Positions 1-64,000 of a stretch of 64,000 nucleotides of DNA are shown here, one piece after another. Where the stretch lies: contig CAJFCJ010000029.1 of NCBI GenBank assembly GCA_904063045.1, forward strand, positions 531,778 to 595,777. The letters run 5' to 3'. The notes under the pieces are model-generated. The model searched no databases. It was not told where the DNA came from and was given only the letters and a program-made list of their open reading frames with translations. This stretch comes from Dimorphilus gyrociliatus. Its lineage: Eukaryota; Animalia; Annelida. The position numbers were made by a program, and so were the translations under genes. The stretch's first letter is position 1; each line of letters starts with the position of its first letter.

Positions 1-3
1 GAA

Positions 4-4
<1 letters not shown>

Positions 5-34
<30 letters not shown>

Positions 35-212
35 GTAATTATATGTATATCTATATATATGTATAAATATTTCGTTGCAAAACGAATAACTTTTAACGAA
101 TCCGACGCGCCGCACTACTTGGCTCTGGTCAAAAATAACCTATGGTAGAGAGAGAGTAGTCGAACACCGGCGCTACCTAGCTTGTTTGTAAATTCCCAGA
201 TATATATATATA

Positions 213-252
<40 letters not shown>
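5..252. repeat. (TA)n microsatellite tracts
   Basis: Runs of TA at about 5-60 and 200-252. Similar tracts occur at about 2499-2527 and 4125-4195. Confidence 0.9.
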
Positions 253-256
<4 letters not shown>

Positions 257-2495
257 CCCATTTTCTTCTATTCTTCTATCTCTCTATCACCATTGTGTAA
301 AGTTTTTTCATATTTTTTTCTTCCCCTTTTAATTCTCTCTTAGTCTTTCTCTCTTCCATCAAAATTAAGATAATATCCTACATTAATCACTTTTCACTGA
401 GTGTGGACAATAGACTAATGAATGAATATTTTCATCTCTTCCTGACATTTCTAAGAGTAGATTTACATAATGTTTAGATTTTATCCTATGGCCGGAAAGT
501 AAAAACATATAAAATATTCTACTCGTGTTTATATTAAGTCTACATATGCTTCCATCTATTGGAGAAAAATGGAAAGTTCAATCATAGGGGTGACGTTTCG
601 GCACAATCAATGATGTTCGATAAAATTATATATACACTAACGAGTACGAATAAATAATAATCAATGTATGTTGCACATGTCGAAGTGTTTTCCCCTTTTT
701 TTTTGAAAAAAAGACAGAATGGCGCCAATAGGCGAATGATTAATATACAACAACAATAAATTCAGTCAACCCCCGAAGTAGCTGAATAATTAATTAACCG
801 TAGAAACAAGAAGGAAATATATCTTAATTGTCATATTTTCTCTCCAGAAAGCTTCCTTCTTGTTCTAACAAAGAATAGAAGACGGTATTTTTTATGTTGT
901 TCTATAAATTATCGTCTTATTTTTTTTAATATTATTATATACGTCTAGAGTTTAGCATAACTGATGAAAAGGGTAGTGAGAATTTTTCTTTTGGTGTGCA
1001 GGCTTTTTCCTCCTACTTTTGTATAATAGGATAACTATGAAAATGAGTTTGCAGCTGCTCTGCTATCTTCCAACCATCGTTTCATATTTTTCCAATGAAG
1101 ATATAGGTTAACCTCATCAGACTAGGGTATAATTGTTTATTGATTAATTGACACACACAAAAAATGATGCTCCTAGTCTATATGGCTGTTTTACAATAGG
1201 AAATTCAAATGAAAAACAGTACTAAGAGGTTATTGATAGACGTTTTTTATCTCACTATATTTCGGTTATTTTCGCAAACATTACCGATCGTGACAGACGA
1301 AACTGCATAACGGACGCCGGTCGGCCGCAGCGTTACTCACTAGAGACGTCGTATAGGGCAGAGAAATCAATAGTTTTTATTCCGATAGCGCATGCGCCAT
1401 AGTTTGCTGTATGTATTATATAGGCATTCGTTTTTATTTTAAAATGCTAGTCTATTTATTTTTCTTTTCAGATACTAAGACTGACATGCAAATGAACTGG
1501 TACTTTTTCAAATAAATGTGAATTTTCTCTGAAGAATTGTGTCGAATTAAACCCGAAAATAACAACGTTTTTACCATGTGGACAAAATTAGCTCTTATCC
1601 ATAAACATATCCAATTAACATTAAAAACAAGTAAATTAATTTGATCTCTTTTCACTTACAATCGATTTCTTACTACTCTTCTTCTGTTCATATTCACTAT
1701 TTTTCGAATTATCCTCTTTCTCTTCCATCATCACATGCTATAGTCATTGCCTGCGAACTGAAACTATTATGCTAAAACGATAAAAGCGCCACCTCGTTGT
1801 AGACGTCGGATGCGGCGTTCCATCGATTAGTACTCTTATTTTATTATTTTATTACAGTATAATTTCACATGACTCGTCAATAAGGAGTTCCGATGGTTGA
1901 TTAAAGAGGTAAAATATTTATTTTAAGAGCAATATTAAGTCAAATCAAATTTTTATAGCAACCAGCAGTCTAGAAATAACTTGAAAGCAGACAGCAAAAG
2001 AGATATTTATTTATACGTATGTAAGCAGACAGAGGGAAAAGTCATAAAAAAAATTGTGGGAGAGAGACAGAGAGACGTCGACGAAGGCGTCAGGCAAGTC
2101 TATAAAATTTTACAAAAAGAACGTCATTCGACTTTCTATTGGGTTTCGTCAGAAGCAGCGTACGTCGACTAAGTGCAAACAATCGCACCTAATCCATCTA
2201 TCTATCTTTCTTTCATTATTTTTATAACCCTATATTAGATGGAACAAGAGCATTTAAAAAAAAAAGAAACGTGAATAAATGAACGAATAGTTAGTTACCA
2301 AGATAAAAAATTACTGTTCATTTAATTCCTTCTTTTAGTAATTTCTCAAGATTTGAATAAAATATAGGCTAGAGATTCCTCTACTTGAGGGTTTAGATTC
2401 TTGTATATAAATATATATAGTAACACATGTTACACTTTTACCATTTAAATTTCTATTAGAGTATTCATTAAATATACTATCCATACATATATACT

Positions 2496-2533
<38 letters not shown>

Positions 2534-4119
2534 TATATATACATACGTACACACGCAAACATGCAATACACACATATATATGCTTTTATATACTGTATAA
2601 CTTAACTTTAAATCGTATAAAATACCTTTTACTCTTTGTTAATAATGTTAGTTTAAAGTTTACTTGTTCTATATCTGTTCACAGATATATATATTATGCA
2701 TATAAAGTATATGTGATATATATTGTTTCATTTGTTTCGAATTCATAGTTGTCTTCTATTCATTTATTATTCAACTCTAATTTATTTCATACGCTTTAAA
2801 CTCTTCTTCTATTTTAAAATAAACATTTATTAATATGTTTATATACATTAACGATATATATTTATATACTTTAATGTATATTACTTAACCGATAGATGGC
2901 GTAATTTCTTTTAATTGTAATTTATAACGTTTGCTATTGCCATCTATCGGTAAAAAGGTACATCTGCGATAAGTAATGTAGATAGATAAAATTAATATTC
3001 AAGTACTGACTTCATTAGGTTAACGGAAGAAAAATTTATTACGCTTTTTAGACTATTAGTTTCATAAAAGCTATTTTTTTATCAGATTTTCCAGAATCCA
3101 CAAGTGATATCAACATTGTACTGCAAGAGTAGACATATTCAATATTGACGGTATACGCTATCCCGTTTATATTCATATATATATAATTATATGTAAAAAA
3201 TGTATATCTAGAAATAGAATGCCTATCTCCATCTTTTCCTTTAGTTCCTTCTTTCCTAGATAGATTTCATAACTATCTCCTTTCATACCTGAAGAGATTA
3301 CACATCTCATTGAAATCGATTACAGAAATTTTTTGCTACATAGATAGCTCTTTTAAGAGTAAAAACTGTTATATAATCAAAGAATGGTTTGGCATTAGCA
3401 AAAAAAAAATGCTTTAAACTTTACCTAGTAGATAACCATACCCTAGGCGGAGGAGATAAACCGTACAGTATGATTATAGGCCTAGAAAATACTGCGATAT
3501 CCCATCAAAAATTATTCGATACAATTGAATAGGAATAAAAGTATGCTCAATTACAGAAATTGATAAAAATTGATATAAACTATTATGTAGAAATCTATTT
3601 TTACCTCCTCAATGCACTCTGAAAAGTCTTCGTGACGAGCTAAAGGTGATTTTCTCAAAAGTTTCTTCTCAGCTGGAGGAGATACTCCTTTTACTGATAT
3701 ATTCCCTTTTCTTTGACAACTAAAACACAACATAGCGCAATCGGTTAATCCACTTTCAAAAATCTTTTCTCAAACTAATGTTTTCCGGGAGTGTACAGGA
3801 AAGTGAAAGTGCCCGTAAAAACTGCAACGTATGCCGTATACTTATCCTTAGGCCTATTTTACTCCTGTAGAGTATTTACTGCATAGTCTAACGGTAAAAT
3901 ATTTAACCAGGAGGTAAATTTCTAGAATTCTTAATAATTTTTTTAAAGCTTCTACTGTAAAGCCATATATGATAAGATTGTTAAAACGTTTAAGGTTTTT
4001 CCCCCTACTTTAATAGCCTGTTGATCACTGGAGAGCATATATATACTAATATATCCTAATATATTTCGTATAAATATTAAGTTCTCTTAAAATAGGTTTG
4101 CAATCAATACAACACATCG

Positions 4120-4160
<41 letters not shown>

Positions 4161-4497
4161 CGTATATACTCTATATATATATATATATATATATACAGAT
4201 AGAAGGATAGATATGTCTAATGCACACCTTACATTTTATTAAGCATCGCTTCAATTCTTTGTTATGGATTGTGCACTAGTTTACAATTTATTTTGTTAAA
4301 AGAAAGATTTTATTAAAGGTGTGATTTGTATATAGTTAATTTTCACGAGATCATGAAACAAGTAAACACCTGAAGCCTATTATTATGGCAAGTGAACTGG
4401 AAATATACAACTGACGTCATAAGTTGGTCGTCAGATATTTTGCTGCCACCTCATGGGCTAGCACAAGCATTATTGTCGATGTAAAAGTCTAGTAAAG

Positions 4498-5625
4498 ATG
4501 GTTTATGGCAGAGTTAACAATTCATTAAATGATACATCTTATGATGTTAATATTTATAATGAAATAGCTTATGGAATAATTAAATATTTTTTCCCATTTT
4601 CTCTCCTTATTGGAACTTTTGCCAATTGTTTTATCGTTTATATAATGAGAAAGAAGTCGGTGAAGTCATCAGTAAGTGTTTCCATTATTCTTTGTCTTCT
4701 GGCAGTCTCTGACACAACTGTTTTATGGACGTCTGAGTTCCGAAATTGGTCGAGAGTAGCGTTCAATTACGATTTCATCATACAATCGGATATTTCCTGC
4801 AAATTTACAAAATATCTGTTCTACTCGAGTAGTCACTTTTCCAATTGGCTCGTAGCGTCATTTAGTATAGAAAGAATGCTTGTGGTATGGACGCCACTAA
4901 ATGCTTCCAGATTTTGTAGATCAAATAGATTAGCCACTTACTTAGGACTTTTAATTACATGCATTTTTGGATCAAACATCTCCTGGGCTGTTTATAGTCG
5001 TATAAAATTAATTAATGGTTTAGGAAAGGAGTGTGCAACAGAAATCCCTTCTTCAAACTTTATATCATATATTCCCTTAATAAATATGATCTTAACTGTT
5101 GTGATGCCGTTTGCTATTGTACTTATTGGGAACTCGCTGATAATCGTCGGACTAATTCGGGGATCCAACAGAATAGAGGATGGCGATTCTGTCGCTGCAA
5201 GAAATCAGAGAAGAATAACAATTGGATTAGTTGTTACTGCTGCTTCGTGGCTCCTACTAACATTTCCTCAGGCTATAATGGAATATCTTAGACCCCTGAT
5301 ACAAGGCCGTGCTTATTTCTTGTCCCAAACAGTCGGATTTTCTTTATTATATCTAAATCATAGCATCAACTTTTTTATCTATGTTTTAAGTGCAAAAACT
5401 GTAAGAAGAGAATTACAGAAAAGCGTGTTGTGTCGGTTGTGTAATCAAAACATAGGAAGGGAAGAACGCTTGCTTAGAGTTCCCGTAATTCGAAGACGCG
5501 CTGATGTCCGGAAAATAAGAAACCAAGCTGCCTACCCCATGATTCTAACTCAAATGACTGGAATGAGCAAAAGTAACAAGAAAATTTCTTCAAGGTTAAC
5601 ACGAACAATAGATCAAATATGCTAA
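4498..5625 (+). CDS. Intronless rhodopsin-like (class A) GPCR, neuropeptide-receptor-like orphan, 375 aa
   Basis: Seven hydrophobic segments with class A motifs: TM1 IGTFAN, TM2 LAVSD, extracellular Cys (SCKF), TM3 WLVASFSIERM (ER variant of DRY), TM5 MPF, TM6 LLTFP, TM7 NHSINFFIY. This pattern is typical of invertebrate FMRFamide/TRH-receptor-like expansions. The ligand cannot be assigned. Confidence 0.9.
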   Translation: MVYGRVNNSLNDTSYDVNIYNEIAYGIIKYFFPFSLLIGTFANCFIVYIMRKKSVKSSVSVSIILCLLAVSDTTVLWTSEFRNWSRVAFNYDFIIQSDISCKFTKYLFYSSSHFSNWLVASFSIERMLVVWTPLNASRFCRSNRLATYLGLLITCIFGSNISWAVYSRIKLINGLGKECATEIPSSNFISYIPLINMILTVVMPFAIVLIGNSLIIVGLIRGSNRIEDGDSVAARNQRRITIGLVVTAASWLLLTFPQAIMEYLRPLIQGRAYFLSQTVGFSLLYLNHSINFFIYVLSAKTVRRELQKSVLCRLCNQNIGREERLLRVPVIRRRADVRKIRNQAAYPMILTQMTGMSKSNKKISSRLTRTIDQIC

Positions 5626-8600
5626 TAATTGTCTTTAAATTTACTTCTATCTCTGAAAAACTCGATCTGTTCACAAAAAATTAACTGTACTCTTTCATTA
5701 ACCAATCAAGGTTGAAAATGCTTCATATTCAAATCAATAAATTATATTAAAGGAAGAAAGGAGAATCTTTAAATATTAGCTATCTCTTTACACCTCCCCT
5801 ATTCTCCCCCTCCCCTCTCCCTCCTTCCTCCTCCCCTCACTCCCCACCCACTCCCATCCCTCTCTCTCTCTCTCTCTCTCTCACTTTCTCTGTTGCCTCT
5901 GAGTCTTCTGTCTTTCTTTAAAAAATAAATAGCCAAAAATCTCTTCTTAACTAAATAAATAGTACAATTTTTCTTTCACTTTTCCTAATAAGGCACGACT
6001 GTTAAAATACTCCATTTAGCTTGGAAGGAAATAAAACTAAAAAGAGAAAAATTAAGATGAAAATAGATTGCAAAGGTATCCAAGCCTTATCTACTCTTTT
6101 TGAAGGAGTTTTATATGTTATTTTGTGTTTGCCATTAGAGTAGAAAATATAGCAGTCATGAAAACATAAAAGTTAAACTAAATGATAATAGATAAAATAT
6201 TAAAAAAGAAATGATACAAAGAAGAAAAGGCATAGAATGGCAAAATGAAGACAATAGAGAATTTCTGAAGAGATTTTAGACAGTTATAACGTACTCTAGC
6301 TTTCTTCCATTTTATTACAAAAAATATATATACCTTGGTATTACTCGTCCCCATCGGCCATGAGAGTTCGTGATATTTTTATGCGTGGAAATTAGATCGT
6401 TATCGAAAATTAACGTTTGCAAAAATGTCTTTCAGAAAGTTTCTTTGTTGAGTTGCATTTATACAATAAGGAATTTTAATATTCATTATAAAAAGGAAGA
6501 CTAGCCAAATTATAATAAGAGAAAAATAATTAAAATAGTAAGGCTTAACTCATTCTATAGAAAAAGAACATATTGTACCTTAAATATTTAATAGTAAGTT
6601 CTGTACACTTTAAAACATCAACAGTTTTGCATAAAATTAATAAATATAACATTTGATGATATTAGAAAAAATATGGCTTAATAGTGCAGTAGTAGAATGC
6701 TATTAAGTTGAAAACAATAGGAAAGAGACTACTTGTAGACAAATGGAGAAGGTAAGAATGATAGATATAAAGAGTACATAGAAGAAAATAGAGAAATAAC
6801 TAAAAACAAATTGCATAATAATACAAAATAAAGGTAAAAAAAAGAAGAGAAATTTTGTAGTTTTTCCTTTTATTATATAATTAGTTTAATAAGAAAGAAA
6901 AGTTTTTTTTTTAATTAGTTATCTAGAATATATTTTATAAATTGATTTCTTTTCAGATAAATAATCTCTTCCTCCTTCCTCTGGCATGGAAAGACAGTCT
7001 GAAATTCTATCAAGAACAGACTATATTTATCTCTTTTTTCTGCTTTTTACTTATTGATTAGGATTTATTTGATTGATTTTGATACAAATGCTACAATGAT
7101 TGTTATTTATTATGGTAATGAAAGAGTAAAATATAAAAAATTGAATATTCTATATGAAATATGAATGTTGAATATAAGATAATTAAATTTCAAAATATTA
7201 TTAAAAGTATTCTAATAAAAGATTAATAATATTTCTTTAAATATAACGTAAAAAATGACATTTCTCTGCAATTTATATTTGTTTACTTATTAATAATCTA
7301 CTGTTGTTTCCTTTCTTATATTTAAGAAGGCAATATAACAAAAAAAACTTTAAGAAAAAGGAAAAAGATAGACTAACAGTAACATCATAAGGTTTTGGTG
7401 CAAAAGGTTTGATCATATAGGAAAAGAATATCAGAGGCGTAAGCAAAAAGAACGAAAAGGGATGATAATTTATGAGATAAAGTAGTAGCATTACTTGGAA
7501 GAAAAATTTATTCGGTCTTTTATATTTTAAGTAAAAATTTTTTTATATAGGAAAGGAGGTCATAGTCAGCGTTGCTCAGACAGCTCTGCAGACATATATA
7601 TGTAGCTGTCTCTGATCTATAAGGTATATTTCAATATCATCAAAGTATGTAAAAAATATATAAATATCAATTAAAAGGTACGTAGTTCTTCTATTTCCAC
7701 TATTTAAAACTAAAGTATTTACAGAATAACATTTCAATATGGAATCTTTCTAAATGATAACATGTGTAAAATTTTATTTTGACAAACAAGGGATTTCTTT
7801 AGCTAAAAGGTTTAGAAATGCTATTCCTTCCTAAATTCTTCCTATTTTCATAGTCTTCCACTGAACTTGTAGATTTATATAAATCGTTATAAAGATACTC
7901 ATTGTATTGTCAATCAATAACGTGCATATTCCCTTCTTTTTCTTTATAAGCTTTTCGTTACCTGTACCATTTTTTTCTGACATAGGAAAGTTCTGCTGAG
8001 AGTGCTTTGTCGCTTAAACTGAAGATAGGAATACGGAGAGAAAAAGTTGCTTATTTCTATAATTATTCCTTATTTAAGACAGTTTAATTGATAATTTAAA
8101 AAAATATAATTAGTAGGTAAAATATCGGACTAAACAACAAAACATTTAAAGCTAATTAAATTAGGTAATTTAAATAATAATGTCACTTTAGAAATGGAAT
8201 TAGAAATAAGATCTATAATGAAGATTTTGTAAACAGAGCAAAGCAGTGAATTTTGCGACTAAATCATAACTCTTTCACTTAAAGAGTAAGTTGTACTAAA
8301 GGAAATGAAAGAAAGGTTTAACCCTGCCTCTTTGCTCTTAAAGGCCTTTACAGGTTATAAAATGTACAAATATTCTCCACCCTATCTAGTTAAAGAGCTA
8401 AGCATTAAATTTATGTCATAAAAGTCACAGCTCTATATATGGTTTCCTGATTGAAATAAAGAAGATCCTATTGAAACCTCTTAAAACCTAAACGAATGGA
8501 GATTAAATTTAAAGCTGTTTAGAATTTCTACTATTTTTTGCATGTTTTCTATCTTAATTTTTCTAATTGTTTTCGGTGTTTTCTTTCACATTATTAAATT

Positions 8601-9493
8601 ATTAGTAAAGTATACAGGGAAAAAGCACTCATGAATATTTATAATGTAAAAGACTGATTAAAGTAAAGTAATTTGTTTGTTCTATATTTTTTCTTTTCAT
8701 ATTCTCTGTTATTTCATGTACAAGTAATACTCTCTTGTGACACAACTCTGTTAGTTTCTTTTCAAGATTGAGATAATTTTGTAATAGGATTGCTAATAAT
8801 TCATATTACTTCTACATTCATTTATATTTCTTTTATTTCCAGGCCATGTTCTTAGAAAAGTATTTTAAGATTGTTATTGCAGTATTAAATATTGCAAACA
8901 CATATTAATAAACTCTTGTCGGCTGCTAGACATAAATTAAAAGAAAATATTTTTTGGCGAAGGGTTTGGATTAAAGATTACAAGAAAACAAAGTTTGTAA
9001 TCATAGAATCTTACACAACAAATTGACAAGCTACAAGCTTTCCTTTGTCTTTCATCACTGTACTCTCCTTAACCTTTTCAAGTTGTATCCCCTCACCTAG
9101 CTTATACGCTTTTTGTTGTTCATAATCATTCACTTAAATGCATTGCAATCTTATTTTGTCCTCTCATAAGGCTTTCTTAGACAGTTCTCTTTCGTAACTA
9201 AATTATATCTTCAAAGATAACTTCTATCATATACAACGCCATCTAGTTTCTCCTATTTACAGCATGCTGAGTTAAAAATCTATACATAAAAGGCGATAAT
9301 TCTACTTTATAGCTTAAAGTAATTAGAAATTGATTATAGTTTTAATTAAAGTTTGTTGTTTAAGAATGAAGAAAAAACACGACGACAAGAGATTTATTAA
9401 AATTAACAGTCGATAACGCCATCTTGTATGCAAGAAGGGAGAAACAGAGAGAATTTAAAGAAAAATCAGACGGTATAAAAATTATTCTTAGTC

Positions 9494-11148
9494 TTAATTA
9501 TAGCTTGTCAATTCAGAATCGAAAGTCTCCGATCGACTTAAATAATCAGAAGAGGATGAATCTTCATTTGACCTGGCGGATTCGGGCATAGATTTGGATG
9601 TTTTCATTCGATTACTATCCATAACGATGCTCTTTTCGAAATAGCTTTTATATTTGGCTGGTAAACGCCTGGTTGAGGGTGGTTTCGGTCGCCTTGGCTA
9701 AATTGATTATAGAGAAAGCATATTTTATATATTTTTGACACTTGTACAGAGTCTACTCCTAGTTTTTATGCCATATACAGTATTTACAGTATACAGTATA
9801 CTGCCCATTTATGTATTGTTTAAATGCTTATTATATTTTAGACATAATTATAGGGAAATGTTATAAACTGATTTTACTTACAGCTTTTAATAGTGTATGC
9901 TGAGGTAGGTAGCATAGTTCCTCCTCATCTACACTGTGAACTCCTTCATCTTCCGATTCATTTCTAATTTTTCTATTAACTTCCTGAAAGAATTAAGTAT
10001 TGTTTATTTTCATCTTCTCCTCCAATTCCGTACAATCTTATCTTTATAAATTGAATTTACTAAAATTTTGCACCTGTTTTATATTCGACAAACAAATAGG
10101 TTTAGGGAAGGAAAGGGAAATAAAAGTAGTATATTTAATATACAAGCCAATTACATAAATATTGCATTTAGTTGCAAATATATACTCTGTTTATATTACA
10201 TTTAATATATAATATATATCTATATCTACTGTATATATGTATATTACCTTATGATGATTCGGAAATTTCATAAGGTCAGATGTCTGCAATAGCACCACTT
10301 GGTTTTCCATTCTAGTAAAATAAATGAAATCTATTAAATAAATCAATTTGCGTGAAGGTTAAACGTTAATTCATTTTTTTATGGGATTTAAAGGGAAGAT
10401 TTAGAATGTGATGTAAACGTACGAGGACAGAGAAATATATAGATAGATAGAGAGACAGAGAGAGAGATAAAATTGGGATAGACTCTATAAAAAAGATGAT
10501 TCAGTGAGAGGCTATTGCACAAATAGTCTCTGTACATCCGTGAAATGAATGCGTGTATACAATTTGCTCAGTTCTCTTTCGCATTTATTTGCTGCCTCCT
10601 CATTCGATTACATATAAGATTTCTAATGTAATTTACCCTATTCTCTTTGATTTTCCGTTAATAGGGAAAAGATCTATTTCTTAACTATAAACTTACTGCA
10701 ATGAAAACGAATTCTCAATTCTCCTCAAGTGTTCATTATCCGTAAACTCAGTACCAGATTTTTCCCTGGGAGATTTCCTATTTGAGCACCAGAAAACGCA
10801 AGCCGAGGTAATGAGGAGAATAATTACCACACCGATTGACGCTCCGATAATTATACCGAGTGTAACTGGGAAACCAGAGTAGTCTTTCGTTAAGACTCCG
10901 TAATCTCCATATGTCGAATTCTGGACAGTGATGGTGCTCAAAAGTAAAGAATTTTTATCTCCTTCTCCTTCTTTATCGTGGTTTAACTTGGTTTTTGCCT
11001 TTGATATTGTTGGTTTGGCGTCCAGTAGAGTCTTTGTATAATTCGAATTCTCAGTTGAATTCGATATTTCGCCTCGAACTATCTGCAGAATGACTGAGAA
11101 AGTGATTACTAACCAATAAATAGGATTTAAATAAGTATATGTTCCCAT
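9494..11148 (-). CDS. Single-pass type I membrane protein, 273 aa, 4 exons: complement(join(9494..9697,9882..9983,10248..10311,10697..11148))
   Basis: Exon 1 encodes a signal-like YWLVITFSVILQIVRG, an S/T-rich ectodomain and a TM segment (VTLGIIIGASIGVVIILLITSACVFW). Three GT-AG introns, spliced by hand (phases 2,0,0), give one open frame of 822 nt ending ...DSELTSYN*. Confidence 0.7.
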
Positions 11149-14100
11149 GCCGCAAATACTGAAACAGATAAAAAGAAATCCAAATTATATCCCTTTCACT
11201 TTCTCAGCCTTTTCTAATTCTTCTATCCCGAAATCACCTTGCACCTTTCGTGTCTCAAGAGTATTGCCAACTTGACTAAAACCAAAAGAAAACGAGAGGA
11301 GTAGATACTTTTATTCCAAAAATCCTTACTTTCTCATTCTCCTTCTCCTTTCACCAGGTCAATCTTACATTTCAGGTAGTAATAAATACGTTATTGGCTT
11401 AGTTTTATCTTTTGACCAGTATATTTCTTATAGATAGAGCAATTCACCAAACAATTTTTCGTCTGCTTTCGCTGAATATTTCCGCCGGTAGAGTATAGCG
11501 ACACCTATATTTCTATGGAATGGCGATCGTTATTGTTAGAATGGATAAGTGAAGGGATAAATGAACGTTCCTTCTCTTTTCGCGTTTGCCTTTTATCGAT
11601 TTTGTTTAACGAAACGTATACGAAGAGGGTTTTATTTAATATAATTTAATCTGTTGCCCAAGGCTACCACCCATTCCTAGCCATCGTTTCAATATTCAAT
11701 ATGCGATATATTCTATGAGTTATTTTTTCCTAGTTTTCTTTCACTATCATAAATCTGAGCAATATAAAGTGCATACTATATACTGTATATTTATATATAT
11801 ATACTCACACACACACTTGTAATATATCATTCATAAATGCCAGATAAATTTTACAACAACAATAATAATAATAGTAATAAAACTAAAGAATAAAACTTCT
11901 TAATTCATTCTTTGTTGCGACTCTTTTTCCACGTCGCTTCCTATCTTAAAATTCTCTTGATAGCCTTATACATAATGCATATTGTTCGTTTGACTGGGAC
12001 TCCCAAGTTGACTGTTTGTTGTTTGACTAATAACCGCAAGAAAATTTTTAAATAGAGAGAAATTTTCTCTCTTTCTTTTAATATCTTTTGTATATGTTTA
12101 TTTAAAAATATCTTATATATTCAGTGTAACTACTTATAGTATTTACTTTTCTATATAATAAAAAACGTTTGGTGTATTTATATAGTTTCTTTGCAATTAT
12201 TAAACGTTATACGCTTATAATAAACTTTTCTTGCGTGAATTCCTTTTATAGTGAACGTCAAATTAAGAGCGCTTTCTTTCATTCTTATCGAAACCGTTCT
12301 TGTCGTGGAAAATTGATTTTTTCGATAAATCGAATAAAGATACAACGTGTTGTTTCGTGTTCCATTTCTTTCAAGAAATTTCCCCTTTCTCAAATTTGTT
12401 TTTTGGGAAAGGAACATTTTTTTTTGGGGCAATTCGATGGATAACGCTGGTTTCTTCTTTCCTACTCTGAAAACGTACTGAGAGCGTTTAATATCCTAAG
12501 GGAAAAAAGTATAGATAAGATACGGCATTGATAAAAATTCGCAGAGGAAAGTAAGTTCCTTAAGGAAGATACGATCGATTTTTGTAGTAAATTTCGCAGG
12601 ACAAACTTGAAAATGGTGGGTCCTTTTATTTCCGCAAGGGAAAAAGACATTTTTACTTCATTTCTTGATTTTTGATAAGGACAGATTAGCCATAATTTTC
12701 CTTAATGACTTCCATCACACGGCTATGTATTATATATACATTAAACGATGACATGATTTATTAGTAAAAGATCTTTCCATTTATCTCGTAATGTTTTTAC
12801 GAAGCAAAATTGAACGTTTAATTAAGACTTATTTTACGGACGCAGAATCTTACTTACCTGTATAAAATTGATAATTACTAGATCAAAAGTAGTCAGTAAT
12901 TGTAATGAAGAGAACAGTTCAATAGCTTAATTAACTTAATTAGTAATTAGATCTAAAAATAAAGTACACATACAACAATGATAGTGAGCTTCTATTCTTC
13001 AATATGAGTAATGAGGCCAAAATTAAAGAAATTAAGACCCCTGCGACGAAGAGGAGAAGTGATTAGGGAGAGGGAAGGAAGAAGGCAAGGCAACAAAAAA
13101 GCAACAGATCTACGGTTTGTTTGTTTTCGAACACGAGTTTAGGAATTTTCTCAACTACTCATTTGAAAGGGCATAACTATTATCTAGTCTGGTCGGTTAT
13201 GATCTTTATCTTATTCGTAACGTAATAATCTCTTTTGCACCTGGCTCGATAAACGTTAAAAAGAACTTCTTTCATCGAAATCTACTATCGTTAATTATTT
13301 CAATGCATCAGTTGAATGACTATGATTTCCTTTTCCCCGAGCAGAATAGGATTTTTAATACTAAATATGAATTTAGAGCTATTTAATTTTTCATTATAAA
13401 AAAAAGTAAATGCTTATACATGTGTGTTTAAGTGAGAGAGAGAGAGAGAGAGAGAGAAAGAGACAGGGAGAAAGAGAGGAGCAAAAGGGGAGAAAATTCC
13501 ATTTGTCCCAGTGGCTAGAATGGACGTAAATAAGGTCAGTAGCTGCGGGGTGCCCTTGCCTTCAAAACTCTGTTCTATCCTGTTTCAGGAAGTTCCGAGT
13601 GGAATTTAAAAAGGATATCAGCGGAAGTTATGTTTTTATCTGAAAAGCCAATTTTCTTGTAAAGTTTAATTTGAACCCCTATCAAGTATTTTTATTACGC
13701 AAAAGTAACAAAATTTTCCTTTCGTCACTTTTTAAAAATTTTCCTCTATTACATAACAATTTTCTAATTTATCGTTAAATCTCTTTCTACTTAGAAAGAC
13801 GACTATTAATTAATTCTAAATAAAACTATATTTAACCGATAAAAATTGTTACAAAAAAGATAAAGTACATACAAAGACTATTATGAATAAAGTAAAAGAG
13901 AGAAAACAAGATAGAGAAGGATTGATTTAGAAAGTGAAAGAATTGAGCGTGGGCTATACGAAGAGAGAGAGAGAGAGAGAGAGACTTAAATACATACTCT
14001 TTACTTAGAAAGAAATAATCATTTTTTAAAGCTTTCTAATCCTTTAACACCTTCAGTATTGAATTGAAACTATTTTCTATTCTTTTAGGAGAAAATCGAA

Positions 14101-16063
14101 GTTTATTACGAAATTTCTCTCAAATTTCATTTATTATTCTTGTCATAGAAATTGCAATTCAATTATTCGAATACGAAATGTAATTATATCAAATATATGT
14201 CGACACCCGTTAACATTTTCACATGATGCATAAATTACATCATTCCTTCTAATTGCTTGAAACAATTGAACAGTTTATTATTATTATTATTATTATCATA
14301 ACTGAAATGTCATTACGATTTCTTTTTTTGTTTAAATTTGATCTCTGTCTGACCTTGTCATTTTCCAAGTTAATAAAAAGTTGATAAAATCATTTATAAT
14401 TTGTCCTCTAAAGCGCCTGCAGAGAATTCTCCTATTTAAATTGTAAGTTTGAAAGTTTTATAGAGGGGTTTACGCATTTTGACATTTTACTTCTTGGAAA
14501 TATTTATGACGGAAAATGGGAGGAGAGTGGTATAGTGAAAATGGAGCATATTTGTCCGATACGATCAGGCCGTAAAATGGACGCCCACTAATTTCTCGCT
14601 TTATTCTTTGAGTGCTTTTCCTTCTCTCAATCCCTATTTCAATAATCTTTAAAATTGTTTGTTCGATATTCTAGTCAACGGGACGAATAAATAACAGTTA
14701 CGAATCCTTTAGACCCTTATCACCTTTTTTTTTATTAGCTATCTGACATGTCAGAAGGTTTCTAACAAGATTTAACGTGACATTTAAACATTTTAAAATA
14801 GAATACATTTGATTATAAACTATTTAACTAATAGATTAACAAGTAACTTGCTAGCCTCGAAATGAATAACTTCATTATAACAATAATTATAATAATAAAG
14901 CGAAGGGAAAGGCGTTAGATGGCGTTGCCGTCAAAAGAACTTCCTAGCCGTGGTCTTAACGGTTAAAAGATAAATTACATTGATTTACAAGTAACTGCTA
15001 GAGGGCAAATGCTTAACTTTCGTCATTCTATTCTCCCAATCAAACTTTTATATTCAACGCTTTTACAAGTATTCTGTAAGCGAATAAACATAAAAAACCG
15101 AAACTCTAGTTCTTTAGCATTTCATTTCCTTGTATGACGTCATAAGTATATGTTCAAAATTTCTTCGGGTATCCGCGTTAATGACACGTTAATATTTACG
15201 TATTACAATTGTACCGTAAAAAATTCAGAATAAGCCATTCAATTGCGAATTGTAAATACAATCTTTTCTTTCTAATTAATTAGTAGCCAGAGGCTTTAAA
15301 AAAATAAAATGAATGCAAATAAATAAATATTGAAGTTAAAAAAGTAGAAAAGAGGAAGAAAACTTCATTAATATGTATAATATGTTAATTTAGATAAACA
15401 CGAAAATCAGTAGTGAAAACACATAAATCTTAAAAATAAATAAATAATAATAAAATGATAGTTATCGATTTAATGATAAGCTCGGTGGCAGTTTTTAAGG
15501 AAGGCAAGCGCGTTTACCTGACATTTAAGACACCTGCGGTGAATTAGGTTGGTTCAAAGAGGCGGTATCCTTCAAGGGCTAAAGTATGACGACTTTTAAA
15601 GTAGGAATACCGCTTAAAGCCATCGATAAAGTTGTAGTTTAGAATTGTAAAGTAAAAGAAAAAGAAGGAAAACAATCTCTTTAAAAAATTAAATGATGCT
15701 AATTGCGATACAATGATATTAATCTTAGCAAATAAAAACATTATTCCCACGTTAGTTGAGGCCTAAATTAATAATTAATATTCATAATTGTTTACTAAAG
15801 CATAATTAATTAGATTAATTAGTAATTAATTTATTTATAACAAGTAGAAGAAATAATTAAAGTTTCCTAAAACCCCTGCCACTACCTTCCAACATTATGA
15901 AATGTTTTGCGTCGGTAAGAGACTCTCTAAATTTCAATTATTAAATTCTTTAAGTTCTCTTACTCCTTATTGACACACTTATTTGTAATATATTAATTAT
16001 TATCCGTGCACGCAAGTTAAAGCATCCATAGAATAAAGAAATAAAGAAATAAAGAAACCGTTA

Positions 16064-16102
<39 letters not shown>

Positions 16103-18002
16103 CTTGTTGCCCAGTTTATAAATTTGAAAACATTGAAAATTAACAAAGTTTATAATGTTATAAAACAGTTTGAAGTAACATTTAGAAAACAGTTTGTTAG
16201 ACATTTCTATAGAAAGAAAAACTTGCTTACATTGTTTTCTTGTTTATTTGTTTGTTTATTTATTTATTTAAGTAAGAATCGCGGAGGACGATTTTATCAA
16301 ACTATCCTTATCAATTGTAGTAACATGAAATTTTTCTTTACACTCCAATGTTTTATTTTCTTTTATTTTAAACTACCGAAAGTTCTTAGTTAAGATTTCG
16401 TAATCCGTATTTTAGTGTATAGTGTATATATCTATGTATATTTTAACGCCATTTGATGGTTATAAATACCAAGATAGTAATATAATACTCTTTCTAATTC
16501 ATTTCTGGTGTAATACAAGAAAGTGTACAAAATGCTTTGTTTGTTAACGTACAAACTTACTCTCCATCAACAGATGGTTATGCTTGAAGTACCATTATCT
16601 TTTTTTCTCCTTTTTTATGTTTAATATATTATAATATATTACATTATAAGTAACGCCTTTGTATAGGGTGAAACTTGTACCATTTTTCTTTATCAATTAA
16701 ATTGTAATACCCAATCTTTTCTATCCCCTTAAAAAGTTTACATTTTAGAAAATGTAAAAATTTTTTAAGCCGTATGAGCTTAATGGTGCATCTAATCTAT
16801 CGAATAGGCGCTTAATAAAGGTTAAAAGGTCCTTGAAGCAATTTCGATTGTGTATAATAATAAGTCCTTTAATAAGATAAGTAAACGGGTAATAAAAGGA
16901 GAGGAGTAAAGAGCTATTTTTAAGATTTTGCACAGTTGTAGCCGTTAATAATGTAACAAACTTTAAACGTTTAAAAAAGATTGTGGAAAGGAAACGTTCT
17001 CTCGAAAATAATCTATCGTTTGGTGTCGCTGGAGAGACATCCAACTTTACAAACAAAGTGACAAAATTACGTCTAAGCTACCTTACACCGCTTATAGAAC
17101 GTTAAGACATCGGGTAAACAAAGCCTCTATCGGTTGTATCCACAATCAAACATCTGCCTTGTGGTATTTCGGTGAAGGTTAAGCTTTTAAACAGCCTTTT
17201 ATAAACTTTTACTTGTACTAAAACGACACGCGCTCCCTTCTTTACACACACAACATATACATACACGTTTGAAACGTATATCGAGAAAGTTTTAATACGC
17301 TAACAATAGAAACAAATATTCATAGTAGACTCTATGAAATATCGATAAGATAGAAAGTTTTAAGAAAACGCGACTAATGATTTATTGTTTCAACAACAAA
17401 AACGAACAACTGTGATAATTAAAGTTTACATGTCTAAAGAAAACTTTTACAAACTCCCTTAAGTAGAAAATCTTATCAATTAATACCGTAAATCTGTGCG
17501 TACGCATTACATTTTAACTTTTTCCTACGGGATACGGCGGATGTAGAGGGAAAGTTAAAAACTACAATAATCAAGGCAGAACGTGAAAAATTAGTCGCAT
17601 AGAGGATTGTCCTCGATTCATAGGAGGATTGGAGAACGTCGAATTATACTACTAGTTCAGATAATCCCCCACAAATGATTAACGAGTTAAGATTGGAAAG
17701 GGATTGACATTCGCTCTGGTTTTTGTTATTTGATTACTTATTTGTATAAGAGATTTTCGTTTCTAAAGAATTCAAGCATCTATGTAAATTGCTTCTCTAC
17801 TAATTGTTTTAAATTGCGATTGATATTTCAATATTAAAGAGATAATGTTTATAGTAAAAAAATGAAAACAACTATTTTTGTATTCAATAAACTTTTCAAA
17901 ATGTCAAAAACAATAGAATATATCAAACAATTCAGCACCAAATAAAAAAAACGATTGGAAAAAGTCTTTTATTTTCTGAGAAAATAGCTCTTTAAACAAT
18001 AT

Positions 18003-21000
18003 TTAACTTCTTTTTTCTTCTGGAATTGAACAGGCACCCTGAAATGAGTTTATTTTTATTTATATTGTTTAATTTGTTTAGATTACTATCTTATGTTTTC
18101 TCTTATATTTAGAATTGAATTGAAATCTAGATAATTAACTTACCGTTAAATCGAGCATGCTGCTCGCTAAACCGAATCTTCTGTTAGCCATGGAAGTTAA
18201 TTTACCTATTGCAAAAGATAAGATATTGAGTATGTACAGATAATTATCTCATTAAATTAAAAACCATCCGATTTAACACTCACTGCTTAATGGAGTCCTA
18301 GGAGAAATTGCTTGCGTAACGGACGCCATGGCTTTTTGGAGGCTTTTTGGCGTTCTGGAGAACGAAAATGCCCGGCTTACTCTCCTACTCAAACAGCGGG
18401 CTGCTCTGGAAAGGCTTTTGTTTGAAGACATTGGATATGAGCTAGATTCGAAGAGGTCGCTAGGCACTACATTTTCCTATACAAAAAAAAAGAGTATAAA
18501 TAAACGGTTAGGGTTAAAGAAGCCCGGCGGATAATACCTGCTTAGATAACGCCGTAAGGAGATCTCGCTTAATGGGGCATTGGTCTTCGGCCGTCGCGAA
18601 AGCGTAAACTCTTTCATTCTCATCTTCAGAGCATACGATAGCAAAAGCACCTTTAATTTCATCTCTTTTTACGTCCACTACTCGCTTCACGCTGTTTAGG
18701 CGGATTTCTTTCAAAAATTTATGGGTCGTTCGCCTTTGAGGCGTAGACGGTAGGGCGGCAGGAGATTTTGGCATATGGCGTTTCTTCTTTCCGATTACCA
18801 GACTATCATCAAATAGAAAAAGAGTTACAGCTTGCATCGAAGCGCTTTCTTCCGTTAAACCAAAAGCGTTAGCTTGGCACAGGAAATGTCGAGAGGAACT
18901 TAGAAGAGTTGGCGGAAGGCCGTCTATCCTTTCATTCAATTCGAATAATTTGATTTGTTCGTCGGCCATCCTTTTACCTTCATTCAATTTGCAAGTAACT
19001 TGTCGAAGTTGTCGTAGAGCATTTTGTAATTGCTTGTAATCCGCGTGCGAACGGTTCGTCTTCGAAAGTAAATTCTCCAATAAAAGTTCCATACTAGGTA
19101 ACTTCTGCACAGGTCTAATAACCAATTCAGCTAAACTTTCCCTTGTCCCATCTAAGCGGAATTTCAATTTTTTTTCGTATTCTTTAAAACGCTCATTTTC
19201 CGAATCGCATTCGGCAATCCTTCGGGCAATTCTATCTTGATATTTAACGTAGGGTGGATAGACCTTTTCCAATCTTGCAATCTGTTAAAGAAAAAAGATA
19301 GATTGTTATTTAAGTTATTTCTTTATATTAAATCTTTTAACGTGTTTTTAATTAAATTATAAATAATTGTAATAATTAAAAAAATTACTCACATTCTTTT
19401 GAATGATATTTCCAATTAAACAAGAATCTTGCCAATTGTTCACATGATAGTTCAATTGTTTTAAAATTTGACAGTGAGTATCGTAAATTTCTTGTAGAGA
19501 ACCGAAAATATCCCGAATGTCATGCTGAGTTAAGATAGCACCACCTGGTTGGTTCGAGCATTCCAATTCATTTTTCACCTGCGCAAAAAAAAGTTCATTA
19601 TGCAAACAGAATTTAAATTACGGCAATGGTAAAGCGTACTTACTTTAATCATAAAAGCTAAAACTTTGGCGTAATTACGTTCTTTCTGTAGCATTTCCAC
19701 AACTACCTTCTGACGTGCCGACATCTCCCTACAGATATCCGGTACGTTAACAGCTGGAATACGGACGGGGCTTTGTTGGCTTTCCGAGAACAATGGTGGC
19801 AAATTTTCTTTATTAAATAGGCGTTTTCTTTTTGTCGATCGTTTTGTAACCGGTTTGGTTGGAGTTACAAATATCGGATCGTTTTGCATCTTAGTTACGG
19901 TTGATTCCTTGTCACCTGTTAAACAATTATGTCACGATTAGACGTTTGCCTTTAAAGATTTGGCAGTTTAATTTGACGCCGAATTACGCTAGTAGTTTGC
20001 TTCCTTTTTTTTGAGTAAATCTCTTATAGAAGCATTCTCTAGTTACAGACGGTACGTAATAATTATTGCGTTTGGTTGCATAATATGAAAAGTGTAAAAA
20101 ATCTCGAGAATACCGTCGAGATTCACTCAATCATCCTTCGATGGACAAATGTTACGGCAATTTACGCACTAGTACCACGTTTTTTAAGACATGTTTTAAA
20201 ATAGATTAGAAATTTTTCAGCCAAGTGGCCATATATATCTCGAATTAGTATTTTCTTTAACTATGCACCAAACAATGAGAAAGTAAACTTTCCCATAATT
20301 CACCTGCAACACACGTCGTAAGATCAGGTGACGTCACCGAACGTGTATTATTAACGAGGCGTGACGTCAAAGCTAGAGAGTTTTCATTCTTTTGTTCGTT
20401 TTATATCAAATTTCGTAAACAAGTGTTGGAAAAAAACAAAAAGGTTAAGAAAAAAGGGAAAAAACCAAAAAGCTCTGCCACCCTCCGATCGTCGAACTCG
20501 TTTGGCAAATAAATAAAACAAATAAGCCTAACTGCTCCTATTAATTAACGCCAAATAAACTAGCTCTGGCGCCGGTCGTTTACGCCGAACTACTGAACTC
20601 AGTCTGGTTGTATGATTTATTAGTCAAGCTGAAGTTTTTCGTTTTTTTTATCTCTTATCTAGCCAGCTTTTCGCACTTCGTCAAGATCATTAGTCGTACA
20701 AATTTCACGTAAAAACGAACTAATCTAATGTCTGGTTTATCCCATTCCTAAGCCGGTTTAAGACAAATACCACAGGGAATATACCCTGACGAGGAGGAGA
20801 GGATGTATTGAGTAAACAAATAAGGGTACACACCCTTTTCTATATACACACAAACTAAATTCTATACCTAGAGGATTATTAGGCAAGAGATAGGAGACAT
20901 ATATAGTATATACTGTATATCTACAAATATATATATATTATACTTATATACTTATATAGGTAGTCAAAGAGAAAGAGAGAGAGAGGAAAAGAGCAGTAAA

Positions 21001-21673
21001 AAAGTCGTTGAGTGCAGGTGGCCTCGGATTATAGATGTTTGCCCGGTTACGCATAAAACGTATATGTACTCTCTCTTTTACGTCCACTCGACACGTTCGT
21101 TGCATTTTCGGCCGTTCGCAAATGATTGATTACGCAAAAAGAAAAAAGGGTTTTACGGCCTTTACTTAGGCCTATTAGAGACTAATTAGACCCCGAGCGA
21201 TTGGGGCAGTCGAAAACAACGGACACGTTTAAGAACGAACGAGGTGTTTAATAACGTCGAGTGCCTTTCATGTAGCCGGCGTTATCTGATCTCAAGACTT
21301 AAAAGTTTCGCTGTTACGTCACGATTTTAACTAGATGGTTGCACGTGGCCTCAGAGACAATTTGTTAAAAGTATTTGAAAAGCAGATAACAAAATTCTAC
21401 TAATCGTTTAGCATTGAAATAAATCTACATACTAATACGTAGAATGATGAAAGATATATATCTCTTACCTTCAATGTTATCAACCATCCGCAATGATGTG
21501 AAAGATCTGGATACTCTCCTTAACTTATTTGGTGGTTCTACTTCATCTTCTGGCCAAAGCCATCCTGTCCATAAATCGTCGAATGTCCTATCAATAGACT
21601 TGCGAGAACAATCACTGTCTTGGCGGAGTCCTGAACGGCTCTCTTCCATAGTTTTCTTTTGAGTGTTTTCCAT
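18003..21673 (-). CDS. ECT2: ECT2/Pebble-like RhoGEF (DH-PH), about 565 aa, 7 exons: complement(join(18003..18038,18144..18205,18284..18476,18538..19281,19393..19578,19644..19915,21469..21673))
   Basis: DH start RQKVVVEMLQKERNY. ECT2-type DH core ESLAELVIRPVQKLPSMELLL. DH-PH linker IDGLPPTLLSSSRHF. ECT2 C-terminal motif RRVSRAFSFSRTPK. All six GT-AG junctions keep the frame (1698 nt). Exon 1 (21469-21673) is the least certain. Confidence 0.8.
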
Positions 21674-21774
21674 TTCGTCTGAGTTTAGGCAACGTTTTCA
21701 CCGAGTGGACGTGGCGCCTTCAATGAATGGTGAAACAACTTCTAACTCATTAATATTCACTGGCCCCTAACCGC

Positions 21775-21860
21775 CCTTCAGCCAATCAGCGCCGAGTACG
21801 ATCCGCCTATCAGCGGGGTGACGCGGGCGTTGAGTGTTGGTTGGCGCGATTGTGCGAAAA
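21775..21860. promoter_or_regulatory. GC-richer promoter-like island upstream of the ECT2-like gene
   Basis: Local GC rise with CCAAT at 21782 and an E2F-like TTGGCGCG at 21841, about 110-180 bp upstream of the predicted ATG. Based on motif resemblance only. Confidence 0.35.
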
Positions 21861-24800
21861 ACTTATTTGTTTACTGTAAGAAAAAACTGTCGACGTTTTA
21901 TATCGATTTAACTCTACGTTGGGGTAGAAATTTTTTTTTAACCATTAGTTAACAATAACTGAAGAAAATTAATGCCAGTATGGTATGGGAGGAAAGGGAA
22001 AATGAGAAAAACATCTGCGTCAGTCCCGAAATACGGTGCCACCCGTGACGCGAGACAAATTAAGTAAACTGATTTTTTTGTCTAATTGTAATTACTGAGT
22101 CTCTTGGTAATTTTGAATAAAGGTAATAAAGCCAAATGGTAATTTGTGACTTGACTTTGTGAACAACTTTATATTATTCTGAGAAAAACAAAATGATATT
22201 TCAGTTCTCATGGTATTACTCTGCTAAATGTATAGGAGAATAACATAGCTATTATGGTTCAATGATATGCAAACGATGTTGTAAAATACGCATTTAAAAA
22301 ATCTTTTCCCTTATGCTTTAACTTTAATTTCACTCCTTTTTTCTTTTTATTAAATATAAGAATATTGTTTAGAATAAGGCATTTCATTCTATTTTATTCT
22401 CCTCTTTCTTTTTTAATTATTATAAAAAGTTTTATTACAATATTGTTTCCCATGTTTTATTGTTTTGCAACTTCTCTATTATATTCTAGACCCTTTTATT
22501 TCAGTTATGACCTCTCGTCATGAGCATTTCGATAGCAAAGAAGTGCTAATACTCATACTGCGATAGGCTCCTTAAAGGTATCTAATTAGGGTTGTAATTC
22601 CATGGGTATGTCCATCTGCTATAGGGACATTCGATATCTTCGTTTTATTTTATTGCATAACAAACGAACTCCTGTCACGCGAGTATGGTAGGCCTATTAT
22701 TTACCGATTCGACAAAGTGAGAGTGACATGTAGGATTAGTTAAACAGCCCGGTGGAGAAGTGCTAGAGCGGGGCGCCACGGAAAGGAAGATAGGTTAACC
22801 GAACATTCAACCCTAAAGACCCTTCGACGGCAGTACTGCCATCTGTAGATTCAACTTGTTGCTGACCCGGCTAGGGGCGATACACTTGGGACAGCCGGCA
22901 GTTAAAAAGACATTTCGAAAGCTTGACCGCATGCGGCGTTGATTTTTAGAACGGCATACTCGATTGTAGTTCAAAAAAAAGAAAATAAAACCCTCCTTAC
23001 TGGACGCTTTGAGACCCTCGGAAATACCTAATTCTATATAAATATATCAAGTAATACCTAGCCCACAAGCTTTATAGTATATTTCTTAATAAATTATTTA
23101 TATGTACATATTTTTTAGCCCTACTTAGCAACCACGATACGTAATGGTCTAATATATCACCCTGCTTTAGAATAATTTCACCCGTTAAAGAGATTAACAC
23201 CTTTCCATATTTTATTTGGTAGGATTAAAAGACCATTTTTTCCCGTTTAGGTGAAAAGTAAACAAGGAAACGCCAGAGATTGTTAAATTTAGTTTTAGGA
23301 AACGTATGCTAATTTTTGCATTTGTATAAAAATCGTGCACAATTAAGACCTTTCTATCTCTGTTTTTGTAATTTACCTACTATTATTTACTCGTAATTAT
23401 AAACAAATAGCCAAGGTTAAAAGGGTCAGATAAATTTTCAAGTACGCCGTATGTCAGATTTGCGTGAAGATTAGTCATAAATTATAACAATTCAATTTTC
23501 TTGAAAAGAACGGATTTTCGGTTGAATAAATTTGAAATTATGACCATAAAACGGGAGAAGATGTTGAAAAGACTAACTCCGGCTGTTTACGCCCTAAAAT
23601 TGATACACGGAAAAGCTTTAATAGATAAAAATATAAAAGACCGACAGTGTAATTGATGCTCAATTCAAACATTAAGTTATAAAAAGGAAAGTCAATAGAC
23701 ACATTAAATTGTCTTTTTGTCGAAAAAGTATCATTTTTTGTTTAATTTTTTTTCTTTAAAAAAAAAACAGGTAAAATAAAAAGAGTAAAAGTTAAATGTA
23801 CTTTTAAAAACGGAATCACGGAACCGTTAAAAGTAACGCTTTTCATAAGTAAAAGTCTTGTTTTTATCGTTTCTTTTCAACCCCTTTTTCCTATTATAAT
23901 TGTATAATAAAGGAAATTTTTTGCTTTTTACTATACCTAATTAGTTGACCCCCTATATACATTTAGGGCTTATTAAATATATTGGCCTATGGTATAAAAC
24001 TCTAATGAAGTAGTGATAAAATTTAGATGTATTTTAATATACCGTTTAATTGTTAAAGAAAAACGCGGATATTGGTTATAAAGCGCTATAGTAGGTTTAG
24101 TACACTGTACTTGATATTTATTAGCCATTTATACGCCGCTTATACAGTTTCTAAGTAGACTTGATGTACTGGAAACTATTAAAATGTACGAGAGCAAAAC
24201 GTCTTTGAACGAAACGTTTTAGTTGGTTTGATGCGTTCGAATTTATTAAGCGTAAAACTGTTTACATGCGCGTTTGACGTAGGTCAATGGAACGGTCACT
24301 TTCTTTATCATTAAATACTATTGGGATAAAAAAATCCCTATTATTAATTATCTATCTATCTATGTGTTTTCAATAACGTATTTTTCATTAAAATACTACT
24401 TTGTATACCTTTTCACGGCATAGTGTATTGTATAATTATCTCTTTCCCATCATTTACATAATTTACCACTGTAACTAATTTCTCTTGTAATTGATTTGAA
24501 ATTTACTAAATGTTAATATTATCTATAAGAAAGGAAAATTACTTTAAATATAAAAGAAACTATAATTTATGTTATTGTAAAATATAGGCAACAGGTGTTA
24601 CTGTTCATTTAAAGTGTGATTCGAAATCTATAATTAAATTAGGCTTTCTAAATGAAAAAAATTGTTCTCTGTTGTTGACTGAGATTATGTAGTCACACCC
24701 AGACTTATCCTTATTTGCGTAAGCTTAAAACAACAGGTGTATCACAGACATTAGACTTTTAAATTGCGTTCAATCAATGTGATATCTGTTGTTTTTGTAT

Positions 24801-26689
24801 TTCACTTTTTTTTCAGACTCTTCCTCTACAAAACAGGATGTGTTTAGTCAAATTGATAAATTCTCCTATTTCCTCGATGTCACTATTTAACGCCGGAAAT
24901 TTAACCAACTTTTCGATGAGGAATCGCAAAGAAGCCAAACAAGATTTACCAATGACACCAAACTATTTTATCTTATTAGGACAAGCCTTCAATAGATAAT
25001 AATCACGGACGACGCCAGATAATTTTTATATGACATCGCAACATCCAAGATTTTATAGACCCATTAGTGTGATAAGAAAGTTTATCAAGACCGTAGGGAG
25101 GAAGTGTCCTTATGAAACATAGGGCGTGTGTAAGACAGTGGCACCTACCGGTGCATTGAACGTGTGCTGTATTAAAATACTATAGAGTTGGACAAATACA
25201 ATAATTTATTATGGAATATTAAAAGTAAGAAATTCATTTGTTATTATGTTATCAATTCCTCCAATAGTTTAATTACATTAACATGTCTATGTAAAAACTA
25301 ATGTTAATAAAAGTTTTTCAAGCGTAAACTTATTAAAACCTGAAGAGTTTTGTTACATTTACTTATCACTAGATCTATCACTTATTTTCCAATTTATAAA
25401 ATGGTAAGAGTAAAGAATTACAAGTTGTAAACTTTTACAGAGGAAATAGTGATTATACATATCTTACGAAACAGTTAAAAATCTCTTCAGTTGCTCTACT
25501 TAATCAGATTTACATATTTTGAACTATACATATGTAATTTTTGTTATATTAATAAAAAGATTCCTCTCAATGTTAACTTTAATCATTAAACAATCAAAGA
25601 AATTTCCCTCAAAGTTAAAATGACCAACAATTATTATTCTTCAAACGATGTTTGAAAGAATAAAACAAATTTAATGGGAATTCTTATGACTTGTATATCA
25701 AGATTTTCAATTAAAAAGTTAAAAAAAAAGCAAAATTGTAAGATAAGGATATTCTTTGAAATAAAGCATTCTTCTGTAACAGAACTCTGTGAGTAAAATT
25801 GTTAATTTTTTCATTTTTTCCATTGAGATACGTCAATCTCTTCAAGCTTTGAAAGTCAAGACAAAAATTAAGTAATTAAGTCTACGACGCTTTCTTACTA
25901 TTAACATAATGAATACTTAGTAATGTTTCAATTATCGTTAATCAAGATAACAGAACGATGAGAAGAGGTCTTAAACAATAATAATGCGCCATCTAACGTG
26001 CATAGACAGAGCAAGCCGTTTCCTACACTGTATAGACATAGCTGCCCGCTATCTAACGTGTATCGAAACAGCTGAACGCCACTATTCTACTGTTCAATTT
26101 CTCATCCGTTAAAAATCATTAACAAAAAGAGCAACAGATCTCACAATATTCGATTATGTCTTAGAATTAGGATAAACTTCTAAAAATTACATTAAGAACA
26201 TATAAATTTATTATTCGAAATAAAGACATGGTTCAACAAATTAAGAAAACCAATATTAAGACTACTAAAAGCAATGACAGAGTTTAAAAAATGATTTTAA
26301 AAAAACGTTCAGGAATAAGAAATTTCTATAAAAAACTGTATTACGCTAGATTGAAAATCCAAGAAGCCATTCTCGACATTTTCAATAGTAACATAAAAAA
26401 CAACTCCCACTTGTATACAGTAATACCGGTAAAAAAAACAACAGCAATAATAACATACTACACTTGGATTTATAAAAAAAAACCGAATAATTTCAATACA
26501 TTAAAAAGTTTATGGAAGTTAAAACTTAAAATTATATAATATATAGGCTAAGTATCTTTTCTATTTCCCTAGATTTAAAAAAATATAAAGACACGGCGAA
26601 AAGAAATTAAAGAGCGCCAAGAGACAATAAAATTAATATCCGTTTTCAACTCAAAAACTCATAATCAAAAAATAATGTCCGCTTAAAAA

Positions 26690-26814
26690 CGCCATCTATC
26701 ATATAAAAAACGACTGAAAAATTGGAAAGATACGCCATCTACAGACATAAGCATCCGTTAAAAATGCCATCATACGCCATCTACAAATTGCTGAATTTGC
26801 AAAAAACGCCGTCT
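26690..26814 (+). promoter_or_regulatory. Cluster of CGCCATCT (YY1/Pho-like) motifs upstream of U2, putative distal element
   Basis: CGCCATCT at 26690, 26733 and 26775, plus variants at 26765 and 26807, i.e. -400 to -276 from the U2 start. The cluster recurs upstream of the other U2 units (about 28570-28695, 39040-39165, inverted about 50195-50320). Confidence 0.45.
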
Positions 26815-27089
26815 ACCGTTTGTAAAAGAAAACTTCAAAGTGCTACCAAATTAAAAAAAAAAAGCCGTTAATAACCTATTCTCAATAATCTAGTCGCTCT
26901 AATATTTTTGAATTAGCATTGAAAAAATATTTCACAAGAATTCTTAATCAATATGAAGTGGAAACCGCTCCATGCGTTTATGAAAATAAGATATTACTAC
27001 AAAAAGGTTCTAAATTTCGAATCGCAGGGACAAAAAGTAACGGAAATAGGCTCGAAACGCATAAAAAAACTGATGAAACGATGGATGTT

Positions 27090-27276
27090 ATCGCTTCTCG
27101 GCCTTTTGGCTAAGATCAAAGTGTAGTATCTGTTCTAGTTAGTTTAACCGCTAACTGATAACACACTGTGTTATCTAATATGGTTAACAGTATTTTTGTC
27201 TTCAGAGAAAGCATTAAGCTTGCTTAAGTTTTCTCACGGGTTGACTTGGTATAGCAGTACCTCCAAGTTTGGCCCA
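27090..27276 (+). ncRNA. U2: U2 snRNA gene, uninterrupted host type (U2-A)
   Basis: Begins ATCGCTTCTCGGCCTTTTGGCTAAGATCAAAGTGTAGTATCTGTTCT. Stem IIa AGTTAG/CTAACT, stem IIb GATAACAC/GTGTTATC, Sm site ATTTTTG (27192), stem III with a CTTG loop, stem-loop IV with GCAGTAC. Confidence 0.97.
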
Positions 27277-28966
27277 TTTTCTTCTACGGAAGAAAATTTC
27301 TACTCTAAAACAATAGCACATATAAGGGAAAAGAACCTCTTGTCCTTTTGAGGTTAAGTGGGATTTTCAGTACATTTATACAATTTATTTTTATTTATGT
27401 TCCAGAAATGGTCCACGCTACCGGGTAGTATGAAAAAAGCTTCTACGTCGGCATTATCATATTGCAGAAGAATCAAACCACAATTGCTTTCTTTCTTCAT
27501 AACAAGAATTATAAATCAACGTTTCTTCAGCGCTTGAAACTCTGGAAGGCCAAGTGTGGACGGCGGAAAAATAATTTATTATTTGTATAATTATCTGGTG
27601 GACGTGTGGCATGTGGAGAAAAAGTGGCAGAAGTACACGTCGGTGATTTACTATTCACTGCCCAATCTCCAGACATCTAACTGGAAAAAGCATTACAACT
27701 ATTATTAGACGCTTCCAATCAAGTTAACACTCACACATGCCAATCCTGAACTCCCTCATCATGAAATTTTGGTTGTCATCTACGTCGTAGATGGTCTTGT
27801 CCTCTACTTCTAAATCGTAGTTGTGTTGGCGATGCCTCCAGTGGACATAGTGGTAGATTAGAACTATCTTACGCGATTGGTTCTCGGTATTTTCTGCGGT
27901 CAAAGGATCAATAAGCTTTCACAGGATTTCTCCTGGTTTCACTTGGTACTACATAACAACCAAGCAACGGCGGCGGCGTTTTGAAGGTTTCTATACACGC
28001 TCGCTATGTATTATTTCGAAATCCACATACCCTTTCACATTCGCGTTGTTAACGGTTCCATTGGACATATCTCTTGCGCGTCTATAGTTTTTGAATTTAC
28101 CCTTTTTATCAAATTATTAGCGGGAAACAACGCATTGGTAAAACTGGTGCACTTTTGACTACTTGGCGCACTATTTTTTACCGGAGTGATCCCTGCCTCC
28201 ACTTCCAGTAGATATAAATGTATCGCCGAAATTTGTATCGCCCTTGTAACCCCTAGAAAAGACTGGAGTACAAACAAAACTTTTTATTGATGAGTCGGAT
28301 AATTCGGTCTATCTGGTATCTATATACTGTAATTCTTTAAAGTCAAACTGTTCTAAATCGAATTTTATAAAGATTAATTACAAAATAACAGAATTCAAAA
28401 ATAAAAAACCACTTAAATGAAACTTTAGAAAAAAACCGAATGATAATCTTGATACAGTTAAAAATTTTTTGAAGATTAAACTGTAAATTTCAAAAAGTAT
28501 AAGTATCACTTCTTTCCTATTTCACTAAATTTAAAGATAATATTAGTACACGAGAAAAAGGAATAATGACGCCATCTACCAGATAAATAACGACTGATAA
28601 ATTGGAAAGATACGCCATCTACAGACATAAGCATCCGTTAAAAATGCCATCATACGCCATCTACAAATTGCTGAATTTGCAAAAACGCCGTCTACCGTTT
28701 GTAAAAGAAACTTCAAAGTGCTACCAAATTAAAAAAAAAAGCCGTTAATAACCTATTCTCAATAATCTAGTCGCTCTAATATTTTTGAATTAGCATTGAA
28801 AAAATATTTCACAAGAATTCTTAATCAATATGAAGTGGAAACCGCTCCGTGCGTTTATGAAAATAAGATATTACTACAAAAAGGTTCTAAATTTCGAATC
28901 GCAGGGACAAAAAGTAACGGAAATAGGCTCGAAACGCATAAAAAAACTGATGAAACGATGGATGTT
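27277..28966 (+). repeat. U2 array spacer, short unit (U2 start to U2 start 1877 bp)
   Basis: 27277-28140 matches 35130-35993. 28141-28880 matches 38612-39366. The whole spacer recurs inverted at about 49919-51613. Confidence 0.9.
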
Positions 28967-29154
28967 ATCGCTTCTCGGCCTTTTGGCTAAGATCAAAGTG
29001 TAGTATCTGTTCTAGTTAGTTTAATCGCTAGCTGGCAATCCATTGGGTTGCCTTAATAACGATTACGGGATTTTTGTGTGGTCTGGGTTCCTAGAAGCTT
29101 GCTTCAAAGAATCCTCGGGTTGACTTGGTCTAGCAGTACCTCCAAGTTCGGCCC
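28967..29154 (+). ncRNA. U2: Chimeric full-length U2 gene: host nt 1-39 plus element-borne U2-B nt 40-188
   Basis: The upstream flank and nt 1-39 are identical to U2-A. Downstream of about nt 58 the sequence differs but folds into all U2 stems and keeps the Sm site GATTTTTG. Confidence 0.92.
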
Positions 29155-32100
29155 TTCTTCTCAATGGAGAAGGCCTCACTTAAGACCTCCCAAGGTGGAA
29201 CAGTTACAAAACAGCCCTTTTCAGGGCTACCGGAGGAGCAGATGACGATGGGCAGGGCTGTACAAAGTAACGACGGCTCCTCTCTATCTGAGCTCATGGA
29301 CGAGTCTCCTGTTCGACGTGATGACGAGATGGAAGACGCGGCAAAGCAGGATGCGGGCTCTTTAGCTAGCGTCCCCGCGGAAGACAACGGCCTGGACTTT
29401 GGTCCGGCAGTGGGCGCTGCAGAGGACGAGGATGCTGGATACATGGCGGATATGTTATGTGCGGCTGATGTGCGGCTGGCCTCTCAAGAACGTCTTCTCT
29501 GCCTTCCCGCGGCCCGACGCTCCTTCCCTCCTCGTTCTTTGTTTACTCCTCCTGCCGATCCTGTGTGTGTGTGTGTGCCTGTTTCGGACAACAACTCTCC
29601 CATCTCCGTTCCCGTCACCTCTACACCTGTCTCGCGTGTTATGGACATTACCGGTTCTCCCTCCCCCTCTTCTACCTCTACTACCTCTACTACTACTACC
29701 ACTGCTACTACGGCTGCATCTTCTTCCTCTTCGGTTCTGGGTGCCCCCTCTGCCGTCCTCTCTTCCTCTTCTGCTACTGCTGATCCGGTTTCGTCGAGGG
29801 TGAGTACGGCTGTTCCTGGCGGTCATGTTTCTGTGTCTGTCCCTCCTTCTCGTCCCCCGTCCAAGTCCCGTCCCGCCCCATCTGTTGTTACTGTTGCTGT
29901 CCCTGTACCTGACCGTTCCCCTATCTATACTCGTTCCCTCGCGGCCAAGAAGAAGAAGGCTGCTTCTTCTCCTGCACCCGCAATAGCCCCCATAAGGGTT
30001 GCTACGCAAACTTTTTACAACTCCGAACGGCGTCGTTCGGTTGGTGGTGCCTCTGCTGTTGTCGCCGCTGTTCCTCCCTCGTCCGCCATTGTACCTGTTG
30101 ATAATTCAAAATCATCCTGTGGGACTTCGGTTAGCGTGGCCGGTACTCCGGTTAACGCTCCCACAGATAGGCCTCAGCCAACCGCTAATCCCTCCGCTGC
30201 CCCTGTCTGTGAGAAGAATCTTTCTCCCACGAGTAGGCCTGCGCCGGCCCCTGTCCTAATCAGGCAGCGGCTGACTCAGACCGTGTGACAATTCCTCCCA
30301 ACGCGCCTAGGCCTCCGCCGGTCGTTGCTTCTGTGTCCGCGCAATGTCCTTGCAAGGTGTCGCCCTGCGTGTGCATTTCCGGAGCTAATGTCTCCGCCGC
30401 GTCTCCTCCTACCGTTCCCCTTCTCCCTACCGACATCCCGTTAACCTATCCTCTTCTGGATAGAATGTGCCCTGTTTGCAACAACTTTTCCGGCACTACC
30501 AACAGGATTTCAGCCCACATCCGCTCCGTCCACGCTAAGCAAGTGACCTTTATGTGTCGGGGCTGTCGCCATTTCTTCCGTTCACTGGGGATTGTGAAGA
30601 GACATTTCAACCGCGATCATGGGGGTCATCCCTCGTCCATCTATTTAGATGACTCGGACTCTCCTGCCGCTGCATCCCAGTCCCCCCTTCCCAGCCCATT
30701 GTCCAACGCATCTCTGTTGGGCCTTCCCCCGCCACCATTCCCACTCTTCCCGCTCTGCCGAATGGCTCGTTTGCGAAAGTGGTCAAATCTCCCCCCCCGG
30801 CTCTTCCTTCCGCAAAGGCTCTCTTGCCGCTCGCCACTCTGCCGCCGTCGCCTTCTAAAAACAAAAATAATAGTAAGATCAGGAAACCCCGTCCCCGTAA
30901 GGTTATCTCCTCCTCAGCACTCGTCCCAAAAATACCCCCGGCCAGTGCGATCCCAGATTCGGGTTCGGTTGTTTCTTCCTCCTCTTCTAGGGCCACCCTT
31001 GCACGACCGACGGAGGCTGGGAAACCTCCTCCTAAAGTCGGTGCTCCGACCAAGACAGTTCGTTCCCCCCCAACTACAGGTCCGAACCCCTCTGCCCAAG
31101 CTCGGATTTCCCCTCCTAAAGAGCGGATTTCCCCGCCTAAAGGTCAGATTTCCCCGCCTAAAGTTAATAAGGGGTTGAGCTCTCCGGACTCGGCCGCTGG
31201 TCCTGCCTCCGTGATGTCTCCCCCGCCTCCCCCGCGCCCTTCTTCCACAAGCCTAAGTCAACTTATCCGTGAAGAACGCGTCGCCTCTAATCCCTCCCCA
31301 CCTAGGCCTACCCTTGCCCCCGGTATCGACTCGTCACCGGTGGCGCCCCTGGTGGTCCCCGATTCCCCCCCGCCGCCTTCGTGCGATACGGAGAGGGATG
31401 GTTCCTACGACGAGGACGCTGACATTATCCCCAGTTCTCTCGTCCCTTCTTCCTCTTCTCCCCCCCGCTTTCTTGTCCCCGCTCTCCCGCTCGAGATTGG
31501 TCTCCCCCTCCGCGGTTGGATCGGTCGGTGTCCCGTGACCACGAGGTTACTAATGATAATAATAATAACAGTCTCCTCCCCGACCCCCCGTCCCCTCCTC
31601 CTGCGCACGTGTCCCATCAACAGCTTGAACGGGAACGCGAGGAGCAACTTTCGGGTTTCGCTGCCGCTATCCTAACTGAGTTTGCCCCCAAGATTATTGG
31701 AAGTCAGTCCGAATGGTCCCGCGTGGAAGAAGTTTTCGACGCCTGGGTTCTCGCCATTTCCAACGCCAAGTCCAGGGTGCATGAGAGTGCTGGCGGTAGA
31801 GTCGCGAATAGGAACTTTGCTCGCCCCCTCCGAATGCGGCTAACAATCAATGGCAAGCGGCTACTAATATCCAAAGGGCCTACAAGCGTAATCCGGCTAG
31901 CACTTTCCGCCGTATCGCTAACCCTGAGGAGACCAAGTGTTCCGCTTCCATTGAAGATATGACCTCTTTCTTTATTGAATCGGTCGCCCCTCCTCCTCCT
32001 TCATATCAGTGGTCTCCCGACAGGGAGTTTCTTCCGGCCGCGGCCCCACCGCCTGACCCAGAAGACGTTCAACTCGCCAATGAAATCCCCCCTGCTCTCA

Positions 32101-34981
32101 CCCCCGATACCTTTAACTTCGAAAGCAGGGCCATCGACGGCATAGAATTGACCGACCCTAACCACCCCTTGCTCCGTCCCCCATCCCGCGCTGAGATTGT
32201 CGGCCAGCTTAAGCGAACCAACAACTCTGCTCCCGGTCTTGACGGCATCACCTACAAGGATCTTAAGAAATTCGATCCGAAAGGCTTAACCCTCAGGGCT
32301 TTCTATAGGTTGTTCTGGCGACATGGACAGATTCCCTCCTGTCTGAAGCGGTCTCGCACTATAATGATCCCCAAAAAGGATCTCGACCCTTCGCTGCCGG
32401 CCAACTGTAGGCCTATTGCCCTCCTCTCTACCATTTACAAACTTTTTAGTAGTCTGCTGGCCCGGCGTCTGAGTAGATGGGCCAGAGACAATGATATCCT
32501 TAGCAAGGAGCAAAGGGGATTTACTACGGCCCCCGGTGTCTTCGAGCATAACTTCGCCTTGACCTCGGCCCTTGACGAGGCCAAACGTAGTGATAAACGC
32601 ATCTGCCTAGGATTCGTCGATATTGCGCAAGCCTTCCCCTCTATCCCCCATTGCGTTATCTTCGACATGTTGTCCCTTGTAGGAGTGCCGCCCAGTCTCG
32701 TTAACCTTATCCGGAATGTATATACCAACGCCACTACGGAGGTTATCACGACGGAAGGATGCACAGCACCCATTTCCATCCACAAAGGTGTTAGGCAGGG
32801 CGACGGTCTCAGCCCCTTCCTCTTTAATCTCTGCTTTGAGGGAGCTCTACGTAGCGTTAACGCCTCAAAAGACAGAGATGGGTTCAAGATCGCCGCTCAG
32901 GCGGCTGTCCTAGGTCTAAGGTCCGTATCCATTTGCGGTCTAGCCTATGCCGATGACCTTGTGGTGGTCGCAAACTCTCGCCGTGGTCTGCAACACCTCC
33001 TCAATGTTGCCGAGCGGTCGGCGGGTCTGGCAAACCTAAAATTTGCTCCGCGTAAATGCGCTACCTTGTGCCTCCATCGTGGAGTCGCCGACCCGACCCC
33101 CCTATTCGTGGCTAACGAACCTATTAAGGCGCTAGGCCTTGAGGAGACCTACACCTATCTGGGCACGCCCATTGGCTTCAGGAAGGAGCTTCTCAAGGAT
33201 GATGGGGTGATTGAGAGGATCCGCTCCCTTCTTCGGCTTACTATGGAGTCCAACCTCGCGCCCTGGCAAAAGGTGTCCTCCATCAAGGCCTTCATTCTCC
33301 CCCGTATTCAATTCGCACTGCGAACCCACCGTTTCCTTAAGGAGGAACTAGCGGACCTCGATTCGATGGTTATTCGCGCTATCCGCACCACCATGGCCAC
33401 CACAAACAACGCCGCTAGGTCGTTCTTTGCCGCTCCCGCTAAAATGGGCGGTGTAGGCCTAATCCCCACTAGGGTAGAGGTGGACATAGCCCGTGTGGGA
33501 CACACTTTTCAACTCCTCAAATCGGAGGACCCTACCATCCGCTTTATCGCCTGCGCAACTCTTGTTAAGGCCGCTAAGGCCAGAGTGGCCCGCGGCACCG
33601 CTCTTACAGGGGACGTTTTGGCCTCTTACCTCAACGGGTCAACGACTCCTCCTTTCTCCTCTTCCTCCTCTTCCGCTCAGACGGTGATGTCAGTCACTAG
33701 GTCGGCCTCCAGGCGCTTGCACAAATCTATAAACCTTGAATGGCACCTTGATGACGCCCTTACGCCTACCATTACCGCCACGGTGAGTAGGAGTTGGCAC
33801 CAGAACCAGCCGCAATTTCGCCACGAGGTCCAATCCAACTGGCAGGAATTGTCGTTTGGGGATGACGAACGCAACCTCGAACCCCTAGCTATCCGTATCC
33901 GTCGCACCCACGAACCTTTCCCATTACTTAGGTCGGCGGTCACGGAGCTCAATGTTAGAGAGTTCGCTAAATTGGCGGAGCAGGGCAGGTCCTTCCAGGA
34001 CACCTGCTTGCACCCTGTCTCCAACCATTTCCTTTACACCGGCTTCGGCTTGCGGTATAAGGACTACCGATTCATCTTTCGGGCTCGGCTGGGTCTTCTC
34101 CAGACCAATGCCGTCAAGTCCAGATACAGTGCCCGGGTTAGGCCTGATTGCAGGCGGTGCCACTTCCAAGTGGAATCAGTGCGGCATGTTCTAAACAACT
34201 GCCGTACTGGGTATGGCCTGTACGGTGATCGACATAACGCCATCCAGGATCGTCTGGTCAAAGGTGCCCGCCTGGCGCCCGGTTCCACCATTACGGTAAA
34301 CAGGACGTTGCCCGAATCCTCCACTGCCCTTCGCCCTGACATAGTGATTAGGTGCGCGGATGACAGGGTGGTGCTGATCGACGTCACGGTCCCCTTTGAG
34401 AGGCCTGGCGCCCTTGCTCGCGCTGCCCAGGAGAAGATCAACAAGTATGCGGTCCTAAAAACTGAGCTGGAGGGACAAGGCAAGGCAGTAGAGATTCTAC
34501 CATTTGCTGTTGGTTCTTTGGGCGCCTGGTGCAGGGGGAACTCCAAGGTCTTTCGGGCTCTGGGCATAGCGTTCGCTTACCGGGGTATGCTGTCCCAGCT
34601 GTGCGTGGCGGAAGCGATTCGTGGCTCAAAGGACGCCTACGACGCGCACATTAACGGTCATTAAAATAAAAATGTACTGGCTATCAACTGTTTATTCGTT
34701 TTTTCGTCTGTTATGTGTCTGTGATATGTTAAGGGTGTCGTAAATTATTGTAAAGTGCCTGTGTCACTGGGATTTACCCCTTTTCCCTTGCTTCTACATC
34801 AATCCTATTCTGCTATTTGTTCTCATGTGCCGGTTCCTGTTGGTCCACATTGGCCTTTAACTCCTGTCGTCTATGTCACTTATACCCCTCTTTTTTGTTT
34901 ACCTAACTCCCTCTATGCCATTCATCCTGCAATTGAAAAACACTGTCTCCTCCTTTTACCTGTATAATACATTTAAATAAC
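29006..34981 (+). mobile_element. U2-targeting non-LTR retrotransposon (RLE type, Utopia-like), full-length copy E1, 5976 bp
   Basis: Flanked 5' by U2 nt 1-39 and 3' by host U2 resuming at nt 40 (AAATAAC|TCTGTTCT at 34982). Contains an RT + RLE ORF and a 317-nt 3' UTR with no poly(A). Confidence 0.95.
29164..34664 (+). CDS. Retrotransposon polyprotein of about 1830 aa (2x C2H2 zinc fingers, reverse transcriptase, CCHC knuckle, PD-(D/E)xK restriction-like endonuclease), broken here by about four 1-nt homopolymer indels
   Basis: C2H2 fingers CPVC..H..H and CRGC..H..H (30468-30620). RT motifs RPIALLSTIYKLF, GVRQGDGLSPFLF and LAYADDL. CRRC..H..C plus RHN. RPDIV..LIDVTVPFE..KINKY and GSLG. The missing bases are present in copies E4/E5. 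Confidence 0.93.
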
Positions 34982-35128
34982 TCTGTTCTAGTTAGTTTAA
35001 CCGCTAACTGATAACACACTGTGTTATCTAATATGGTTAACAGTATTTTTGTCTTCAGAGAAAGCATTAAGCTTGCTTAAGTTTTCTCACGGGTTGACTT
35101 GGTATAGCAGTACCTCCAAGTTTGGCCC
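34982..35128 (+). pseudogene. U2: Displaced 3' part (nt 40-186) of host U2-A
   Basis: Identical to 27129-27275 and followed by the same downstream spacer. Confidence 0.95.
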
Positions 35129-38100
35129 ATTTTCTTCTACGGAAGAAAATTTCTACTCTAAAACAATAGCACATATAAGGGAAAAGAACCTCTTGTCCTT
35201 TTGAGGTTAAGTGGGATTTTCAGTACATTTATACAATTTATTTTTATTTATGTTCCAGAAATGGTCCACGCTACCGGGTAGTATGAAAAAAGCTTCTACG
35301 TCGGCATTATCATATTGCAGAAGAATCAAACCACAATTGCTTTCTTTCTTCATAACAAGAATTATAAATCAACGTTTCTTCAGCGCTTGAAACTCTGGAA
35401 GGCCAAGTGTGGACGGCGGAAAAATAATTTATTATTTGTATAATTATCTGGTGGACGTGTGGCATGTGGAGAAAAAGTGGCAGAAGTACACGTCGGTGAT
35501 TTACTATTCACTGCCCAATCTCCAGACATCTAACTGGAAAAAGCATTACAACTATTATTAGACGCTTCCAATCAAGTTAACACTCACACATGCCAATCCT
35601 GAACTCCCTCATCATGAAATTTTGGTTGTCATCTACGTCGTAGATGGTCTTGTCCTCTACTTCTAAATCGTAGTTGTGTTGGCGATGCCTCCAGTGGACA
35701 TAGTGGTAGATTAGAACTATCTTACGCGATTGGTTCTCGGTATTTTTCTGCGGTCAAAGGATCAATAAGCTTTCACAGGATTTCTCCTGGTTTCACTTGG
35801 TACTACATAACAACCAAGCAACGGCGGCGGCGTTTTGAAGGTTTCTATACACGCTCGCTATGTATTATTTCGAAATCCACATACCCTTTCACATTCGCGT
35901 TGTTAACGGTTCCATTGGACATATCTCTTGCGCGTCTATAGTTTTTGAATTTACCCTTTTTATCAAATTATTAGCGGGAAACAACGCATTGGTATTTAAC
36001 ACTCACATTAACAATAAGAAGCCTCTTCATAGTTCGGGTGATCATTGCTCTATCCTCCTAAAATGCACTATACAACACTCTTCCTCGAGGAACGAGTGCA
36101 TTTCTGAGCCTCCTTACTGATGAGTGGAATGTTATGGTCGCTCTCGTCTGCATATAATGTTCTGCGCTTTAGTCAATCCATGCTCATCTTCCGCACATTC
36201 TTTCATCTGCAAATTTGGTAGAACAATTCCCTTCGACGCTCATTCTTTCCTCTTTTCAATCAAGGTTCCAAACATATACATGATGGCTTAACCATTAATC
36301 AAATGTCTGTACGAACTATTATTGTCTGTCTCTTCTAACTCGTAATTACTTTGCATTCCTAAAAGCGATAATAGGGGTAGTTTAACGTTTGATTGATGTT
36401 GCTGAAATTCGTCATTCTGTTTGGACCACATCGGATTATTAGGTGACGGTGAAATAACTGATATTATTACCTTATCTCCTGATTAATGAATACGTCCTTT
36501 ACAATTCTACCAAAAGTTCTTTTTCTTCGGATTCGCGCGTTACTATTCCACCGTTGACTGGTTCCTTGCTCCTAATGGCCTATTGCCTTCATTAACCCGC
36601 CGTTGGCGCTTTTTTTCGCGCCGTTATTATGAAGTAGGCCATAATCAATTAAAATAAACAACCTTTTCACATTCCTCTATTTTAAAGGCTTCACAGGATA
36701 TATGTGTTGCGCTTTTATGATATTTCCAAAATGTCTTTTTTTAAAAGTACTAACGACAAACAACGCATTGGTATTCAACACTTACATTGCGAACAAGAAG
36801 CTCCTTCACACTTAAAATGAAGATTGCTCAATCCTAATATCGCGTTCAGGAAAAAGTCTTCTTTCAGGCTCGGATATATTATACGCCTCCTTATTCATCA
36901 GTCGAATGTTACGGCAACTCTCGTCTGTATTATGTATTGCGCCATGGCTAGTCGATGTTAATCTACACGTGTAAGATTTAAGATAATGCTCCTATTGGCA
37001 CGAGTACATTATGAGCCTTCCAATTAATGAGTCGAATGTTATAGTCACTCTCGTATGCATATAATGTATTGCGCCATGGCCAGTCGATGTTAATCTTACA
37101 CGTGTTCTTTTTACCGCAATTTCGTAGAACACTTCCCTTCAACGCTCACTCTTTCCTCTTTTCACTATCGGTTCCAAACATATAGAAGATAGCTTAGCCA
37201 TTAATTTAATGTCTTTAAAACTGTTGTTAGCCGCCAGTTTTAAGTCGTAATTGCTTTTGCAATCTCCATAGTGGTAATAGCGGTAGATTGAGGTGTTGTT
37301 GATTTTCCTGAAATTCGAGATTTTGTTCAGACTACATCAGATGTTTAAGGGAGACTACAAGGACTGATGTTTTACCTTATCTCCTGATTAAGAAATCAAT
37401 TGACTTTATAACAATTCTTCCAAAATTTCTGTTTATTGAGTTTCACACGCTAATTTTCCATCGTTCACGGGTCAGTTTCTTCAATATCCACTGTTAGCGC
37501 AGTTTTCCCGCCGTTATCTTTAAGTACATCGTCCATCATTTCTTAAGCCTCCGATTCGTTTTTGTTTTTAACTGTTCTACTGGACATGTCACTTGTTTGT
37601 TCCCTAACTTCTTTCGTTGAGATCTTTGGTTTCTCCAATTTCTTTCTTGCAGTTTGGTTTAGAAAGATACATCCGAAAATCAGTGTACTGCATATGATCA
37701 AAAGATAGAAATATAAATAAATAAAAAGTAAAAGTTTTATCAAACTGAAAATCAGGACCGTAATAATCACACCCTTGTTGAAAACCAACATTGAAGATTT
37801 TACAAATGTCTGTCGTCTATGAAGCAGAAAATTGCAAATTCTACAATGCAAATAATGATACGGAAAGAAAAGAGAGTTTCTTAGACCTAGTCTACATTTT
37901 GAATTTTCATTACCGTGCTTCTTCACTATCTAGAGGAAACGCCTTAGCACGAATGTTCAGCAATACAACACTATTTCTACCCGACAATGTACCGCTTGGC
38001 ACAAATTCAAGACACTTGTCGCACATACAAATCTACTTATAAACAGAGATTGTGCAAAATACGAAAAATTTACGTAATATATCGCAAGATTACCTCCATT

Positions 38101-39366
38101 ATCAGAACACAAACATCTATTTCTGTTCTCACCAACCCCAACAACTTCATTTCAGTCATAACGCGATTGGGCCTAGCTATAGCAAGAACTATCAACAGTA
38201 TCTTCATATGTTACGTGTATTGTCAGCCATTCACTTTTTTCCCTCGTCAATTCTTTTCACACTATTAGCCGTATTCTAGGCGTTATTATTCAGTCACTAC
38301 TAGATCATAACCCCTCTATTACCTTCATTGCTCATACACTGCAAAATATACTCTGGCTGTACGGAATGACCATTATGCCATTTTCTAATACTCTCACACT
38401 TCCGGCAATAAACTCCCTAATATCGCTCACATTTCCGAATTCTTTTTTTGGAATCTTAGTGGTAATGAACTAAAAAAGTTTCTTTGACCTCCACGTTGTC
38501 AAAGGTCAAAGTGTTGTAGTGTCTGCTTTAATTTCGATTTGTTCGTAATACAGGACAACCCCTTAAATTTCCTTTCATTCTTCGTAAATATAATTATATT
38601 TCAAACTATTAAAACTGGTGCACTTTTGACTACTTGGCGCACTATTTTTTACCGGAGTGATCCCTGCCTCCACTTCCAGTAGATATAAATGTATCGCCGA
38701 AATTTGTATCGCCCTTGTAACCCCTAGAAAAGACTGGAGTACAAACAAAACTTTTTATTGATGAGTCGGATAATTCGGTCTATCTGGTATCTATATACTG
38801 TAATTCTTTAAAGTCAAACTGTTCTAAATCGAATTTTATAAAGATTAATTACAAAATAACAGAATTCAAAAATAAAAAACCACTTAAATGAAACTTTAGA
38901 AAAAAAACCGAATGATAATCTTGATACAGTTAAAAATTTTTGAAGATTAAACTGTAAATTTCAAAAAGTATAAGTATCACTTCTTTCCTATTTCACTAAA
39001 TTTAAAGATAATATTAGTACACGAGAAAAAGGAATAATGACGCCATCTACCAGATAAATAACGACTGATAAATTGGAAAGATACGCCATCTACAGACATA
39101 AGCATCCGTTAAAAATGCCATCATACGCCATCTACAAATTACTGAATTTGCAAAAGACGCCGTCTACCGTTTGTAAAAGGAAACTTCAAAGTGCTACCAA
39201 ATTTTAAAAACAAAGCAGTTAGTGACCTATTCTCAATAATCTAGTCGTTCTAACATTTTTGAATTAGCAATGAAAAAATATTTCACAAAAATTCTAAATC
39301 AATGTGAGGCGAAAACCGCTCCGTGCGTTTATGAAAATAAGATATTACTACAAAAAGGTTCTAAAT
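35129..39366 (+). repeat. Long version of the U2 spacer, ending in a truncated U2 upstream region
   Basis: Shares both ends with the short spacer but has about 2.6 kb extra (about 35994-38611). It stops about 65 bp before the expected U2 start. Confidence 0.8.
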
Positions 39367-39986
39367 CCGCTAACGTCCCAAAGTAGGGCAGATACATCAG
39401 CAGAACAGCGCTTTTCAGGGCTACCAGGAGTTCCGGTTGCTGTAGCAGAGAGGGTGTCGCTGGATAGCTCCAATGGGAGCGGTCCGACATCCGGAGTGCC
39501 ATCGGATAACCCCCACCCGGGAGGTAGTCCGGCACAGAGGAGACCAACGGCTCGGGGAACGATGCCACCAACGACGCAGATGACGATGGGTGGGGCTGTA
39601 CAAAGTAACGACGGCTCCACTTTATCCGAGCTCATGGACAAGTCTCCTGTTCGGCGTGATGGTGAGAAGGAAGACGCGGCAAAGCAGGACGCGGGCTCTT
39701 TAGCTAGCGTCCCCGCTGAAGACAACGGCCTGGATTCCGGTCTGGCAGAGGGCGCTGCGGAGGATGAGGATGCTGGCTACATGGCGAATATGTTATGTGC
39801 GGCTGATGTGCGGCTGGCCTCTCAAGAACGTCTTCTCTGCCTTCCCGCGGCCCGACGTTCCTTCCCTCCTCGTACTTTGTTTATTCCTCCTGCCGATCCT
39901 GTGTGTGTGTGTGTGTGTGTGCCTGTTTCGGATAACCTCTCTAACTCTCCCATCTCCGTTCCCGTCACCTCTACACCTGTCTCGCG
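39367..39986 (+). mobile_element. Diverged 5' fragment of the same retrotransposon family (older subfamily)
   Basis: Encodes FSGLP...QMTMGGAVQSNDGSTLSELMDKSP...PVTSTPVSR. It has 48 extra codons relative to E1. The U2 module and everything past TPVSR are missing. Confidence 0.85.
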
Positions 39987-40436
39987 ACCTGATAAGGTCG
40001 ACACAATGGATAGAGAATTTCGGGAAGGAACCTTCAATGCCCCTTCGACTGCCGAATATTATAGCCTCACATGTAGCCAACACTGCCTTCATTAAGACAG
40101 GATTGGGATTCGAATTAAAATTACTGCTTTGCCATTCACTGGAGAAGAAGCATATTCGCCTTAATTTCCATAATTCACAGATTCGACAATAACCATTCAA
40201 CTACTTCCAGAAGTTGCGAGAACACAACCACGCAATGAATAAAATTAGAACTATTACAACTTATACTCTGATAACAATAATTACAGATATTAGTGAATTT
40301 GAATGAAAAAAAACAAAAAACAACATTATAAAGAGTTTCCGAAATGGTGCCTACGTCCTGCCCACACTAGACACGGAGACAATACTACCTAATAGGATGA
40401 AATCTCCGGTTGATACCATTCAGAAATATACTGTAT

Positions 40437-42120
40437 ATCCAAAAATCAGTGTAGGATAGATGATCAAAAGATAGAAAGCTGGACGGGTCTCTCTCTGTAT
40501 GACAGAGCAATTGGACTTCCAAGAAGAAAATAGTTTTTAATTTAAAAAATAATAAGCTATTCATATATATAAATATAAAGTAAAAGTTTTATAAATATGA
40601 AAATTTAGGACCATAAAAAATCATGCCCTTGTTCGAAGCCAACATTGAAAATTTTACAAATGTCTGTCGTCAACGAAGCAGCAAATTGCGAATTCTACAA
40701 TGCGAATAATGATATGGAAGGTAAAGAGAGTTTCTTATACGTAGTCAACACTTTGAATTTTCATTACGGTGTTTCTTCACTATCTGGAGGAAACGCCCTA
40801 GAACGAATGTTCAACAAAACAACAACGTTTCGACGTGACAATGAACTCGATTGGAACAAATTCAAGACACTTGTCCTTCTTTCAAATCTACCTTTAAACA
40901 GAGATTGTGCAAAATACGAAAAATTTACGTAATATATCGCAAGATTACCTCCATTATCAGAACACAAACATCTATTTGTGTTCTCACCTACCCCGACAAC
41001 TTCATTTCAGTCATAACGCGATTGGGCCTAGCTATAGCAAGAACTATCAACAGTATCTTCATATGTTACGTGTATTGTCAGCCATTCACTTTTTTCCATC
41101 AATTCTTTTCACATTATTAGCCGCATTCTAGGCGTTATTTTCAGTCACTACTAGATCATAACCCCCCCCCCCCTATTACCTTTAATGCTCCTACACTGCA
41201 GAAAATGCTCTGGCTGTCCGGAATGACCATTATGCCATTTTCTAATACTCTCACACTTCCGGCAATAAACTCCCTAATATCGCTCACATTTCCGAATTCT
41301 TTTTTTGGAATCTTAGTGGTAATGAACTAAAAAAGTTTCTTTGACCTCCACGTTGTCAAAGGTCAAAGTGTTGTAGTGTCTGCTTTAATTTCGATTTGTT
41401 CGTAATACAGGACAACCCCTTAAATTTCCTTTCATTCTTCGTAAATATAATTATATTTCAAACTATTAAAACTGGTGCACTTTTGACTACTTGGCGCACT
41501 ATTTTTTACGGAGTGATCCCTGTCTCTACTTCCAGTAGACATAAATGTATTGCCGAAATTTGTATCGCCCTCGTAACCTCAAGAAAAGACTACAGAGATT
41601 AATACCTTTTTTCGATTTTCCAAGAATTCCTGCAATAAGTAGTTTGTGTTTCCATTTATCGTGGTTTTACGAAGATGTTTATTTATGTTCTTTTTCACCT
41701 TTCTTTTCGATCAGAGTGTTAGTGGCAAATAAAGCATTCAACACCAACCTGTTGATCATGACTATCCACCAACCAATGGGTTTAGCGGAGTGTTTTTGAA
41801 AGTAAGAGTACATACGAAAGTCTTTATTGATGAGTCGGATAATTGGGTTCTTCTCATCTTTATATACTGTAATTTCTCAAAGTCAGCTTGTCCTCAATCA
41901 AATCTTATAACGATTACTTAGAAAATAAGAAAATTCAAACATAAAAAAGCACTTGAACGAAACTTTATAAAAAAAAAGGAATGATAGTCTTACATTTTAA
42001 AGTTTACGAAAATTAAACGTTAAAATTACAAAATGTACAAGTATCACTTCTTTCATATTTCACTAAATTTAGAGAAAATATTAAGACTCGGCGAAAAGGA
42101 ATTAATGACGCCATCTACAA
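40437..42120 (+). repeat. Diverged duplicate of the long-spacer/upstream region (about 37677-39050)
   Basis: Parallel ORF-track translations (MKILQMSV.., MQNTKNLR..) at 37791/38052 and 40645/40907, plus shared AAACTGGTGCAC and GACGCCATCTAC anchors. Confidence 0.8.
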
Positions 42121-42239
42121 TTTACTGAATTTGAAAAAACAGAAAATGAATTATTGGTTAAGCAATACAATATATGTATGGAACATGGAGTGAAAAAAGA
42201 AGACTGAGCGTCGAAGGGAATTGTTCTACCAAATTGCCG

Positions 42240-43709
42240 AAAAAAGAACAATAGGCCATTGGGAGCAAGGAACCAGTCAACGGTGGAATAGTAACGCGCG
42301 AATCCGAAGAAAAAGAACTTTTGGCAGAATTGCAATATAAAGGAAGTATTTATTAATCAGGAGATAAGGTAATAATATCAGTTATTTCACCGTCACCTAA
42401 TAATTCGATGTGGTCCAAACAGAATAATGAATTTCAGCAACATCAATCAAACTTTAAACTACCCCTATTATCGCTTTTAGGAATGCAAAGTAATTACGAG
42501 TTAGAAGAGACAGAAAACAATAGTTCGAACAGACATTTGATTAATGGTTAAGCTATCGTGTATATGTTTGGAATATTTAGTGAATTGAGGAAAGAGAGAG
42601 AGAGTTCAAGGGAATTGTTCTACCAAATTGCGGATGAAAGAACGCGCGGAGGATTAACATGGATTGACTAAAGCGCAGAACATTATATGCAGAGGAGAGT
42701 GATTATAACATTCAATACATCAAAAGGAGACGTATAATGTACTGATATCTGGAGATAGAATATCGTACAGTGGATTTTAGGAAGATAAAGCAACGATAAT
42801 CCGAACTATGAAGAGGCTTCTTGCTGTTAATGTAAGTGTTAAATACCAATGCGTTGTTTCCCGCTAATAATTTGATAAAAAGGGTAAATTCAAAAACTAT
42901 AGACGCGCAAGAGATATGTCCAATGGAACCGTTAACAACGCGAATGTGAAAGGGTATGTGGATTTCGAAATAATACATAGCGAGCGTGTATAGAAACCTT
43001 CAAAACGCCGCCGCCGTTGCTTGGTTGTTATGTAGTACCAAGTGAAACCAGGAGAAATCCTGTGAAAGCTTATTGATCCTTTGACCGCAGAAAAATACCG
43101 AGAACCAATCGCGTAAGATAGTTCTAATCTACCACTATGTCCACTGGAGGCATCGCCAACACAACTACGATTTAGAAGTAGAGGACAAGACCATCTACGA
43201 CGTAGATGACAACCAAAATTTCATGATGAGGGAGTTCAGGATTGGCATGTGTGAGTGTTAATTTGATTGGAAGCGTCTAATAATAGTTGTAATGCTTTTT
43301 CCAGTTAGATGTCTGGAGATTGGGCAGTGAATAGTAAATCACCGACGTGTACTTCTGCCACTTTTTCTCCACATGCCACACGTCCACCAAATAATTATAC
43401 AAATAATAAATTATTTTTCCGCCGTCCACACTTGGCCTTCCAGAGTTTCAAGCGCTGAAGAAACGTTGATTTATAATTCTTGTTATGAAGAAAGAAAGCA
43501 ATTGTGGTTTGATTCTTCTGCAATATGATAATGCCGACATAGAAGCTTTTTTCATACTACCCGGTAGCGTGGACCATTTCTGGAACATAAATAAAAATAA
43601 ATTGTATAAGTGTACTGAAAATCCCACTTAACCTCAAAAGGACAAGAGGTTCTTTTCCCTTATATGTGCTATTGTTTTAGAGTAGAAATTTTCTTCCGTA
43701 GAAGAAAAT
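42240..43709 (-). repeat. Inverted copy of the U2 downstream spacer (about 35129-36580)
   Basis: For example, 42261 GGGAGCAAGGAACCAGTCAACGG is the reverse complement of about 36550. The MYYFEIHIPF ORF appears at 35860 (+) and 42978 (-). Confidence 0.88.
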
Positions 43710-43856
43710 GGGCCAAACTTGGAGGTACTGCTATACCAAGTCAACCCGTGAGAAAACTTAAGCAAGCTTAATGCTTTCTCTGAAGACAAAAATACTGTTA
43801 ACCATATTAGATAACACAGTGTGTTATCAGTTAGCGGTTAAACTAACTAGAACAGA
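43710..43856 (-). pseudogene. U2: Displaced 3' part (nt 40-186) of host U2-A
   Basis: Reverse complement of 34982-35128. Confidence 0.95.
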
Positions 43857-44159
43857 TATATTTAAATGTATTATACAGGTAAAAGGAGGAGACAGTGTTT
43901 TTCAAATGCAGGATGAATGGCATAGAGGAAGTTAGGTAAACAAAAAAGGGGTAAAAGTGACATAGACGACGGGAGTTAAAGGCCATTGTGGACCAACAGG
44001 AACCGGCACATGAGTAACAAATAGCAGAATTAGGTAATAGTATGGTAGCAAGGGAAAAGGGGTAAATCCCAGTGACACAGGCACTTTACAATAAATGACG
44101 ACACCCTTAATATATCACAGACACATAACGAACGAATAAACAATTAATAGCCAACAATT

Positions 44160-47100
44160 TTAATGACCGTTAATGTGCGCGTCGTAGGCGTCCTTTGAGC
44201 CACGAATCGCTTCCGCCACGCACAGCTGGGACAGCATACCCCGGTAGGCGAACGCTATGCCCAGAGCCCGAAAAACCCTGGAGTTCCCCTTGCACCAGGC
44301 GCCCAAAGACCCAACAGCAAATGGTAGAATCTCTACTGCTTTGCCTTGTCCCTCCAGCTCCGTTTTCAAGACCGCGTACTTATTGACCTTCTCCTGGGCA
44401 GCACGAGCAAGGGCGCCAGGCCTCTCAAAGGGGACCGTGACGTCGATAAGCACCACCCTGTCATCCGCGCTCCTAATAACTATATCAGGGCGAAGGGCAG
44501 TGGAGGATTCGGGCAACGCCCTGTTTACCGTAATGGTGGAACCGGGCGCCAGGCGGGCACCTTTGACCAGACGATCCTGGATGGCGTTATGGCGATCGCC
44601 GTACAGGCCATACCCAGTACGGCAGTTGTTTAGGACATGCCGCACTGATTCCACTTGGAAGTGACAACGCCTGCAATCAGGCCTAACCCGGGCACTGTAT
44701 CTGGACTTGACTGCATTGATCCGGAGGAGACCCAACCGAGCCCGAAAGATGAATCGATAGTCCTTATACCGCAAGCCGAAGCCGGTGTAGAGGAAATGGT
44801 TGGAGACAGGGTGCAAGCAGGTGTCCTGAAAGGACCTGCCCTGCTCCGCCAATTTAACGAACTCTCTTACACTGAGCTCCGTAACCGCCGACCTAAGTAA
44901 TGGGAAAGGTTCGTGGGTGCGACGGATACGGATAGCTAAGGGTTCAAGGTTGCGTTCATCATCCCCAAACGACAATTCCTGCCAGTTGGATTGGACCTCG
45001 TGGCGAAATTGCGGCTGGTTTTGGTGCCAACTCCTACTCACCGTGGCGGTAATGGTAGGCGTAAGGGCGTCATCGAGGTGCCATTCAAGATTTATGGATT
45101 TATGCAAGCGCCTGGAAGCCGACCTAGTGACTGACATCACCGTCTGAGCGGAAGAGGAGGAAGAGGAGAAAGGAGGAGTCGTTGACCCATTAAGGTAAGA
45201 GGCCAAAACAACACCTGTAAGAGCGGTGCCGCGAGCCACTCTGGCCTTAGCGGCCTTAACGAGAGTTGCGCAGGCGATAAAGCGGATGGTAGGGTCCTCC
45301 GATTTAAGGAGTTGAAAAGTATGTCCTACACGGGCTATGTCAACCTCTACCCTAGTGGGGATTAGGCCGACACCGCCCATTTTAGCGGGAGCGGCAAAGA
45401 ACGACCTAGCGGCGTTGTTTGTGGTGGCTATGGCGGTACGAATAGCGCGAATAACCACCGAATCGAGGTCCGCTAGTTCCTCCTTAAGGAAACGGTGGGT
45501 TCGCAGTGCGAACTGAATACGGGGGAGAATGAAGGCCTTGATGGAGGACACCTTTTGCCAGGGCGCGAGGTTGGACTCCATAGTAAGCCGAAGAAGGGAG
45601 CGGATCCTCTCAATCACCCCATCATCCTTGAGAAGCTCCTTCCTAAAGCCAATGGGCGTGCCCAGATAGGTGTAGGTCTCCTCAAGGCCTAGCGCCTTAA
45701 TAGGTTCGTTAGCCACGAATAGGGGGGTCGGGTCGGCGACTCCACGATGGAGGCACAAGGTAGCGCATTTACGCGGAGCAAATTTTAGGTTTGCCAGACC
45801 AGCCGACCGCTCGGCAACATTGAGGAGGTGTTGCAGACCACGGCGGGAGTTTGCGACCACCACAAGGTCATCGGCATAGGCTAGGCCGCAAATGGATACG
45901 GACCTTAGGCCAAGGACAGCCGCCTGGGCGGCGATCTTGAACCCATCTCTGTCTTTGGAGGCGTTAACACTACGTAGAGCTCCCTCAAAGCAGAGATTAA
46001 AGAGGAAGGGGCTGAGACCGTCGCCCTGCCTAACACCTTTGTGGATGGAAATGGGTGCTGTGCAACCTTCCGTCGTGATAACCTCCGTAGTGGCGTTGGT
46101 GTATACGTTCCGGATAAGGTTAACGAGACTGGGCGGCACTCCTACGTGGGACAACATGTCGAAGATAACGCAATGGGGGATAGAGGGGAAGGCTTGCGCA
46201 ATATCAACGAATCCGAGGCAGATGCGCTTATCACTACGTTTGGCCTCGTCAAGCGCCGAGGTCAAGGCAAAGTTGTGCTCGAAGACACCGGGGGCCGTAG
46301 TAAACCCCCTTTGCTCCTTGCTAAGGATATCATTGTCTCTGGCCCATCTACTCAGACGCCGGGCCAGCAGACTACTAAAAAGTTTGTAGATGGTAGAGAG
46401 GAGGGCAATAGGCCTACAGTTGGCCGGCAGCGAAGGGTCGAGATCCTTTTTGGGGATCATTATAGTGCGAGACCGCTTCAGACAGGAGGGAATCTGTCCA
46501 TGTCGCCAGAACAACCTGTAAAAAGCCCTGAGGGTTAAGCCTTTCGGATCGAATTTCTTAAGATCCTTGTAGGTGATGCCGTCAAGACCGGGAGCAGAGT
46601 TGTTGGTTCGCTTAAGCTGGCCAACAATCTCAGCGCGGGATGGGGGACGGAGCAAGGGGTGATTAGGGTCGGTCAATTCTATGCCGTCGATGGTCCTACT
46701 TTCGAGGTTAAAGGTATCGGGGGTGAAAGCAGGGGGGATTTCATTGGCGAGTTGAACGTCCTCTGGGTCAGGCGGTGGGGCCGCGGCCGGAAGAAACTCC
46801 CTATCGGGAGACCACTGATATGAAGGAGGAGGTGGGGCGACCGATTCGATAAAGAAAGAGGTCATATCTTCAATGGAAGCAGAACACTTGGTCTCCTCAG
46901 GGTTAGCGATACGGCGGAAAGTGCTAGCCGGATTACGCTTGTAGGCCCTTTGGATATTAGTAGCCGCTTGCCATTGATTGTTAGCCGCATTCGGAGGGGG
47001 GCGAGCAAAGTTCCTATTCGCGAATCTATTACCAGTACCCTCATGCACCCTGGACTTGGCGTTGGAGATGGCGAGAACCCAGGCGTCGAAAACTTCTTCT

Positions 47101-47216
47101 ACGCGGGACCATTCGGACTGACTTCCAATAATCTTGGGGGCAAACTCAGTTAGGATAGCGGCAGCGAAACTCGAAAGTTGCTCCTCGCGTTCGCGTTCAA
47201 GCTGTTGATGGGACAC
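44160..47216 (-). CDS. Uninterrupted RT-CCHC-RLE frame of E2 (1018 codons, no zinc fingers, out of frame with the 5' ATG)
   Basis: ORF track. The frame opens at GTG, not ATG. The upstream ORF 47242-47889 stops three codons after the splice junction. Confidence 0.75.
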   Translation of the reverse strand: MSHQQLEREREEQLSSFAAAILTEFAPKIIGSQSEWSRVEEVFDAWVLAISNAKSRVHEGTGNRFANRNFARPPPNAANNQWQAATNIQRAYKRNPASTFRRIANPEETKCSASIEDMTSFFIESVAPPPPSYQWSPDREFLPAAAPPPDPEDVQLANEIPPAFTPDTFNLESRTIDGIELTDPNHPLLRPPSRAEIVGQLKRTNNSAPGLDGITYKDLKKFDPKGLTLRAFYRLFWRHGQIPSCLKRSRTIMIPKKDLDPSLPANCRPIALLSTIYKLFSSLLARRLSRWARDNDILSKEQRGFTTAPGVFEHNFALTSALDEAKRSDKRICLGFVDIAQAFPSIPHCVIFDMLSHVGVPPSLVNLIRNVYTNATTEVITTEGCTAPISIHKGVRQGDGLSPFLFNLCFEGALRSVNASKDRDGFKIAAQAAVLGLRSVSICGLAYADDLVVVANSRRGLQHLLNVAERSAGLANLKFAPRKCATLCLHRGVADPTPLFVANEPIKALGLEETYTYLGTPIGFRKELLKDDGVIERIRSLLRLTMESNLAPWQKVSSIKAFILPRIQFALRTHRFLKEELADLDSVVIRAIRTAIATTNNAARSFFAAPAKMGGVGLIPTRVEVDIARVGHTFQLLKSEDPTIRFIACATLVKAAKARVARGTALTGVVLASYLNGSTTPPFSSSSSSAQTVMSVTRSASRRLHKSINLEWHLDDALTPTITATVSRSWHQNQPQFRHEVQSNWQELSFGDDERNLEPLAIRIRRTHEPFPLLRSAVTELSVREFVKLAEQGRSFQDTCLHPVSNHFLYTGFGLRYKDYRFIFRARLGLLRINAVKSRYSARVRPDCRRCHFQVESVRHVLNNCRTGYGLYGDRHNAIQDRLVKGARLAPGSTITVNRALPESSTALRPDIVIRSADDRVVLIDVTVPFERPGALARAAQEKVNKYAVLKTELEGQGKAVEILPFAVGSLGAWCKGNSRVFRALGIAFAYRGMLSQLCVAEAIRGSKDAYDAHINGH

Positions 47217-47898
47217 GTGCGCAGGGGGAGGGGACGAGGGGTCAGTGAGGAGACCTCAACGAAACCGGATCAGCAGTAGAAGAAGAGGAAGAGAGGACGG
47301 CAGAGCGGGCACCCAGAACCGAAGAGGAAGAAGATGCAGCCGTAGTAGCAGTGGTAGTAGAGGTAGTAGAGGTAGAAGAGGGGGAGGGAGAACCGGTAAT
47401 GTCCATAACACGCGAGACAGGTGTAGAGGTGACGGGAACGGAGATGGGAGAGTTAGAGAGGATATCCGAAACAGGCACACACACACACACAGGATCGGCA
47501 GGGGGAATAAACAAAGAACGAGGAGGGAAGGAGCGTCGGGCCGCGGGAAGGCAGAGAAGACGTTCTTGAGAGGCCAGCCGCACATCAGCCGCACATAACA
47601 TATCCGCCATGTATCCAGCATCCTCGTCCTCTGCAGCGCCCACTGCCGGACCAAAGTCCAGGCCGTTGTCTTCCGCGGGGACGCTAGCTAAAGAGCCCGC
47701 ATCCTGCTTTGCCGCGTCTTCCATCTCGTCATCACGCCGAACAGGAGACTTGTCCATGAGCTCAGATAGAGTGGAGCCGTCGTTACTTTGTACAGCCCTA
47801 CCCATCGTCATCTGCTCCTCCGGTAGCCCTGAAAAGGGCTGTTTTGTAACTGTTCCACCTTGGGAGGTCTTAAGTGAGGCCTTCTCCATTGAGAAGAA

Positions 47899-48047
47899 GG
47901 GCCGAACTTGGAGGTACTGCTAGACCAAGTCAACCCAAGGATTCTTCGAAGCAAGCTTCTAGGAACCCAGACCACACAAAAATCCCGTAATCGTTATTAA
48001 GGCAACCCAATGGATTGCCAGCTAGCGATTAAACTAACTAGAACAGA
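47899..48047 (-). ncRNA. U2: Element-borne U2-B module (nt 40-188) of E2, promoterless, preceded directly by the E3 3' end
   Basis: TCTGTTCTAGTTAGTTTAATCGCTAGC...GGCCC follows ...TTTAAATAAC of E3. Confidence 0.9.
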
Positions 48048-49879
48048 GTTATTTAAATGTATTATACAGGTAAAAGGAGGAGACAGTGTTTTTCAAATGC
48101 AGGATGAATGGCATAGAGGAAGTTAGGTAAACAAAAAGAAGGGGTAAAAGTGACATAGACGACAGGAGTTAAAGGCCAATGTGGACCAACAGGAACCGGC
48201 ACATGAGTAACAAATAGCAGAATTAGGAAATAGTATGGAAGCAAGGGAAAAGGGGTAAATCCCAGTGACAGAGGCACTTTACAATAATTTACGACACCCT
48301 TAATATATCACAGACACATAACGAACGAATAAACAATTAATAGCCAGTAATTTTAATGACCGTTAATGTGCGCGTCGTAGGCGTCCTTTGAGCCACGAAT
48401 CGCTTCCGCCACGCACAGCTGGGACAGCATACCCCGGTAGGCGAACGCTATGCCCAGAGCCCGAAAGACCTTGGAGTTCCCCCTGCACCAGGCGCCCAAA
48501 GAACCAACAGCAAATGGTAGAATCTCTACTGCCTTGTCTTGTCCCTCCAGCTCCGTTTTCAAGACCGCATACTTGTTGATCTTCTCCTGGGCAGCGCGAG
48601 CAAGGGCGCCAGGCCTTTCAAAGGGGACCGTGACGTCGATCAGCACCACCCTGTCATCCGCGCTCCTAATCACTATATCAGGGCGAAGGGCAGTGGAGGA
48701 TTCGGGCAACGCCCTGTTTACCGTAATGGTGGAACCGGGCGCCAGGCGGGCACCTTTGACCAGACGATCCTGGATGGCGTTATGGCGATCACCGTACAGG
48801 CCATACCCAGTACGGCAGTTGTTTAGGACATGCCGCACTGATTCCACTTGGAAGTGACAACGCCTGCAATCAGGCCTAACCCGGGCACTGTATCTGGACT
48901 TGACTGCATTGATCTGGAGAAGACCCAACCGAGCCCGAAAGATGAATCGGTAGTCCTTATACCGCAAGCCGAAGCCGGTGTAGAGGAAATGGTTGGAGAC
49001 AGGGTGCAAGCAGGTGTCCTGAAAGGACCTGCCCTGCTCCGCCAATTTAGCGAACTCTCTTACATTGAGCTCCGTGACCGCCGACCCTCAACGAAACCGG
49101 ATCAGCAGTAGAAGAAGAGGAAGAGAGGACGGCAGAGGGGGCATCCAGAACCGAAGAGGAAGAAGATGCAGCCGTAGTAGCAGTGGTAGTAGAGGTAGTA
49201 GAGGTAGAAGAGGGGGAGGGAGAACCGGTAATGTCCATAACACGCGAGACAGGTGTAGAGGTGACGGGAACGGAGATGGGAGAGTTAGAGAGGTTATCCG
49301 AAACAGGCACACACACACACACAGGATCGGCAGGGGGAATAAACAAAGAACGAGGAGGGAAGGAGCGTCGGGCCGCGGGAAGGCAGAGAAGACGTTCTTG
49401 AGAGGCCAGCCGCACATCAGCCGCACATAACATATCCGCCATGTATCCAGCATCCTCGTCCTCTGCAGCGCCCACTGCCGGACCAAAGTCCAGGCCGTTG
49501 TGTTCCGCGGGGACGCTAGCTAAAGAGCCCGCATCCTGCTTTGCCGCGTCTTCCATCTCGTCCTCACGTCGAACAGGAGACTTGTCCATGAGCTCAGATA
49601 GAGAGGAGCCGTCGTTACTTTGTACAGCCCTGCCCATCGTCATCTGCTCCTCCGGTAGCCCTGAAAAGGGCTGTTTTGTAACTGTTCCACCTTGGGAGGT
49701 CTTAAGTGAGGCCTTCTCCATTGAGAAGAAGGGCCGAACTTGGAGGTACTGCTAGACCAAGTCAACCCAAGGATTCTTCGAAGCAAGCTTCTAGGAACCC
49801 AGACCACACAAAAATCCCGTAATCGTTATTAAGGCAACCCAATGGATTGCCAGCTAGCGATTAAACTAACTAGAACAGA
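48048..49879 (-). mobile_element. Retrotransposon copy E3, spliced isoform 2 (lacks the equivalent of 29800-33931), non-autonomous, 1832 bp
   Basis: The junction GAGG|GTCGGC at 49086/49085 joins the same donor to the CTTAG acceptor. RT is absent. The RLE-coding tail and 3' UTR are retained. Confidence 0.92.
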
Positions 49880-49918
49880 TACTACACTTTGATCTTAGCC
49901 AAAAGGCCGAGAAGCGAT
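49731..49918 (-). ncRNA. U2: Chimeric full-length U2 gene (host nt 1-39 plus U2-B of E3)
   Basis: 188 nt with the host upstream region at 49919 onward. Two substitutions versus E1 U2-B, both at unpaired positions. Confidence 0.92.
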
Positions 49919-51613
49919 AACATCCATCTTTTCATCAGTTTTTTTATGCGTTTCGAGCCTATTTCCGTTACTTTTTGTCCCTGCGATTCGAAATTTAGAA
50001 CCTTTTTGTAGTACTATCTTATTTTCATAAACGCACGGAGCGGTTTTCGCCTCACATTGATTTAGAATTTTTGTGAAATATTTTTTCATTGCTAATTCAA
50101 AAATGTTAGAACGACTAGATTATTGAGAATAGGTCACTAACTGCTTTGTTTTTAAAATTTGGTAGCACTTTGAAGTTTCCTTTTACAAACGGTAGACGGC
50201 GTCTTTTGCAAATTCAGTAATTTGTAGATGGCGTATGATGGCATTTTTAACGGATGCTTATGTCTGTAGATGGCGTATCTTTCCAATTTATCAGTCGTTA
50301 TTTATCTGGTAGATGGCGTCATTATTCCTTTTTCTCGTGTACTAATATTATCTTTAAATTTAGTGAAATAGGAAAGAAGTGATACTTATACTTTTTGAAA
50401 TTTACAGTTTAATCTTCAAAAATTTTTAACTGTATCAAGATTATCATTCGGTTTTTTTTCTAAAGTTTCATTTAAGTGGTTTTTTATTTTTGAATTCTGT
50501 TATTTTGTAATTAATCTTTATAAAATTCGATTTAGAACAGTTTGACTTTAAAGAATTACAGTATATAGATACCAGATAGACCGAATTATCCGACTCATCA
50601 ATAAAAAGTTTTGTTTGTACTCCAGTCTTTTCTAGGGGTTACAAGGGCGATACAAATTTCGGCGATACATTTATATCTACTGGAAGTGGAGGCAGGGATC
50701 ACTCCGGTAAAAAATAGTGCGCCAAGTAGTCAAAAGTGCACCAGTTTTACCAATGCGTTGTTTCCCGCTAATAATTTGATAAAAAGGGTAAATTCAAAAA
50801 CTATAGACGCGCAAGAGATATGTCCAATGGAACCGTTAACAACGCGAATGTGAAAGGGTATGTGGATTTCGAAATAATACATAGCGAGCGTGTATAGAAA
50901 CCTTCAAAACGCCGCCGCCGTTGCTTGGTTGTTATGTAGTACCAAGTGAAACCAGGAGAAATCCTGTGAAAGCTTATTGATCCTTTGACCGCAGAAAAAT
51001 ACCGAGAACCAATCGCGTAAGATAGTTCTAATCTACCACTATGTCCACTGGAGGCATCGCCAACACAACTACGATTTAGAAGTAGAGGACAAGACCATCT
51101 ACGACGTAGATGACAACCAAAATTTCATGATGAGGGAGTTCAGGATTGGCATGTGTGAGTGTTAACTTGATTGGAAGCGTCTAATAATAGTTGTAATGCT
51201 TTTTCCAGTTAGATGTCTGGAGATTGGGCAGTGAATAGTAAATCACCGACGTGTACTTCTGCCACTTTTTCTCCACATGCCACACGTCCACCAGATAATT
51301 ATACAAATAATAAATTATTTTTCCGCCGTCCACACTTGGCCTTCCAGAGTTTCAAGCGCTGAAGAAACGTTGATTTATAATTCTTGTTATGAAGAAAGAA
51401 AGCAATTGTGGTTTGATTCTTCTGCAATATGATAATGCCGACGTAGAAGCTTTTTTCATACTACCCGGTAGCGTGGACCATTTCTGGAACATAAATAAAA
51501 ATAAATTGTATAAATGTACTGAAAATCCCACTTAACCTCAAAAGGACAAGAGGTTCTTTTCCCTTATATGTGCTATTGTTTTAGAGTAGAAATTTTCTTC
51601 CGTAGAAGAAAAT
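49919..51613 (-). repeat. U2 array spacer, short unit, inverted orientation
   Basis: Reverse complement of about 27277-28966. The proximal part carries the SNP type seen at 38612-39366. Confidence 0.9.
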
Positions 51614-51760
51614 GGGCCAAACTTGGAGGTACTGCTATACCAAGTCAACCCGTGAGAAAACTTAAGCAAGCTTAATGCTTTCTCTGAAGACAAAAATACT
51701 GTTAACCATATTAGATAACACAGTGTGTTATCAGTTAGCGGTTAAACTAACTAGAACAGA
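51614..51760 (-). pseudogene. U2: Displaced 3' part (nt 40-186) of host U2-A
   Basis: Reverse complement of 34982-35128. Confidence 0.95.
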
Positions 51761-52077
51761 GTTATTTAAATGTATTATACAGGTAAAAGGAGGAGACAGT
51801 GTTTTTCAATTGCAGGATGAATGGCATAGAGGGAGTTAGGTAAACAAAAAAGAGGGGTATAAGTGACATAGACGACAGGAGTTAAAGGCCAATGTGGACC
51901 AACAGGAACCGGCACATGAGAACAAATAGCAGAATAGGATTGATGTAGAAGCAAGGGAAAAGGGGTAAATCCCAGTGACACAGGCACTTTACAATAATTT
52001 ACGACACCCTTAACATATCACAGACACATAACAGACGAAAAAACGAATAAACAGTTGATAGCCAGTACATTTTTATT

Positions 52078-55000
52078 TTAATGACCGTTAATGTGCGCGT
52101 CGTAGGCGTCCTTTGAGCCACGAATCGCTTCCGCCACGCACAGCTGGGACAGCATACCCCGGTAAGCGAACGCTATGCCCAGAGCCCGAAAGACCTTGGA
52201 GTTCCCCCTGCACCAGGCGCCCAAAGAACCAACAGCAAATGGTAGAATCTCTACTGCCTTGCCTTGTCCCTCCAGCTCAGTTTTTAGGACCGCATACTTG
52301 TTGATCTTCTCCTGGGCAGCGCGAGCAAGGGCGCCAGGCCTCTCAAAGGGGACCGTGACGTCGATCAGCACCACCCTGTCATCCGCGCACCTAATCACTA
52401 TGTCAGGGCGAAGGGCAGTGGAGGATTCGGGCAACGTCCTGTTTACCGTAATGGTGGAACCGGGCGCCAGGCGGGCACCTTTGACCAGACGATCCTGGAT
52501 GGCGTTATGTCGATCACCGTACAGGCCATACCCAGTACGGCAGTTGTTTAGAACATGCCGCACTGATTCCACTTGGAAGTGGCACCGCCTGCAATCAGGC
52601 CTAACCCGGGCACTGTATCTGGACTTGACGGCATTGGTCTGGAGAAGACCCAGCCGAGCCCGAAAGATGAATCGGTAGTCCTTATACCGCAAGCCGAAGC
52701 CGGTGTAAAGGAAATGGTTGGAGACAGGGTGCAAGCAGGTGTCCTGGAAGGACCTGCCCTGCTCCGCCAATTTAGCGAACTCTCTAACATTGAGCTCCGT
52801 GACCGCCGACCTAAGTAATGGGAAAGGTTCGTGGGTGCGACGGATACGGATAGCTAGGGGTTCGAGGTTGCGTTCGTCATCCCCAAACGACAATTCCTGC
52901 CAGTTGGATTGGACCTCGTGGCGAAATTGCGGCTGGTTCTGGTGCCAACTCCTACTCACCGTGGCGGTAATGGTAGGCGTAAGGGCGTCATCAAGGTGCC
53001 ATTCAAGGTTTATAGATTTGTGCAAGCGCCTGGAGGCCGACCTAGTGACTGACATCACCGTCTGAGCGGAAGAGGAGGAAGAGGAGAAAGGAGGAGTCGT
53101 TGACCCGTTGAGGTAAGAGGCCAAAACGTCCCCTGTAAGAGCGGTGCCGCGGGCCACTCTGGCCTTAGCGGCCTTAACAAGAGTTGCGCAGGCGATAAAG
53201 CGGATGGTAGGGTCCTCCGATTTGAGGAGTTGAAAAGTGTGTCCCACACGGGCTATGTCCACCTCTACCCTAGTGGGGATTAGGCCTACACCGCCCATTT
53301 TAGCGGGAGCGGCAAAGAACGACCTAGCGGCGTTGTTTGTGGTGGCCATGGTGGTGCGGATAGCGCGAATAACCATCGAATCGAGGTCCGCTAGTTCCTC
53401 CTTAAGGAAACGGTGGGTTCGCAGTGCGAATTGAATACGGGGGAGAATGAAGGCCTTGATGGAGGACACCTTTTGCCAGGGCGCGAGGTTGGACTCCATA
53501 GTAAGCCGAAGAAGGGAGCGGATCCTCTCAATCACCCCATCATCCTTGAGAAGCTCCTTCCTGAAGCCAATGGGCGTGCCCAGATAGGTGTAGGTCTCCT
53601 CAAGGCCTAGCGCCTTAATAGGTTCGTTAGCCACGAATAGGGGGGTCGGGTCGGCGACTCCACGATGGAGGCACAAGGTAGCGCATTTACGCGGAGCAAA
53701 TTTTAGGTTTGCCAGACCCGCCGACCGCTCGGCAACATTGAGGAGGTGTTGCAGACCACGGCGAGAGTTTGCGACCACCACAAGGTCATCGGCATAGGCT
53801 AGACCGCAAATGGATACGGACCTTAGACCTAGGACAGCCGCCTGAGCGGCGATCTTGAACCCATCTCTGTCTTTTGAGGCGTTAACGCTACGTAGAGCTC
53901 CCTCAAAGCAGAGATTAAAGAGGAAGGGGCTGAGACCGTCGCCCTGCCTAACACCTTTGTGGATGGAAATGGGTGCTGTGCATCCTTCCGTCGTGATAAC
54001 CTCCGTAGTGGCGTTGGTATATACATTCCGGATAAGGTTAACGAGACTGGGCGGCACTCCTACAAGGGACAACATGTCGAAGATAACGCAATGGGGGATA
54101 GAGGGGAAGGCTTGCGCAATATCGACGAATCCTAGGCAGATGCGTTTATCACTACGTTTGGCCTCGTCAAGGGCCGAGGTCAAGGCGAAGTTATGCTCGA
54201 AGACACCGGGGGCCGTAGTAAATCCCCTTTGCTCCTTGCTAAGGATATCATTGTCTCTGGCCATCTACTCAGACGCCGGGCCAGCAGACTACTAAAAAGT
54301 TTGTAAATGGTAGAGAGGAGGGCAATAGGCCTACAGTTGGCCGGCAGCGAAGGGTCGAGATCCTTTTTGGGGATCATTATAGTGCGAGACCGCTTCAGAC
54401 AGGAGGGAATCTGTCCATGTCGCCAGAACAACCTATAGAAAGCCCTGAGGGTTAAGCCTTTCGGATCGAATTTCTTAAGATCCTTGTAGGTGATGCCGTC
54501 AAGACCGGGAGCAGAGTTGTTGGTTCGCTTAAGCTGGCCGACAATCTCAGCGCGGGATGGGGACGGAGCAAGGGGTGGTTAGGGTCGGTCAATTCTATGC
54601 CGTCGATGGCCCTGCTTTCGAAGTTAAAGGTATCGGGGGTGAGAGCAGGGGGGATTTCATTGGCGAGTTGAACGTCTTCTGGGTCAGGCGGTGGGGCCGC
54701 GGCCGGAAGAAACTCCCTGTCGGGAGACCACTGATATGAAGGAGGAGGAGGGGCGACCGATTCAATAAAGAAAGAGGTCATATCTTCAATGGAAGCGGAA
54801 CACTTGGTCTCCTCAGGGTTAGCGATACGGCGGAAAGTGCTAGCCGGATTACGCTTGTAGGCCCTTTGGATATTAGTAGCCGCTTGCCATTGATTGTTAG
54901 CCGCATTCGGAGGGGGGCGAGCAAAGTTCCTATTCGCGACTCTACCGCCAGCACTCTCATGCACCCTGGACTTGGCGTTGGAAATGGCGAGAACCCAGGC

Positions 55001-57578
55001 GTCGAAAACTTCTTCCACGCGGGACCATTCGGACTGACTTCCAATAATCTTGGGGGCAAACTCAGTTAGGATAGCGGCAGCGAAACCCGAAAGTTGCTCC
55101 TCGCGTTCCCGTTCAAGCTGTTGATGGGACACGTGCGCAGGAGGAGGGGACGGGGGGTCGGGGAGGAGACTGTTATTATTATTATCATTAGTAACCTCGT
55201 GGTCACGGGACACCGACCGATCCAACCGCGGAGGGGGAGACCAATCTCGAGCGGGAGAGCGGGGACAAGAAAGCGGGGGGGGAGAAGAGGAAGAAGGGAC
55301 GAGAGAACTGGGGATAATGTCAGCGTCCTCGTCGTAGGAACCATCCCTCTCCGTATCGCACGAAGGCGGCGGGGGGGAATCGGGGACCACCAGGGGCGCC
55401 ACCGGTGACGAGTCGATACCGGGGGCAAGGGTAGGCCTAGGTGGGGAGGGATTAGAGGCGACGCGTTCTTCACGGATAAGTTGACTTAGGCTTGTGGAAG
55501 AAGGGCGCGGGGGAGGCGGGGGAGACATCACGGAGGCAGGACCAGCGGCCGAGTCCGGAGAGCTCAACCCCTTATTAACTTTAGGCGGGGAAATCTGACC
55601 TTTAGGCGGGGAAATCCGCTCTTTAGGAGGGGAAATCCGAGCTTGGGCAGAGGGGTTCGGACCTGTAGTTGGGGGGAACGAACTGTCTTGGTCGGAGCAC
55701 CGACTTTAGGAGGAGGTTTCCCAGCCTCCGTCGGTCGTGCAAGGGTGGCCCTAGAAGAGGAGGAAGAAACAACCGAACCCGAATCTGGGATCGCACTGGC
55801 CGGGGGTATTTTTGGGACGAGTGCTGAGGAGGAGATAACCTTACGGGGACGGGGTTTCCTGATCTTACTATTATTTTTGTTTTTAGAAGGCGACGGCGGC
55901 AGAGTGGCGAGCGGCAAGAGAGCCTTTGCGGAAGGAAGAGCCGGGGGGGAGATTTGACCACTTTCGCAAACGAGCCATTCGGCAGAGCGGGAAGAGTGGG
56001 AATGGTGGCGGGGGAAGGCCCAACAGAGATGCGTTGGACAATGGGCTGGGAAGGGGGGGACTGGGATGCAGCGGCAGGAGAGTCCGAGTCATCTAAATAG
56101 ATGGACGAGGGATGACCCCCATGATCGCGGTTGAAATGTCTCTTCACAATCCCCAGTGAACGGAAGAAATGGCGACAGCCCCGACACATAAAGGTCACTT
56201 GCTTAGCGTGGACGGAGCGGATGTGGGCTGAAATCCTGTTGGTAGTGCCGGAAAAGTTGTTGCAAACAGGGCACATTCTATCCAGAAGAGGATAGGTTAA
56301 CGGGATGTCGGTAGGGAGAAGGGGAACGGTAGGAGGAGACGCGGCGGAGACATTAGCTCCGGAAATGCACACGCAGGGCGACACCTTGCAAGGACATTGC
56401 GCGGACACAGAAGCAACGACCGGCGGAGGCCTAGGCGCGTTGGGAGGAATTGTCACACGGTCTGAGTCAGCCGCTGCCTGATTAGGACAGGGGGCCGGCG
56501 CAGGCCTACTCGTGGGAGAAAGATTCTTCTCACAGACAGGGGCAGCGGAGGGATTAGCGGTTGGCTGAGGCCTATCTGTGGGAGCGTTAACCGGAGTACC
56601 GGCCACGCTAACCGAAGTCCCACAGGATGATTTTGAATTATCAACAGGTACAATGGCGGACGAGGGAGGAACAGCGGCGACAACAGCAGAGGCACCACCA
56701 ACCGAACGACGCCGTTCGGAGTTGTAAAAAGTTTGCGTAGCAACCCTTATGGGGGCTATTGCGGGTGCAGGAGAAGAAGCAGCCTTCTTCTTCTTGGCCG
56801 CGAGGGAACGAGTATAGATAGGGGAACGGTCAGGTACAGGGACAGCAACAGTAACAACAGATGGGGCGGGACGGGACTTGGACGGGGGACGAGAAGGAGG
56901 GACAGACACAGAAACATGACCGCCAGGAACAGCCGTACTCACCCTCGACGAAACCGGATCAGCAGTAGCAGAAGAGGAAGAGAGGACGGCAGAGGGGGCA
57001 CCCAGAACCGAAGAGGAAGAAGATGCAGCCGTAGTAGCAGTGGTAGTAGTAGTAGAGGTAGTAGAGGTAGAAGAGGGGGAGGGAGAACCGGTAATGTCCA
57101 TAACACGCGAGACAGGTGTAGAGGTGACGGGAACGGAGATGGGAGAGTTGTTGTCCGAAACAGGCACACACACACACACAGGATCGGCAGGAGGAGTAAA
57201 CAAAGAACGAGGAGGGAAGGAGCGTCGGGCCGCGGGAAGGCAGAGAAGACGTTCTTGAGAGGCCAGCCGCACATCAGCCGCACATAACATATCCGCCATG
57301 TATCCAGCATCCTCGTCCTCTGCAGCGCCCACTGCCGGACCAAAGTCCAGGCCGTTGTCTTCCGCGGGGACGCTAGCTAAAGAGCCCGCATCCTGCTTTG
57401 CCGCGTCTTCCATCTCGTCATCACGTCGAACAGGAGACTCGTCCATGAGCTCAGATAGAGAGGAGCCGTCGTTACTTTGTACAGCCCTGCCCATCGTCAT
57501 CTGCTCCTCCGGTAGCCCTGAAAAGGGCTGTTTTGTAACTGTTCCACCTTGGGAGGTCTTAAGTGAGGCCTTCTCCAT
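52078..57578 (-). CDS. E4 polyprotein (ZF-RT-RLE), interrupted by 1-nt indels
   Basis: ORF pieces 55623-57578, 54452-55567 and 52078-54264 match E1. Confidence 0.9.
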
Positions 57579-57587
57579 TGAGAAGAA

Positions 57588-57736
57588 GGGCCGAACTTGG
57601 AGGTACTGCTAGACCAAGTCAACCCGAGGATTCTTTGAAGCAAGCTTCTAGGAACCCAGACCACACAAAAATCCCGTAATCGTTATTAAGGCAACCCAAT
57701 GGATTGCCAGCTAGCGATTAAACTAACTAGAACAGA
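57588..57736 (-). ncRNA. U2: Element-borne U2-B module (nt 40-188) of E4, preceded directly by the E5 3' end
   Basis: Same sequence as 29006-29154. Confidence 0.9.
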
Positions 57737-60700
57737 GTTATTTAAATGTATTATACAGGTAAAAGGAGGAGACAGTGTTTTTCAATTGCAGGATGAATGG
57801 CATAGAGGGAGTTAGGTAAACAAAAAAGAGGGGTATAAGTGACATAGACGACAGGAGTTAAAGGCCAATGTGGACCAACAGGAACCGGCACATGAGAACA
57901 AATAGCAGAATAGGATTGATGTAGAAGCAAGGGAAAAGGGGTAAATCCCAGTGACACAGGCACTTTACAATAATTTACGACACCCTTAACATATCACAGA
58001 CACATAACAGACGAAAAAACGAATAAACAGTTGATAGCCAGTACATTTTTATTTTAATGACCGTTAATGTGCGCGTCGTAGGCGTCCTTTGAGCCACGAA
58101 TCGCTTCCGCCACGCACAGCTGGGACAGCATACCCCGGTAAGCGAACGCTATGCCAGAGCCCGAAAGACCTTGGAGTTCCCCCTGCACCAGGCGCCCAAA
58201 GAACCAACAGCAAATGGTAGAATCTCTACTGCCTTGCCTTGTCCCTCCAGCTCAGTTTTTAGGACCGCATACTTGTTGATCTTCTCCTGGGCAGCGCGAG
58301 CAAGGGCGCCAGGCCTCTCAAAGGGGACCGTGACGTCGATCAGCACCACCCTGTCATCCGCGCACCTAATCACTATGTCAGGGCGAAGGGCAGTGGAGGA
58401 TTCGGGCAACGTCCTGTTTACCGTAATGGTGGAACCGGGCGCCAGGCGGGCACCTTTGACCAGACGATCCTGGATGGCGTTATGTCGATCACCGTACAGG
58501 CCATACCCAGTACGGCAGTTGTTTAGAACATGCCGCACTGATTCCACTTGGAAGTGGCACCGCCTGCAATCAGGCCTAACCCGGGCACTGTATCTGGACT
58601 TGACGGCATTGGTCTGGAGAAGACCCAGCCGAGCCCGAAAGATGAATCGGTAGTCCTTATACCGCAAGCCGAAGCCGGTGTAAAGGAAATGGTTGGAGAC
58701 AGGGTGCAAGCAGGTGTCCTGGAAGGACCTGCCCTGCTCCGCCAATTTAGCGAACTCTCTAACATTGAGCTCCGTGACCGCCGACCTAAGTAATGGGAAA
58801 GGTTCGTGGGTGCGACGGATACGGATAGCTAGGGGTTCGAGGTTGCGTTCGTCATCCCCAAACGACAATTCCTGCCAGTTGGATTGGACCTCGTGGCGAA
58901 ATTGCGGCTGGTTCTGGTGCCAACTCCTACTCACCGTGGCGGTAATGGTAGGCGTAAGGGCGTCATCAAGGTGCCATTCAAGGTTTATAGATTTGTGCAA
59001 GCGCCTGGAGGCCGACCTAGTGACTGACATCACCGTCTGAGCGGAAGAGGAGGAAGAGGAGAAAGGAGGAGTCGTTGACCCGTTGAGGTAAGAGGCCAAA
59101 ACGTCCCCTGTAAGAGCGGTGCCGCGGGCCACTCTGGCCTTAGCGGCCTTAACAAGAGTTGCGCAGGCGATAAAGCGGATGGTAGGGTCCTCCGATTTGA
59201 GGAGTTGAAAAGTGTGTCCCACACGGGCTATGTCCACCTCTACCCTAGTGGGGATTAGGCCTACACCGCCCATTTTAGCGGGAGCGGCAAAGAACGACCT
59301 AGCGGCGTTGTTTGTGGTGGCCATGGTGGTGCGGATAGCGCGAATAACCATCGAATCGAGGTCCGCTAGTTCCTCCTTAAGGAAACGGTGGGTTCGCAGT
59401 GCGAATTGAATACGGGGGAGAATGAAGGCCTTGATGGAGGACACCTTTTGCCAGGGCGCGAGGTTGGACTCCATAGTAAGCCGAAGAAGGGAGCGGATCC
59501 TCTCAATCACCCCATCATCCTTGAGAAGCTCCTTCCTGAAGCCAATGGGCGTGCCCAGATAGGTGTAGGTCTCCTCAAGGCCTAGCGCCTTAATAGGTTC
59601 GTTAGCCACGAATAGGGGGGTCGGGTCGGCGACTCCACGATGGAGGCACAAGGTAGCGCATTTACGCGGAGCAAATTTTAGGTTTGCCAGACCCGCCGAC
59701 CGCTCGGCAACATTGAGGAGGTGTTGCAGACCACGGCGAGAGTTTGCGACCACCACAAGGTCATCGGCATAGGCTAGACCGCAAATGGATACGGACCTTA
59801 GACCTAGGACAGCCGCCTGAGCGGCGATCTTGAACCCATCTCTGTCTTTTGAGGCGTTAACGCTACGTAGAGCTCCCTCAAAGCAGAGATTAAAGAGGAA
59901 GGGGCTGAGACCGTCGCCCTGCCTAACACCTTTGTGGATGGAAATGGGTGCTGTGCATCCTTCCGTCGTGATAACCTCCGTAGTGGCGTTGGTATATACA
60001 TTCCGGATAAGGTTAACGAGACTGGGCGGCACTCCTACAAGGGACAACATGTCGAAGATAACGCAATGGGGGATAGAGGGGAAGGCTTGCGCAATATCGA
60101 CGAATCCTAGGCAGATGCGTTTATCACTACGTTTGGCCTCGTCAAGGGCCGAGGTCAAGGCGAAGTTATGCTCGAAGACACCGGGGGCCGTAGTAAATCC
60201 CCTTTGCTCCTTGCTAAGGATATCATTGTCTCTGGCCCATCTACTCAGACGCCGGGCCAGCAGACTACTAAAAAGTTTGTAAATGGTAGAGAGGAGGGCA
60301 ATAGGCCTACAGTTGGCCGGCAGCGAAGGGTCGAGATCCTTTTTGGGGATCATTATAGTGCGAGACCGCTTCAGACAGGAGGGAATCTGTCCATGTCGCC
60401 AGAACAACCTATAGAAAGCCCTGAGGGTTAAGCCTTTCGGATCGAATTTCTTAAGATCCTTGTAGGTGATGCCGTCAAGACCGGGAGCAGAGTTGTTGGT
60501 TCGCTTAAGCTGGCCGACAATCTCAGCGCGGGATGGGGGACGGAGCAAGGGGTGGTTAGGGTCGGTCAATTCTATGCCGTCGATGGCCCTGCTTTCGAAG
60601 TTAAAGGTATCGGGGGTGAGAGCAGGGGGGATTTCATTGGCGAGTTGAACGTCTTCTGGGTCAGGCGGTGGGGCCGCGGCCGGAAGAAACTCCCTGTCGG

Positions 60701-63700
60701 GAGACCACTGATATGAAGGAGGAGGAGGGGCGACCGATTCAATAAAGAAAGAGGTCATATCTTCAATGGAAGCGGAACACTTGGTCTCCTCAGGGTTAGC
60801 GATACGGCGGAAAGTGCTAGCCGGATTACGCTTGTAGGCCCTTTGGATATTAGTAGCCGCTTGCCATTGATTGTTAGCCGCATTCGGAGGGGGGCGAGCA
60901 AAGTTCCTATTCGCGACTCTACCGCCAGCACTCTCATGCACCCTGGACTTGGCGTTGGAAATGGCGAGAACCCAGGCGTCGAAAACTTCTTCCACGCGGG
61001 ACCATTCGGACTGACTTCCAATAATCTTGGGGGCAAACTCAGTTAGGATAGCGGCAGCGAAACCCGAAAGTTGCTCCTCGCGTTCCCGTTCAAGCTGTTG
61101 ATGGGACACGTGCGCAGGAGGAGGGGACGGGGGGTCGGGGAGGAGACTGTTATTATTATTATCATTAGTAACCTCGTGGTCACGGGACACCGACCGATCC
61201 AACCGCGGAGGGGGAGACCAATCTCGAGCGGGAGAGCGGGGACAAGAAAGCGGGGGGGGAGAAGAGGAAGAAGGGACGAGAGAACTGGGGATAATGTCAG
61301 CGTCCTCGTCGTAGGAACCATCCCTCTCCGTATCGCACGAAGGCGGCGGGGGGGAATCGGGGACCACCAGGGGCGCCACCGGTGACGAGTCGATACCGGG
61401 GCAAGGGTAGGCCTAGGTGGGGAGGGATTAGAGGCGACGCGTTCTTCACGGATAAGTTGACTTAGGCTTGTGGAAGAAGGGCGCGGGGGAGGCGGGGGAG
61501 ACATCACGGAGGCAGGACCAGCGGCCGAGTCCGGAGAGCTCAACCCCTTATTAACTTTAGGCGGGGAAATCTGACCTTTAGGCGGGGAAATCCGCTCTTT
61601 AGGAGGGGAAATCCGAGCTTGGGCAGAGGGGTTCGGACCTGTAGTTGGGGGGGAACGAACTGTCTTGGTCGGAGCACCGACTTTAGGAGGAGGTTTCCCA
61701 GCCTCCGTCGGTCGTGCAAGGGTGGCCCTAGAAGAGGAGGAAGAAACAACCGAACCCGAATCTGGGATCGCACTGGCCGGGGGTATTTTTGGGACGAGTG
61801 CTGAGGAGGAGATAACCTTACGGGGACGGGGTTTCCTGATCTTACTATTATTTTTGTTTTTAGAAGGCGACGGCGGCAGAGTGGCGAGCGGCAAGAGAGC
61901 CTTTGCGGAAGGAAGAGCCGGGGGGGGAGATTTGACCACTTTCGCAAACGAGCCATTCGGCAGAGCGGGAAGAGTGGGAATGGTGGCGGGGGAAGGCCCA
62001 ACAGAGATGCGTTGGACAATGGGCTGGGAAGGGGGGGACTGGGATGCAGCGGCAGGAGAGTCCGAGTCATCTAAATAGATGGACGAGGGATGACCCCATG
62101 ATCGCGGTTGAAATGTCTCTTCACAATCCCCAGTGAACGGAAGAAATGGCGACAGCCCCGACACATAAAGGTCACTTGCTTAGCGTGGACGGAGCGGATG
62201 TGGCTGAAATCCTGTTGGTAGTGCCGGAAAAGTTGTTGCAAACAGGGCACATTCTATCCAGAAGAGGATAGGTTAACGGGATGTCGGTAGGGAGAAGGGG
62301 AACGGTAGGAGGAGACGCGGCGGAGACATTAGCTCCGGAAATGCACACGCAGGGCGACACCTTGCAAGGACATTGCGCGGACACAGAAGCAACGACCGGC
62401 GGAGGCCTAGGCGCGTTGGGAGGAATTGTCACACGGTCTGAGTCAGCCGCTGCCTGATTAGGACAGGGGGCCGGCGCAGGCCTACTCGTGGGAGAAAGAT
62501 TCTTCTCACAGACAGGGGCAGCGGAGGGATTAGCGGTTGGCTGAGGCCTATCTGTGGGAGCGTTAACCGGAGTACCGGCCACGCTAACCGAAGTCCCACA
62601 GGATGATTTTGAATTATCAACAGGTACAATGGCGGACGAGGGAGGAACAGCGGCGACAACAGCAGAGGCACCACCAACCGAACGACGCCGTTCGGAGTTG
62701 TAAAAAGTTTGCGTAGCAACCCTTATGGGGGCTATTGCGGGTGCAGGAGAAGAAGCAGCCTTCTTCTTCTTGGCCGCGAGGGAACGAGTATAGATAGGGG
62801 AACGGTCAGGTACAGGGACAGCAACAGTAACAACAGATGGGGCGGGACGGGACTTGGACGGGGGACGAGAAGGAGGGACAGACACAGAAACATGACCGCC
62901 AGGAACAGCCGTACTCACCTCGACGAAACCGGATCAGCAGTAGCAGAAGAGGAAGAGAGGACGGCAGAGGGGGCACCCAGAACCGAAGAGGAAGAAGATG
63001 CAGCCGTAGTAGCAGTGGTAGTAGTAGTAGAGGTAGTAGAGGTAGAAGAGGGGGAGGGAGAACCGGTAATGTCCATAACACGCGAGACAGGTGTAGAGGT
63101 GACGGGAACGGAGATGGGAGAGTTGTTGTCCGAAACAGGCACACACACACACACAGGATCGGCAGGAGGAGTAAACAAAGAACGAGGAGGGAAGGAGCGT
63201 CGGGCCGCGGGAAGGCAGAGAAGACGTTCTTGAGAGGCCAGCCGCACATCAGCCGCACATAACATATCCGCCATGTATCCAGCATCCTCGTCCTCTGCAG
63301 CGCCCACTGCCGGACCAAAGTCCAGGCCGTTGTCTTCCGCGGGGACGCTAGCTAAAGAGCCCGCATCCTGCTTTGCCGCGTCTTCCATCTCGTCATCACG
63401 TCGAACAGGAGACTCGTCCATGAGCTCAGATAGAGAGGAGCCGTCGTTACTTTGTACAGCCCTGCCCATCGTCATCTGCTCCTCCGGTAGCCCTGAAAAG
63501 GGCTGTTTTGTAACTGTTCCACCTTGGAGGTCTTAAGTGAGGCCTTCTCCATTGAGAAGAAGGGCCGAACTTGGAGGTACTGCTAGACCAAGTCAACCCG
63601 AGGATTCTTTGAAGCAAGCTTCTAGGAACCCAGACCACACAAAAATCCCGTAATCGTTATTAAGGCAACCAATGGATTGCCAGCTAGCGATTAAACTAAC

Positions 63701-63709
63701 TAGAACAGA
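57737..63709 (-). mobile_element. Full-length retrotransposon copy E5, head-to-tail with E4
   Basis: Near-identical to E1/E4. The 5' junction is to host U2 nt 1-39. Confidence 0.94.
58054..63552 (-). CDS. E5 polyprotein (ZF-RT-RLE), interrupted by 1-nt indels
   Basis: The 1076-aa ORF 58149-61379 and upstream pieces match E1. ATG at 63552, TAA at 58054. Confidence 0.88.
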
Positions 63710-63747
63710 TACTACACTTTGATCTTAGCCAAAAGGCGAGAAGCGAT
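63562..63747 (-). ncRNA. U2: Chimeric U2 gene (host nt 1-39 plus U2-B of E5)
   Basis: As 28967-29154 but with two single-C losses (probable read errors). The host upstream region follows at 63748-64000. Confidence 0.88.
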
Positions 63748-64000
63748 AACATCCATCGTTTCATCAGTTTTTTTATGCGTTTCGAGCCTATTTCCGTTAC
63801 TTTTTGTCCCTGCGATTCGAAATTTAGAACCTTTTTGTAGTAATATCTTATTTTCATAAACGCATGGAGCGGTTTCCACTTCATATTGATTAAGAATTCT
63901 TGTGAAATATTTTTTCAATGCTAATTCAAAAATATTAGAGCGACTAGATTATTGAGAATAGGTTATTAACGGCTTTTTTTTTTTAATTTGGTAGCACTTT
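63748..64000 (-). promoter_or_regulatory. U2 upstream/promoter region (runs off the window)
   Basis: Reverse complement of about 26836-27089. I could not match a PSE consensus. Confidence 0.7.

What the first reader, a model, noticed from the sequence alone, without database searches (positions are those of the whole stretch)
29006..29154. Compensatory changes preserve every U2 helix in the element-borne copy, including the long-range IIc pairing
Seen, A versus B. IIa: AGTTAG/CTAACT vs AGTTAG/CTAGCT (G-U). IIb: GATAACAC-ACT-GTGTTATC vs GGCAATCC-ATT-GGGTTGCC, a different sequence with the same 8-bp, 3-nt-loop geometry. IIc: loop TTAACC with GGTTAA vs loop TAATCG with CGATTA. The Sm site is kept. 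Stem III: GAGAAAGC/GTTTTCTC vs GGGTTC/GAATCC, both capped by AAG-CTTG-CTT. Stem IV is almost unchanged. The two differences between E1/E4/E5 and E2/E3 modules fall at unpaired positions. Inference: long purifying selection on snRNA function inside a transposon, not a recent passive capture.
Basis: partly seen in the sequence, partly recalled or inferred. Interest (0 to 1): 0.85.

Follow-up and report, generated by a model that had tools for sequence, protein, structure and literature searches.

The report
Retrotransposon carrying a working-looking U2 half
A jumping gene that inserts only into U2 spliceosomal RNA genes of the annelid Dimorphilus gyrociliatus carries its own diverged copy of the U2 3' part, which keeps every helix through paired compensating changes, so each insertion appears to rebuild the gene it splits.

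Summary
Window 29006-29161 is U2 nt 40-192 of a second type (B). It is fused to host U2 nt 1-39 and followed directly by a Utopia-type non-LTR retrotransposon (two zinc fingers, RT, CCHC, restriction-like endonuclease).

B differs from host U2-A by 32 substitutions and 8 gap columns, all from nt 59 onward. Even so, 37 of A's 38 base pairs still pair in B, 9 of them through changes on both sides. Random substitution kept 26.8 on average and never more than 36 in 100,000 trials. The Sm site, the stem IV loop and a 6-nt IIc complementarity are also kept.

- B was clearly under U2-like constraint, and it travels with the element RNA.
- B comes from this host lineage, not from a distant donor.
- How long it has lived inside the element is not shown. 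The within-family comparison has no power, and a recent capture from an unsampled host paralog is not excluded.

Among relatives, octocoral elements have no U2 head. A spider element has a decayed one, which gives a neutral baseline.

The scan noted the same U2-element fusion on other pieces of this genome.

The parts
27090..27282 (+). Intact host U2 snRNA gene, type A. It is the only uninterrupted A copy in the window.
   Evidence: Rfam RF00004, 159.3 bits.
28967..29005 (+). Host U2 nt 1-39 with the host promoter region upstream. This is the 5' part of the chimeric U2-B gene.
   Evidence: The upstream 135 nt are nearly identical to those of the U2-A gene.
29006..29024 (+). U2 nt 40-58, identical in A and B. 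It is either the start of the element's module or a 19-bp target-site duplication.
   Evidence: The first A/B difference is at nt 59. Relatives L002 and L010 have their 5' junction after nt 58/59 and their 3' junction before nt 40.
29025..29161 (+). Element-borne U2-B module, nt 59-192: IIa 3' strand, IIb, IIc strand, Sm site, stem III and stem IV.
29155..29176 (+). Hairpin directly after stem IV (CUUCUC-AAUG-GAGAAG). It mirrors the host hairpin at 27276-27297 (UUUUCUUC-UACG-GAAGAAAA). The first ATG of the ORF lies in its loop.
29164..34664 (+). Element coding region: two C2H2 fingers, RT, CCHC, and PD-(D/E)xK restriction-like endonuclease. The frame is broken only at homopolymer runs that differ between otherwise identical copies.
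   Evidence: Pfam RVT_1; motifs; 15 homopolymer indels and 0 substitutions among E1, E4 and E5.
34665..34981 (+). Element 3' UTR and tail, ending ...AAATAAC.
34982..35135 (+). 5'-truncated host U2-A (nt 40-192) left downstream of E1, followed by the host flank.
49724..49918 (-). Chimeric U2-B gene heading copy E3 (subfamily with 2 module changes).
   Evidence: Rfam 138.9 bits.
47892..48047 (-). U2-B module (nt 40-192) of copy E2, stacked directly behind the E3 tail.
57581..57736 (-). U2-B module of copy E4, stacked directly behind the E5 tail.
63555..63747 (-). Chimeric U2-B gene heading copy E5. It has two one-base homopolymer deletions, which are probably assembly noise.
   Evidence: Rfam 126.2 bits.
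43703..43858 (-). 5'-truncated host U2-A downstream of E2.
51607..51760 (-). 5'-truncated host U2-A downstream of E4.

Best explanation
The window comes from Dimorphilus gyrociliatus (GCA_904063045.1, contig CAJFCJ010000029.1). It holds a U2 gene array invaded by a Utopia-type, restriction-like-endonuclease non-LTR retrotransposon.

Shown:
- The element nicks U2 at nt 39/40.
- Its 5' end carries a U2 3' domain of its own (type B, nt 59-192, or nt 40-192 if nt 40-58 is not a duplication).
- After insertion, the host promoter and U2 nt 1-58 are joined in register to this module. The result is a full-length chimeric U2 gene, while the original 3' part is left headless downstream.
- The module is copied through the element's RNA and is inherited with it.
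- Its helices, Sm site, IIc complementarity and stem IV loop have been kept by compensatory substitution.

Inferred:
- The head was first acquired from this host lineage's own U2, either by read-through from the U2 promoter or by template switching onto U2 RNA at the end of reverse transcription.
- It has since been kept functional because copies that restore a working U2 cost the host little in a compact genome with few U2 genes.
- Most transcripts from the chimeric gene are probably processed to a U2-B snRNA. Rare read-through transcripts would serve as element mRNA and template.
For: - Nine U2 hits with the described anatomy.
- 37 of 38 pairs kept, 9 through two-sided changes; P < 1e-5 by simulation.
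- IIc covariation.
- De novo folds reproduce IIa, IIb, III and IV.
- Host promoters upstream of the chimeric genes are intact.
- Three of the four promoter-bearing U2 genes in the window are chimeric.
- The two element subfamilies diverged as active lineages: RT dS 0.128, dN/dS 0.066. Both carry B, and their module variants go with the subfamily.
- A and B share host-specific IIa and stem IV features.
- A spider relative has a U2-derived head that is decayed. Octocoral relatives at the same site have no head.
- Domain architecture and target site match Utopia (PMC4640811).
Against:
- Residence time of B in the element is unknown. The module's 1.3% divergence between subfamilies equals the local synonymous rate.
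- The outer helix of stem III in B is shorter, with one C-A mismatch.
- The minimum-energy fold of B adds a 7-bp helix (3 of them G-U) over the Sm site, which A cannot form.
- The rest of the genome was not searched for free-standing B-type genes.
- The spider head rests on a single locus.
Confidence: 0.55

Rival explanations
1. Recent passive capture. The host has, or recently had, a second functional U2 paralog of type B. The element picked up its 3' part by read-through or template switching. The compensatory changes were all made in the host gene before capture.
For: - A and B share host-lineage-specific IIa and stem IV features.
- The within-element comparison shows no extra constraint on the module.
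- The spider head shows that such captures occur as a by-product.
- snRNA heads added by template switching are known (PMC4494074).
Against: - All five B modules in the window are followed by the element, and all three terminal truncated targets are type A.
- B is present in both subfamilies, whose RT genes differ by dS 0.128.
- B's G+C content (45%) leans towards the element (55%) rather than the host (about 30%).
Confidence: 0.25
2. The module is kept for the element's own use rather than for host splicing. A U2-like, Sm-binding, structured 5' domain could take the read-through element RNA through snRNP export, Sm assembly, cap hypermethylation and nuclear re-import. Alternatively, it could set the balance between 3' processing and read-through.
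For: - The module is part of the retrotransposed RNA.
- The Sm site, stem III and stem IV are kept.
- A hairpin after stem IV is kept with compensatory changes, and the first ATG lies in its loop.
Against: - Octocoral relatives at the same target site manage without any head, and the spider head has lost its Sm site.
- IIa and IIc pairing with host-supplied nt 48-58 is also kept. This matters for spliceosome function and has no obvious role in import.
Confidence: 0.15
3. Non-functional relic or horizontally imported foreign U2, with the helices surviving by chance or reflecting a distant donor.
For: The element is much richer in G+C than the host.
Against: - Chance is excluded: no trial out of 100,000 reached 37 kept pairs.
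- The module's IIa 3' strand matches the unusual host IIa 5' strand, and stem IV is nearly identical to the host's. A and B are each other's closest U2 (73% identity, against 49-64% to the outgroups).
Confidence: 0.03

Closest known systems
Utopia (U2 snRNA gene-targeting non-LTR retrotransposons, NeSL clade; Kojima and Jurka 2015, PMC4640811)
   Same: - The 3' junction lies immediately before TCTGTTCT of U2.
- Zinc fingers, RT, CCHC and restriction-like endonuclease are arranged in the same order.
- Copies stack in tandem inside U2 arrays.
- Some families make a target duplication of about 20 bp.
   Different: No Utopia family is described as carrying a U2 3' domain. In Phytophthora the authors found intact U2 genes upstream of the copies and explained them by deletion or recombination. 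Their listed intact and disrupted U2 sequences are nearly identical to each other. Here the head is a distinct, structurally conserved U2 type.
Bacterial phages and genomic islands that integrate into tRNA or tmRNA genes and carry a replacement 3' part of the gene (from general knowledge)
   Same: The mobile element brings a copy of the part of the RNA gene that lies beyond the insertion point, so the target gene stays whole.
   Different: Those elements use a tyrosine or serine recombinase with DNA-level site-specific recombination in prokaryotes. Here the process is target-primed reverse transcription in an animal, and the replacement part has diverged by about 25% with compensatory changes.
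snRNA-headed retroelements: SINEU families and U6/L1 chimeric retrocopies (PMC4494074)
   Same: A U1-, U2- or U6-derived sequence sits at the 5' end of a retrotransposed unit, probably added by template switching.
   Different: Those are non-autonomous or one-off products with no evidence that snRNA structure is conserved, and they do not restore a target gene. Here the element is autonomous, site-specific and joined in register to the host's 5' half.
Cassandra TRIM retrotransposons carrying 5S rRNA-like domains in their LTRs (from general knowledge, not checked here)
   Same: A retrotransposon lineage carries a cellular small-RNA sequence that keeps the cellular fold.
   Different: That is an LTR element carrying a polymerase III gene with no link to the insertion target.

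Membership tests
U2 spliceosomal RNA (Rfam RF00004) | Covariance-model score above the gathering threshold (46 bits) over the full model. | tested here: met
   The chimeric genes score 140.0, 138.9 and 126.2 bits over model positions 1-192.
U2 spliceosomal RNA (Rfam RF00004) | Stems IIa, IIb, III and IV, the Sm site AUUUUUG, and the stem IV loop. | tested here: met
   37 of 38 pairs kept. The Sm site and the UAGCAGUACC loop are present.
U2 spliceosomal RNA (Rfam RF00004) | Expressed, 3'-processed, Sm-bound and used in splicing. | not testable with these tools
Utopia / NeSL-clade non-LTR retrotransposons | Site-specific insertion in U2 with the 3' junction before TCTGTTCT (nt 39/40). | tested here: met
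   All five copies show it. Octocoral and spider relatives use the same site.
Utopia / NeSL-clade non-LTR retrotransposons | N-terminal zinc fingers, RT, and a C-terminal CCHC finger with a PD-(D/E)xK endonuclease. | tested here: met
   RVT_1 at 3.7e-29. Two C2H2 motifs, a CCHC motif, and the RPD...D...K motif.
Utopia / NeSL-clade non-LTR retrotransposons | RT groups with named Utopia families in a phylogeny. | tested here: inconclusive
   The nearest proteins are 32-39% identical and sit in U2 genes. No Repbase Utopia references were available for a tree.
Target-restoring integrative elements (tRNA/tmRNA islands) | The element carries the distal part of the target RNA gene and restores it on insertion. 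| tested here: met
   Host nt 1-58 is joined in register to element nt 59-192.
Target-restoring integrative elements (tRNA/tmRNA islands) | Integrase-mediated DNA recombination between attP and attB. | tested here: not met
   The element encodes RT and a restriction-like endonuclease and no integrase. It is an analogue, not a member.

The most novel reading that the evidence does not exclude
A retrotransposon has taken over supply of part of an essential spliceosomal RNA. Chimeric host/element U2-B snRNAs would be real working U2. Three of the four promoter-bearing U2 genes in this array are chimeric. The element would then persist in a compact genome because it replaces what it breaks. This could answer the open question raised for Utopia: how a parasite of a low-copy essential gene family survives.
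Probability: 0.4. Interest if true: 0.85.

Novelty: new variant of a known kind. Interest (0 to 1): 0.72.

Why it matters
Kojima and Jurka (PMC4640811) called it a puzzle that Utopia can be maintained in a gene family with only about ten intact copies. An element that rebuilds its target with a structurally conserved replacement domain would solve that puzzle. It would also be, as far as the papers searched show, the first eukaryotic retrotransposon described to do what tRNA-targeting prokaryotic islands do.

It also offers a natural experiment on U2 structure. About 25% divergence is tolerated only through paired changes, with IIc complementarity moving together with the IIa loop.

Tried and rejected
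- **RNA and DNA read evidence.** Later Rfam calls started at U2 nt 40, and the DNA patterns used only nt >100.\n- **'Organism B'.** It holds 72% of the words. It is probably the same species under its older name, so it is not independent. This was not verified.\n- **Closer homologous elements.** The word-based and exhaustive protein searches found nothing between 39% and 95% identity apart from a 64% fragment. That fragment lies in the same genome and is a decayed, U2-free remnant (L009). The two best full-length relatives had no DNA on file.\n- **Metagenome scans** for the host-specific stem IV found nothing.\n- **Within-family selection test.** Rejected for lack of power.\n- **Polarising A/B differences with octocoral and spider U2.** Ambiguous.\n- **Phytophthora supplement.** The U2 genes upstream of Utopia there are not a distinct type.\n- **Older element fragment at 39385-39990.** It is 91% identical to E1 but lacks the head through 5' truncation.

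Full report
**What is there**

Rfam finds nine U2 matches in the window.
- One is an intact host gene, type A, at 27090-27282 (159.3 bits).
- Three are full-length genes of a second type, B: 28967-29161 (+), 49724-49918 (-) and 63555-63747 (-), scoring 126-140 bits.
- Three are A copies that lack nt 1-39.
- Two are B copies that lack nt 1-39.

A self-comparison and an alignment show the layout. The host has a U2 repeat unit of about 1.9 kb. Into U2 nt 39/40 a 5976-bp element has inserted. The element has about 55% G+C, against about 30% for the host. Its first 156 bases are U2-B nt 40-192, and its last bases (...AAATAAC) abut U2-A nt 40-192 with the host flank.

There are five copies: E1 (+), E4 and E5 (stacked, -), and E2 and E3 (stacked, shortened, -). 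The window is contig CAJFCJ010000029.1 of GCA_904063045.1. A paper lists that assembly as Dimorphilus gyrociliatus.

**The element**

- It has a reverse transcriptase domain (RVT_1, 3.7e-29).
- It has two N-terminal C2H2 fingers, a C-terminal CCHC finger and an RPD...D...K restriction-like endonuclease motif.
- This domain order and the target site are those of Utopia (PMC4640811).
- E1, E4 and E5 differ only by 15 one-base length differences in C or G runs and by no substitution. The broken reading frames, and the GGG-to-GG change in the IIb stem of E5, are therefore most likely long-read assembly noise.
- E2 and E3 belong to a subfamily that differs in the RT ORF by dS 0.128 with dN/dS 0.066. 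Both lineages therefore diverged while coding for a working protein.

**Check of the observation**

The test set is the 38 pairs of IIa, IIb, III and IV that pair in A. In B, 24 are unchanged, 4 changed on one side and still pair, 9 changed on both sides and still pair, and 1 is broken (C-A in the outer helix of stem III).

A and B differ by 32 substitutions and 8 gap columns, all from nt 59 onward. Placing 32 random substitutions on A kept 26.8 pairs on average and at most 36 in 100,000 trials, whether spread over nt 40-192 or over nt 59-150.

The IIa loop can pair with a hexamer between IIb and the Sm site in both types: UUAACC/GGUUAA in A and UAAUCG/CGAUUA in B. Shuffles reach six Watson-Crick pairs in 2.8% and 2.4% of cases, and the crossed combinations reach only four. 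The register in the loop slips by one base, so this is conserved complementarity rather than strict column-by-column covariation.

Each type folds on its own into IIa, IIb, III and IV. RNAalifold reports 9 pairs with two-sided changes. The Sm site and the stem IV loop are kept.

**Boundary**

The first A/B difference is at nt 59. Two relatives, L002 and spider L010, have host U2 up to nt 58/59 at their 5' junction and U2 from nt 40 at their 3' junction. That is a target duplication of about 19 bp, as reported for some Utopia families. The module proper may therefore be nt 59-192 (29025-29161), with nt 40-58 being duplicated host DNA. The data do not distinguish this from a head that starts at nt 40.

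**Where the module came from**

A and B are each other's closest U2: 73% identity, against 49-64% to octocoral and spider U2. They share features the outgroups lack:
- the IIa 5' strand AGUUAG (against UAUCAG in the outgroups);
- the CG end of the IIa loop;
- stem IV, GACUUGGU.UAGCAGUACCUCCAAGUU.

The host supplies the IIa 5' strand and the element supplies the matching 3' strand. This argues against a distant horizontal source and for an origin within this host lineage. Outgroup polarisation of the differences is ambiguous (8 A-like, 5 B-like, 9 neither), so both branches have changed.

**Inheritance**

The shortened copies E2 and E3 carry the module. An earlier follow-up (s1-080484) read them as copies of spliced RNA. 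Their two module differences, both at positions unpaired in the Rfam consensus, go with their subfamily. The module is therefore copied through the element's RNA and is not picked up anew at each insertion.

**Limits of the selection argument**

Between subfamilies the module differs by 2 of 156 bases (1.3%). The adjacent 5' ORF has synonymous divergence of only 0.012-0.03, far below the RT region. The 5' part seems to have been exchanged or renewed recently, and the module is not slower than its local neutral rate. The time B has spent inside the element is therefore unknown. What is certain is that the lineage leading to B was under U2-like constraint until recently.

**Relatives**

- The nearest proteins are 32-39% identical.
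- Octocoral copies (L002, L003, L004, including Xenia) sit at the same U2 site in U2-U1 arrays. They have no U2-like head: their 5' regions match their host U2 no better than shuffles do.
- A spider copy (L010, GCA_019973975.1) is an 11.25-kb insert bounded by the nt 40-59 duplication.
  - Its first 120 bases or so resemble the spider's own U2 3' part (global z about 4.6, local P 0.0005).
  - This includes the spider-specific stem III loop.
  - However, it lacks the IIa 3' strand and the Sm site, and it scores 15 bits against 105.9 bits for the host copy.
- U2-derived heads therefore arise in this group from the local host U2 and can decay. The annelid head has not decayed. This is the best available contrast in favour of selection, but it rests on one spider locus.

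**Mechanism proposed**

Shown: in-register fusion to the host promoter and 5' part, intact promoters, transmission with the element, and conserved structure.

Inferred:
- The head was acquired by read-through or by template switching.
- Most chimeric transcripts are processed to U2-B snRNA.
- Rare read-through transcripts act as element RNA.
- Selection arises because restoring U2 lowers the cost of insertion.

A hairpin directly after stem IV is present in both A and B with compensating differences. It may take part in 3'-end formation.

**Points against function**

- The outer helix of stem III in B is shorter.
- B is predicted to form a helix over its Sm site that A cannot form.
- There are no RNA data.

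**Literature**

Searches found no description of a eukaryotic transposon that carries a replacement part of its target snRNA gene. The Utopia paper notes intact U2 genes upstream of Phytophthora copies and leaves the survival of Utopia in a low-copy target as an open problem. The genome paper for this annelid does not mention snRNA genes.

Noticed in passing
window 27276-27297 and 29155-29176: A hairpin follows stem IV in both the host U2-A flank (UACG loop) and the element-borne B flank (AAUG loop, which contains the first ATG of the ORF). The stems differ by compensating changes. It may be a 3'-end formation signal or an extra 3' stem of the mature RNA.
   Followed up: partly
window 29006-34981, 51761-57736, 57737-63709: The three full-length element copies differ only by 15 single-base length changes in C or G homopolymers and by no substitution. 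The apparent frameshifts are therefore most likely assembly errors, and the element probably has one long intact ORF of about 1830 codons.
   Followed up: yes
window 29006-29799 versus 31571-34981, compared with copies at 43859-48047 and 47892-49879: Divergence between the two element subfamilies is mosaic: 1.3-1.7% in the first 800 bases but 3.5-4.7% in the RT ORF and 3' UTR. This suggests recombination or template switching between subfamilies near the 5' end.
   Followed up: partly
window 39385-39990: An older element fragment (91% identical to the E1 5' ORF, with an extra insertion of about 140 bases before the ATGACGATGGG start region) lies about 75 bases upstream of where a U2 gene would start. 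It has no U2 head and is truncated at both ends.
   Followed up: partly
L010:381-520 (spider, GCA_019973975.1 BMAO01001812.1): A Utopia-like element 11.25 kb long, bounded by a duplication of U2 nt 40-59, starts with a decayed copy of the spider's own U2 3' part. The IIb-like GC hairpin and stem III and IV remnants remain, but there is no IIa 3' strand and no Sm site.
   Followed up: partly
L010:11933 and 15475 (minus strand): Each spider U2 repeat unit carries, about 300 bases downstream of U2 and in reverse orientation, a short U2 nt 40-57 fragment preceded by what looks like another element's tail.
   Followed up: no
L002, L003, L004, L007 (octocoral assemblies): U2 and U1 genes alternate in tandem units. 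Related elements sit in U2 at the same site, with 5' junctions at nt 39, 44 or 58.
   Followed up: partly
L009 (GCA_904063045.1 CAJFCJ010000102.1) 1382-2765 and 10878-11823: Decayed fragments of a second, 64%-identical relative of the element lie in the same genome, away from any U2 sequence.
   Followed up: partly

Follow-up and report, generated by a model that had tools for sequence, protein, structure and literature searches.

An apparently element-borne U2 snRNA module at the 5' end of a Utopia-type retrotransposon of Dimorphilus gyrociliatus and the putative structural rebuilding of its target gene

Site-specific retrotransposons are thought to persist by hitting highly repeated, loss-tolerant genes. 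The U2 snRNA gene is a low-copy target, and the maintenance there of Utopia, the U2 snRNA gene-specific RLE non-LTR retrotransposons of the NeSL clade, was explicitly left as an unexplained puzzle (Kojima & Jurka 2015, PMC4640811). A 64-kb window of D. gyrociliatus contig C29 (the whole stretch of DNA that was analysed) raises this question anew: does an element that splits a U2 gene bring with it the part of the gene that it displaces, and is the gene thereby rebuilt?

The split U2 gene and the inserted element

As the sequence-only reading of the window had stated, the host gene U2-A is split at nt 39/40, and its displaced part is continued by the normal spacer (35136-35994 versus 27283-28140, 99.9% identity; for the coordinates of the features see Table 1). 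All five element 3' ends in the window directly precede TCTGTTCT (U2 nt 40), contributed either by U2-A or by module B, the diverged U2 piece that forms the 5' end of the element; the displaced halves at the 3' ends were of type A in every case. Because no difference between U2-A and module B occurs before nt 58, the 5' junction cannot be located more closely than to nt 1-57. An Rfam scan of the genome revealed only ~6 U2-A-type genes.

Table 1. Features of the U2 array and of the inserted element copies (positions of the window; cp1 is the copy at 29006-34981).
Feature	Position	Strand	Remarks
Intact host U2-A gene (empty-target reference)	27090..27282	+	Rfam RF00004 159.3 bits; 100% identical to C20:7656-7848
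Host U2 promoter-proximal spacer, 5' of chimeric gene	28837..28966	+	1 mismatch in 130 nt versus intact U2-A upstream
Host U2 nt 1-39	28967..29005	+	5' junction ambiguous up to nt 57
Utopia-type element (cp1), ~6 kb, inside U2 gene at nt 39/40	29006-34981	+	C2H2 fingers, RT, CCHC, restriction-like endonuclease
Module U2-B, U2 nt 40-188	29006..29154	+	Stems IIa, IIb, III, IV and Sm site; 7 copies, element always next
Terminal hairpin after stem-loop IV	29155..29175	+	ORF1 ATG (29164) in loop; fold -10.4 kcal/mol
First open frame	29164..30288	+	374 aa as assembled, low-complexity
Intron-like segment	29800..31571	+	GTGAGT donor, TACTAAT...AACAG acceptor; exact segment missing from cp2b
Second acceptor (CTTAG)	end at 33930	+	29800-33930 missing from cp2a
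Two C2H2 zinc-finger motifs	30468..30620	+	
Open frame with RT, CCHC and endonuclease	31812..34661	+	RT ~32367-33140; CCHC ~34149; restriction-like endonuclease (RPD...D...K..KY)
3' UTR	34665..34981	+	Terminus ...AAATAAC, without poly(A) tail
Displaced host U2-A, nt 40 to end	34982..35135	+	100% identical to 27129-27282; normal spacer next
B start of cp1	29006	+	
B starts of the other window copies	49879, 48047, 63709, 57736	-	
Stack 2	43703..49918	-	U2 nt 1-39, B, spliced cp2a, B, spliced cp2b, A half (43858-43703)
Stack 3	51607..63747	-	U2 nt 1-39, B, full cp3a, B at 57736, full cp3b, A half (51760-51607)

The RT was recognized as Pfam RVT_1 (E = 4e-29), and in an alignment of seven proteins (the element and six RT homologues) the CCHC residues C731/C734/H743/C748 as well as the endonuclease residues R792-P793-D794, D808, K826 and K829-Y830 were invariant. 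The first open frame gave no Pfam match, and an exact look-up of its 374-aa product in transcript contigs returned no record. The frame of the C2H2 motifs is, as assembled, separated from that of the RT by 1-nt indels, and the reading frames are interrupted differently in each of the three full-length copies through private homopolymer indels. Indeed, 15 such private 1-nt indels were the only differences among these copies: the absence of any substitution over ~6 kb indicates that the family is very young.

The best RT homologues (30-38% identity over >90% of the query) include elements from a spider, a barnacle and metagenomes, and all five RT homologues checked for U2 context were located in or beside U2 genes. 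The 3' end lies at the same U2 site in the spider (L052), barnacle (L058), L057 and L062 elements; the 3' junction site is likewise the same in the spider, L054 and L062 elements and in S3 Fig of PMC4640811, in agreement with the earlier statement that Utopia elements hit this site. Of two further candidates, L061 represents a different insertion type and P0057 proved to be a plant-type L1. Judged by RT homologues, domains and U2 site, the element is assigned to the Utopia lineage within the NeSL clade of RLE non-LTR retrotransposons, with which it shares the N-terminal C2H2 fingers, the RT and the C-terminal CCHC and PD..D/ExK endonuclease, a 3' junction just ahead of TCTGTTCT (U2 nt 39/40) and the head-to-tail stacks in U2 arrays. 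It differs in its 5' end, which consists of a 149-nt diverged U2 3' domain and a terminal hairpin, in its intron, and in its annelid host; annelids are absent from the published list of Utopia hosts (PMC4640811).

Linkage of module B to the element

Module B differs from U2-A by 40 substitutions in 149 aligned positions (74.7% blastn identity), which bears out the earlier claim that the first 149 nt of the element are a different U2 nt 40-188. It heads every copy of the assembly with a retained 5' end, that is, the five copies in the window for which this had been noticed and two more on contig C272, and varies by 0-2 substitutions in 156 nt among the seven. Between the spliced and the full-length lineage, B diverges at 2 of 156 positions compared with 3-7% in the element body, a difference that is only suggestive given the few sites. 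Hairpins equivalent to the one that follows B also occur after U2-A, U2-C and U2-D.

In some relatives, U2 nt 40-61 are duplicated as a target site of ~20 bp (L054, and reptile families according to PMC4640811), so that the upstream U2 piece might be taken for a fresh, long target-site duplication made by each insertion, or else for an assembly artefact. Both notions are scarcely credible: a fresh copy would be of type A, whereas the upstream piece is ~25% diverged and near-identical in seven copies, a divergence that rules out the fresh duplication, and 31-mers across both module junctions are present in sequencing runs from two studies (17 holders listed, none recorded as RNA), which argues against an artefact.

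In the two copies of stack 2, segments bounded exactly by GT...AG are missing and B is still present. As these represent two different spliced isoforms, B was part of the RNA that was spliced and reverse-transcribed. In both stacks of the window, the 3' end of one element abuts nt 40 of the B of the next: the regenerated site was thus targeted again. Contig C272 shows a third copy on one of these two stacks, giving three insertions into regenerated sites. Copies are confined to the array on C29 and the short contig C272, which implies few independent insertion events, and the array contains inverted and duplicated spacers.

A second locus, on contig C10, shows the same layout: U2-C (C10:890480) is followed, in the same strand and order, by an ATG-containing hairpin and by remnants of a zinc finger, an RT and an endonuclease, the latter two frameshifted. 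According to its sequence, this locus is interpreted as another family, now dead, which had a module (C) of its own. B and C diverge by 20%, and either differs from A by 27%; a preservation of U2-C by selection after the death of its element is only suggestive.

The confinement of the copies to one array and one short contig, together with the inverted and duplicated spacers, is what would be expected if B were an ordinary host U2 paralogue abutting the element and the units had multiplied through segmental duplication or unequal crossing-over. The sequence-only reading had named such a paralogue without the element as the case that would speak against it; no stand-alone B was found in the assembly, where all seven genome-wide matches sit with the element. 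Moreover, two precisely spliced isoforms both start with B, the inner copies begin exactly at nt 40 after the 3' end of another element, the displaced halves are always of type A, and the layout recurs in the dead C10 family, at an unrelated locus. This origin of the units is largely refuted by the linkage of B to the element, the spliced isoforms, the nt 40 starts and the C10 locus, and we regard it as very unlikely. In consequence, the occurrence of B only with the element, the spliced retrocopies that retain it, the stacking and the second family of the same layout strongly support an element-borne module that structurally rebuilds both the gene and the target site. To this extent the "self-healing" proposed by the sequence-only reading stood.

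The rebuilt gene and the constraint on the module

It had been claimed that the host promoter, nt 1-39 and the 5' end of the element together form a complete U2 gene, for which a score against RF00004 was suggested as a check: the chimera 28967-29161 matched the Rfam U2 model over its full length with 140.0 bits, compared with 159.3 bits for intact U2-A and a gathering score of 46, and the other full-length chimeras reached 138.9 bits (49724-49918) and 126.2 bits (63555-63747). Over the 130 nt upstream, the chimeric genes match the intact A genes at 98-100% identity, and the chimeric gene conforms to the U2 model in all helices, Sm site, branch-point recognition sequence and stem-loop IV loop. 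A complete U2 gene is formed only by the outermost copies (cp1, cp2a, cp3a), which gives three chimeric genes beside three of the A type; in the inner copies (cp2b, cp3b), B directly follows the 3' end of the preceding element. In cp3a as assembled, stems I and IIb are affected by 1-nt deletions, which may be assembly errors.

Despite its 40 substitutions versus A, B retains 36 of 36 base pairs of the 3' domain (simulated 22.5 +/- 2.5), and 35 of 36 pairs are kept between B and C over 29 substitutions (simulated 26 +/- 2.3). Double compensatory changes were present in 16 of 47 pairs, and the Sm site (AUUUUUG) and the loop residues of stem-loops III and IV were invariant. These data support an evolution of the module under U2-type structural constraint, which could nevertheless serve an element-centred RNA function and not the spliceosomal U2. 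The 3' flanks of the host genes U2-A, A' and D have a common ATTTC...AAAA motif after the terminal hairpin that was absent 3' of B and of C in the flank comparison. As a result, B may be a poor site for the formation of snRNA 3' ends; and since the start codon of ORF1 is positioned inside the hairpin, the element itself requires read-through.

Both features, which favor read-through, and the three insertions into regenerated sites would be in line with a module that serves the element alone, the chimeric gene adding little or no functional U2. Its role could then be target regeneration, by which targets would never be exhausted and stacking would be possible, 5' homology for joining, or Sm core assembly and TMG capping for nuclear re-import of the RNP; the conserved Sm site and stem-loop IV loop would fit snRNP proteins on any module-bearing RNA. 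However, target regeneration and homology need a few tens of nucleotides and not the compensated stems IIb, III and IV, nuclear re-import of this kind has no known precedent, and we consider a purely element-serving module unlikely.

The best explanation, which we hold to be probable, is that an element of the Utopia lineage uses a private U2 nt 40-188 with a species-specific hairpin as its 5' end and rebuilds U2. The transposed unit would start with this private copy and the terminal hairpin; no promoter of its own would lie upstream of the module, and the host U2 promoter would drive nt 1-39, B and the ORFs. The splicing of the element RNA, its reverse transcription and the nick that separates U2 nt 39 from nt 40 are evident from the spliced retrocopies and the junctions, and the U2 portion with which the cDNA ends 5' would permit seamless 5' joining within the identical nt 1-57. 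Each insertion would thus create a complete U2 gene from host promoter, nt 1-39 and B, together with a regenerated target, and would move the old U2 3' part ~6 kb downstream; U2-type structural and protein-binding-site constraint would maintain the module. Most likely, as far as the sequence can tell, the chimeric gene would yield a working U2 snRNA and the insertion would be nearly harmless in a genome with so few U2-A-type genes; it is in this sense that we infer a "self-healing" of the U2 target.

Relatives, comparable systems and implications

Seven relatives (L052, L053, L054, L055, L057, L058, L062) were fetched for comparison of their 5' ends. Read by sequence, the U2 module was absent at the 5' junction of the spider element and of the metagenome scaffold L054, in which U2 nt 1-38 or 1-61 continues straight into the element, with a ~20-bp target-site duplication of U2 nt 40-61 in L054; the Rfam hit pattern suggests that L057 and the barnacle element are likewise without a module. 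Only the 3' junction is visible in L055 and L062, and there was no U2 within ~3 kb upstream of the ORF in L053. The comparison with Phytophthora was based on the text and the S3 Fig coordinates of PMC4640811: intact U2 genes were reported upstream of Utopia copies and read by the authors as the result of deletion or possible duplication. The copy spacing of 6.5-7 kb and the one Phytophthora element span listed there (Utopia-5_PI, ~5.4 kb; PMC4640811) are too little to show that only a U2 piece lies between copies. A profile search retrieved no oomycete protein. In the literature, no paper was found on a U2-targeting retrotransposon with an element-borne, target-restoring U2 half, in line with the sequence-only reading, to which no family restoring its target with its own diverged snRNA half was known.

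Other site-specific RLE elements, i.e. R2 in 28S rDNA and SLACS, CZAR and NeSL-1 in spliced-leader genes, are promoterless and co-transcribed with their target gene, and upstream target sequence on their RNA aids the formation of the 5' junction; in contrast to the D. gyrociliatus element, they leave the target unit disrupted and do not carry the rest of the target gene. Phages, ICEs and genomic islands in tRNA or tmRNA genes possess an attP with the 3' part of the target, and when they integrate, the gene is restored and its former 3' end is displaced. The logic of restored gene and displaced 3' end is the same, whereas these prokaryotic elements use DNA recombination by a tyrosine recombinase in bacteria and archaea and the D. 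gyrociliatus element RNA and target-primed reverse transcription in an animal. Homing endonuclease genes in self-splicing introns or inteins are similar in being parasites of an essential low-copy site with their own insertion neutralised, but are spliced out of the RNA or protein, whereas the D. gyrociliatus element would supply a replacement gene segment. Dada DNA transposons target snRNA and tRNA genes; the text of the Dada paper contains no description of target restoration. Keno, of the APE-type Tx1 clade, shares the same U2 site (PMC4640811). Both Dada and Keno use other enzymes than the D. gyrociliatus element.

That Utopia elements in hosts with few U2 genes generally bring along the displaced part of their target, as a strategy so far unrecognized, is put forward tentatively, as a possibility we would sooner doubt than assert. 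Each insertion would then be neutral for the gene and would renew its target. This would explain the head-to-tail stacks of different families, the intact U2 genes upstream of the Phytophthora copies and the persistence of several families in ~10 U2 genes; in D. gyrociliatus, a substantial share of the U2 snRNA in the cell would owe three quarters of its length to a transposon. If the rebuilt gene is what it appears to be, the element would represent a eukaryotic, RNA-mediated counterpart of the tRNA-gene restoration by bacterial integrative elements and offer a design from nature by which targeted insertion could be made "safe", with the payload behind a self-repairing RNA gene; the puzzle of Utopia persistence would be answered, and transposon-encoded sequence would enter the spliceosome.

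Element architecture and relatives in U2 genes

The long open frame of the ~6-kb element encodes a Pfam RVT_1 domain and, C-terminally, a CCHC finger and a restriction-like endonuclease, whose invariant residues are all shared by the homologues; two C2H2 fingers lie upstream of this frame. Spider, barnacle and several eukaryotic contigs provide the best homologues (30–38% identical); five that were checked are located within or next to U2 genes, of which four (spider, barnacle and the loci L057 and L062) end at the element's own U2 site. The statement of the sequence-only reading that Utopia elements (RT plus RLE) target this site is borne out by PMC4640811; the element matches the Utopia definition of that paper, whose host list includes no annelid.

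The relatives in the spider and on metagenome scaffold L054 carry no U2 module: the spider element has its ATG directly after U2 nt 1–38, and in L054 approximately 22 bp are duplicated (U2 nt 40–61). The Rfam hit pattern suggests the same for L057 and the barnacle, where a short U2 5' fragment is found together with the displaced 3' part. Other U2-linked insertions were met in two further loci. In the U1/U2 cluster of L053 (GCA_949826985.1, 1841–4235 and 8001–11296) a second, different RT element ends in U2 at about nt 24, not nt 39, and adjoins a Utopia-type copy located where these elements usually insert; the U2 array of L061 (JGI metagenome 3300071567), whose U2 has an extra A (GAUCAAAGUGUAGUA) as in D. 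gyrociliatus U2-A, contains a related RT element with A-rich tail inserted outside the nt 39/40 site.

Module B as part of the transposed unit

Rfam detected nine U2 matches in the window (see Table); the copy layout was derived from the window self-comparison and junction print-outs. In cp1 (plus strand), the host promoter and U2 nt 1–39 are followed by module B (29006–29154), a 21-nt hairpin and ~5.8 kb of element up to ...AAATAAC at 34981, after which U2-A nt 40 to the end and the normal spacer appear. The junctions and the A-identical 3' part confirm the earlier claim of a U2-A gene split at nt 39/40 with its A half displaced downstream, as do the 40 differences from A in 149 aligned positions that of a distinct U2 nt 40–188 at the element head; the proposed complete U2 gene of promoter, nt 1–39 and element 5' end holds structurally (full-length match, 140.0 bits). 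Because A and B do not differ up to nt 57, the 3' junction is exact at 39/40 and the 5' junction may lie anywhere within nt 1–57.

Table. U2 genes, U2 parts and associated hairpins (unprefixed positions: window; C10: contig of the same assembly; L048, L049: further loci).
Feature	Position	Strand	Rfam
Intact gene U2-A	27090–27282		159.3 bits
Chimeric full-length U2	28967–29161	+	140.0 bits
Chimeric full-length U2	49724–49918	-	138.9 bits
Chimeric full-length U2	63555–63747	-	126.2 bits
U2 3' part identical to A	34982–35135		match
U2 3' part identical to A	43703–43858		match
U2 3' part identical to A	51607–51760		match
B-type U2 3' part, directly behind element 3' end	57581–57736		match
B-type U2 3' part, directly behind element 3' end	47892–48047		match
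U2-C	C10:890480–890671		136.3 bits
Hairpin after stem-loop IV	27276–27297
Hairpin after stem-loop IV	29155–29175
Hairpin after stem-loop IV	L048:666–688
Hairpin after stem-loop IV	L049:552–569

Both minus-strand loci (cp2a/cp2b and cp3a/cp3b) are stacks of the order [1–39][B][element][B][element][A half], in which B is joined at exactly nt 40 to the element 3' end; this is what a new insertion into the rebuilt gene would give. B always occurs with the element, and no element is headed by A. A fresh long target-site duplication as source of the upstream piece is ruled out, since it would be of type A. The short copies (43703–49918, minus strand) lack exactly 29800–33930 (cp2a) and 29800–31571 (cp2b); the absent segments have GTGAGT at one end and AG acceptors at the other, with one donor (29799/29800), two acceptors (31571/31572 and 33930/33931) and TACTAAT preceding the first acceptor. 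By these signals, cp2a and cp2b are retrocopies of two spliced isoforms with B still at the start of both, which places B in the spliced, reverse-transcribed transcript. The evidence strongly supports a module that is borne by the element and rebuilds the gene.

No substitution separates the three full-length copies (29006–34981, 51761–57736 and 57737–63709), only 15 single-base indels in C or G runs, each found in a single copy; the family is thus very young. Assembly errors may account for the frame breaks and for the 1-nt deletions in cp3a's U2 portion, and such possible homopolymer errors render the open frames as assembled unreliable.

A whole-assembly Rfam scan, in which the best candidates alone were scored, gave at least 15 U2 matches: three intact A-type genes (window, C20:7656–7848 and C52:15823–16015), three chimeric genes, displaced or inner halves, two further B halves on C272 and two variants on C10. 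A query joining B to the initial 240 nt of the element body gave seven full matches (98–100% identity) genome-wide, the element following every one; a stand-alone B, as an element-free host paralog would provide, was not found in the assembly by this query. The element body is confined to C29 (the contig whose end the window forms), C272 and the start of C20. The 10.5-kb contig C272 (1–10537; L045, L050) repeats the cp2a/cp2b stack with one mismatch and many 1-nt gaps and has at its top an additional full-length copy where the host U2 5' end would stand; it is a third insertion that is polymorphic or else an alternative assembly left unpolished.

A further copy (39367–39986 and C20:1–3227, minus strand) does not begin until element position 272; in place of the final 75 nt of the U2 promoter region, U2 nt 1–39, B and the ORF1 start, it has 209 nt of unrelated sequence in front. 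Its identity to the family is 91% over the first 400 nt and ~99% over the remainder (on C20), and the copy could have arisen by recombination or represent a variant 5' end. The spacers downstream of the plus- and minus-strand U2 units (35136–36585 and 42249–43702) are inverted repeats of each other over 1.45 kb (94.8% identity), and the array orientation switches between them; C29 terminates within the U2 array, and matching spacers occur in the first 8.4 kb of C20.

Structural constraint and the second element family

The RNAalifold consensus of the U2 types A, A', B, C and D recovers stems I, IIa, IIb, III and IV with compensatory double changes at 16 of 47 pairs; it derives from the tested sequences themselves, which favours them, and is still the textbook U2 fold of the Rfam consensus line. 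In B, all 36 pairs of the 3' domain form, with 19 of the 40 substitutions relative to A in paired columns; the same number of changes placed at random left 22.5 ± 2.5 pairs, and no trial out of 20,000 reached 36. The alignment shows no variation in the Sm site or in the loops of stem-loops III and IV. In every U2 type, B and C among them, stem-loop IV is immediately followed by an 8–9-bp hairpin that the Rfam model lacks and that compensatory changes have preserved; it may belong to the mature RNA or act as a 3'-processing signal. In B and C, the loop of this hairpin contains the ATG of the first ORF.

U2-C heads a second, dead element family: downstream on the same strand follow the ATG-containing hairpin, a zinc-finger remnant, and remnants of RT and endonuclease that alternate in frame. 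This degraded element stops just past the endonuclease remnant; nothing in the DNA beyond matches the element, and by eye this DNA appears transposase-like. B and C are separated by 29 differences in 148 positions (35 of 36 pairs kept), a smaller distance than A–B or A–C. The simplest reading is that the module was captured once before the B and C families diverged and then persisted for long in the element lineage under U2-type constraint. The full-length U2-D (C10:1053362–1053554; L049:363–555; 137.9 bits) has UUAGUA instead of GUAGUA as branch-point recognition sequence, and the 10 kb downstream of it contain no element; this U2 is either a variant snRNA or a pseudogene.

Published Utopia families and possible use of the rebuilt gene

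Upstream of Phytophthora Utopia copies, Kojima & Jurka (2015, PMC4640811) "found intact U2 genes instead" of nt 1–38, for which they consider deletion or possible duplication; the maintenance of five Utopia families in ~10 U2 genes is, according to these authors, hard to understand. In their S3 Fig, 3' junctions of different families lie 6.5–7 kb apart on single contigs, as would be expected from stacking via a regenerated target; since the Phytophthora U2 pieces are identical to host U2, element-borne and host origin are not distinguishable there. Full-text searches retrieved no paper in which a Utopia or other non-LTR element brings along the remainder of its target gene, and the D. gyrociliatus element is a Utopia-family variant whose architecture was not found described in the literature.

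According to the main rival explanation, the module serves the element only, via target regeneration, 5' homology or snRNP proteins on the element RNA. In its favour, the ATTTC...AAAA that follows the hairpin in three host 3' flanks is missing after B and C, so that read-through may be favoured over snRNA 3'-end formation. The "self-healing" reading, by which the rebuilt gene would replace the disrupted U2, is well motivated and more probable than not.

Follow-up and report, generated by a model that had tools for sequence, protein, structure and literature searches.

Splicing of L1 was reportedly the subject of earlier work by Belancio et al. L1 SpIREs, or spliced integrated retrotransposed elements (Larson et al., 2018, PMC5860796), use one donor (G98U99) and three acceptors (622, 790, and 976); they are regarded as dead ends of evolution and are taken to show that the element is limited by splicing. 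A second group of shortened retrotransposons is formed by the R2 and R2/R1 SIDEs, which are short internally deleted elements attributed to template jumps or non-homologous recombination (Eickbush and Eickbush, 2012, PMC3414825). Utopia elements are non-LTR retrotransposons that target U2 snRNA genes (Kojima and Jurka, 2015, PMC4640811); annelids and other lophotrochozoans are absent from the hosts given in that study, and spliced or internally deleted Utopia copies are not described in it. Here, two shortened copies of a U2-specific element, lying in a 64-kb window of Dimorphilus gyrociliatus (the whole stretch of DNA that was analyzed), are compared with these systems, and we consider it probable from their sequences that each is the DNA copy of a different, alternatively spliced RNA of a Utopia-type retrotransposon.

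The full-length copies of the element and the reference for its target site are as follows.

27090..27282, forward strand: uninterrupted U2 snRNA gene, target-site reference (...GTGTAGTA/TCTGTTCT...)
29006..34981, forward strand: E1, full-length element of 5,976 nt, at U2 position 39/40
29006-29161, forward strand: U2-like 3' module of E1
29164 (ATG) to 34661, forward strand: single ORF of E1, followed by the 3' UTR
51761..57736, reverse strand: E4, full-length copy with zero substitutions relative to E1
57737..63708, reverse strand: E5, full-length copy, head-to-tail upstream of E4, with zero substitutions relative to E1

E1 carries two C2H2 fingers (30468-30620) and a reverse transcriptase (RT) domain at about 32367-33140 (RVT_1 match, E=3.7e-29), and C731/C734/H743/C748, P793-D794, D808, and K826/K829 are invariant in an alignment of eight sequences (A2). 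The resulting layout of N-terminal zinc fingers, RT, and C-terminal CCHC plus PD..D/ExK endonuclease motifs is that of Utopia, and the closest matches to the RT, a spider locus and a metagenome contig with 34-35% identity, both have U2 adjoining the element. The insertion site of E1 to E5 fits the Utopia U2 site, with a 3' flank near nt 39 that begins with the same TCTGTTCT... (about nt 39/40), and further likenesses are tandem insertions, several lineages together in one U2 array, and, as in Phytophthora, 'intact' U2 genes upstream of insertions (PMC4640811). By target site and domain layout, the element can be classed as a Utopia-type U2-gene-specific non-LTR retrotransposon, and the U2-adjoining matches suggest indirectly that its RT may group with Utopia.

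The element was compared (5,901 letters) with contigs of four public runs, a DNA type of evidence in which one run, X1, is of unstated kind. The initial annotation had pictured an element with several ORFs, a picture distorted by homopolymer errors in E1, which is one C short in each of four C-runs (30247, 30681, 31459, and 31823). The missing C is present in E4, E5, and the run contigs (in four runs at three sites, with X3 having no contig at 30681), and a real ORF1/ORF2 structure was rejected because the frame changes are C-run undercalls absent from these sequences. Once the four undercalls are allowed for, the ORF is continuous over about 1,833 codons, these statements on frame resting on the counting of alignment columns with E1 read against the other copies.

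The two shortened copies stand in tandem on the reverse strand.

43857..48047, reverse strand: E2, putative isoform-1 copy of 4,191 nt, without E1 29800-31571
47253..47254, reverse strand: putative splice junction of E2, GAGG/TCTCC
47245..47889, reverse strand: truncated ORF of E2, 212 codons plus 3 past the junction (215 aa)
44163..47255, reverse strand: residual open frame of E2, 1,031 codons (linker, RT, CCHC, RLE)
48048..49879, reverse strand: E3, putative isoform-2 copy of 1,832 nt, without E1 29800-33931
49085..49086, reverse strand: putative splice junction of E3, GAGG/GTCGGC
49050..49721, reverse strand: truncated ORF of E3, 212 codons plus 12 past the junction (224 aa)

Both copies break at the same base, E1 CGAGG/GTGAGT at 29799/29800, and resume after E1 31571 (AACAG) in E2 and after E1 33931 (CCTTTCCCATTACTTAG) in E3, as the initial annotation had described. 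Its claim of exact junctions also holds, with ...GTTGAGG/TCTCCTC at 47254/47253 in E2 and ...GTTGAGG/GTCGGCGG at 49086/49085 in E3, filler being absent from both. The placement of the junctions is ambiguous by microhomology of 1 nt in E2 and 3 nt in E3, and a GT..AG placement is possible in both; microhomology of this length is also what end-joining deletions show. The excised lengths that had been given, 1772 and 4132 nt, are right as assembly coordinates, but with the missing C restored they become 1775 and 4136 nt. The claimed frame shift and early stop were likewise found, with stops 3 codons (E2) and 12 codons (E3) past the junction, as was the claimed loss of domains: the fingers lie in both excised stretches and the RT in the longer one only, so that E3 has neither, and E2 has no fingers but keeps RT and endonuclease in the 1,031-codon frame, which differs in phase from the 5' ORF and has its first Met at codon 130. 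The predicted products of both copies are frame-shifted and non-autonomous. When the truncated ORFs of E2 and E3 and the pair of 901-aa RT ORFs were looked up as exact proteins, public assemblies had none of them on record, and a homology search with the 224-aa E3 product matched only the two proteins of its own contig and no junction-bearing transcript assembly.

In both copies the 5' U2-like module and the 3' end are complete and the target junctions canonical, which are hallmarks of retrotransposition. The 3' ends read ...AAATAAC in E1, E3, E4, and E5 and ...AAATATA in E2. In all five copies the next bases are TCTGTTCTAGTT; these represent U2 position 40 except in the upstream tandem members E3 and E5, where they open the U2-like module of the next element. 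U2 positions 40-192 follow directly after E2 (43703-43856) and positions 1-39 lie upstream of E3 (49880-49918), E3 occupying the 39/40 site in the U2 gene that was rebuilt by E2. Retention of a module that rebuilds the disrupted gene is unlike L1 SpIREs, and, also unlike L1, neither a poly(A) tail nor a target duplication is visible at the E2 and E3 junctions; the element family leaves neither. Like SIDEs, the two copies descend from a site-specific RLE element, have lost internal sequence and autonomy, sit in the normal target site, and retain the 5' end module together with the 3' end that the RT recognizes.

The sites at which the sequence is joined in E2 and E3 are listed below in the coordinates of E1.

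29797..29805, forward strand: common putative 5' splice site AGG/GTGAGT, cut 29799/29800, after ORF codon 212
31548..31571, forward strand: candidate acceptor 1, a TACTAAT branch-like heptamer (A at -19), an A/T-rich tract, and AACAG/
33909..33931, forward strand: candidate acceptor 2, CACGAAC (A at -18), then CCTTTCCCATTACTTAG/

Only two GTRAGT sites occur in the 5,976 nt of the sense strand; the donor is one of them, and it ranks second among 340 GT sites in a generic 5' splice site matrix. Acceptor 1, where E1 reads ...TTACTAATGATAATAATAATAACAG/TCTCC at 31571/31572, is in the top 3 of 232 AG sites both by branch match and by A+T content, and TACTAAY occurs twice in the element. Acceptor 2, where E1 reads ...CCTTTCCCATTACTTAG/GTCGGC at 33931/33932, is ordinary (pyrimidine fraction 0.71, rank 43 of 232), and its sequence is conserved in E2. 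Four to five neighboring host introns inspected by eye start with GTGAGT or GTAAGT and end with ...AACAG or ...ATAG, and the donor and acceptors of the element are like these, acceptor 2 being only average; local host introns are 63-108 nt long vs. 1.8 and 4.1 kb for the putative element introns, and in D. gyrociliatus the median intron is 66 bp and splicing favors short introns (PMC7854359). Among other kinds of splicing, a group II-like self-splicing event was rejected on the boundary sequences (GTGAGT...AG), and SL trans-splicing was set aside, the host paper reporting none (PMC7854359).

These sites bear directly on two rival explanations. DNA-level deletions by end joining or replication slippage in two full-length insertions, with a likeness to splicing that is due to chance or to a fragile site at 29799, would agree with the microhomology at the junctions, with the ordinary character of acceptor 2, and with three rare internal joints without GT..AG in run X2 (29173>34977, 29183>32692, and 29237>32364), which show that another deletion process exists. 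A GT..AG placement is, however, possible for just 0.5% of simulated random deletions, and both deletions have it together with a common breakpoint (among ~5,800 positions), for which the joint probability is far below 1e-6. Of consensus donor sites there are only two in 6 kb, and the breakpoint is at one of them; a perfect branch heptamer stands at -19 of acceptor 1, the two copies belong to different lineages, and the rare X2 joints break elsewhere on the 5' side, are anchored by a short 24-30 nt, and reach 2-4% of the depth of the junctions. Such deletions are highly improbable as the source of E2 and E3. A jump of the RT between templates during target-primed reverse transcription (TPRT), made twice to the same spot because of RNA structure or an RNA end near 29799, has a precedent in R2-type RTs, which jump in vitro and in vivo and have been proposed as one origin of R2 SIDEs (PMC3414825), and the rare X2 joints, with 5' ends clustered at 29173-29237, would fit it. 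Yet a jumping RT would not be expected to depart immediately 3' of an AG and arrive immediately 5' of GTGAGT, nor to do so on two occasions in two lineages, and filler and non-templated bases are absent, which leaves this explanation a very slim chance.

The lineages of the two copies were compared over their coding remnants. E2 and E3 differ in the retained endonuclease part with a pS of 0.072 and a dN/dS of 0.18, E2 differs from E1 with a dN/dS of 0.07 over the 901 stop-free codons of the RT-RLE part, and E3 differs from E1 with a dN/dS of 0.09, values that point to purifying selection in the past instead of a prolonged neutral decay. The two copies are thus young derivatives of two different functional lineages that diverged under purifying selection, and since they come from different lineages the common donor would have been used at least twice, independently. 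A derivation of E3 from E2 was rejected, as the E2 junction has no GT and the copies differ by synonymous-biased substitutions. Unlike SIDEs, E2 and E3 are single and young, with coding sequence still marked by recent purifying selection.

Both junctions are present in contigs of the public runs X1 and X2, labeled there as GT..AG with the cut at +1, and are therefore real DNA forms and not errors of assembly. The depth is 32.9 in X1 and 430.9 in X2 for the E2 junction and 61.6 and 438.3 for the E3 junction; the X2 values of 431 and 438 are close to the 434 of a nearby fragment that occurs once in the window, and the X1 values of 33 and 62 compare with 74 for the full-length copy. The junction contigs of X1 appear to be of E2 and E3 type, with merge points at 31600 and 33957 that match E2 and E3 differences at 31599 and 33956, and even if X1 were RNA it would show that the E2 and E3 copies are transcribed, not that full-length RNA is spliced. 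An artifact of long-read assembly could draw on the frequent homopolymer undercalls, on the position of the array at the end of its contig, and on a copy mix that differs sharply among the runs, but both junctions recur in short-read-derived contigs of X1 and X2, and the X2 contig of the E2 middle part agrees with E2 of the window in its number of differences from E1 (58 in each) and at all 11 positions listed. Such an artifact deserves virtually no credence; it is refuted for the junctions themselves and touches only the physical neighborhood of the copies. Each junction belongs to a single sequence lineage, with one copy apiece in the window, and together with the single-copy-like depth in X2 this leaves a repeated mobilization of spliced forms unsupported. 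The view of the initial annotation that the deletions look like spliceosomal excisions is supported by the statistics and the lineages.

Loss of introns through cDNA is a classical route, and recombination between the cDNA of a spliced RNA and a full-length copy of its own lineage, already resident, could have removed the 'intron' where it lay, with no insertion in trans. Consistent with such a conversion, the window and the four runs yielded no full-length member of either the E2 or the E3 lineage, the junction depth is single-copy-like in X2, and the tandem pair E3-E2 mirrors the full-length tandem E5-E4. It would need two separate events in adjacent copies, and site-specific RLE elements do mobilize internally deleted RNAs, as R2 SIDEs illustrate (PMC3414825); nothing in the sequence separates it from TPRT of a spliced RNA, and we regard it as unlikely.

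For the preferred reading, that E2 and E3 are copies of spliced RNAs, the following course can be envisaged. A full-length RNA would arise by read-through from the U2 promoter, via the U2-like module of the element, into the single ORF, the U2 gene promoter and not an internal one probably driving the element. The host spliceosome would occasionally cut this RNA at its first strong 5' splice site, AGG/GTGAGT after codon 212, and join it to one of the two AG sites 1.8 or 4.1 kb downstream. The spliced RNAs would retain the 5' U2-like module and the 3' UTR needed by the RT and so could be reverse-transcribed and land at the normal U2 39/40 site, most simply by TPRT with protein from a full-length element or, alternatively, through replacement of a resident copy by spliced cDNA. 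Splicing itself, the polymerase, and the route of integration are what we infer from DNA. Mobilization in trans would be a necessary step for E3 only, because E3 has no RT, while E2 keeps an open RT-endonuclease frame; a role of splicing as a throttle and a role of the short copies as 'U2-repair passengers' are speculation. A bolder version, in which splicing belongs to the expression program of the element and isoform 1 is a subgenomic bicistronic RNA, appears quite improbable; such an RNA would yield an acidic, Ser/Thr-rich N-terminal protein of 215 aa and, by re-initiation, a finger-less RT-endonuclease, and E2-type copies could still supply or use RT in cis. If true, this would be an snRNA-promoter-driven retrotransposon with retrovirus-like alternative splicing, the host gene of which encodes the RNA that selects the element's own branch points.

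Set beside L1 SpIREs, E2 and E3 are likewise genomic non-LTR copies without exactly a GT..AG-bounded stretch, with one donor and several acceptors, and their products are crippled as in the L1 5'UTR/ORF1 class, which depends on protein in trans. In contrast to L1, the element is site-specific, of the restriction-like-endonuclease (Utopia/NeSL) type, has a single ORF, and is probably driven by the promoter of the U2 gene, and the excised stretches, 1.8 and 4.1 kb long, take up the greater part of the coding region and not the 5' UTR and the start of ORF1. Splicing of L1 was demonstrated by RT-PCR and assays (PMC5860796), whereas here it is read from DNA and from two events only. R2, for its part, is a Pol I co-transcript and is not known to be spliced.

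No earlier report of a spliced retrotransposon of the R2/NeSL/Utopia group was found in literature searches, and E2 and E3 most likely represent a SpIRE-like case, known as a phenomenon from human L1, in a new clade of elements. As a practical matter, annotators are warned that the apparent multi-ORF structure of this element in the assembly consists of homopolymer errors. If confirmed in RNA, the two junctions would be the first known sign that the spliceosome acts on a site-specific, endonuclease-type retrotransposon of the R2/NeSL/Utopia group. This would bear on the transcription of Utopia, likely Pol II read-through from the U2 promoter, and on the ability of the RT to act in trans upon RNAs that keep only the two ends, and it would give short internally deleted derivatives another origin than template jumps. 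The SpIRE phenomenon, described for mammalian L1, would then also include an element from another clade and from an invertebrate.

Two of the five copies of a Utopia-type, U2-gene-specific non-LTR retrotransposon in the window (E2 and E3) are internally deleted, and three (E1, E4, and E5) are full-length.

Element copies, element ORF, and uninterrupted U2 gene
27090–27282, uninterrupted U2 gene, the only one in the window
29006–34981, + strand, E1, 5,976 nt
29164–34661, + strand, element ORF, ∼1,833 codons, ATG three bases past the U2-like module
43857–48047, − strand, E2, 4,191 nt
48048–49879, − strand, E3, 1,832 nt
51761–57736, − strand, E4, 5,976 nt
57737–63708, − strand, E5, 5,972 nt

Nine U2 snRNA matches (Rfam) were found in the window and resolved through its self-comparison and an alignment of all U2 pieces. 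The element, which is GC-rich (55% GC) in an AT-rich host (∼30% GC), occupies three U2 repeat units with a period of ∼1.88 kb. Each copy begins with its own U2-like 3′ module (∼75% identity to real U2 40–192), so that U2 1–39 plus the module reads as a whole U2, and ends in ...AAATAAC (...AAATATA in E2), directly followed by TCTGTTCTAGTT; this sequence is U2 position 40, except after E3 and E5, where it opens the U2-like module of the neighbouring element. In the head-to-tail pairs E5-E4 and E3-E2, the downstream member had rebuilt a U2 gene; the upstream member occupies the 39/40 site of that gene and was therefore inserted later. The U2 units form two inverted arms, 27090–35135 (+) and 43703–64000 (−), flanking a 6.6-kb spacer with a 2.85-kb direct duplication inside it and a 967-nt inverted repeat (97%; 35136–36102 and 42736–43702) at its borders; the window stops within the array, at the end of contig CAJFCJ010000029.1. 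An isolated GC-rich fragment (39304–40095, + strand; core 39401–39986) in the AT-rich spacer is 91% identical to E1 29207–29636, in the N-terminal ORF region, with a 145-nt extra segment and without either element end. It is open as a 263-codon frame, annotated as a 254-aa gene (P0074), and was found in all four public sequencing runs whose contigs were placed on E1 (X1–X4, with X2–X4 probably DNA), its depth in X1 being ∼9x the value for the full-length element. The fragment may be a relic, may have been domesticated, or may have supplied the N-terminal region.

No substitutions separate E1, E4, and E5 over ∼6 kb, and they differ solely where a C or G run is 1 nt shorter, each such contraction occurring in a single copy. 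E1 lacks one C at 30247, 30681, 31459, and 31823, where E4 and E5 both have an extra C, and the C missing in E1 is present in the contigs of all four runs at three of these sites, X3 having no contig at 30681. These contractions are long-read homopolymer errors that split a single ORF into apparent pieces: the open segments of E1 overlap exactly at the four C-run positions, which therefore join into the one ORF. A several-ORF structure of E1 was rejected, as its frame breaks are C-run contractions absent from E4, E5, and the run contigs. The annotated 374-aa product P0073 is one of the apparent pieces. GCA_904063045.1 is presumably a PacBio assembly of Dimorphilus gyrociliatus. Homopolymer errors and short local introns both agree with the genome paper for this species (PMC7854359). 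The element protein contains two C2H2 fingers (30468–30620), a reverse transcriptase (RT) domain (RVT_1, E=3.7e-29), and a C-terminus with a CCHC motif and PD...D...K residues, which do not vary when the protein is aligned with six relatives. Judged from the sequence, the element matches Utopia in target site and architecture (PMC4640811), with the best database relatives, mainly from arthropods, just 34–35% identical. U2 sequences adjoin the element in two of the three relatives whose loci were examined, and many members of this branch of Utopia may carry a U2-like 5′ module. The closest protein relatives, one a spider locus and the other a metagenome contig, have U2 or U2-like sequence directly upstream of or between element copies; such matches lie at 1761–1953, 8250–8442, and 10743–10936 of locus L001 and at 1–125 of locus L002, and the weaker two of the L001 matches reach 71 bits, the same as the chimeric U2 between tandem copies in the window.

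The initial annotation had described E2 and E3 as exact spliced isoforms of the element RNA with one donor and two acceptors, and a base-for-base check confirmed that both junctions are exact, as is also visible in the five-copy alignment. The donor cut (GAGG|GTGAGT, E1 29799/29800) falls after codon 212 of the ORF and both acceptors (ending at E1 31571 in E2 and 33931 in E3) lie at codon position 3, which puts both products out of frame; the predicted early stops were likewise found, 3 codons past the junction in E2 and 12 in E3. The whole remaining frame of E2 is open for 1,031 codons (47255..44163). Among the run contigs placed on E1, the joint 29798>31571 ("GT..AG, cut +1") has a depth of 32.9 in X1 and 430.9 in X2, and 29798>33931 ("GT..AG, cut +1") 61.6 and 438.3; neither joint occurs in X3 or X4 contigs. 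The X2 contig for the middle part of E2 has 58 differences from E1, equal to the count for E2 in the window, and agrees at 11 of 11 listed positions; the shortened copies are therefore real, and an assembly artefact is scarcely credible given the recurrence of both joints in X1 and X2.

E2 and E3 probably arose by spliceosomal excision from the element RNA, the spliced product then being reverse-transcribed and integrated. Both deletions can be placed as GT..AG, which holds for 0.5% of simulated random deletions, and their common 5′ breakpoint is a consensus donor, one of just two GTRAGT sites among the 340 GT dinucleotides of the E1 sense strand and rank 2 on a generic 5′ splice-site matrix. 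The element has two TACTAAY sites, one of which, TACTAAT, precedes acceptor 1 with its branch-like A at −19; the context of acceptor 1 is the most A/T-rich of its region, and the site is in the top 3 of 232 AG sites. Acceptor 2 has a fair pyrimidine tract and is otherwise ordinary. The element's sole other consensus donor, ACG|GTGAGT at 33783–33788, lies 148 nt upstream of acceptor 2, and no use of it was seen among the copies or run contigs. Introns of the neighbouring RhoGEF gene, read from sequence, start with GTAAGT, GTGAGT, or GTATTA, end with ...GCGCAG, ...TTTAACAG, ...GTATAG, or ...CAATAG, and are 63–108 nt long; with host introns this short, excision of 1.8–4.1 kb would be inefficient, which fits the rarity of the products.

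What most strongly favours splicing over random deletion is the independent origin of the two copies. E3 cannot descend from E2 because E2-type RNA had already lost the GT. In their common retained part (E1 33933–34661), 7.2% of synonymous and 1.3% of non-synonymous sites differ between E2 and E3 (dN/dS 0.18), while against E1 the dN/dS is 0.07 for E2 (901 codons, pS 0.118, no stop) and 0.09 for E3. The E3 endonuclease remnant cannot function alone, so this synonymous-biased signature was acquired in full-length ancestors. E2 and E3 are thus young derivatives of two different active lineages, both distinct from that of E1, E4, and E5, and some process tied to 29799/29800 acted at least twice. 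In-situ DNA deletion is accordingly very unlikely, as it would have to produce two deletions in different lineages at a common consensus donor, against the 0.5% of random deletions with GT..AG. The 5′ part of E1, E2, and E3 (29006–29799; the module and first 212 codons) is 3–4 times less diverged than 33932–34981 (1.0–1.7% vs. 3.0–5.6% substitutions between lineages), and its few coding changes are not synonymous-biased (dN/dS 0.6–1.3), which suggests homogenised 5′ ends or constraint at the RNA/DNA rather than the protein level.

The E1-type contigs of X1 break at 31600 and 33957, the first positions past the last E2- and E3-specific differences (31599 and 33956), and the X1 junction contigs therefore most likely derive from E2 and E3; should X1 be RNA, this would still be no proof that full-length RNA is spliced. 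Upstream of the donor, E1 has G at 29773 and C at 29795, where E2 and E3 have T; downstream of the junctions, the shortened copies depart from the E1-type bases at 31579, 31581, 31588, and 31599 or at 33956. Depths in X2 are equal for the two junctions (431 and 438) and the fragment 39401–39986 (434), suggesting one copy of each junction and lending no support to repeated mobilisation. Over 29100–35000, E2-type and E3-type depth in X2 is ∼435, with 20 for the full-length-only stretch, a variant with a 45-nt insertion at 30831, while X3 (depth 27) and X4 (depth 46) contain full-length copies alone, arranged as head-to-tail tandems. This difference between runs may reflect insertion polymorphism, array haplotypes or drift in the culture, different library types, or haplotype merging at the contig end. 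Three weak joints without GT..AG were found in X2 only (29173>34977, 29183>32692, and 29237>32364; depth 10–17, anchors 24–30 nt), with 5′ sides 12–76 nt past the U2-like module. Template jumps may have produced them, or they may be chimeric contigs with weak anchors; probably there is a second process of deletion or template jumping that is rarer. None of the three uses the donor common to E2 and E3. RT template jumping is very unlikely as the origin of E2 and E3.

Under the splicing model, transcription would be by Pol II from the U2 promoter, as the element has no visible promoter of its own and its ATG lies 3 nt past the U2-like module. The spliceosome would excise the GT..AG stretch, and the spliced RNA would be reverse-transcribed and integrated, most simply through target-primed insertion in trans; a less likely alternative is that spliced cDNA replaced resident copies. 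A literature search turned up no earlier description of spliced Utopia, NeSL, or R2-type copies. The spliced integrated retrotransposed elements (SpIREs) of L1 follow the same logic as proposed for E2 and E3, including one donor with several acceptors (PMC5860796). The short internally deleted elements (SIDEs) of R2 are evidence that RNAs with internal deletions can be mobilised by RLE elements, but SIDEs were ascribed to jumps or recombination. In L1, splicing lowers retrotransposition (PMC5860796), and by analogy it might act as a "throttle" on this element.

Follow-up and report, generated by a model that had tools for sequence, protein, structure and literature searches.

Head-to-tail Utopia-type retrotransposons in an annelid U2 gene array point to insertion into a U2 target rebuilt by the element

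Results

The window analyzed here, a 64,000-nucleotide stretch of the Dimorphilus gyrociliatus genome, holds a tandem array of U2 genes, most units of which are occupied by copies of one element. The intact host U2 gene at 27090..27282 (plus strand; Rfam U2 159 bits), hereafter U2-A, represents the empty target and served as the alignment reference. A single insertion on the same strand (28967..35135), delimited by alignments, Rfam and an exact-word scan, was used as the reference for the element. It consists of a rebuilt U2 copy at 28967-29161, recognized by Rfam and alignment, the full-length body of E1 at 29162-34981, with an RVT_1 match and two C2H2 zinc fingers, and an aligned remnant of host U2-A, nt 40-190, at 34982-35135.

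On the minus strand, two stacks, M2 and M1, each contain two elements arranged head to tail. The top of M2 is a chimeric U2 at a host promoter (63555..63747; Rfam 126 bits and alignment), the B part of which, B being the element-borne U2 variant, is that of E5. It is followed by the full-length, promoter-proximal E5 body (57737..63554), by an internal U2-B segment, nt 40-190, forming the 5′ module of E4 (57581..57736), by the body of E4, the full-length distal member (51761..57580), and by the 3′ half of the original target, a host U2-A nt 40-190 remnant (51607..51760) that is 100% identical to U2-A nt 40-193. A complete host spacer unit with a U2 promoter (49919..51606), 98.6% identical to 27283-28966 over 1689 nt, lies between M2 and M1, which places the two stacks in neighboring units of a single U2 array. 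M1 likewise begins with a chimeric U2 at a host promoter (49724..49918; Rfam 139 bits and alignment), its B part being that of E3, and continues with the body of E3, a spliced copy devoid of zinc fingers and RT as judged by splice-boundary alignment (48048..49723), the aligned internal U2-B nt 40-190 that is the 5′ module of E2 (47892..48047), the body of E2, a spliced copy defined by alignment and ORF reading with the 3′ end ...AAATATA (43857..47891), and the U2-A nt 40-190 remnant of the original target (43703..43856; alignment and exact-word scan). Beyond M2, the sequence at 63748-64000, a host promoter flank, matches the spacer unit at 99.2% identity, and the window stops 253 nt past the U2 of E5, at the end of the contig.

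Insertion site and protein plan identify the element as a non-LTR retrotransposon of the Utopia type. The plan, with ORFs and zinc fingers read copy by copy in unrepaired frames, comprises two N-terminal zinc fingers, an RT, a CCHC motif and a restriction-like endonuclease. The two C2H2 motifs are located at element nt ~1306-1460 in E1 and E4, and a 1076-aa ORF of E5 includes the RT, CCHC and endonuclease, with the motifs CRRCHFQVESVRHVLNNC and RPDIVI...LIDVTV in the CCHC and PD..D/ExK endonuclease region. RVT_1 was the sole match of the element ORFs in a Pfam search, in which the Exo_endo_phos domain was absent. The R2-like RT, CCHC and endonuclease match solved R2 proteins, and query residues 783-997 (CCHC and endonuclease) align to the structure 9nl3. 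The nearest proteins, with 30-36% identity, are from octocorals, spiders, Daphnia, ticks and a wasp, and the loci of six of seven relatives lie in U2 arrays with a split U2. These six loci show an ordinary split, in which U2 nt 1-38 or 1-62 is followed by the element and then by nt 39 to the end, with no U2 module and no stack. In contrast to such a plain junction, typical of Utopia, between a 5′ U2 fragment (nt 1-38, in some cases with a short duplication) and an element, the 5′ junction here runs from U2 nt 1-39 into the divergent, element-borne B nt 40-190 and then into the body. An Rfam E-value scan of the element 5′ end returned no ribozyme or other RNA family besides U2.

The original prediction had placed the joints of both tandems at 48047/48048 and 57736/57737, with the 3′ end of one element meeting nt 40 of the next U2-B module, and had stated that only the last element of each pair joins U2-A. 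The coordinates, the sequences and this statement are all confirmed. At junction J2 (48047/48048, minus strand), alignment and the exact-word scan place the E3 3′ end (...TTTAAATAAC, ending at 48048) directly before pure B nt 40, and at junction J1 (57736/57737, minus strand) the E5 3′ end, ...TTTAAATAAC, is followed by TCTGTTC..., which is B nt 40 of the E4 module. The distal elements adjoin pure host U2-A (E2 at 43857/43856 and E4 at 51761/51760), as does E1 at 34981/34982. Only target sequence lies between head-to-tail copies, the junction is the normal insertion point and extra nucleotides are absent. The site specificity is strict: in a genome-wide census of the 78-Mb assembly, all seven element 3′ ends adjoin U2 nt 40 with the flank TCTGTTCTAGTTAGTTTAA, a 19-mer counted 13 times, and a genome search found ~7 complete U2 genes. 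Chance was rejected as the origin of the junctions, as the exact 28+19-nt junction strings were seen four times while reversed controls gave no matches.

From T40 onward, host U2-A reads TCTGTTCTAGTTAGTTTAA, and these 19 nt (nt 40-58) are common to U2-A and B, the earliest A/B mismatch in the alignment being at nt 59. Overall, A and B are ~75% identical over the 150-nt repeat, with ~38 differing positions and a second block of similarity near the 3′ end (14 + 18 nt) that is comparable in length to the 19-nt block. Since the U2 part beside an element differs from the host gene to this extent, it travels with the element. All four internal modules are pure B, all three terminal modules are pure A, and no A/B mosaic was found. 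The promoter-proximal copies at 49918-49724, 63747-63555 and 28967-29161 consist of U2 nt 1-58 followed by B nt 59-190; the rebuilt U2 is thus U2-A across 58 nt, 39 before the nick site and 19 after it. These chimeras score 126-140 bits against the Rfam U2 model, compared with 159 for U2-A and 72-73 for the internal copies, which are without the first 39 nt. In every copy, contig C272 (below) included, the B type matches the element on its 3′ side: the full-length-type B precedes E1, E4 and E5, and a variant with two substitutions precedes E3 and E2. A genome search for a stand-alone U2-B gene found none, and B was rejected as a separate host target gene. The sole other U2 variant in the genome search, on contig C10, has a B-like 3′ half but is a different, unoccupied gene.

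The two members of M1 are distinct splice forms. Relative to E1, E2 is devoid of 29800-31571 and E3 of 29800-33931, corresponding to one GT donor (29799/29800) and two AG acceptors (31571/31572 in E2 and 33931/33932 in E3). E2 keeps an intact 1018-aa RT-CCHC-endonuclease ORF without the N-terminal zinc fingers, and the splice joint of E3 recurs in contigs of run X4 (joint 58783 to 56941). The B module of E2 is the same as that of E3 and is two substitutions away from that of the full-length form, while E2 and E3 differ overall by 39 substitutions, about 3%. Given different GT-AG splice forms at this divergence, the E3–E2 pair is not a simple duplication, as originally argued, and J2 joins two independent copies. 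Private substitutions number 38 in the full-length form, 6 in E3 and 32 in E2 (E2 versus E3, p = 2e-5), and these site patterns would make E3 an intermediate between E2 and the full-length form that is active at present. Stack order and divergence from the full-length form (E2 > E3 > 0) agree, the element furthest from the promoter being the oldest, on a ladder that presupposes one evolving master lineage rather than coexisting lineages. The predicted order of insertion, E2 and then E3, is in line with this ladder; no such ordering can be drawn from sequence for E4 and then E5, whose copies are identical.

E1, E4 and E5 differ by 1-nt indels only, with no substitution between them; there are 3-4 such substitution-free copies of the full-length form. 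Each of the three carries its own set of indel errors, and contigs of four runs reveal the 1-nt E4/E5 indels to be assembly errors. With no substitutions among these copies, the E5–E4 pair is not verifiable through sequence differences, and such differences, none of which exists beyond the 1-nt indels, give no ground for holding that E4 and E5 are not an assembly duplication. The case for a true pair rests on the copy-specific sets of indel errors and on one bridging contig. This short-read contig (record 1 of the public run X1, 4,387 letters), the sole one to bridge J1 and from a run that may be the assembly's own source sample, lies on 57263-59974 with 0 mismatches and, in a stretch of 473 nt again free of mismatches, ties the full-length 3′ UTR to the full-length-type B and exon 1, where an E3-type sequence would mismatch at several positions. 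Contigs of run X5 extend 11 and 19 letters across the junction, too few to count as a bridge, those of run X3 contain only the joints of the full-length element with A and of U2 with B, and the short-read contigs of most runs cannot tie the junction to copy-specific variants.

Another contig, C272, contains a full-length element followed by the E3-type B, in the order full-length, E3 and E2, and may represent a three-element stack. The full-length copy is at the stack top, which matches an order with the youngest element nearest the promoter.

Discussion

Sequential insertion into a U2 rebuilt by the element is, in our judgment, the best reading of the stacks and probably the correct one, on a small evidence base of 2-3 stack junctions among 5-6 insertions. 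The restriction-like endonuclease of the element would nick U2 genes between nt 39 and 40, and the transposed unit would consist of U2-B (nt 40-190), the body and the 3′ UTR, copied most likely from a transcript begun at the U2 promoter. One insertion would leave the promoter, U2 nt 1-39, B nt 40-190, the body and host A nt 40-190, in this order; the promoter-proximal U2 would thereby be complete and would match the empty target across nt 1-58. A later element could then re-cut the chimeric U2 at 39/40, so that the B of the newcomer would take the promoter position, and the resident would retain no more of U2 than B nt 40-190, adjoining the 3′ end of the newcomer. Stacks would grow at the promoter end, with the oldest element beside the host A remnant, and every locus would always display one complete, putatively functional U2.

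The structure is exactly as the re-insertion at nt 39/40 put forward in the original prediction would have it, although a deletion through the 19 bp gives the same product sequence. According to that explanation, which we consider unlikely but worth serious attention, deletion or unequal exchange between neighboring, singly occupied U2 units formed the stacks, with no second insertion into a rebuilt U2. The lost stretch would be A nt 59-190, the spacer and U2 nt 1-39, removed between direct repeats ~1.9 kb apart that are identical over 19 bp and 75% identical thereafter, by single-strand annealing, by microhomology-mediated joining, which a cut in the chimeric U2 by the endonuclease of the element might have preceded, or by unequal sister exchange. 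The location of the stacks in adjacent units of a mostly occupied array would suit such events, and a loss from the E4 A remnant to the E3 U2 in the window arrangement would give exactly the order of C272. However, identity over 19 bp provides very little substrate for homologous exchange, and the 6-kb elements offer far better homology. The second A/B block was also available, yet none of the seven modules (four internal and three terminal) is a mosaic; the pure-B internal and pure-A terminal outcome is required by TPRT, but not by annealing across a 150-nt repeat of 75% identity. Moreover, under deletion the stack order and the divergence should be unrelated, whereas the order does match, and each event would cost one promoter-bearing U2 unit in a genome with only about seven complete U2 genes.

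An assembly artefact would concern the E5–E4 pair only, and we regard it as improbable. One full-length copy may have been assembled twice where contig C29 ends, or a junction between a full-length element and E3 may have contributed reads that were threaded into E4. The absence of substitutions between E4 and E5, the proximity of the contig end to the U2 of E5, the 1-nt indel errors present in the assembled copies and the leftover contig C272, in which E3 comes after a full-length element, are all compatible with such an error. On the other hand, the X1 contig crosses J1 with a full-length-type B, the indel errors form separate sets in E1, E4 and E5, and the E3–E2 junction is unaffected by the question. 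Template jumping, in which the reverse transcriptase would pass from the 5′ end of one element RNA to the 3′ end of a second within one integration, is very improbable: R2-type reverse transcriptases are known to jump end to end in vitro, which would fit the junctions with zero extra nucleotides, but the RNA 5′ end would have to be exactly U2 nt 40, whereas a U2-promoter transcript starts at nt 1 and would put nt 1-39 into the junction, the Rfam scan found no ribozyme or processing signal at the 5′ end, the same age would be expected of E2 and E3, which are 39 substitutions apart and at different ladder depths, and the full-length copy would be a later addition if C272 is an allele of the window arrangement.

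Stacking by itself is unsurprising, since it has clear precedents in the R1 double insertions and the Nasonia Utopia tandems, and probably, by analogy, in the Phytophthora arrays, the parallels with Nasonia and Phytophthora being indirect. Utopia elements, members of the NeSL group of non-LTR retrotransposons, are strictly specific for U2 snRNA genes and low in copy number, and in Nasonia 20 of 94 Utopia 3′ junctions are flanked by another Utopia (Kojima & Jurka 2015, PMC4640811). The present element resembles them in its N-terminal zinc fingers, of which Utopia has one to three, its RT, CCHC motif and PD..D/ExK endonuclease, and in being without an APE domain, which sets Keno apart. Its 3′ flank begins with TCTGTTCT, as published for Utopia and identical in the P. 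infestans Utopia; the insertion is at nt 40 here, not at the published nt 39, because this U2 has one extra A. In Phytophthora, intact U2 genes lie directly upstream of Utopia elements, and contigs contain 4-5 junctions of Utopia with U2 nt 39-103 at a period of 6.5-7 kb, a pattern interpreted as loss of a 5′ fragment, re-insertion into a rebuilt target not being proposed (PMC4640811). The intact upstream U2 may, by analogy, be the same feature as that described here.

Between the copies of R1 tandems lies a 33-nt target-site duplication of rDNA, P-element and hobo dimers are also known, and dimers formed by double insertion can expand later (McGurk & Barbash 2018, PMC5932611, and Roiha et al. 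1981, cited therein). As in our stacks, a second copy uses the target left beside the first, and target sequence lies between the copies. However, their re-usable site is a short duplication from staggered cuts, whereas here a 150-nt gene segment resides inside the element, only 19 nt of it match the host past the nick, and the upstream U2 is a whole gene. In U1, U6 and tRNA genes, Dada DNA transposons form tandems with nothing but the 6-bp target-site duplication between copies (Kojima & Jurka 2013, PMC3706591). They share the specificity for small-RNA genes and the tandem insertions, but they are DNA transposons, are devoid of a target-gene module and do not restore the gene they enter. In bacteria, integrative elements that target tRNA genes bring along a tRNA 3′ end in place of the displaced one. 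The gene thereby remains complete, and tandem arrays form as further elements enter the restored site. These prokaryotic elements use site-specific recombinases on DNA, in contrast to TPRT in an animal. The new twist on the known double insertion would be that the back part of U2 carried by the element rebuilds its landing site.

If re-insertion is correct, then the endonuclease needs at most 19 nt of host sequence on the downstream side of its nick, the stacks are natural evidence that the U2 module belongs to the element, and very few targets suffice for a site-specific retrotransposon to multiply, without being exhausted and at no gene cost to the host. This bears on the persistence of U2-specific elements and on the design of safe-harbour insertion with R2-like proteins, and the stack order would date members of a non-LTR family from within, which is rarely possible. 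More tentatively, target rebuilding and stacking could be a general route by which U2-specific elements persist on few targets. An insertion would then cost the host no U2 gene and use up no target, while the newcomer would seize the single U2 promoter and cut the resident off, such that only the top element is expressed, the locus becomes a dated pile and lineage turnover becomes a contest for the promoter position. Such a route would solve a puzzle posed by the work of Kojima & Jurka (PMC4640811): in Phytophthora, five Utopia families share ~10 U2 genes, with 41 disrupted versus 7 intact genes and with intact U2 immediately upstream of elements.

Results

The window is the terminal 64 kb of its contig (C29) in an animal genome of 78 Mb, and contains a small U2 snRNA gene array. 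Its background is AT-rich (~30% GC), while the elements in between are GC-rich (~55%). Rfam detected nine U2 matches, which fall into three classes. The host gene U2-A at 27090–27282 (+) is intact (159 bits), three further copies are complete and lie at host promoters (126–140 bits), and five copies are without nt 1–39 (72–96 bits). Alignment revealed that the three promoter-proximal copies, hereafter rebuilt U2, match U2-A exactly over nt 1–58 and then continue as U2-B, a divergent variant with ~75% identity to U2-A over nt 59–190, and that an element body lies directly 3' of each. The five Utopia-type retrotransposon copies inserted in U2 comprise a single insertion, E1, and two head-to-tail pairs, E5–E4 and E3–E2; the pairs are separated by a complete host spacer of 1.69 kb, and therefore occupy neighbouring units of one array. 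The U2 clusters on the + and − strands are oriented tail to tail. Both end in the first 858 nt of the host spacer, giving an inverted repeat (35136–35994 (+) and 42844–43702 (−)) whose 6.8-kb middle holds spacer pieces and an element fragment.

All of the element 3' ends read ...TTTAAATAAC, except for that of E2 (...AAATATA), and in the alignment each is followed directly by a U2 3' part starting at T40. An exact-word scan placed the junctions with U2-A at 34981/34982 (+) for E1, 51761/51760 (−) for E4 and 43857/43856 (−) for E2, and those with U2-B at 57737/57736 (−) for E5 and 48048/48047 (−) for E3. The scan thus confirmed the original prediction that an element 3' end joins nt 40 of U2-B at 48047/48048 and 57736/57737, and that, within each pair, U2-A is joined by the last element alone. 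Genome-wide, the element 3' end is found seven times (five in the window, two on a separate contig, C272), and in every case U2 nt 40 follows. The 19-nt core of the target (nt 40–58) occurs 13 times: in three intact U2-A genes (C29, C20 and C52), three rebuilt U2 copies, three U2-A remnants and four internal U2-B modules. No stand-alone U2-B gene was found in the genome-wide search. In all copies, including C272, where a full-length element is followed by the U2-B of E3, the type of U2-B matches the element on its 3' side, indicating that U2-B forms the 5' module of the element that follows it, and is not the target into which the preceding element inserted. Contig C10 carries a third complete variant of U2 (890480–890671; Rfam 136 bits), whose 3' half is closer to U2-B than to U2-A; it differs at three positions of the 19-nt core and is unoccupied. 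This variant may be related to the source of U2-B, and is possibly an immune target.

The element encodes two C2H2 zinc fingers, a reverse transcriptase (RT; Pfam RVT_1), a CCHC motif and a restriction-like endonuclease; solved R2 proteins align with its RT and C-terminal domains, and its insertion point is the published Utopia site (PMC4640811). E2 lacks the stretch equivalent to 29800–31571 of E1, and E3 that equivalent to 29800–33931. The donor boundary is GAGG/GTGAGT and the acceptor boundaries are ...AACAG/ or ...CTTAG/. These GT and AG boundaries identify E2 and E3 as copies of spliced RNAs, and bear out the earlier claim that they are different splice isoforms. Both N-terminal zinc fingers (30468–30620 in E1) lie inside the 'intron' removed in E2, which retains the RT and endonuclease but not these presumed DNA-binding domains; E3 has additionally lost the RT. 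Both spliced copies must have been mobilised by a protein from another copy. Both ends are kept in E2 and E3, namely U2-B with exon 1, and the last 1.05 kb. In the public short-read run X1, a 59-letter contig joins the exon-1 donor (56943) to ...TTCCAG/AAATGGTCC, a good acceptor in the host flank, which lies at 27405/27406 (+), 124 nt downstream of host U2-A, and also at 43579 and 51483 (−). Judged from its sequence, this joint would represent a third splice form, with the element reading through into the host flank.

No substitutions separate E1, E4, E5 and the full-length copy on C272; all of their differences are 1-nt indels. At 54260, 54558, 55670, 55942 and 58153, the short-read contigs of four public runs carry an extra base, one C or G, and the deletions in the assembly fall in homopolymers. 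Since the four runs agree, the indels are assembly errors, which disrupt the E4 ORFs and shorten the end of the E5 ORF. This absence of substitutions marks the full-length form as very young. Over the 1,820 sites shared by the three forms, private substitutions number 38 in the full-length form, 6 in E3 and 32 in E2, with pairwise differences of 40 (full-length–E3), 39 (E3–E2) and 62 (full-length–E2). E3 thus lies almost on the path from E2 to the active full-length form, and this divergence ladder follows the stack order, with E2 distal, E3 proximal and, in C272, the full-length form uppermost. C272 (1–10537, 10.5 kb) reads full-length, U2-B (E3-type), E3, U2-B, E2, with 0–1 substitutions and ~47 single-base indels relative to the window copies. 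This order could reflect an allele or locus in which three or more elements are stacked, or a product of deletion from the E4–spacer–E3 arrangement of the window.

Run X3 contains a full-length–U2-A junction with the host flank, and run X4, labelled as another organism, contains the E3-type splice joint and E3-type variants. The X4 contigs match the full-length body without mismatch, yet their U2-B letters are solely of the E3/E2 type (57701, 57636/57786); one X4 contig reaches U2-B nt ~75 and then enters unrelated GC-rich sequence. The E3–E2 stack may be polymorphic, since E3/E2-type letters did not appear in any of the three organism-A runs, with the caveat that contigs cannot prove absence.

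A second element form, with no U2 at its 5' end, is present at 39367–39986 (+) of the window and on C20 (1–3436, −). Here the host spacer stops ~74 nt short of the expected U2 start, and ~210 nt of unrelated GC-rich sequence separates it from the element, which begins at body nt ~70. Because no differences distinguish the two copies across this region, they look like duplicates of a single structure; on C20, the element is cut by the contig start and has 98% identity to the full-length form.

Discussion

The stacks are most likely explained by double insertion into a rebuilt U2. The first insertion would leave a complete promoter-side U2 that is indistinguishable from the empty target over nt 1–58. 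This rebuilt copy would then receive a later element, nicked in at 39/40, which would take over the promoter position and leave the resident element with U2-B nt 40–190 only. Double insertion explains why the junctions fall exactly at nt 40, why the four internal U2-B modules and the three terminal U2-A modules are all pure, why each U2-B is associated with its downstream element, and why there is an age ladder. It would place two to three of the five to six insertion events in rebuilt copies, which constitute about half of the six promoter-bearing U2 genes with a perfect site, so that the numbers are unforced. We infer that the chimeric site can be cleaved, that the element is transcribed from the U2 promoter, and that the rebuilt U2 is functional.

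We rate deletion or unequal exchange lower. If the U2-A remnant in one occupied unit recombined with the rebuilt U2 in the adjacent one through their 19-bp identity, the resulting DNA would be the same as after double insertion, and such an event would also convert the arrangement of the window itself into that of C272. However, it would have to rely on a very short match of 19 bp, and mosaic modules are absent despite a second block of similar size common to U2-A and U2-B. Moreover, exchange predicts no age order, and would cost promoter-bearing U2 units.

For E5–E4 only, an assembly artefact is possible. Sequence differences provide no safeguard against an E4–E5 assembly duplication, because the two are indistinguishable once the indels are recognised as assembly errors. 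Some read-level support for the junction comes from X1, in which a 4,387-letter contig covers 57263–59974 with no mismatches and bridges it, extending 2,238 letters into E5 and 473 into U2-B and exon 1, and with full-length-type letters where E3/E2 differ; X1 is possibly the assembly's own sample. Template jumping, by which both elements would be laid down in one event, requires elements of equal age and an RNA beginning at nt 40, for which no processing signal was found.

Relatives with 30–36% identity occur in octocorals, spiders, Daphnia, ticks and a wasp. Of seven loci retrieved, six are located within U1/U2 arrays and have ordinary split-U2 anatomy, that is, U2 nt 1–38 (1–62 in locus L005), the element, and nt 39 to the end, and none of them shows an element-borne U2 or a stack. 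These arrays also hold APE-type elements (Exo_endo_phos and RVT_1, Keno-like) just 5' of U2 remnants, at L008 1331–6061 and L009 2909–7188, alongside the Utopia-like elements.

Double-insertion dimers of site-specific elements are established for R1, whose tandem copies are separated by 33 nt of rDNA, and P-element and hobo dimers are further head-to-tail double insertions (PMC5932611). Dada tandems are another example (PMC3706591), and Utopia tandems are on record for Nasonia (PMC4640811). In P. infestans, supplementary tables list contigs with four to five Utopia–U2(39–103) junctions at a 6.5–7 kb period; 41 U2 genes are disrupted versus 7 intact, and intact U2 lies upstream of elements, a pattern interpreted by the authors as deletion of the 5' fragment (PMC4640811). 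The persistence of five families on ~10 targets was hard for them to explain (PMC4640811). The novelty of the present array is its marker: as U2-B differs from U2-A, the U2 piece between two elements can be assigned to the element that follows it. The site available for re-use is therefore a gene segment carried by the element itself, not a target-site duplication.
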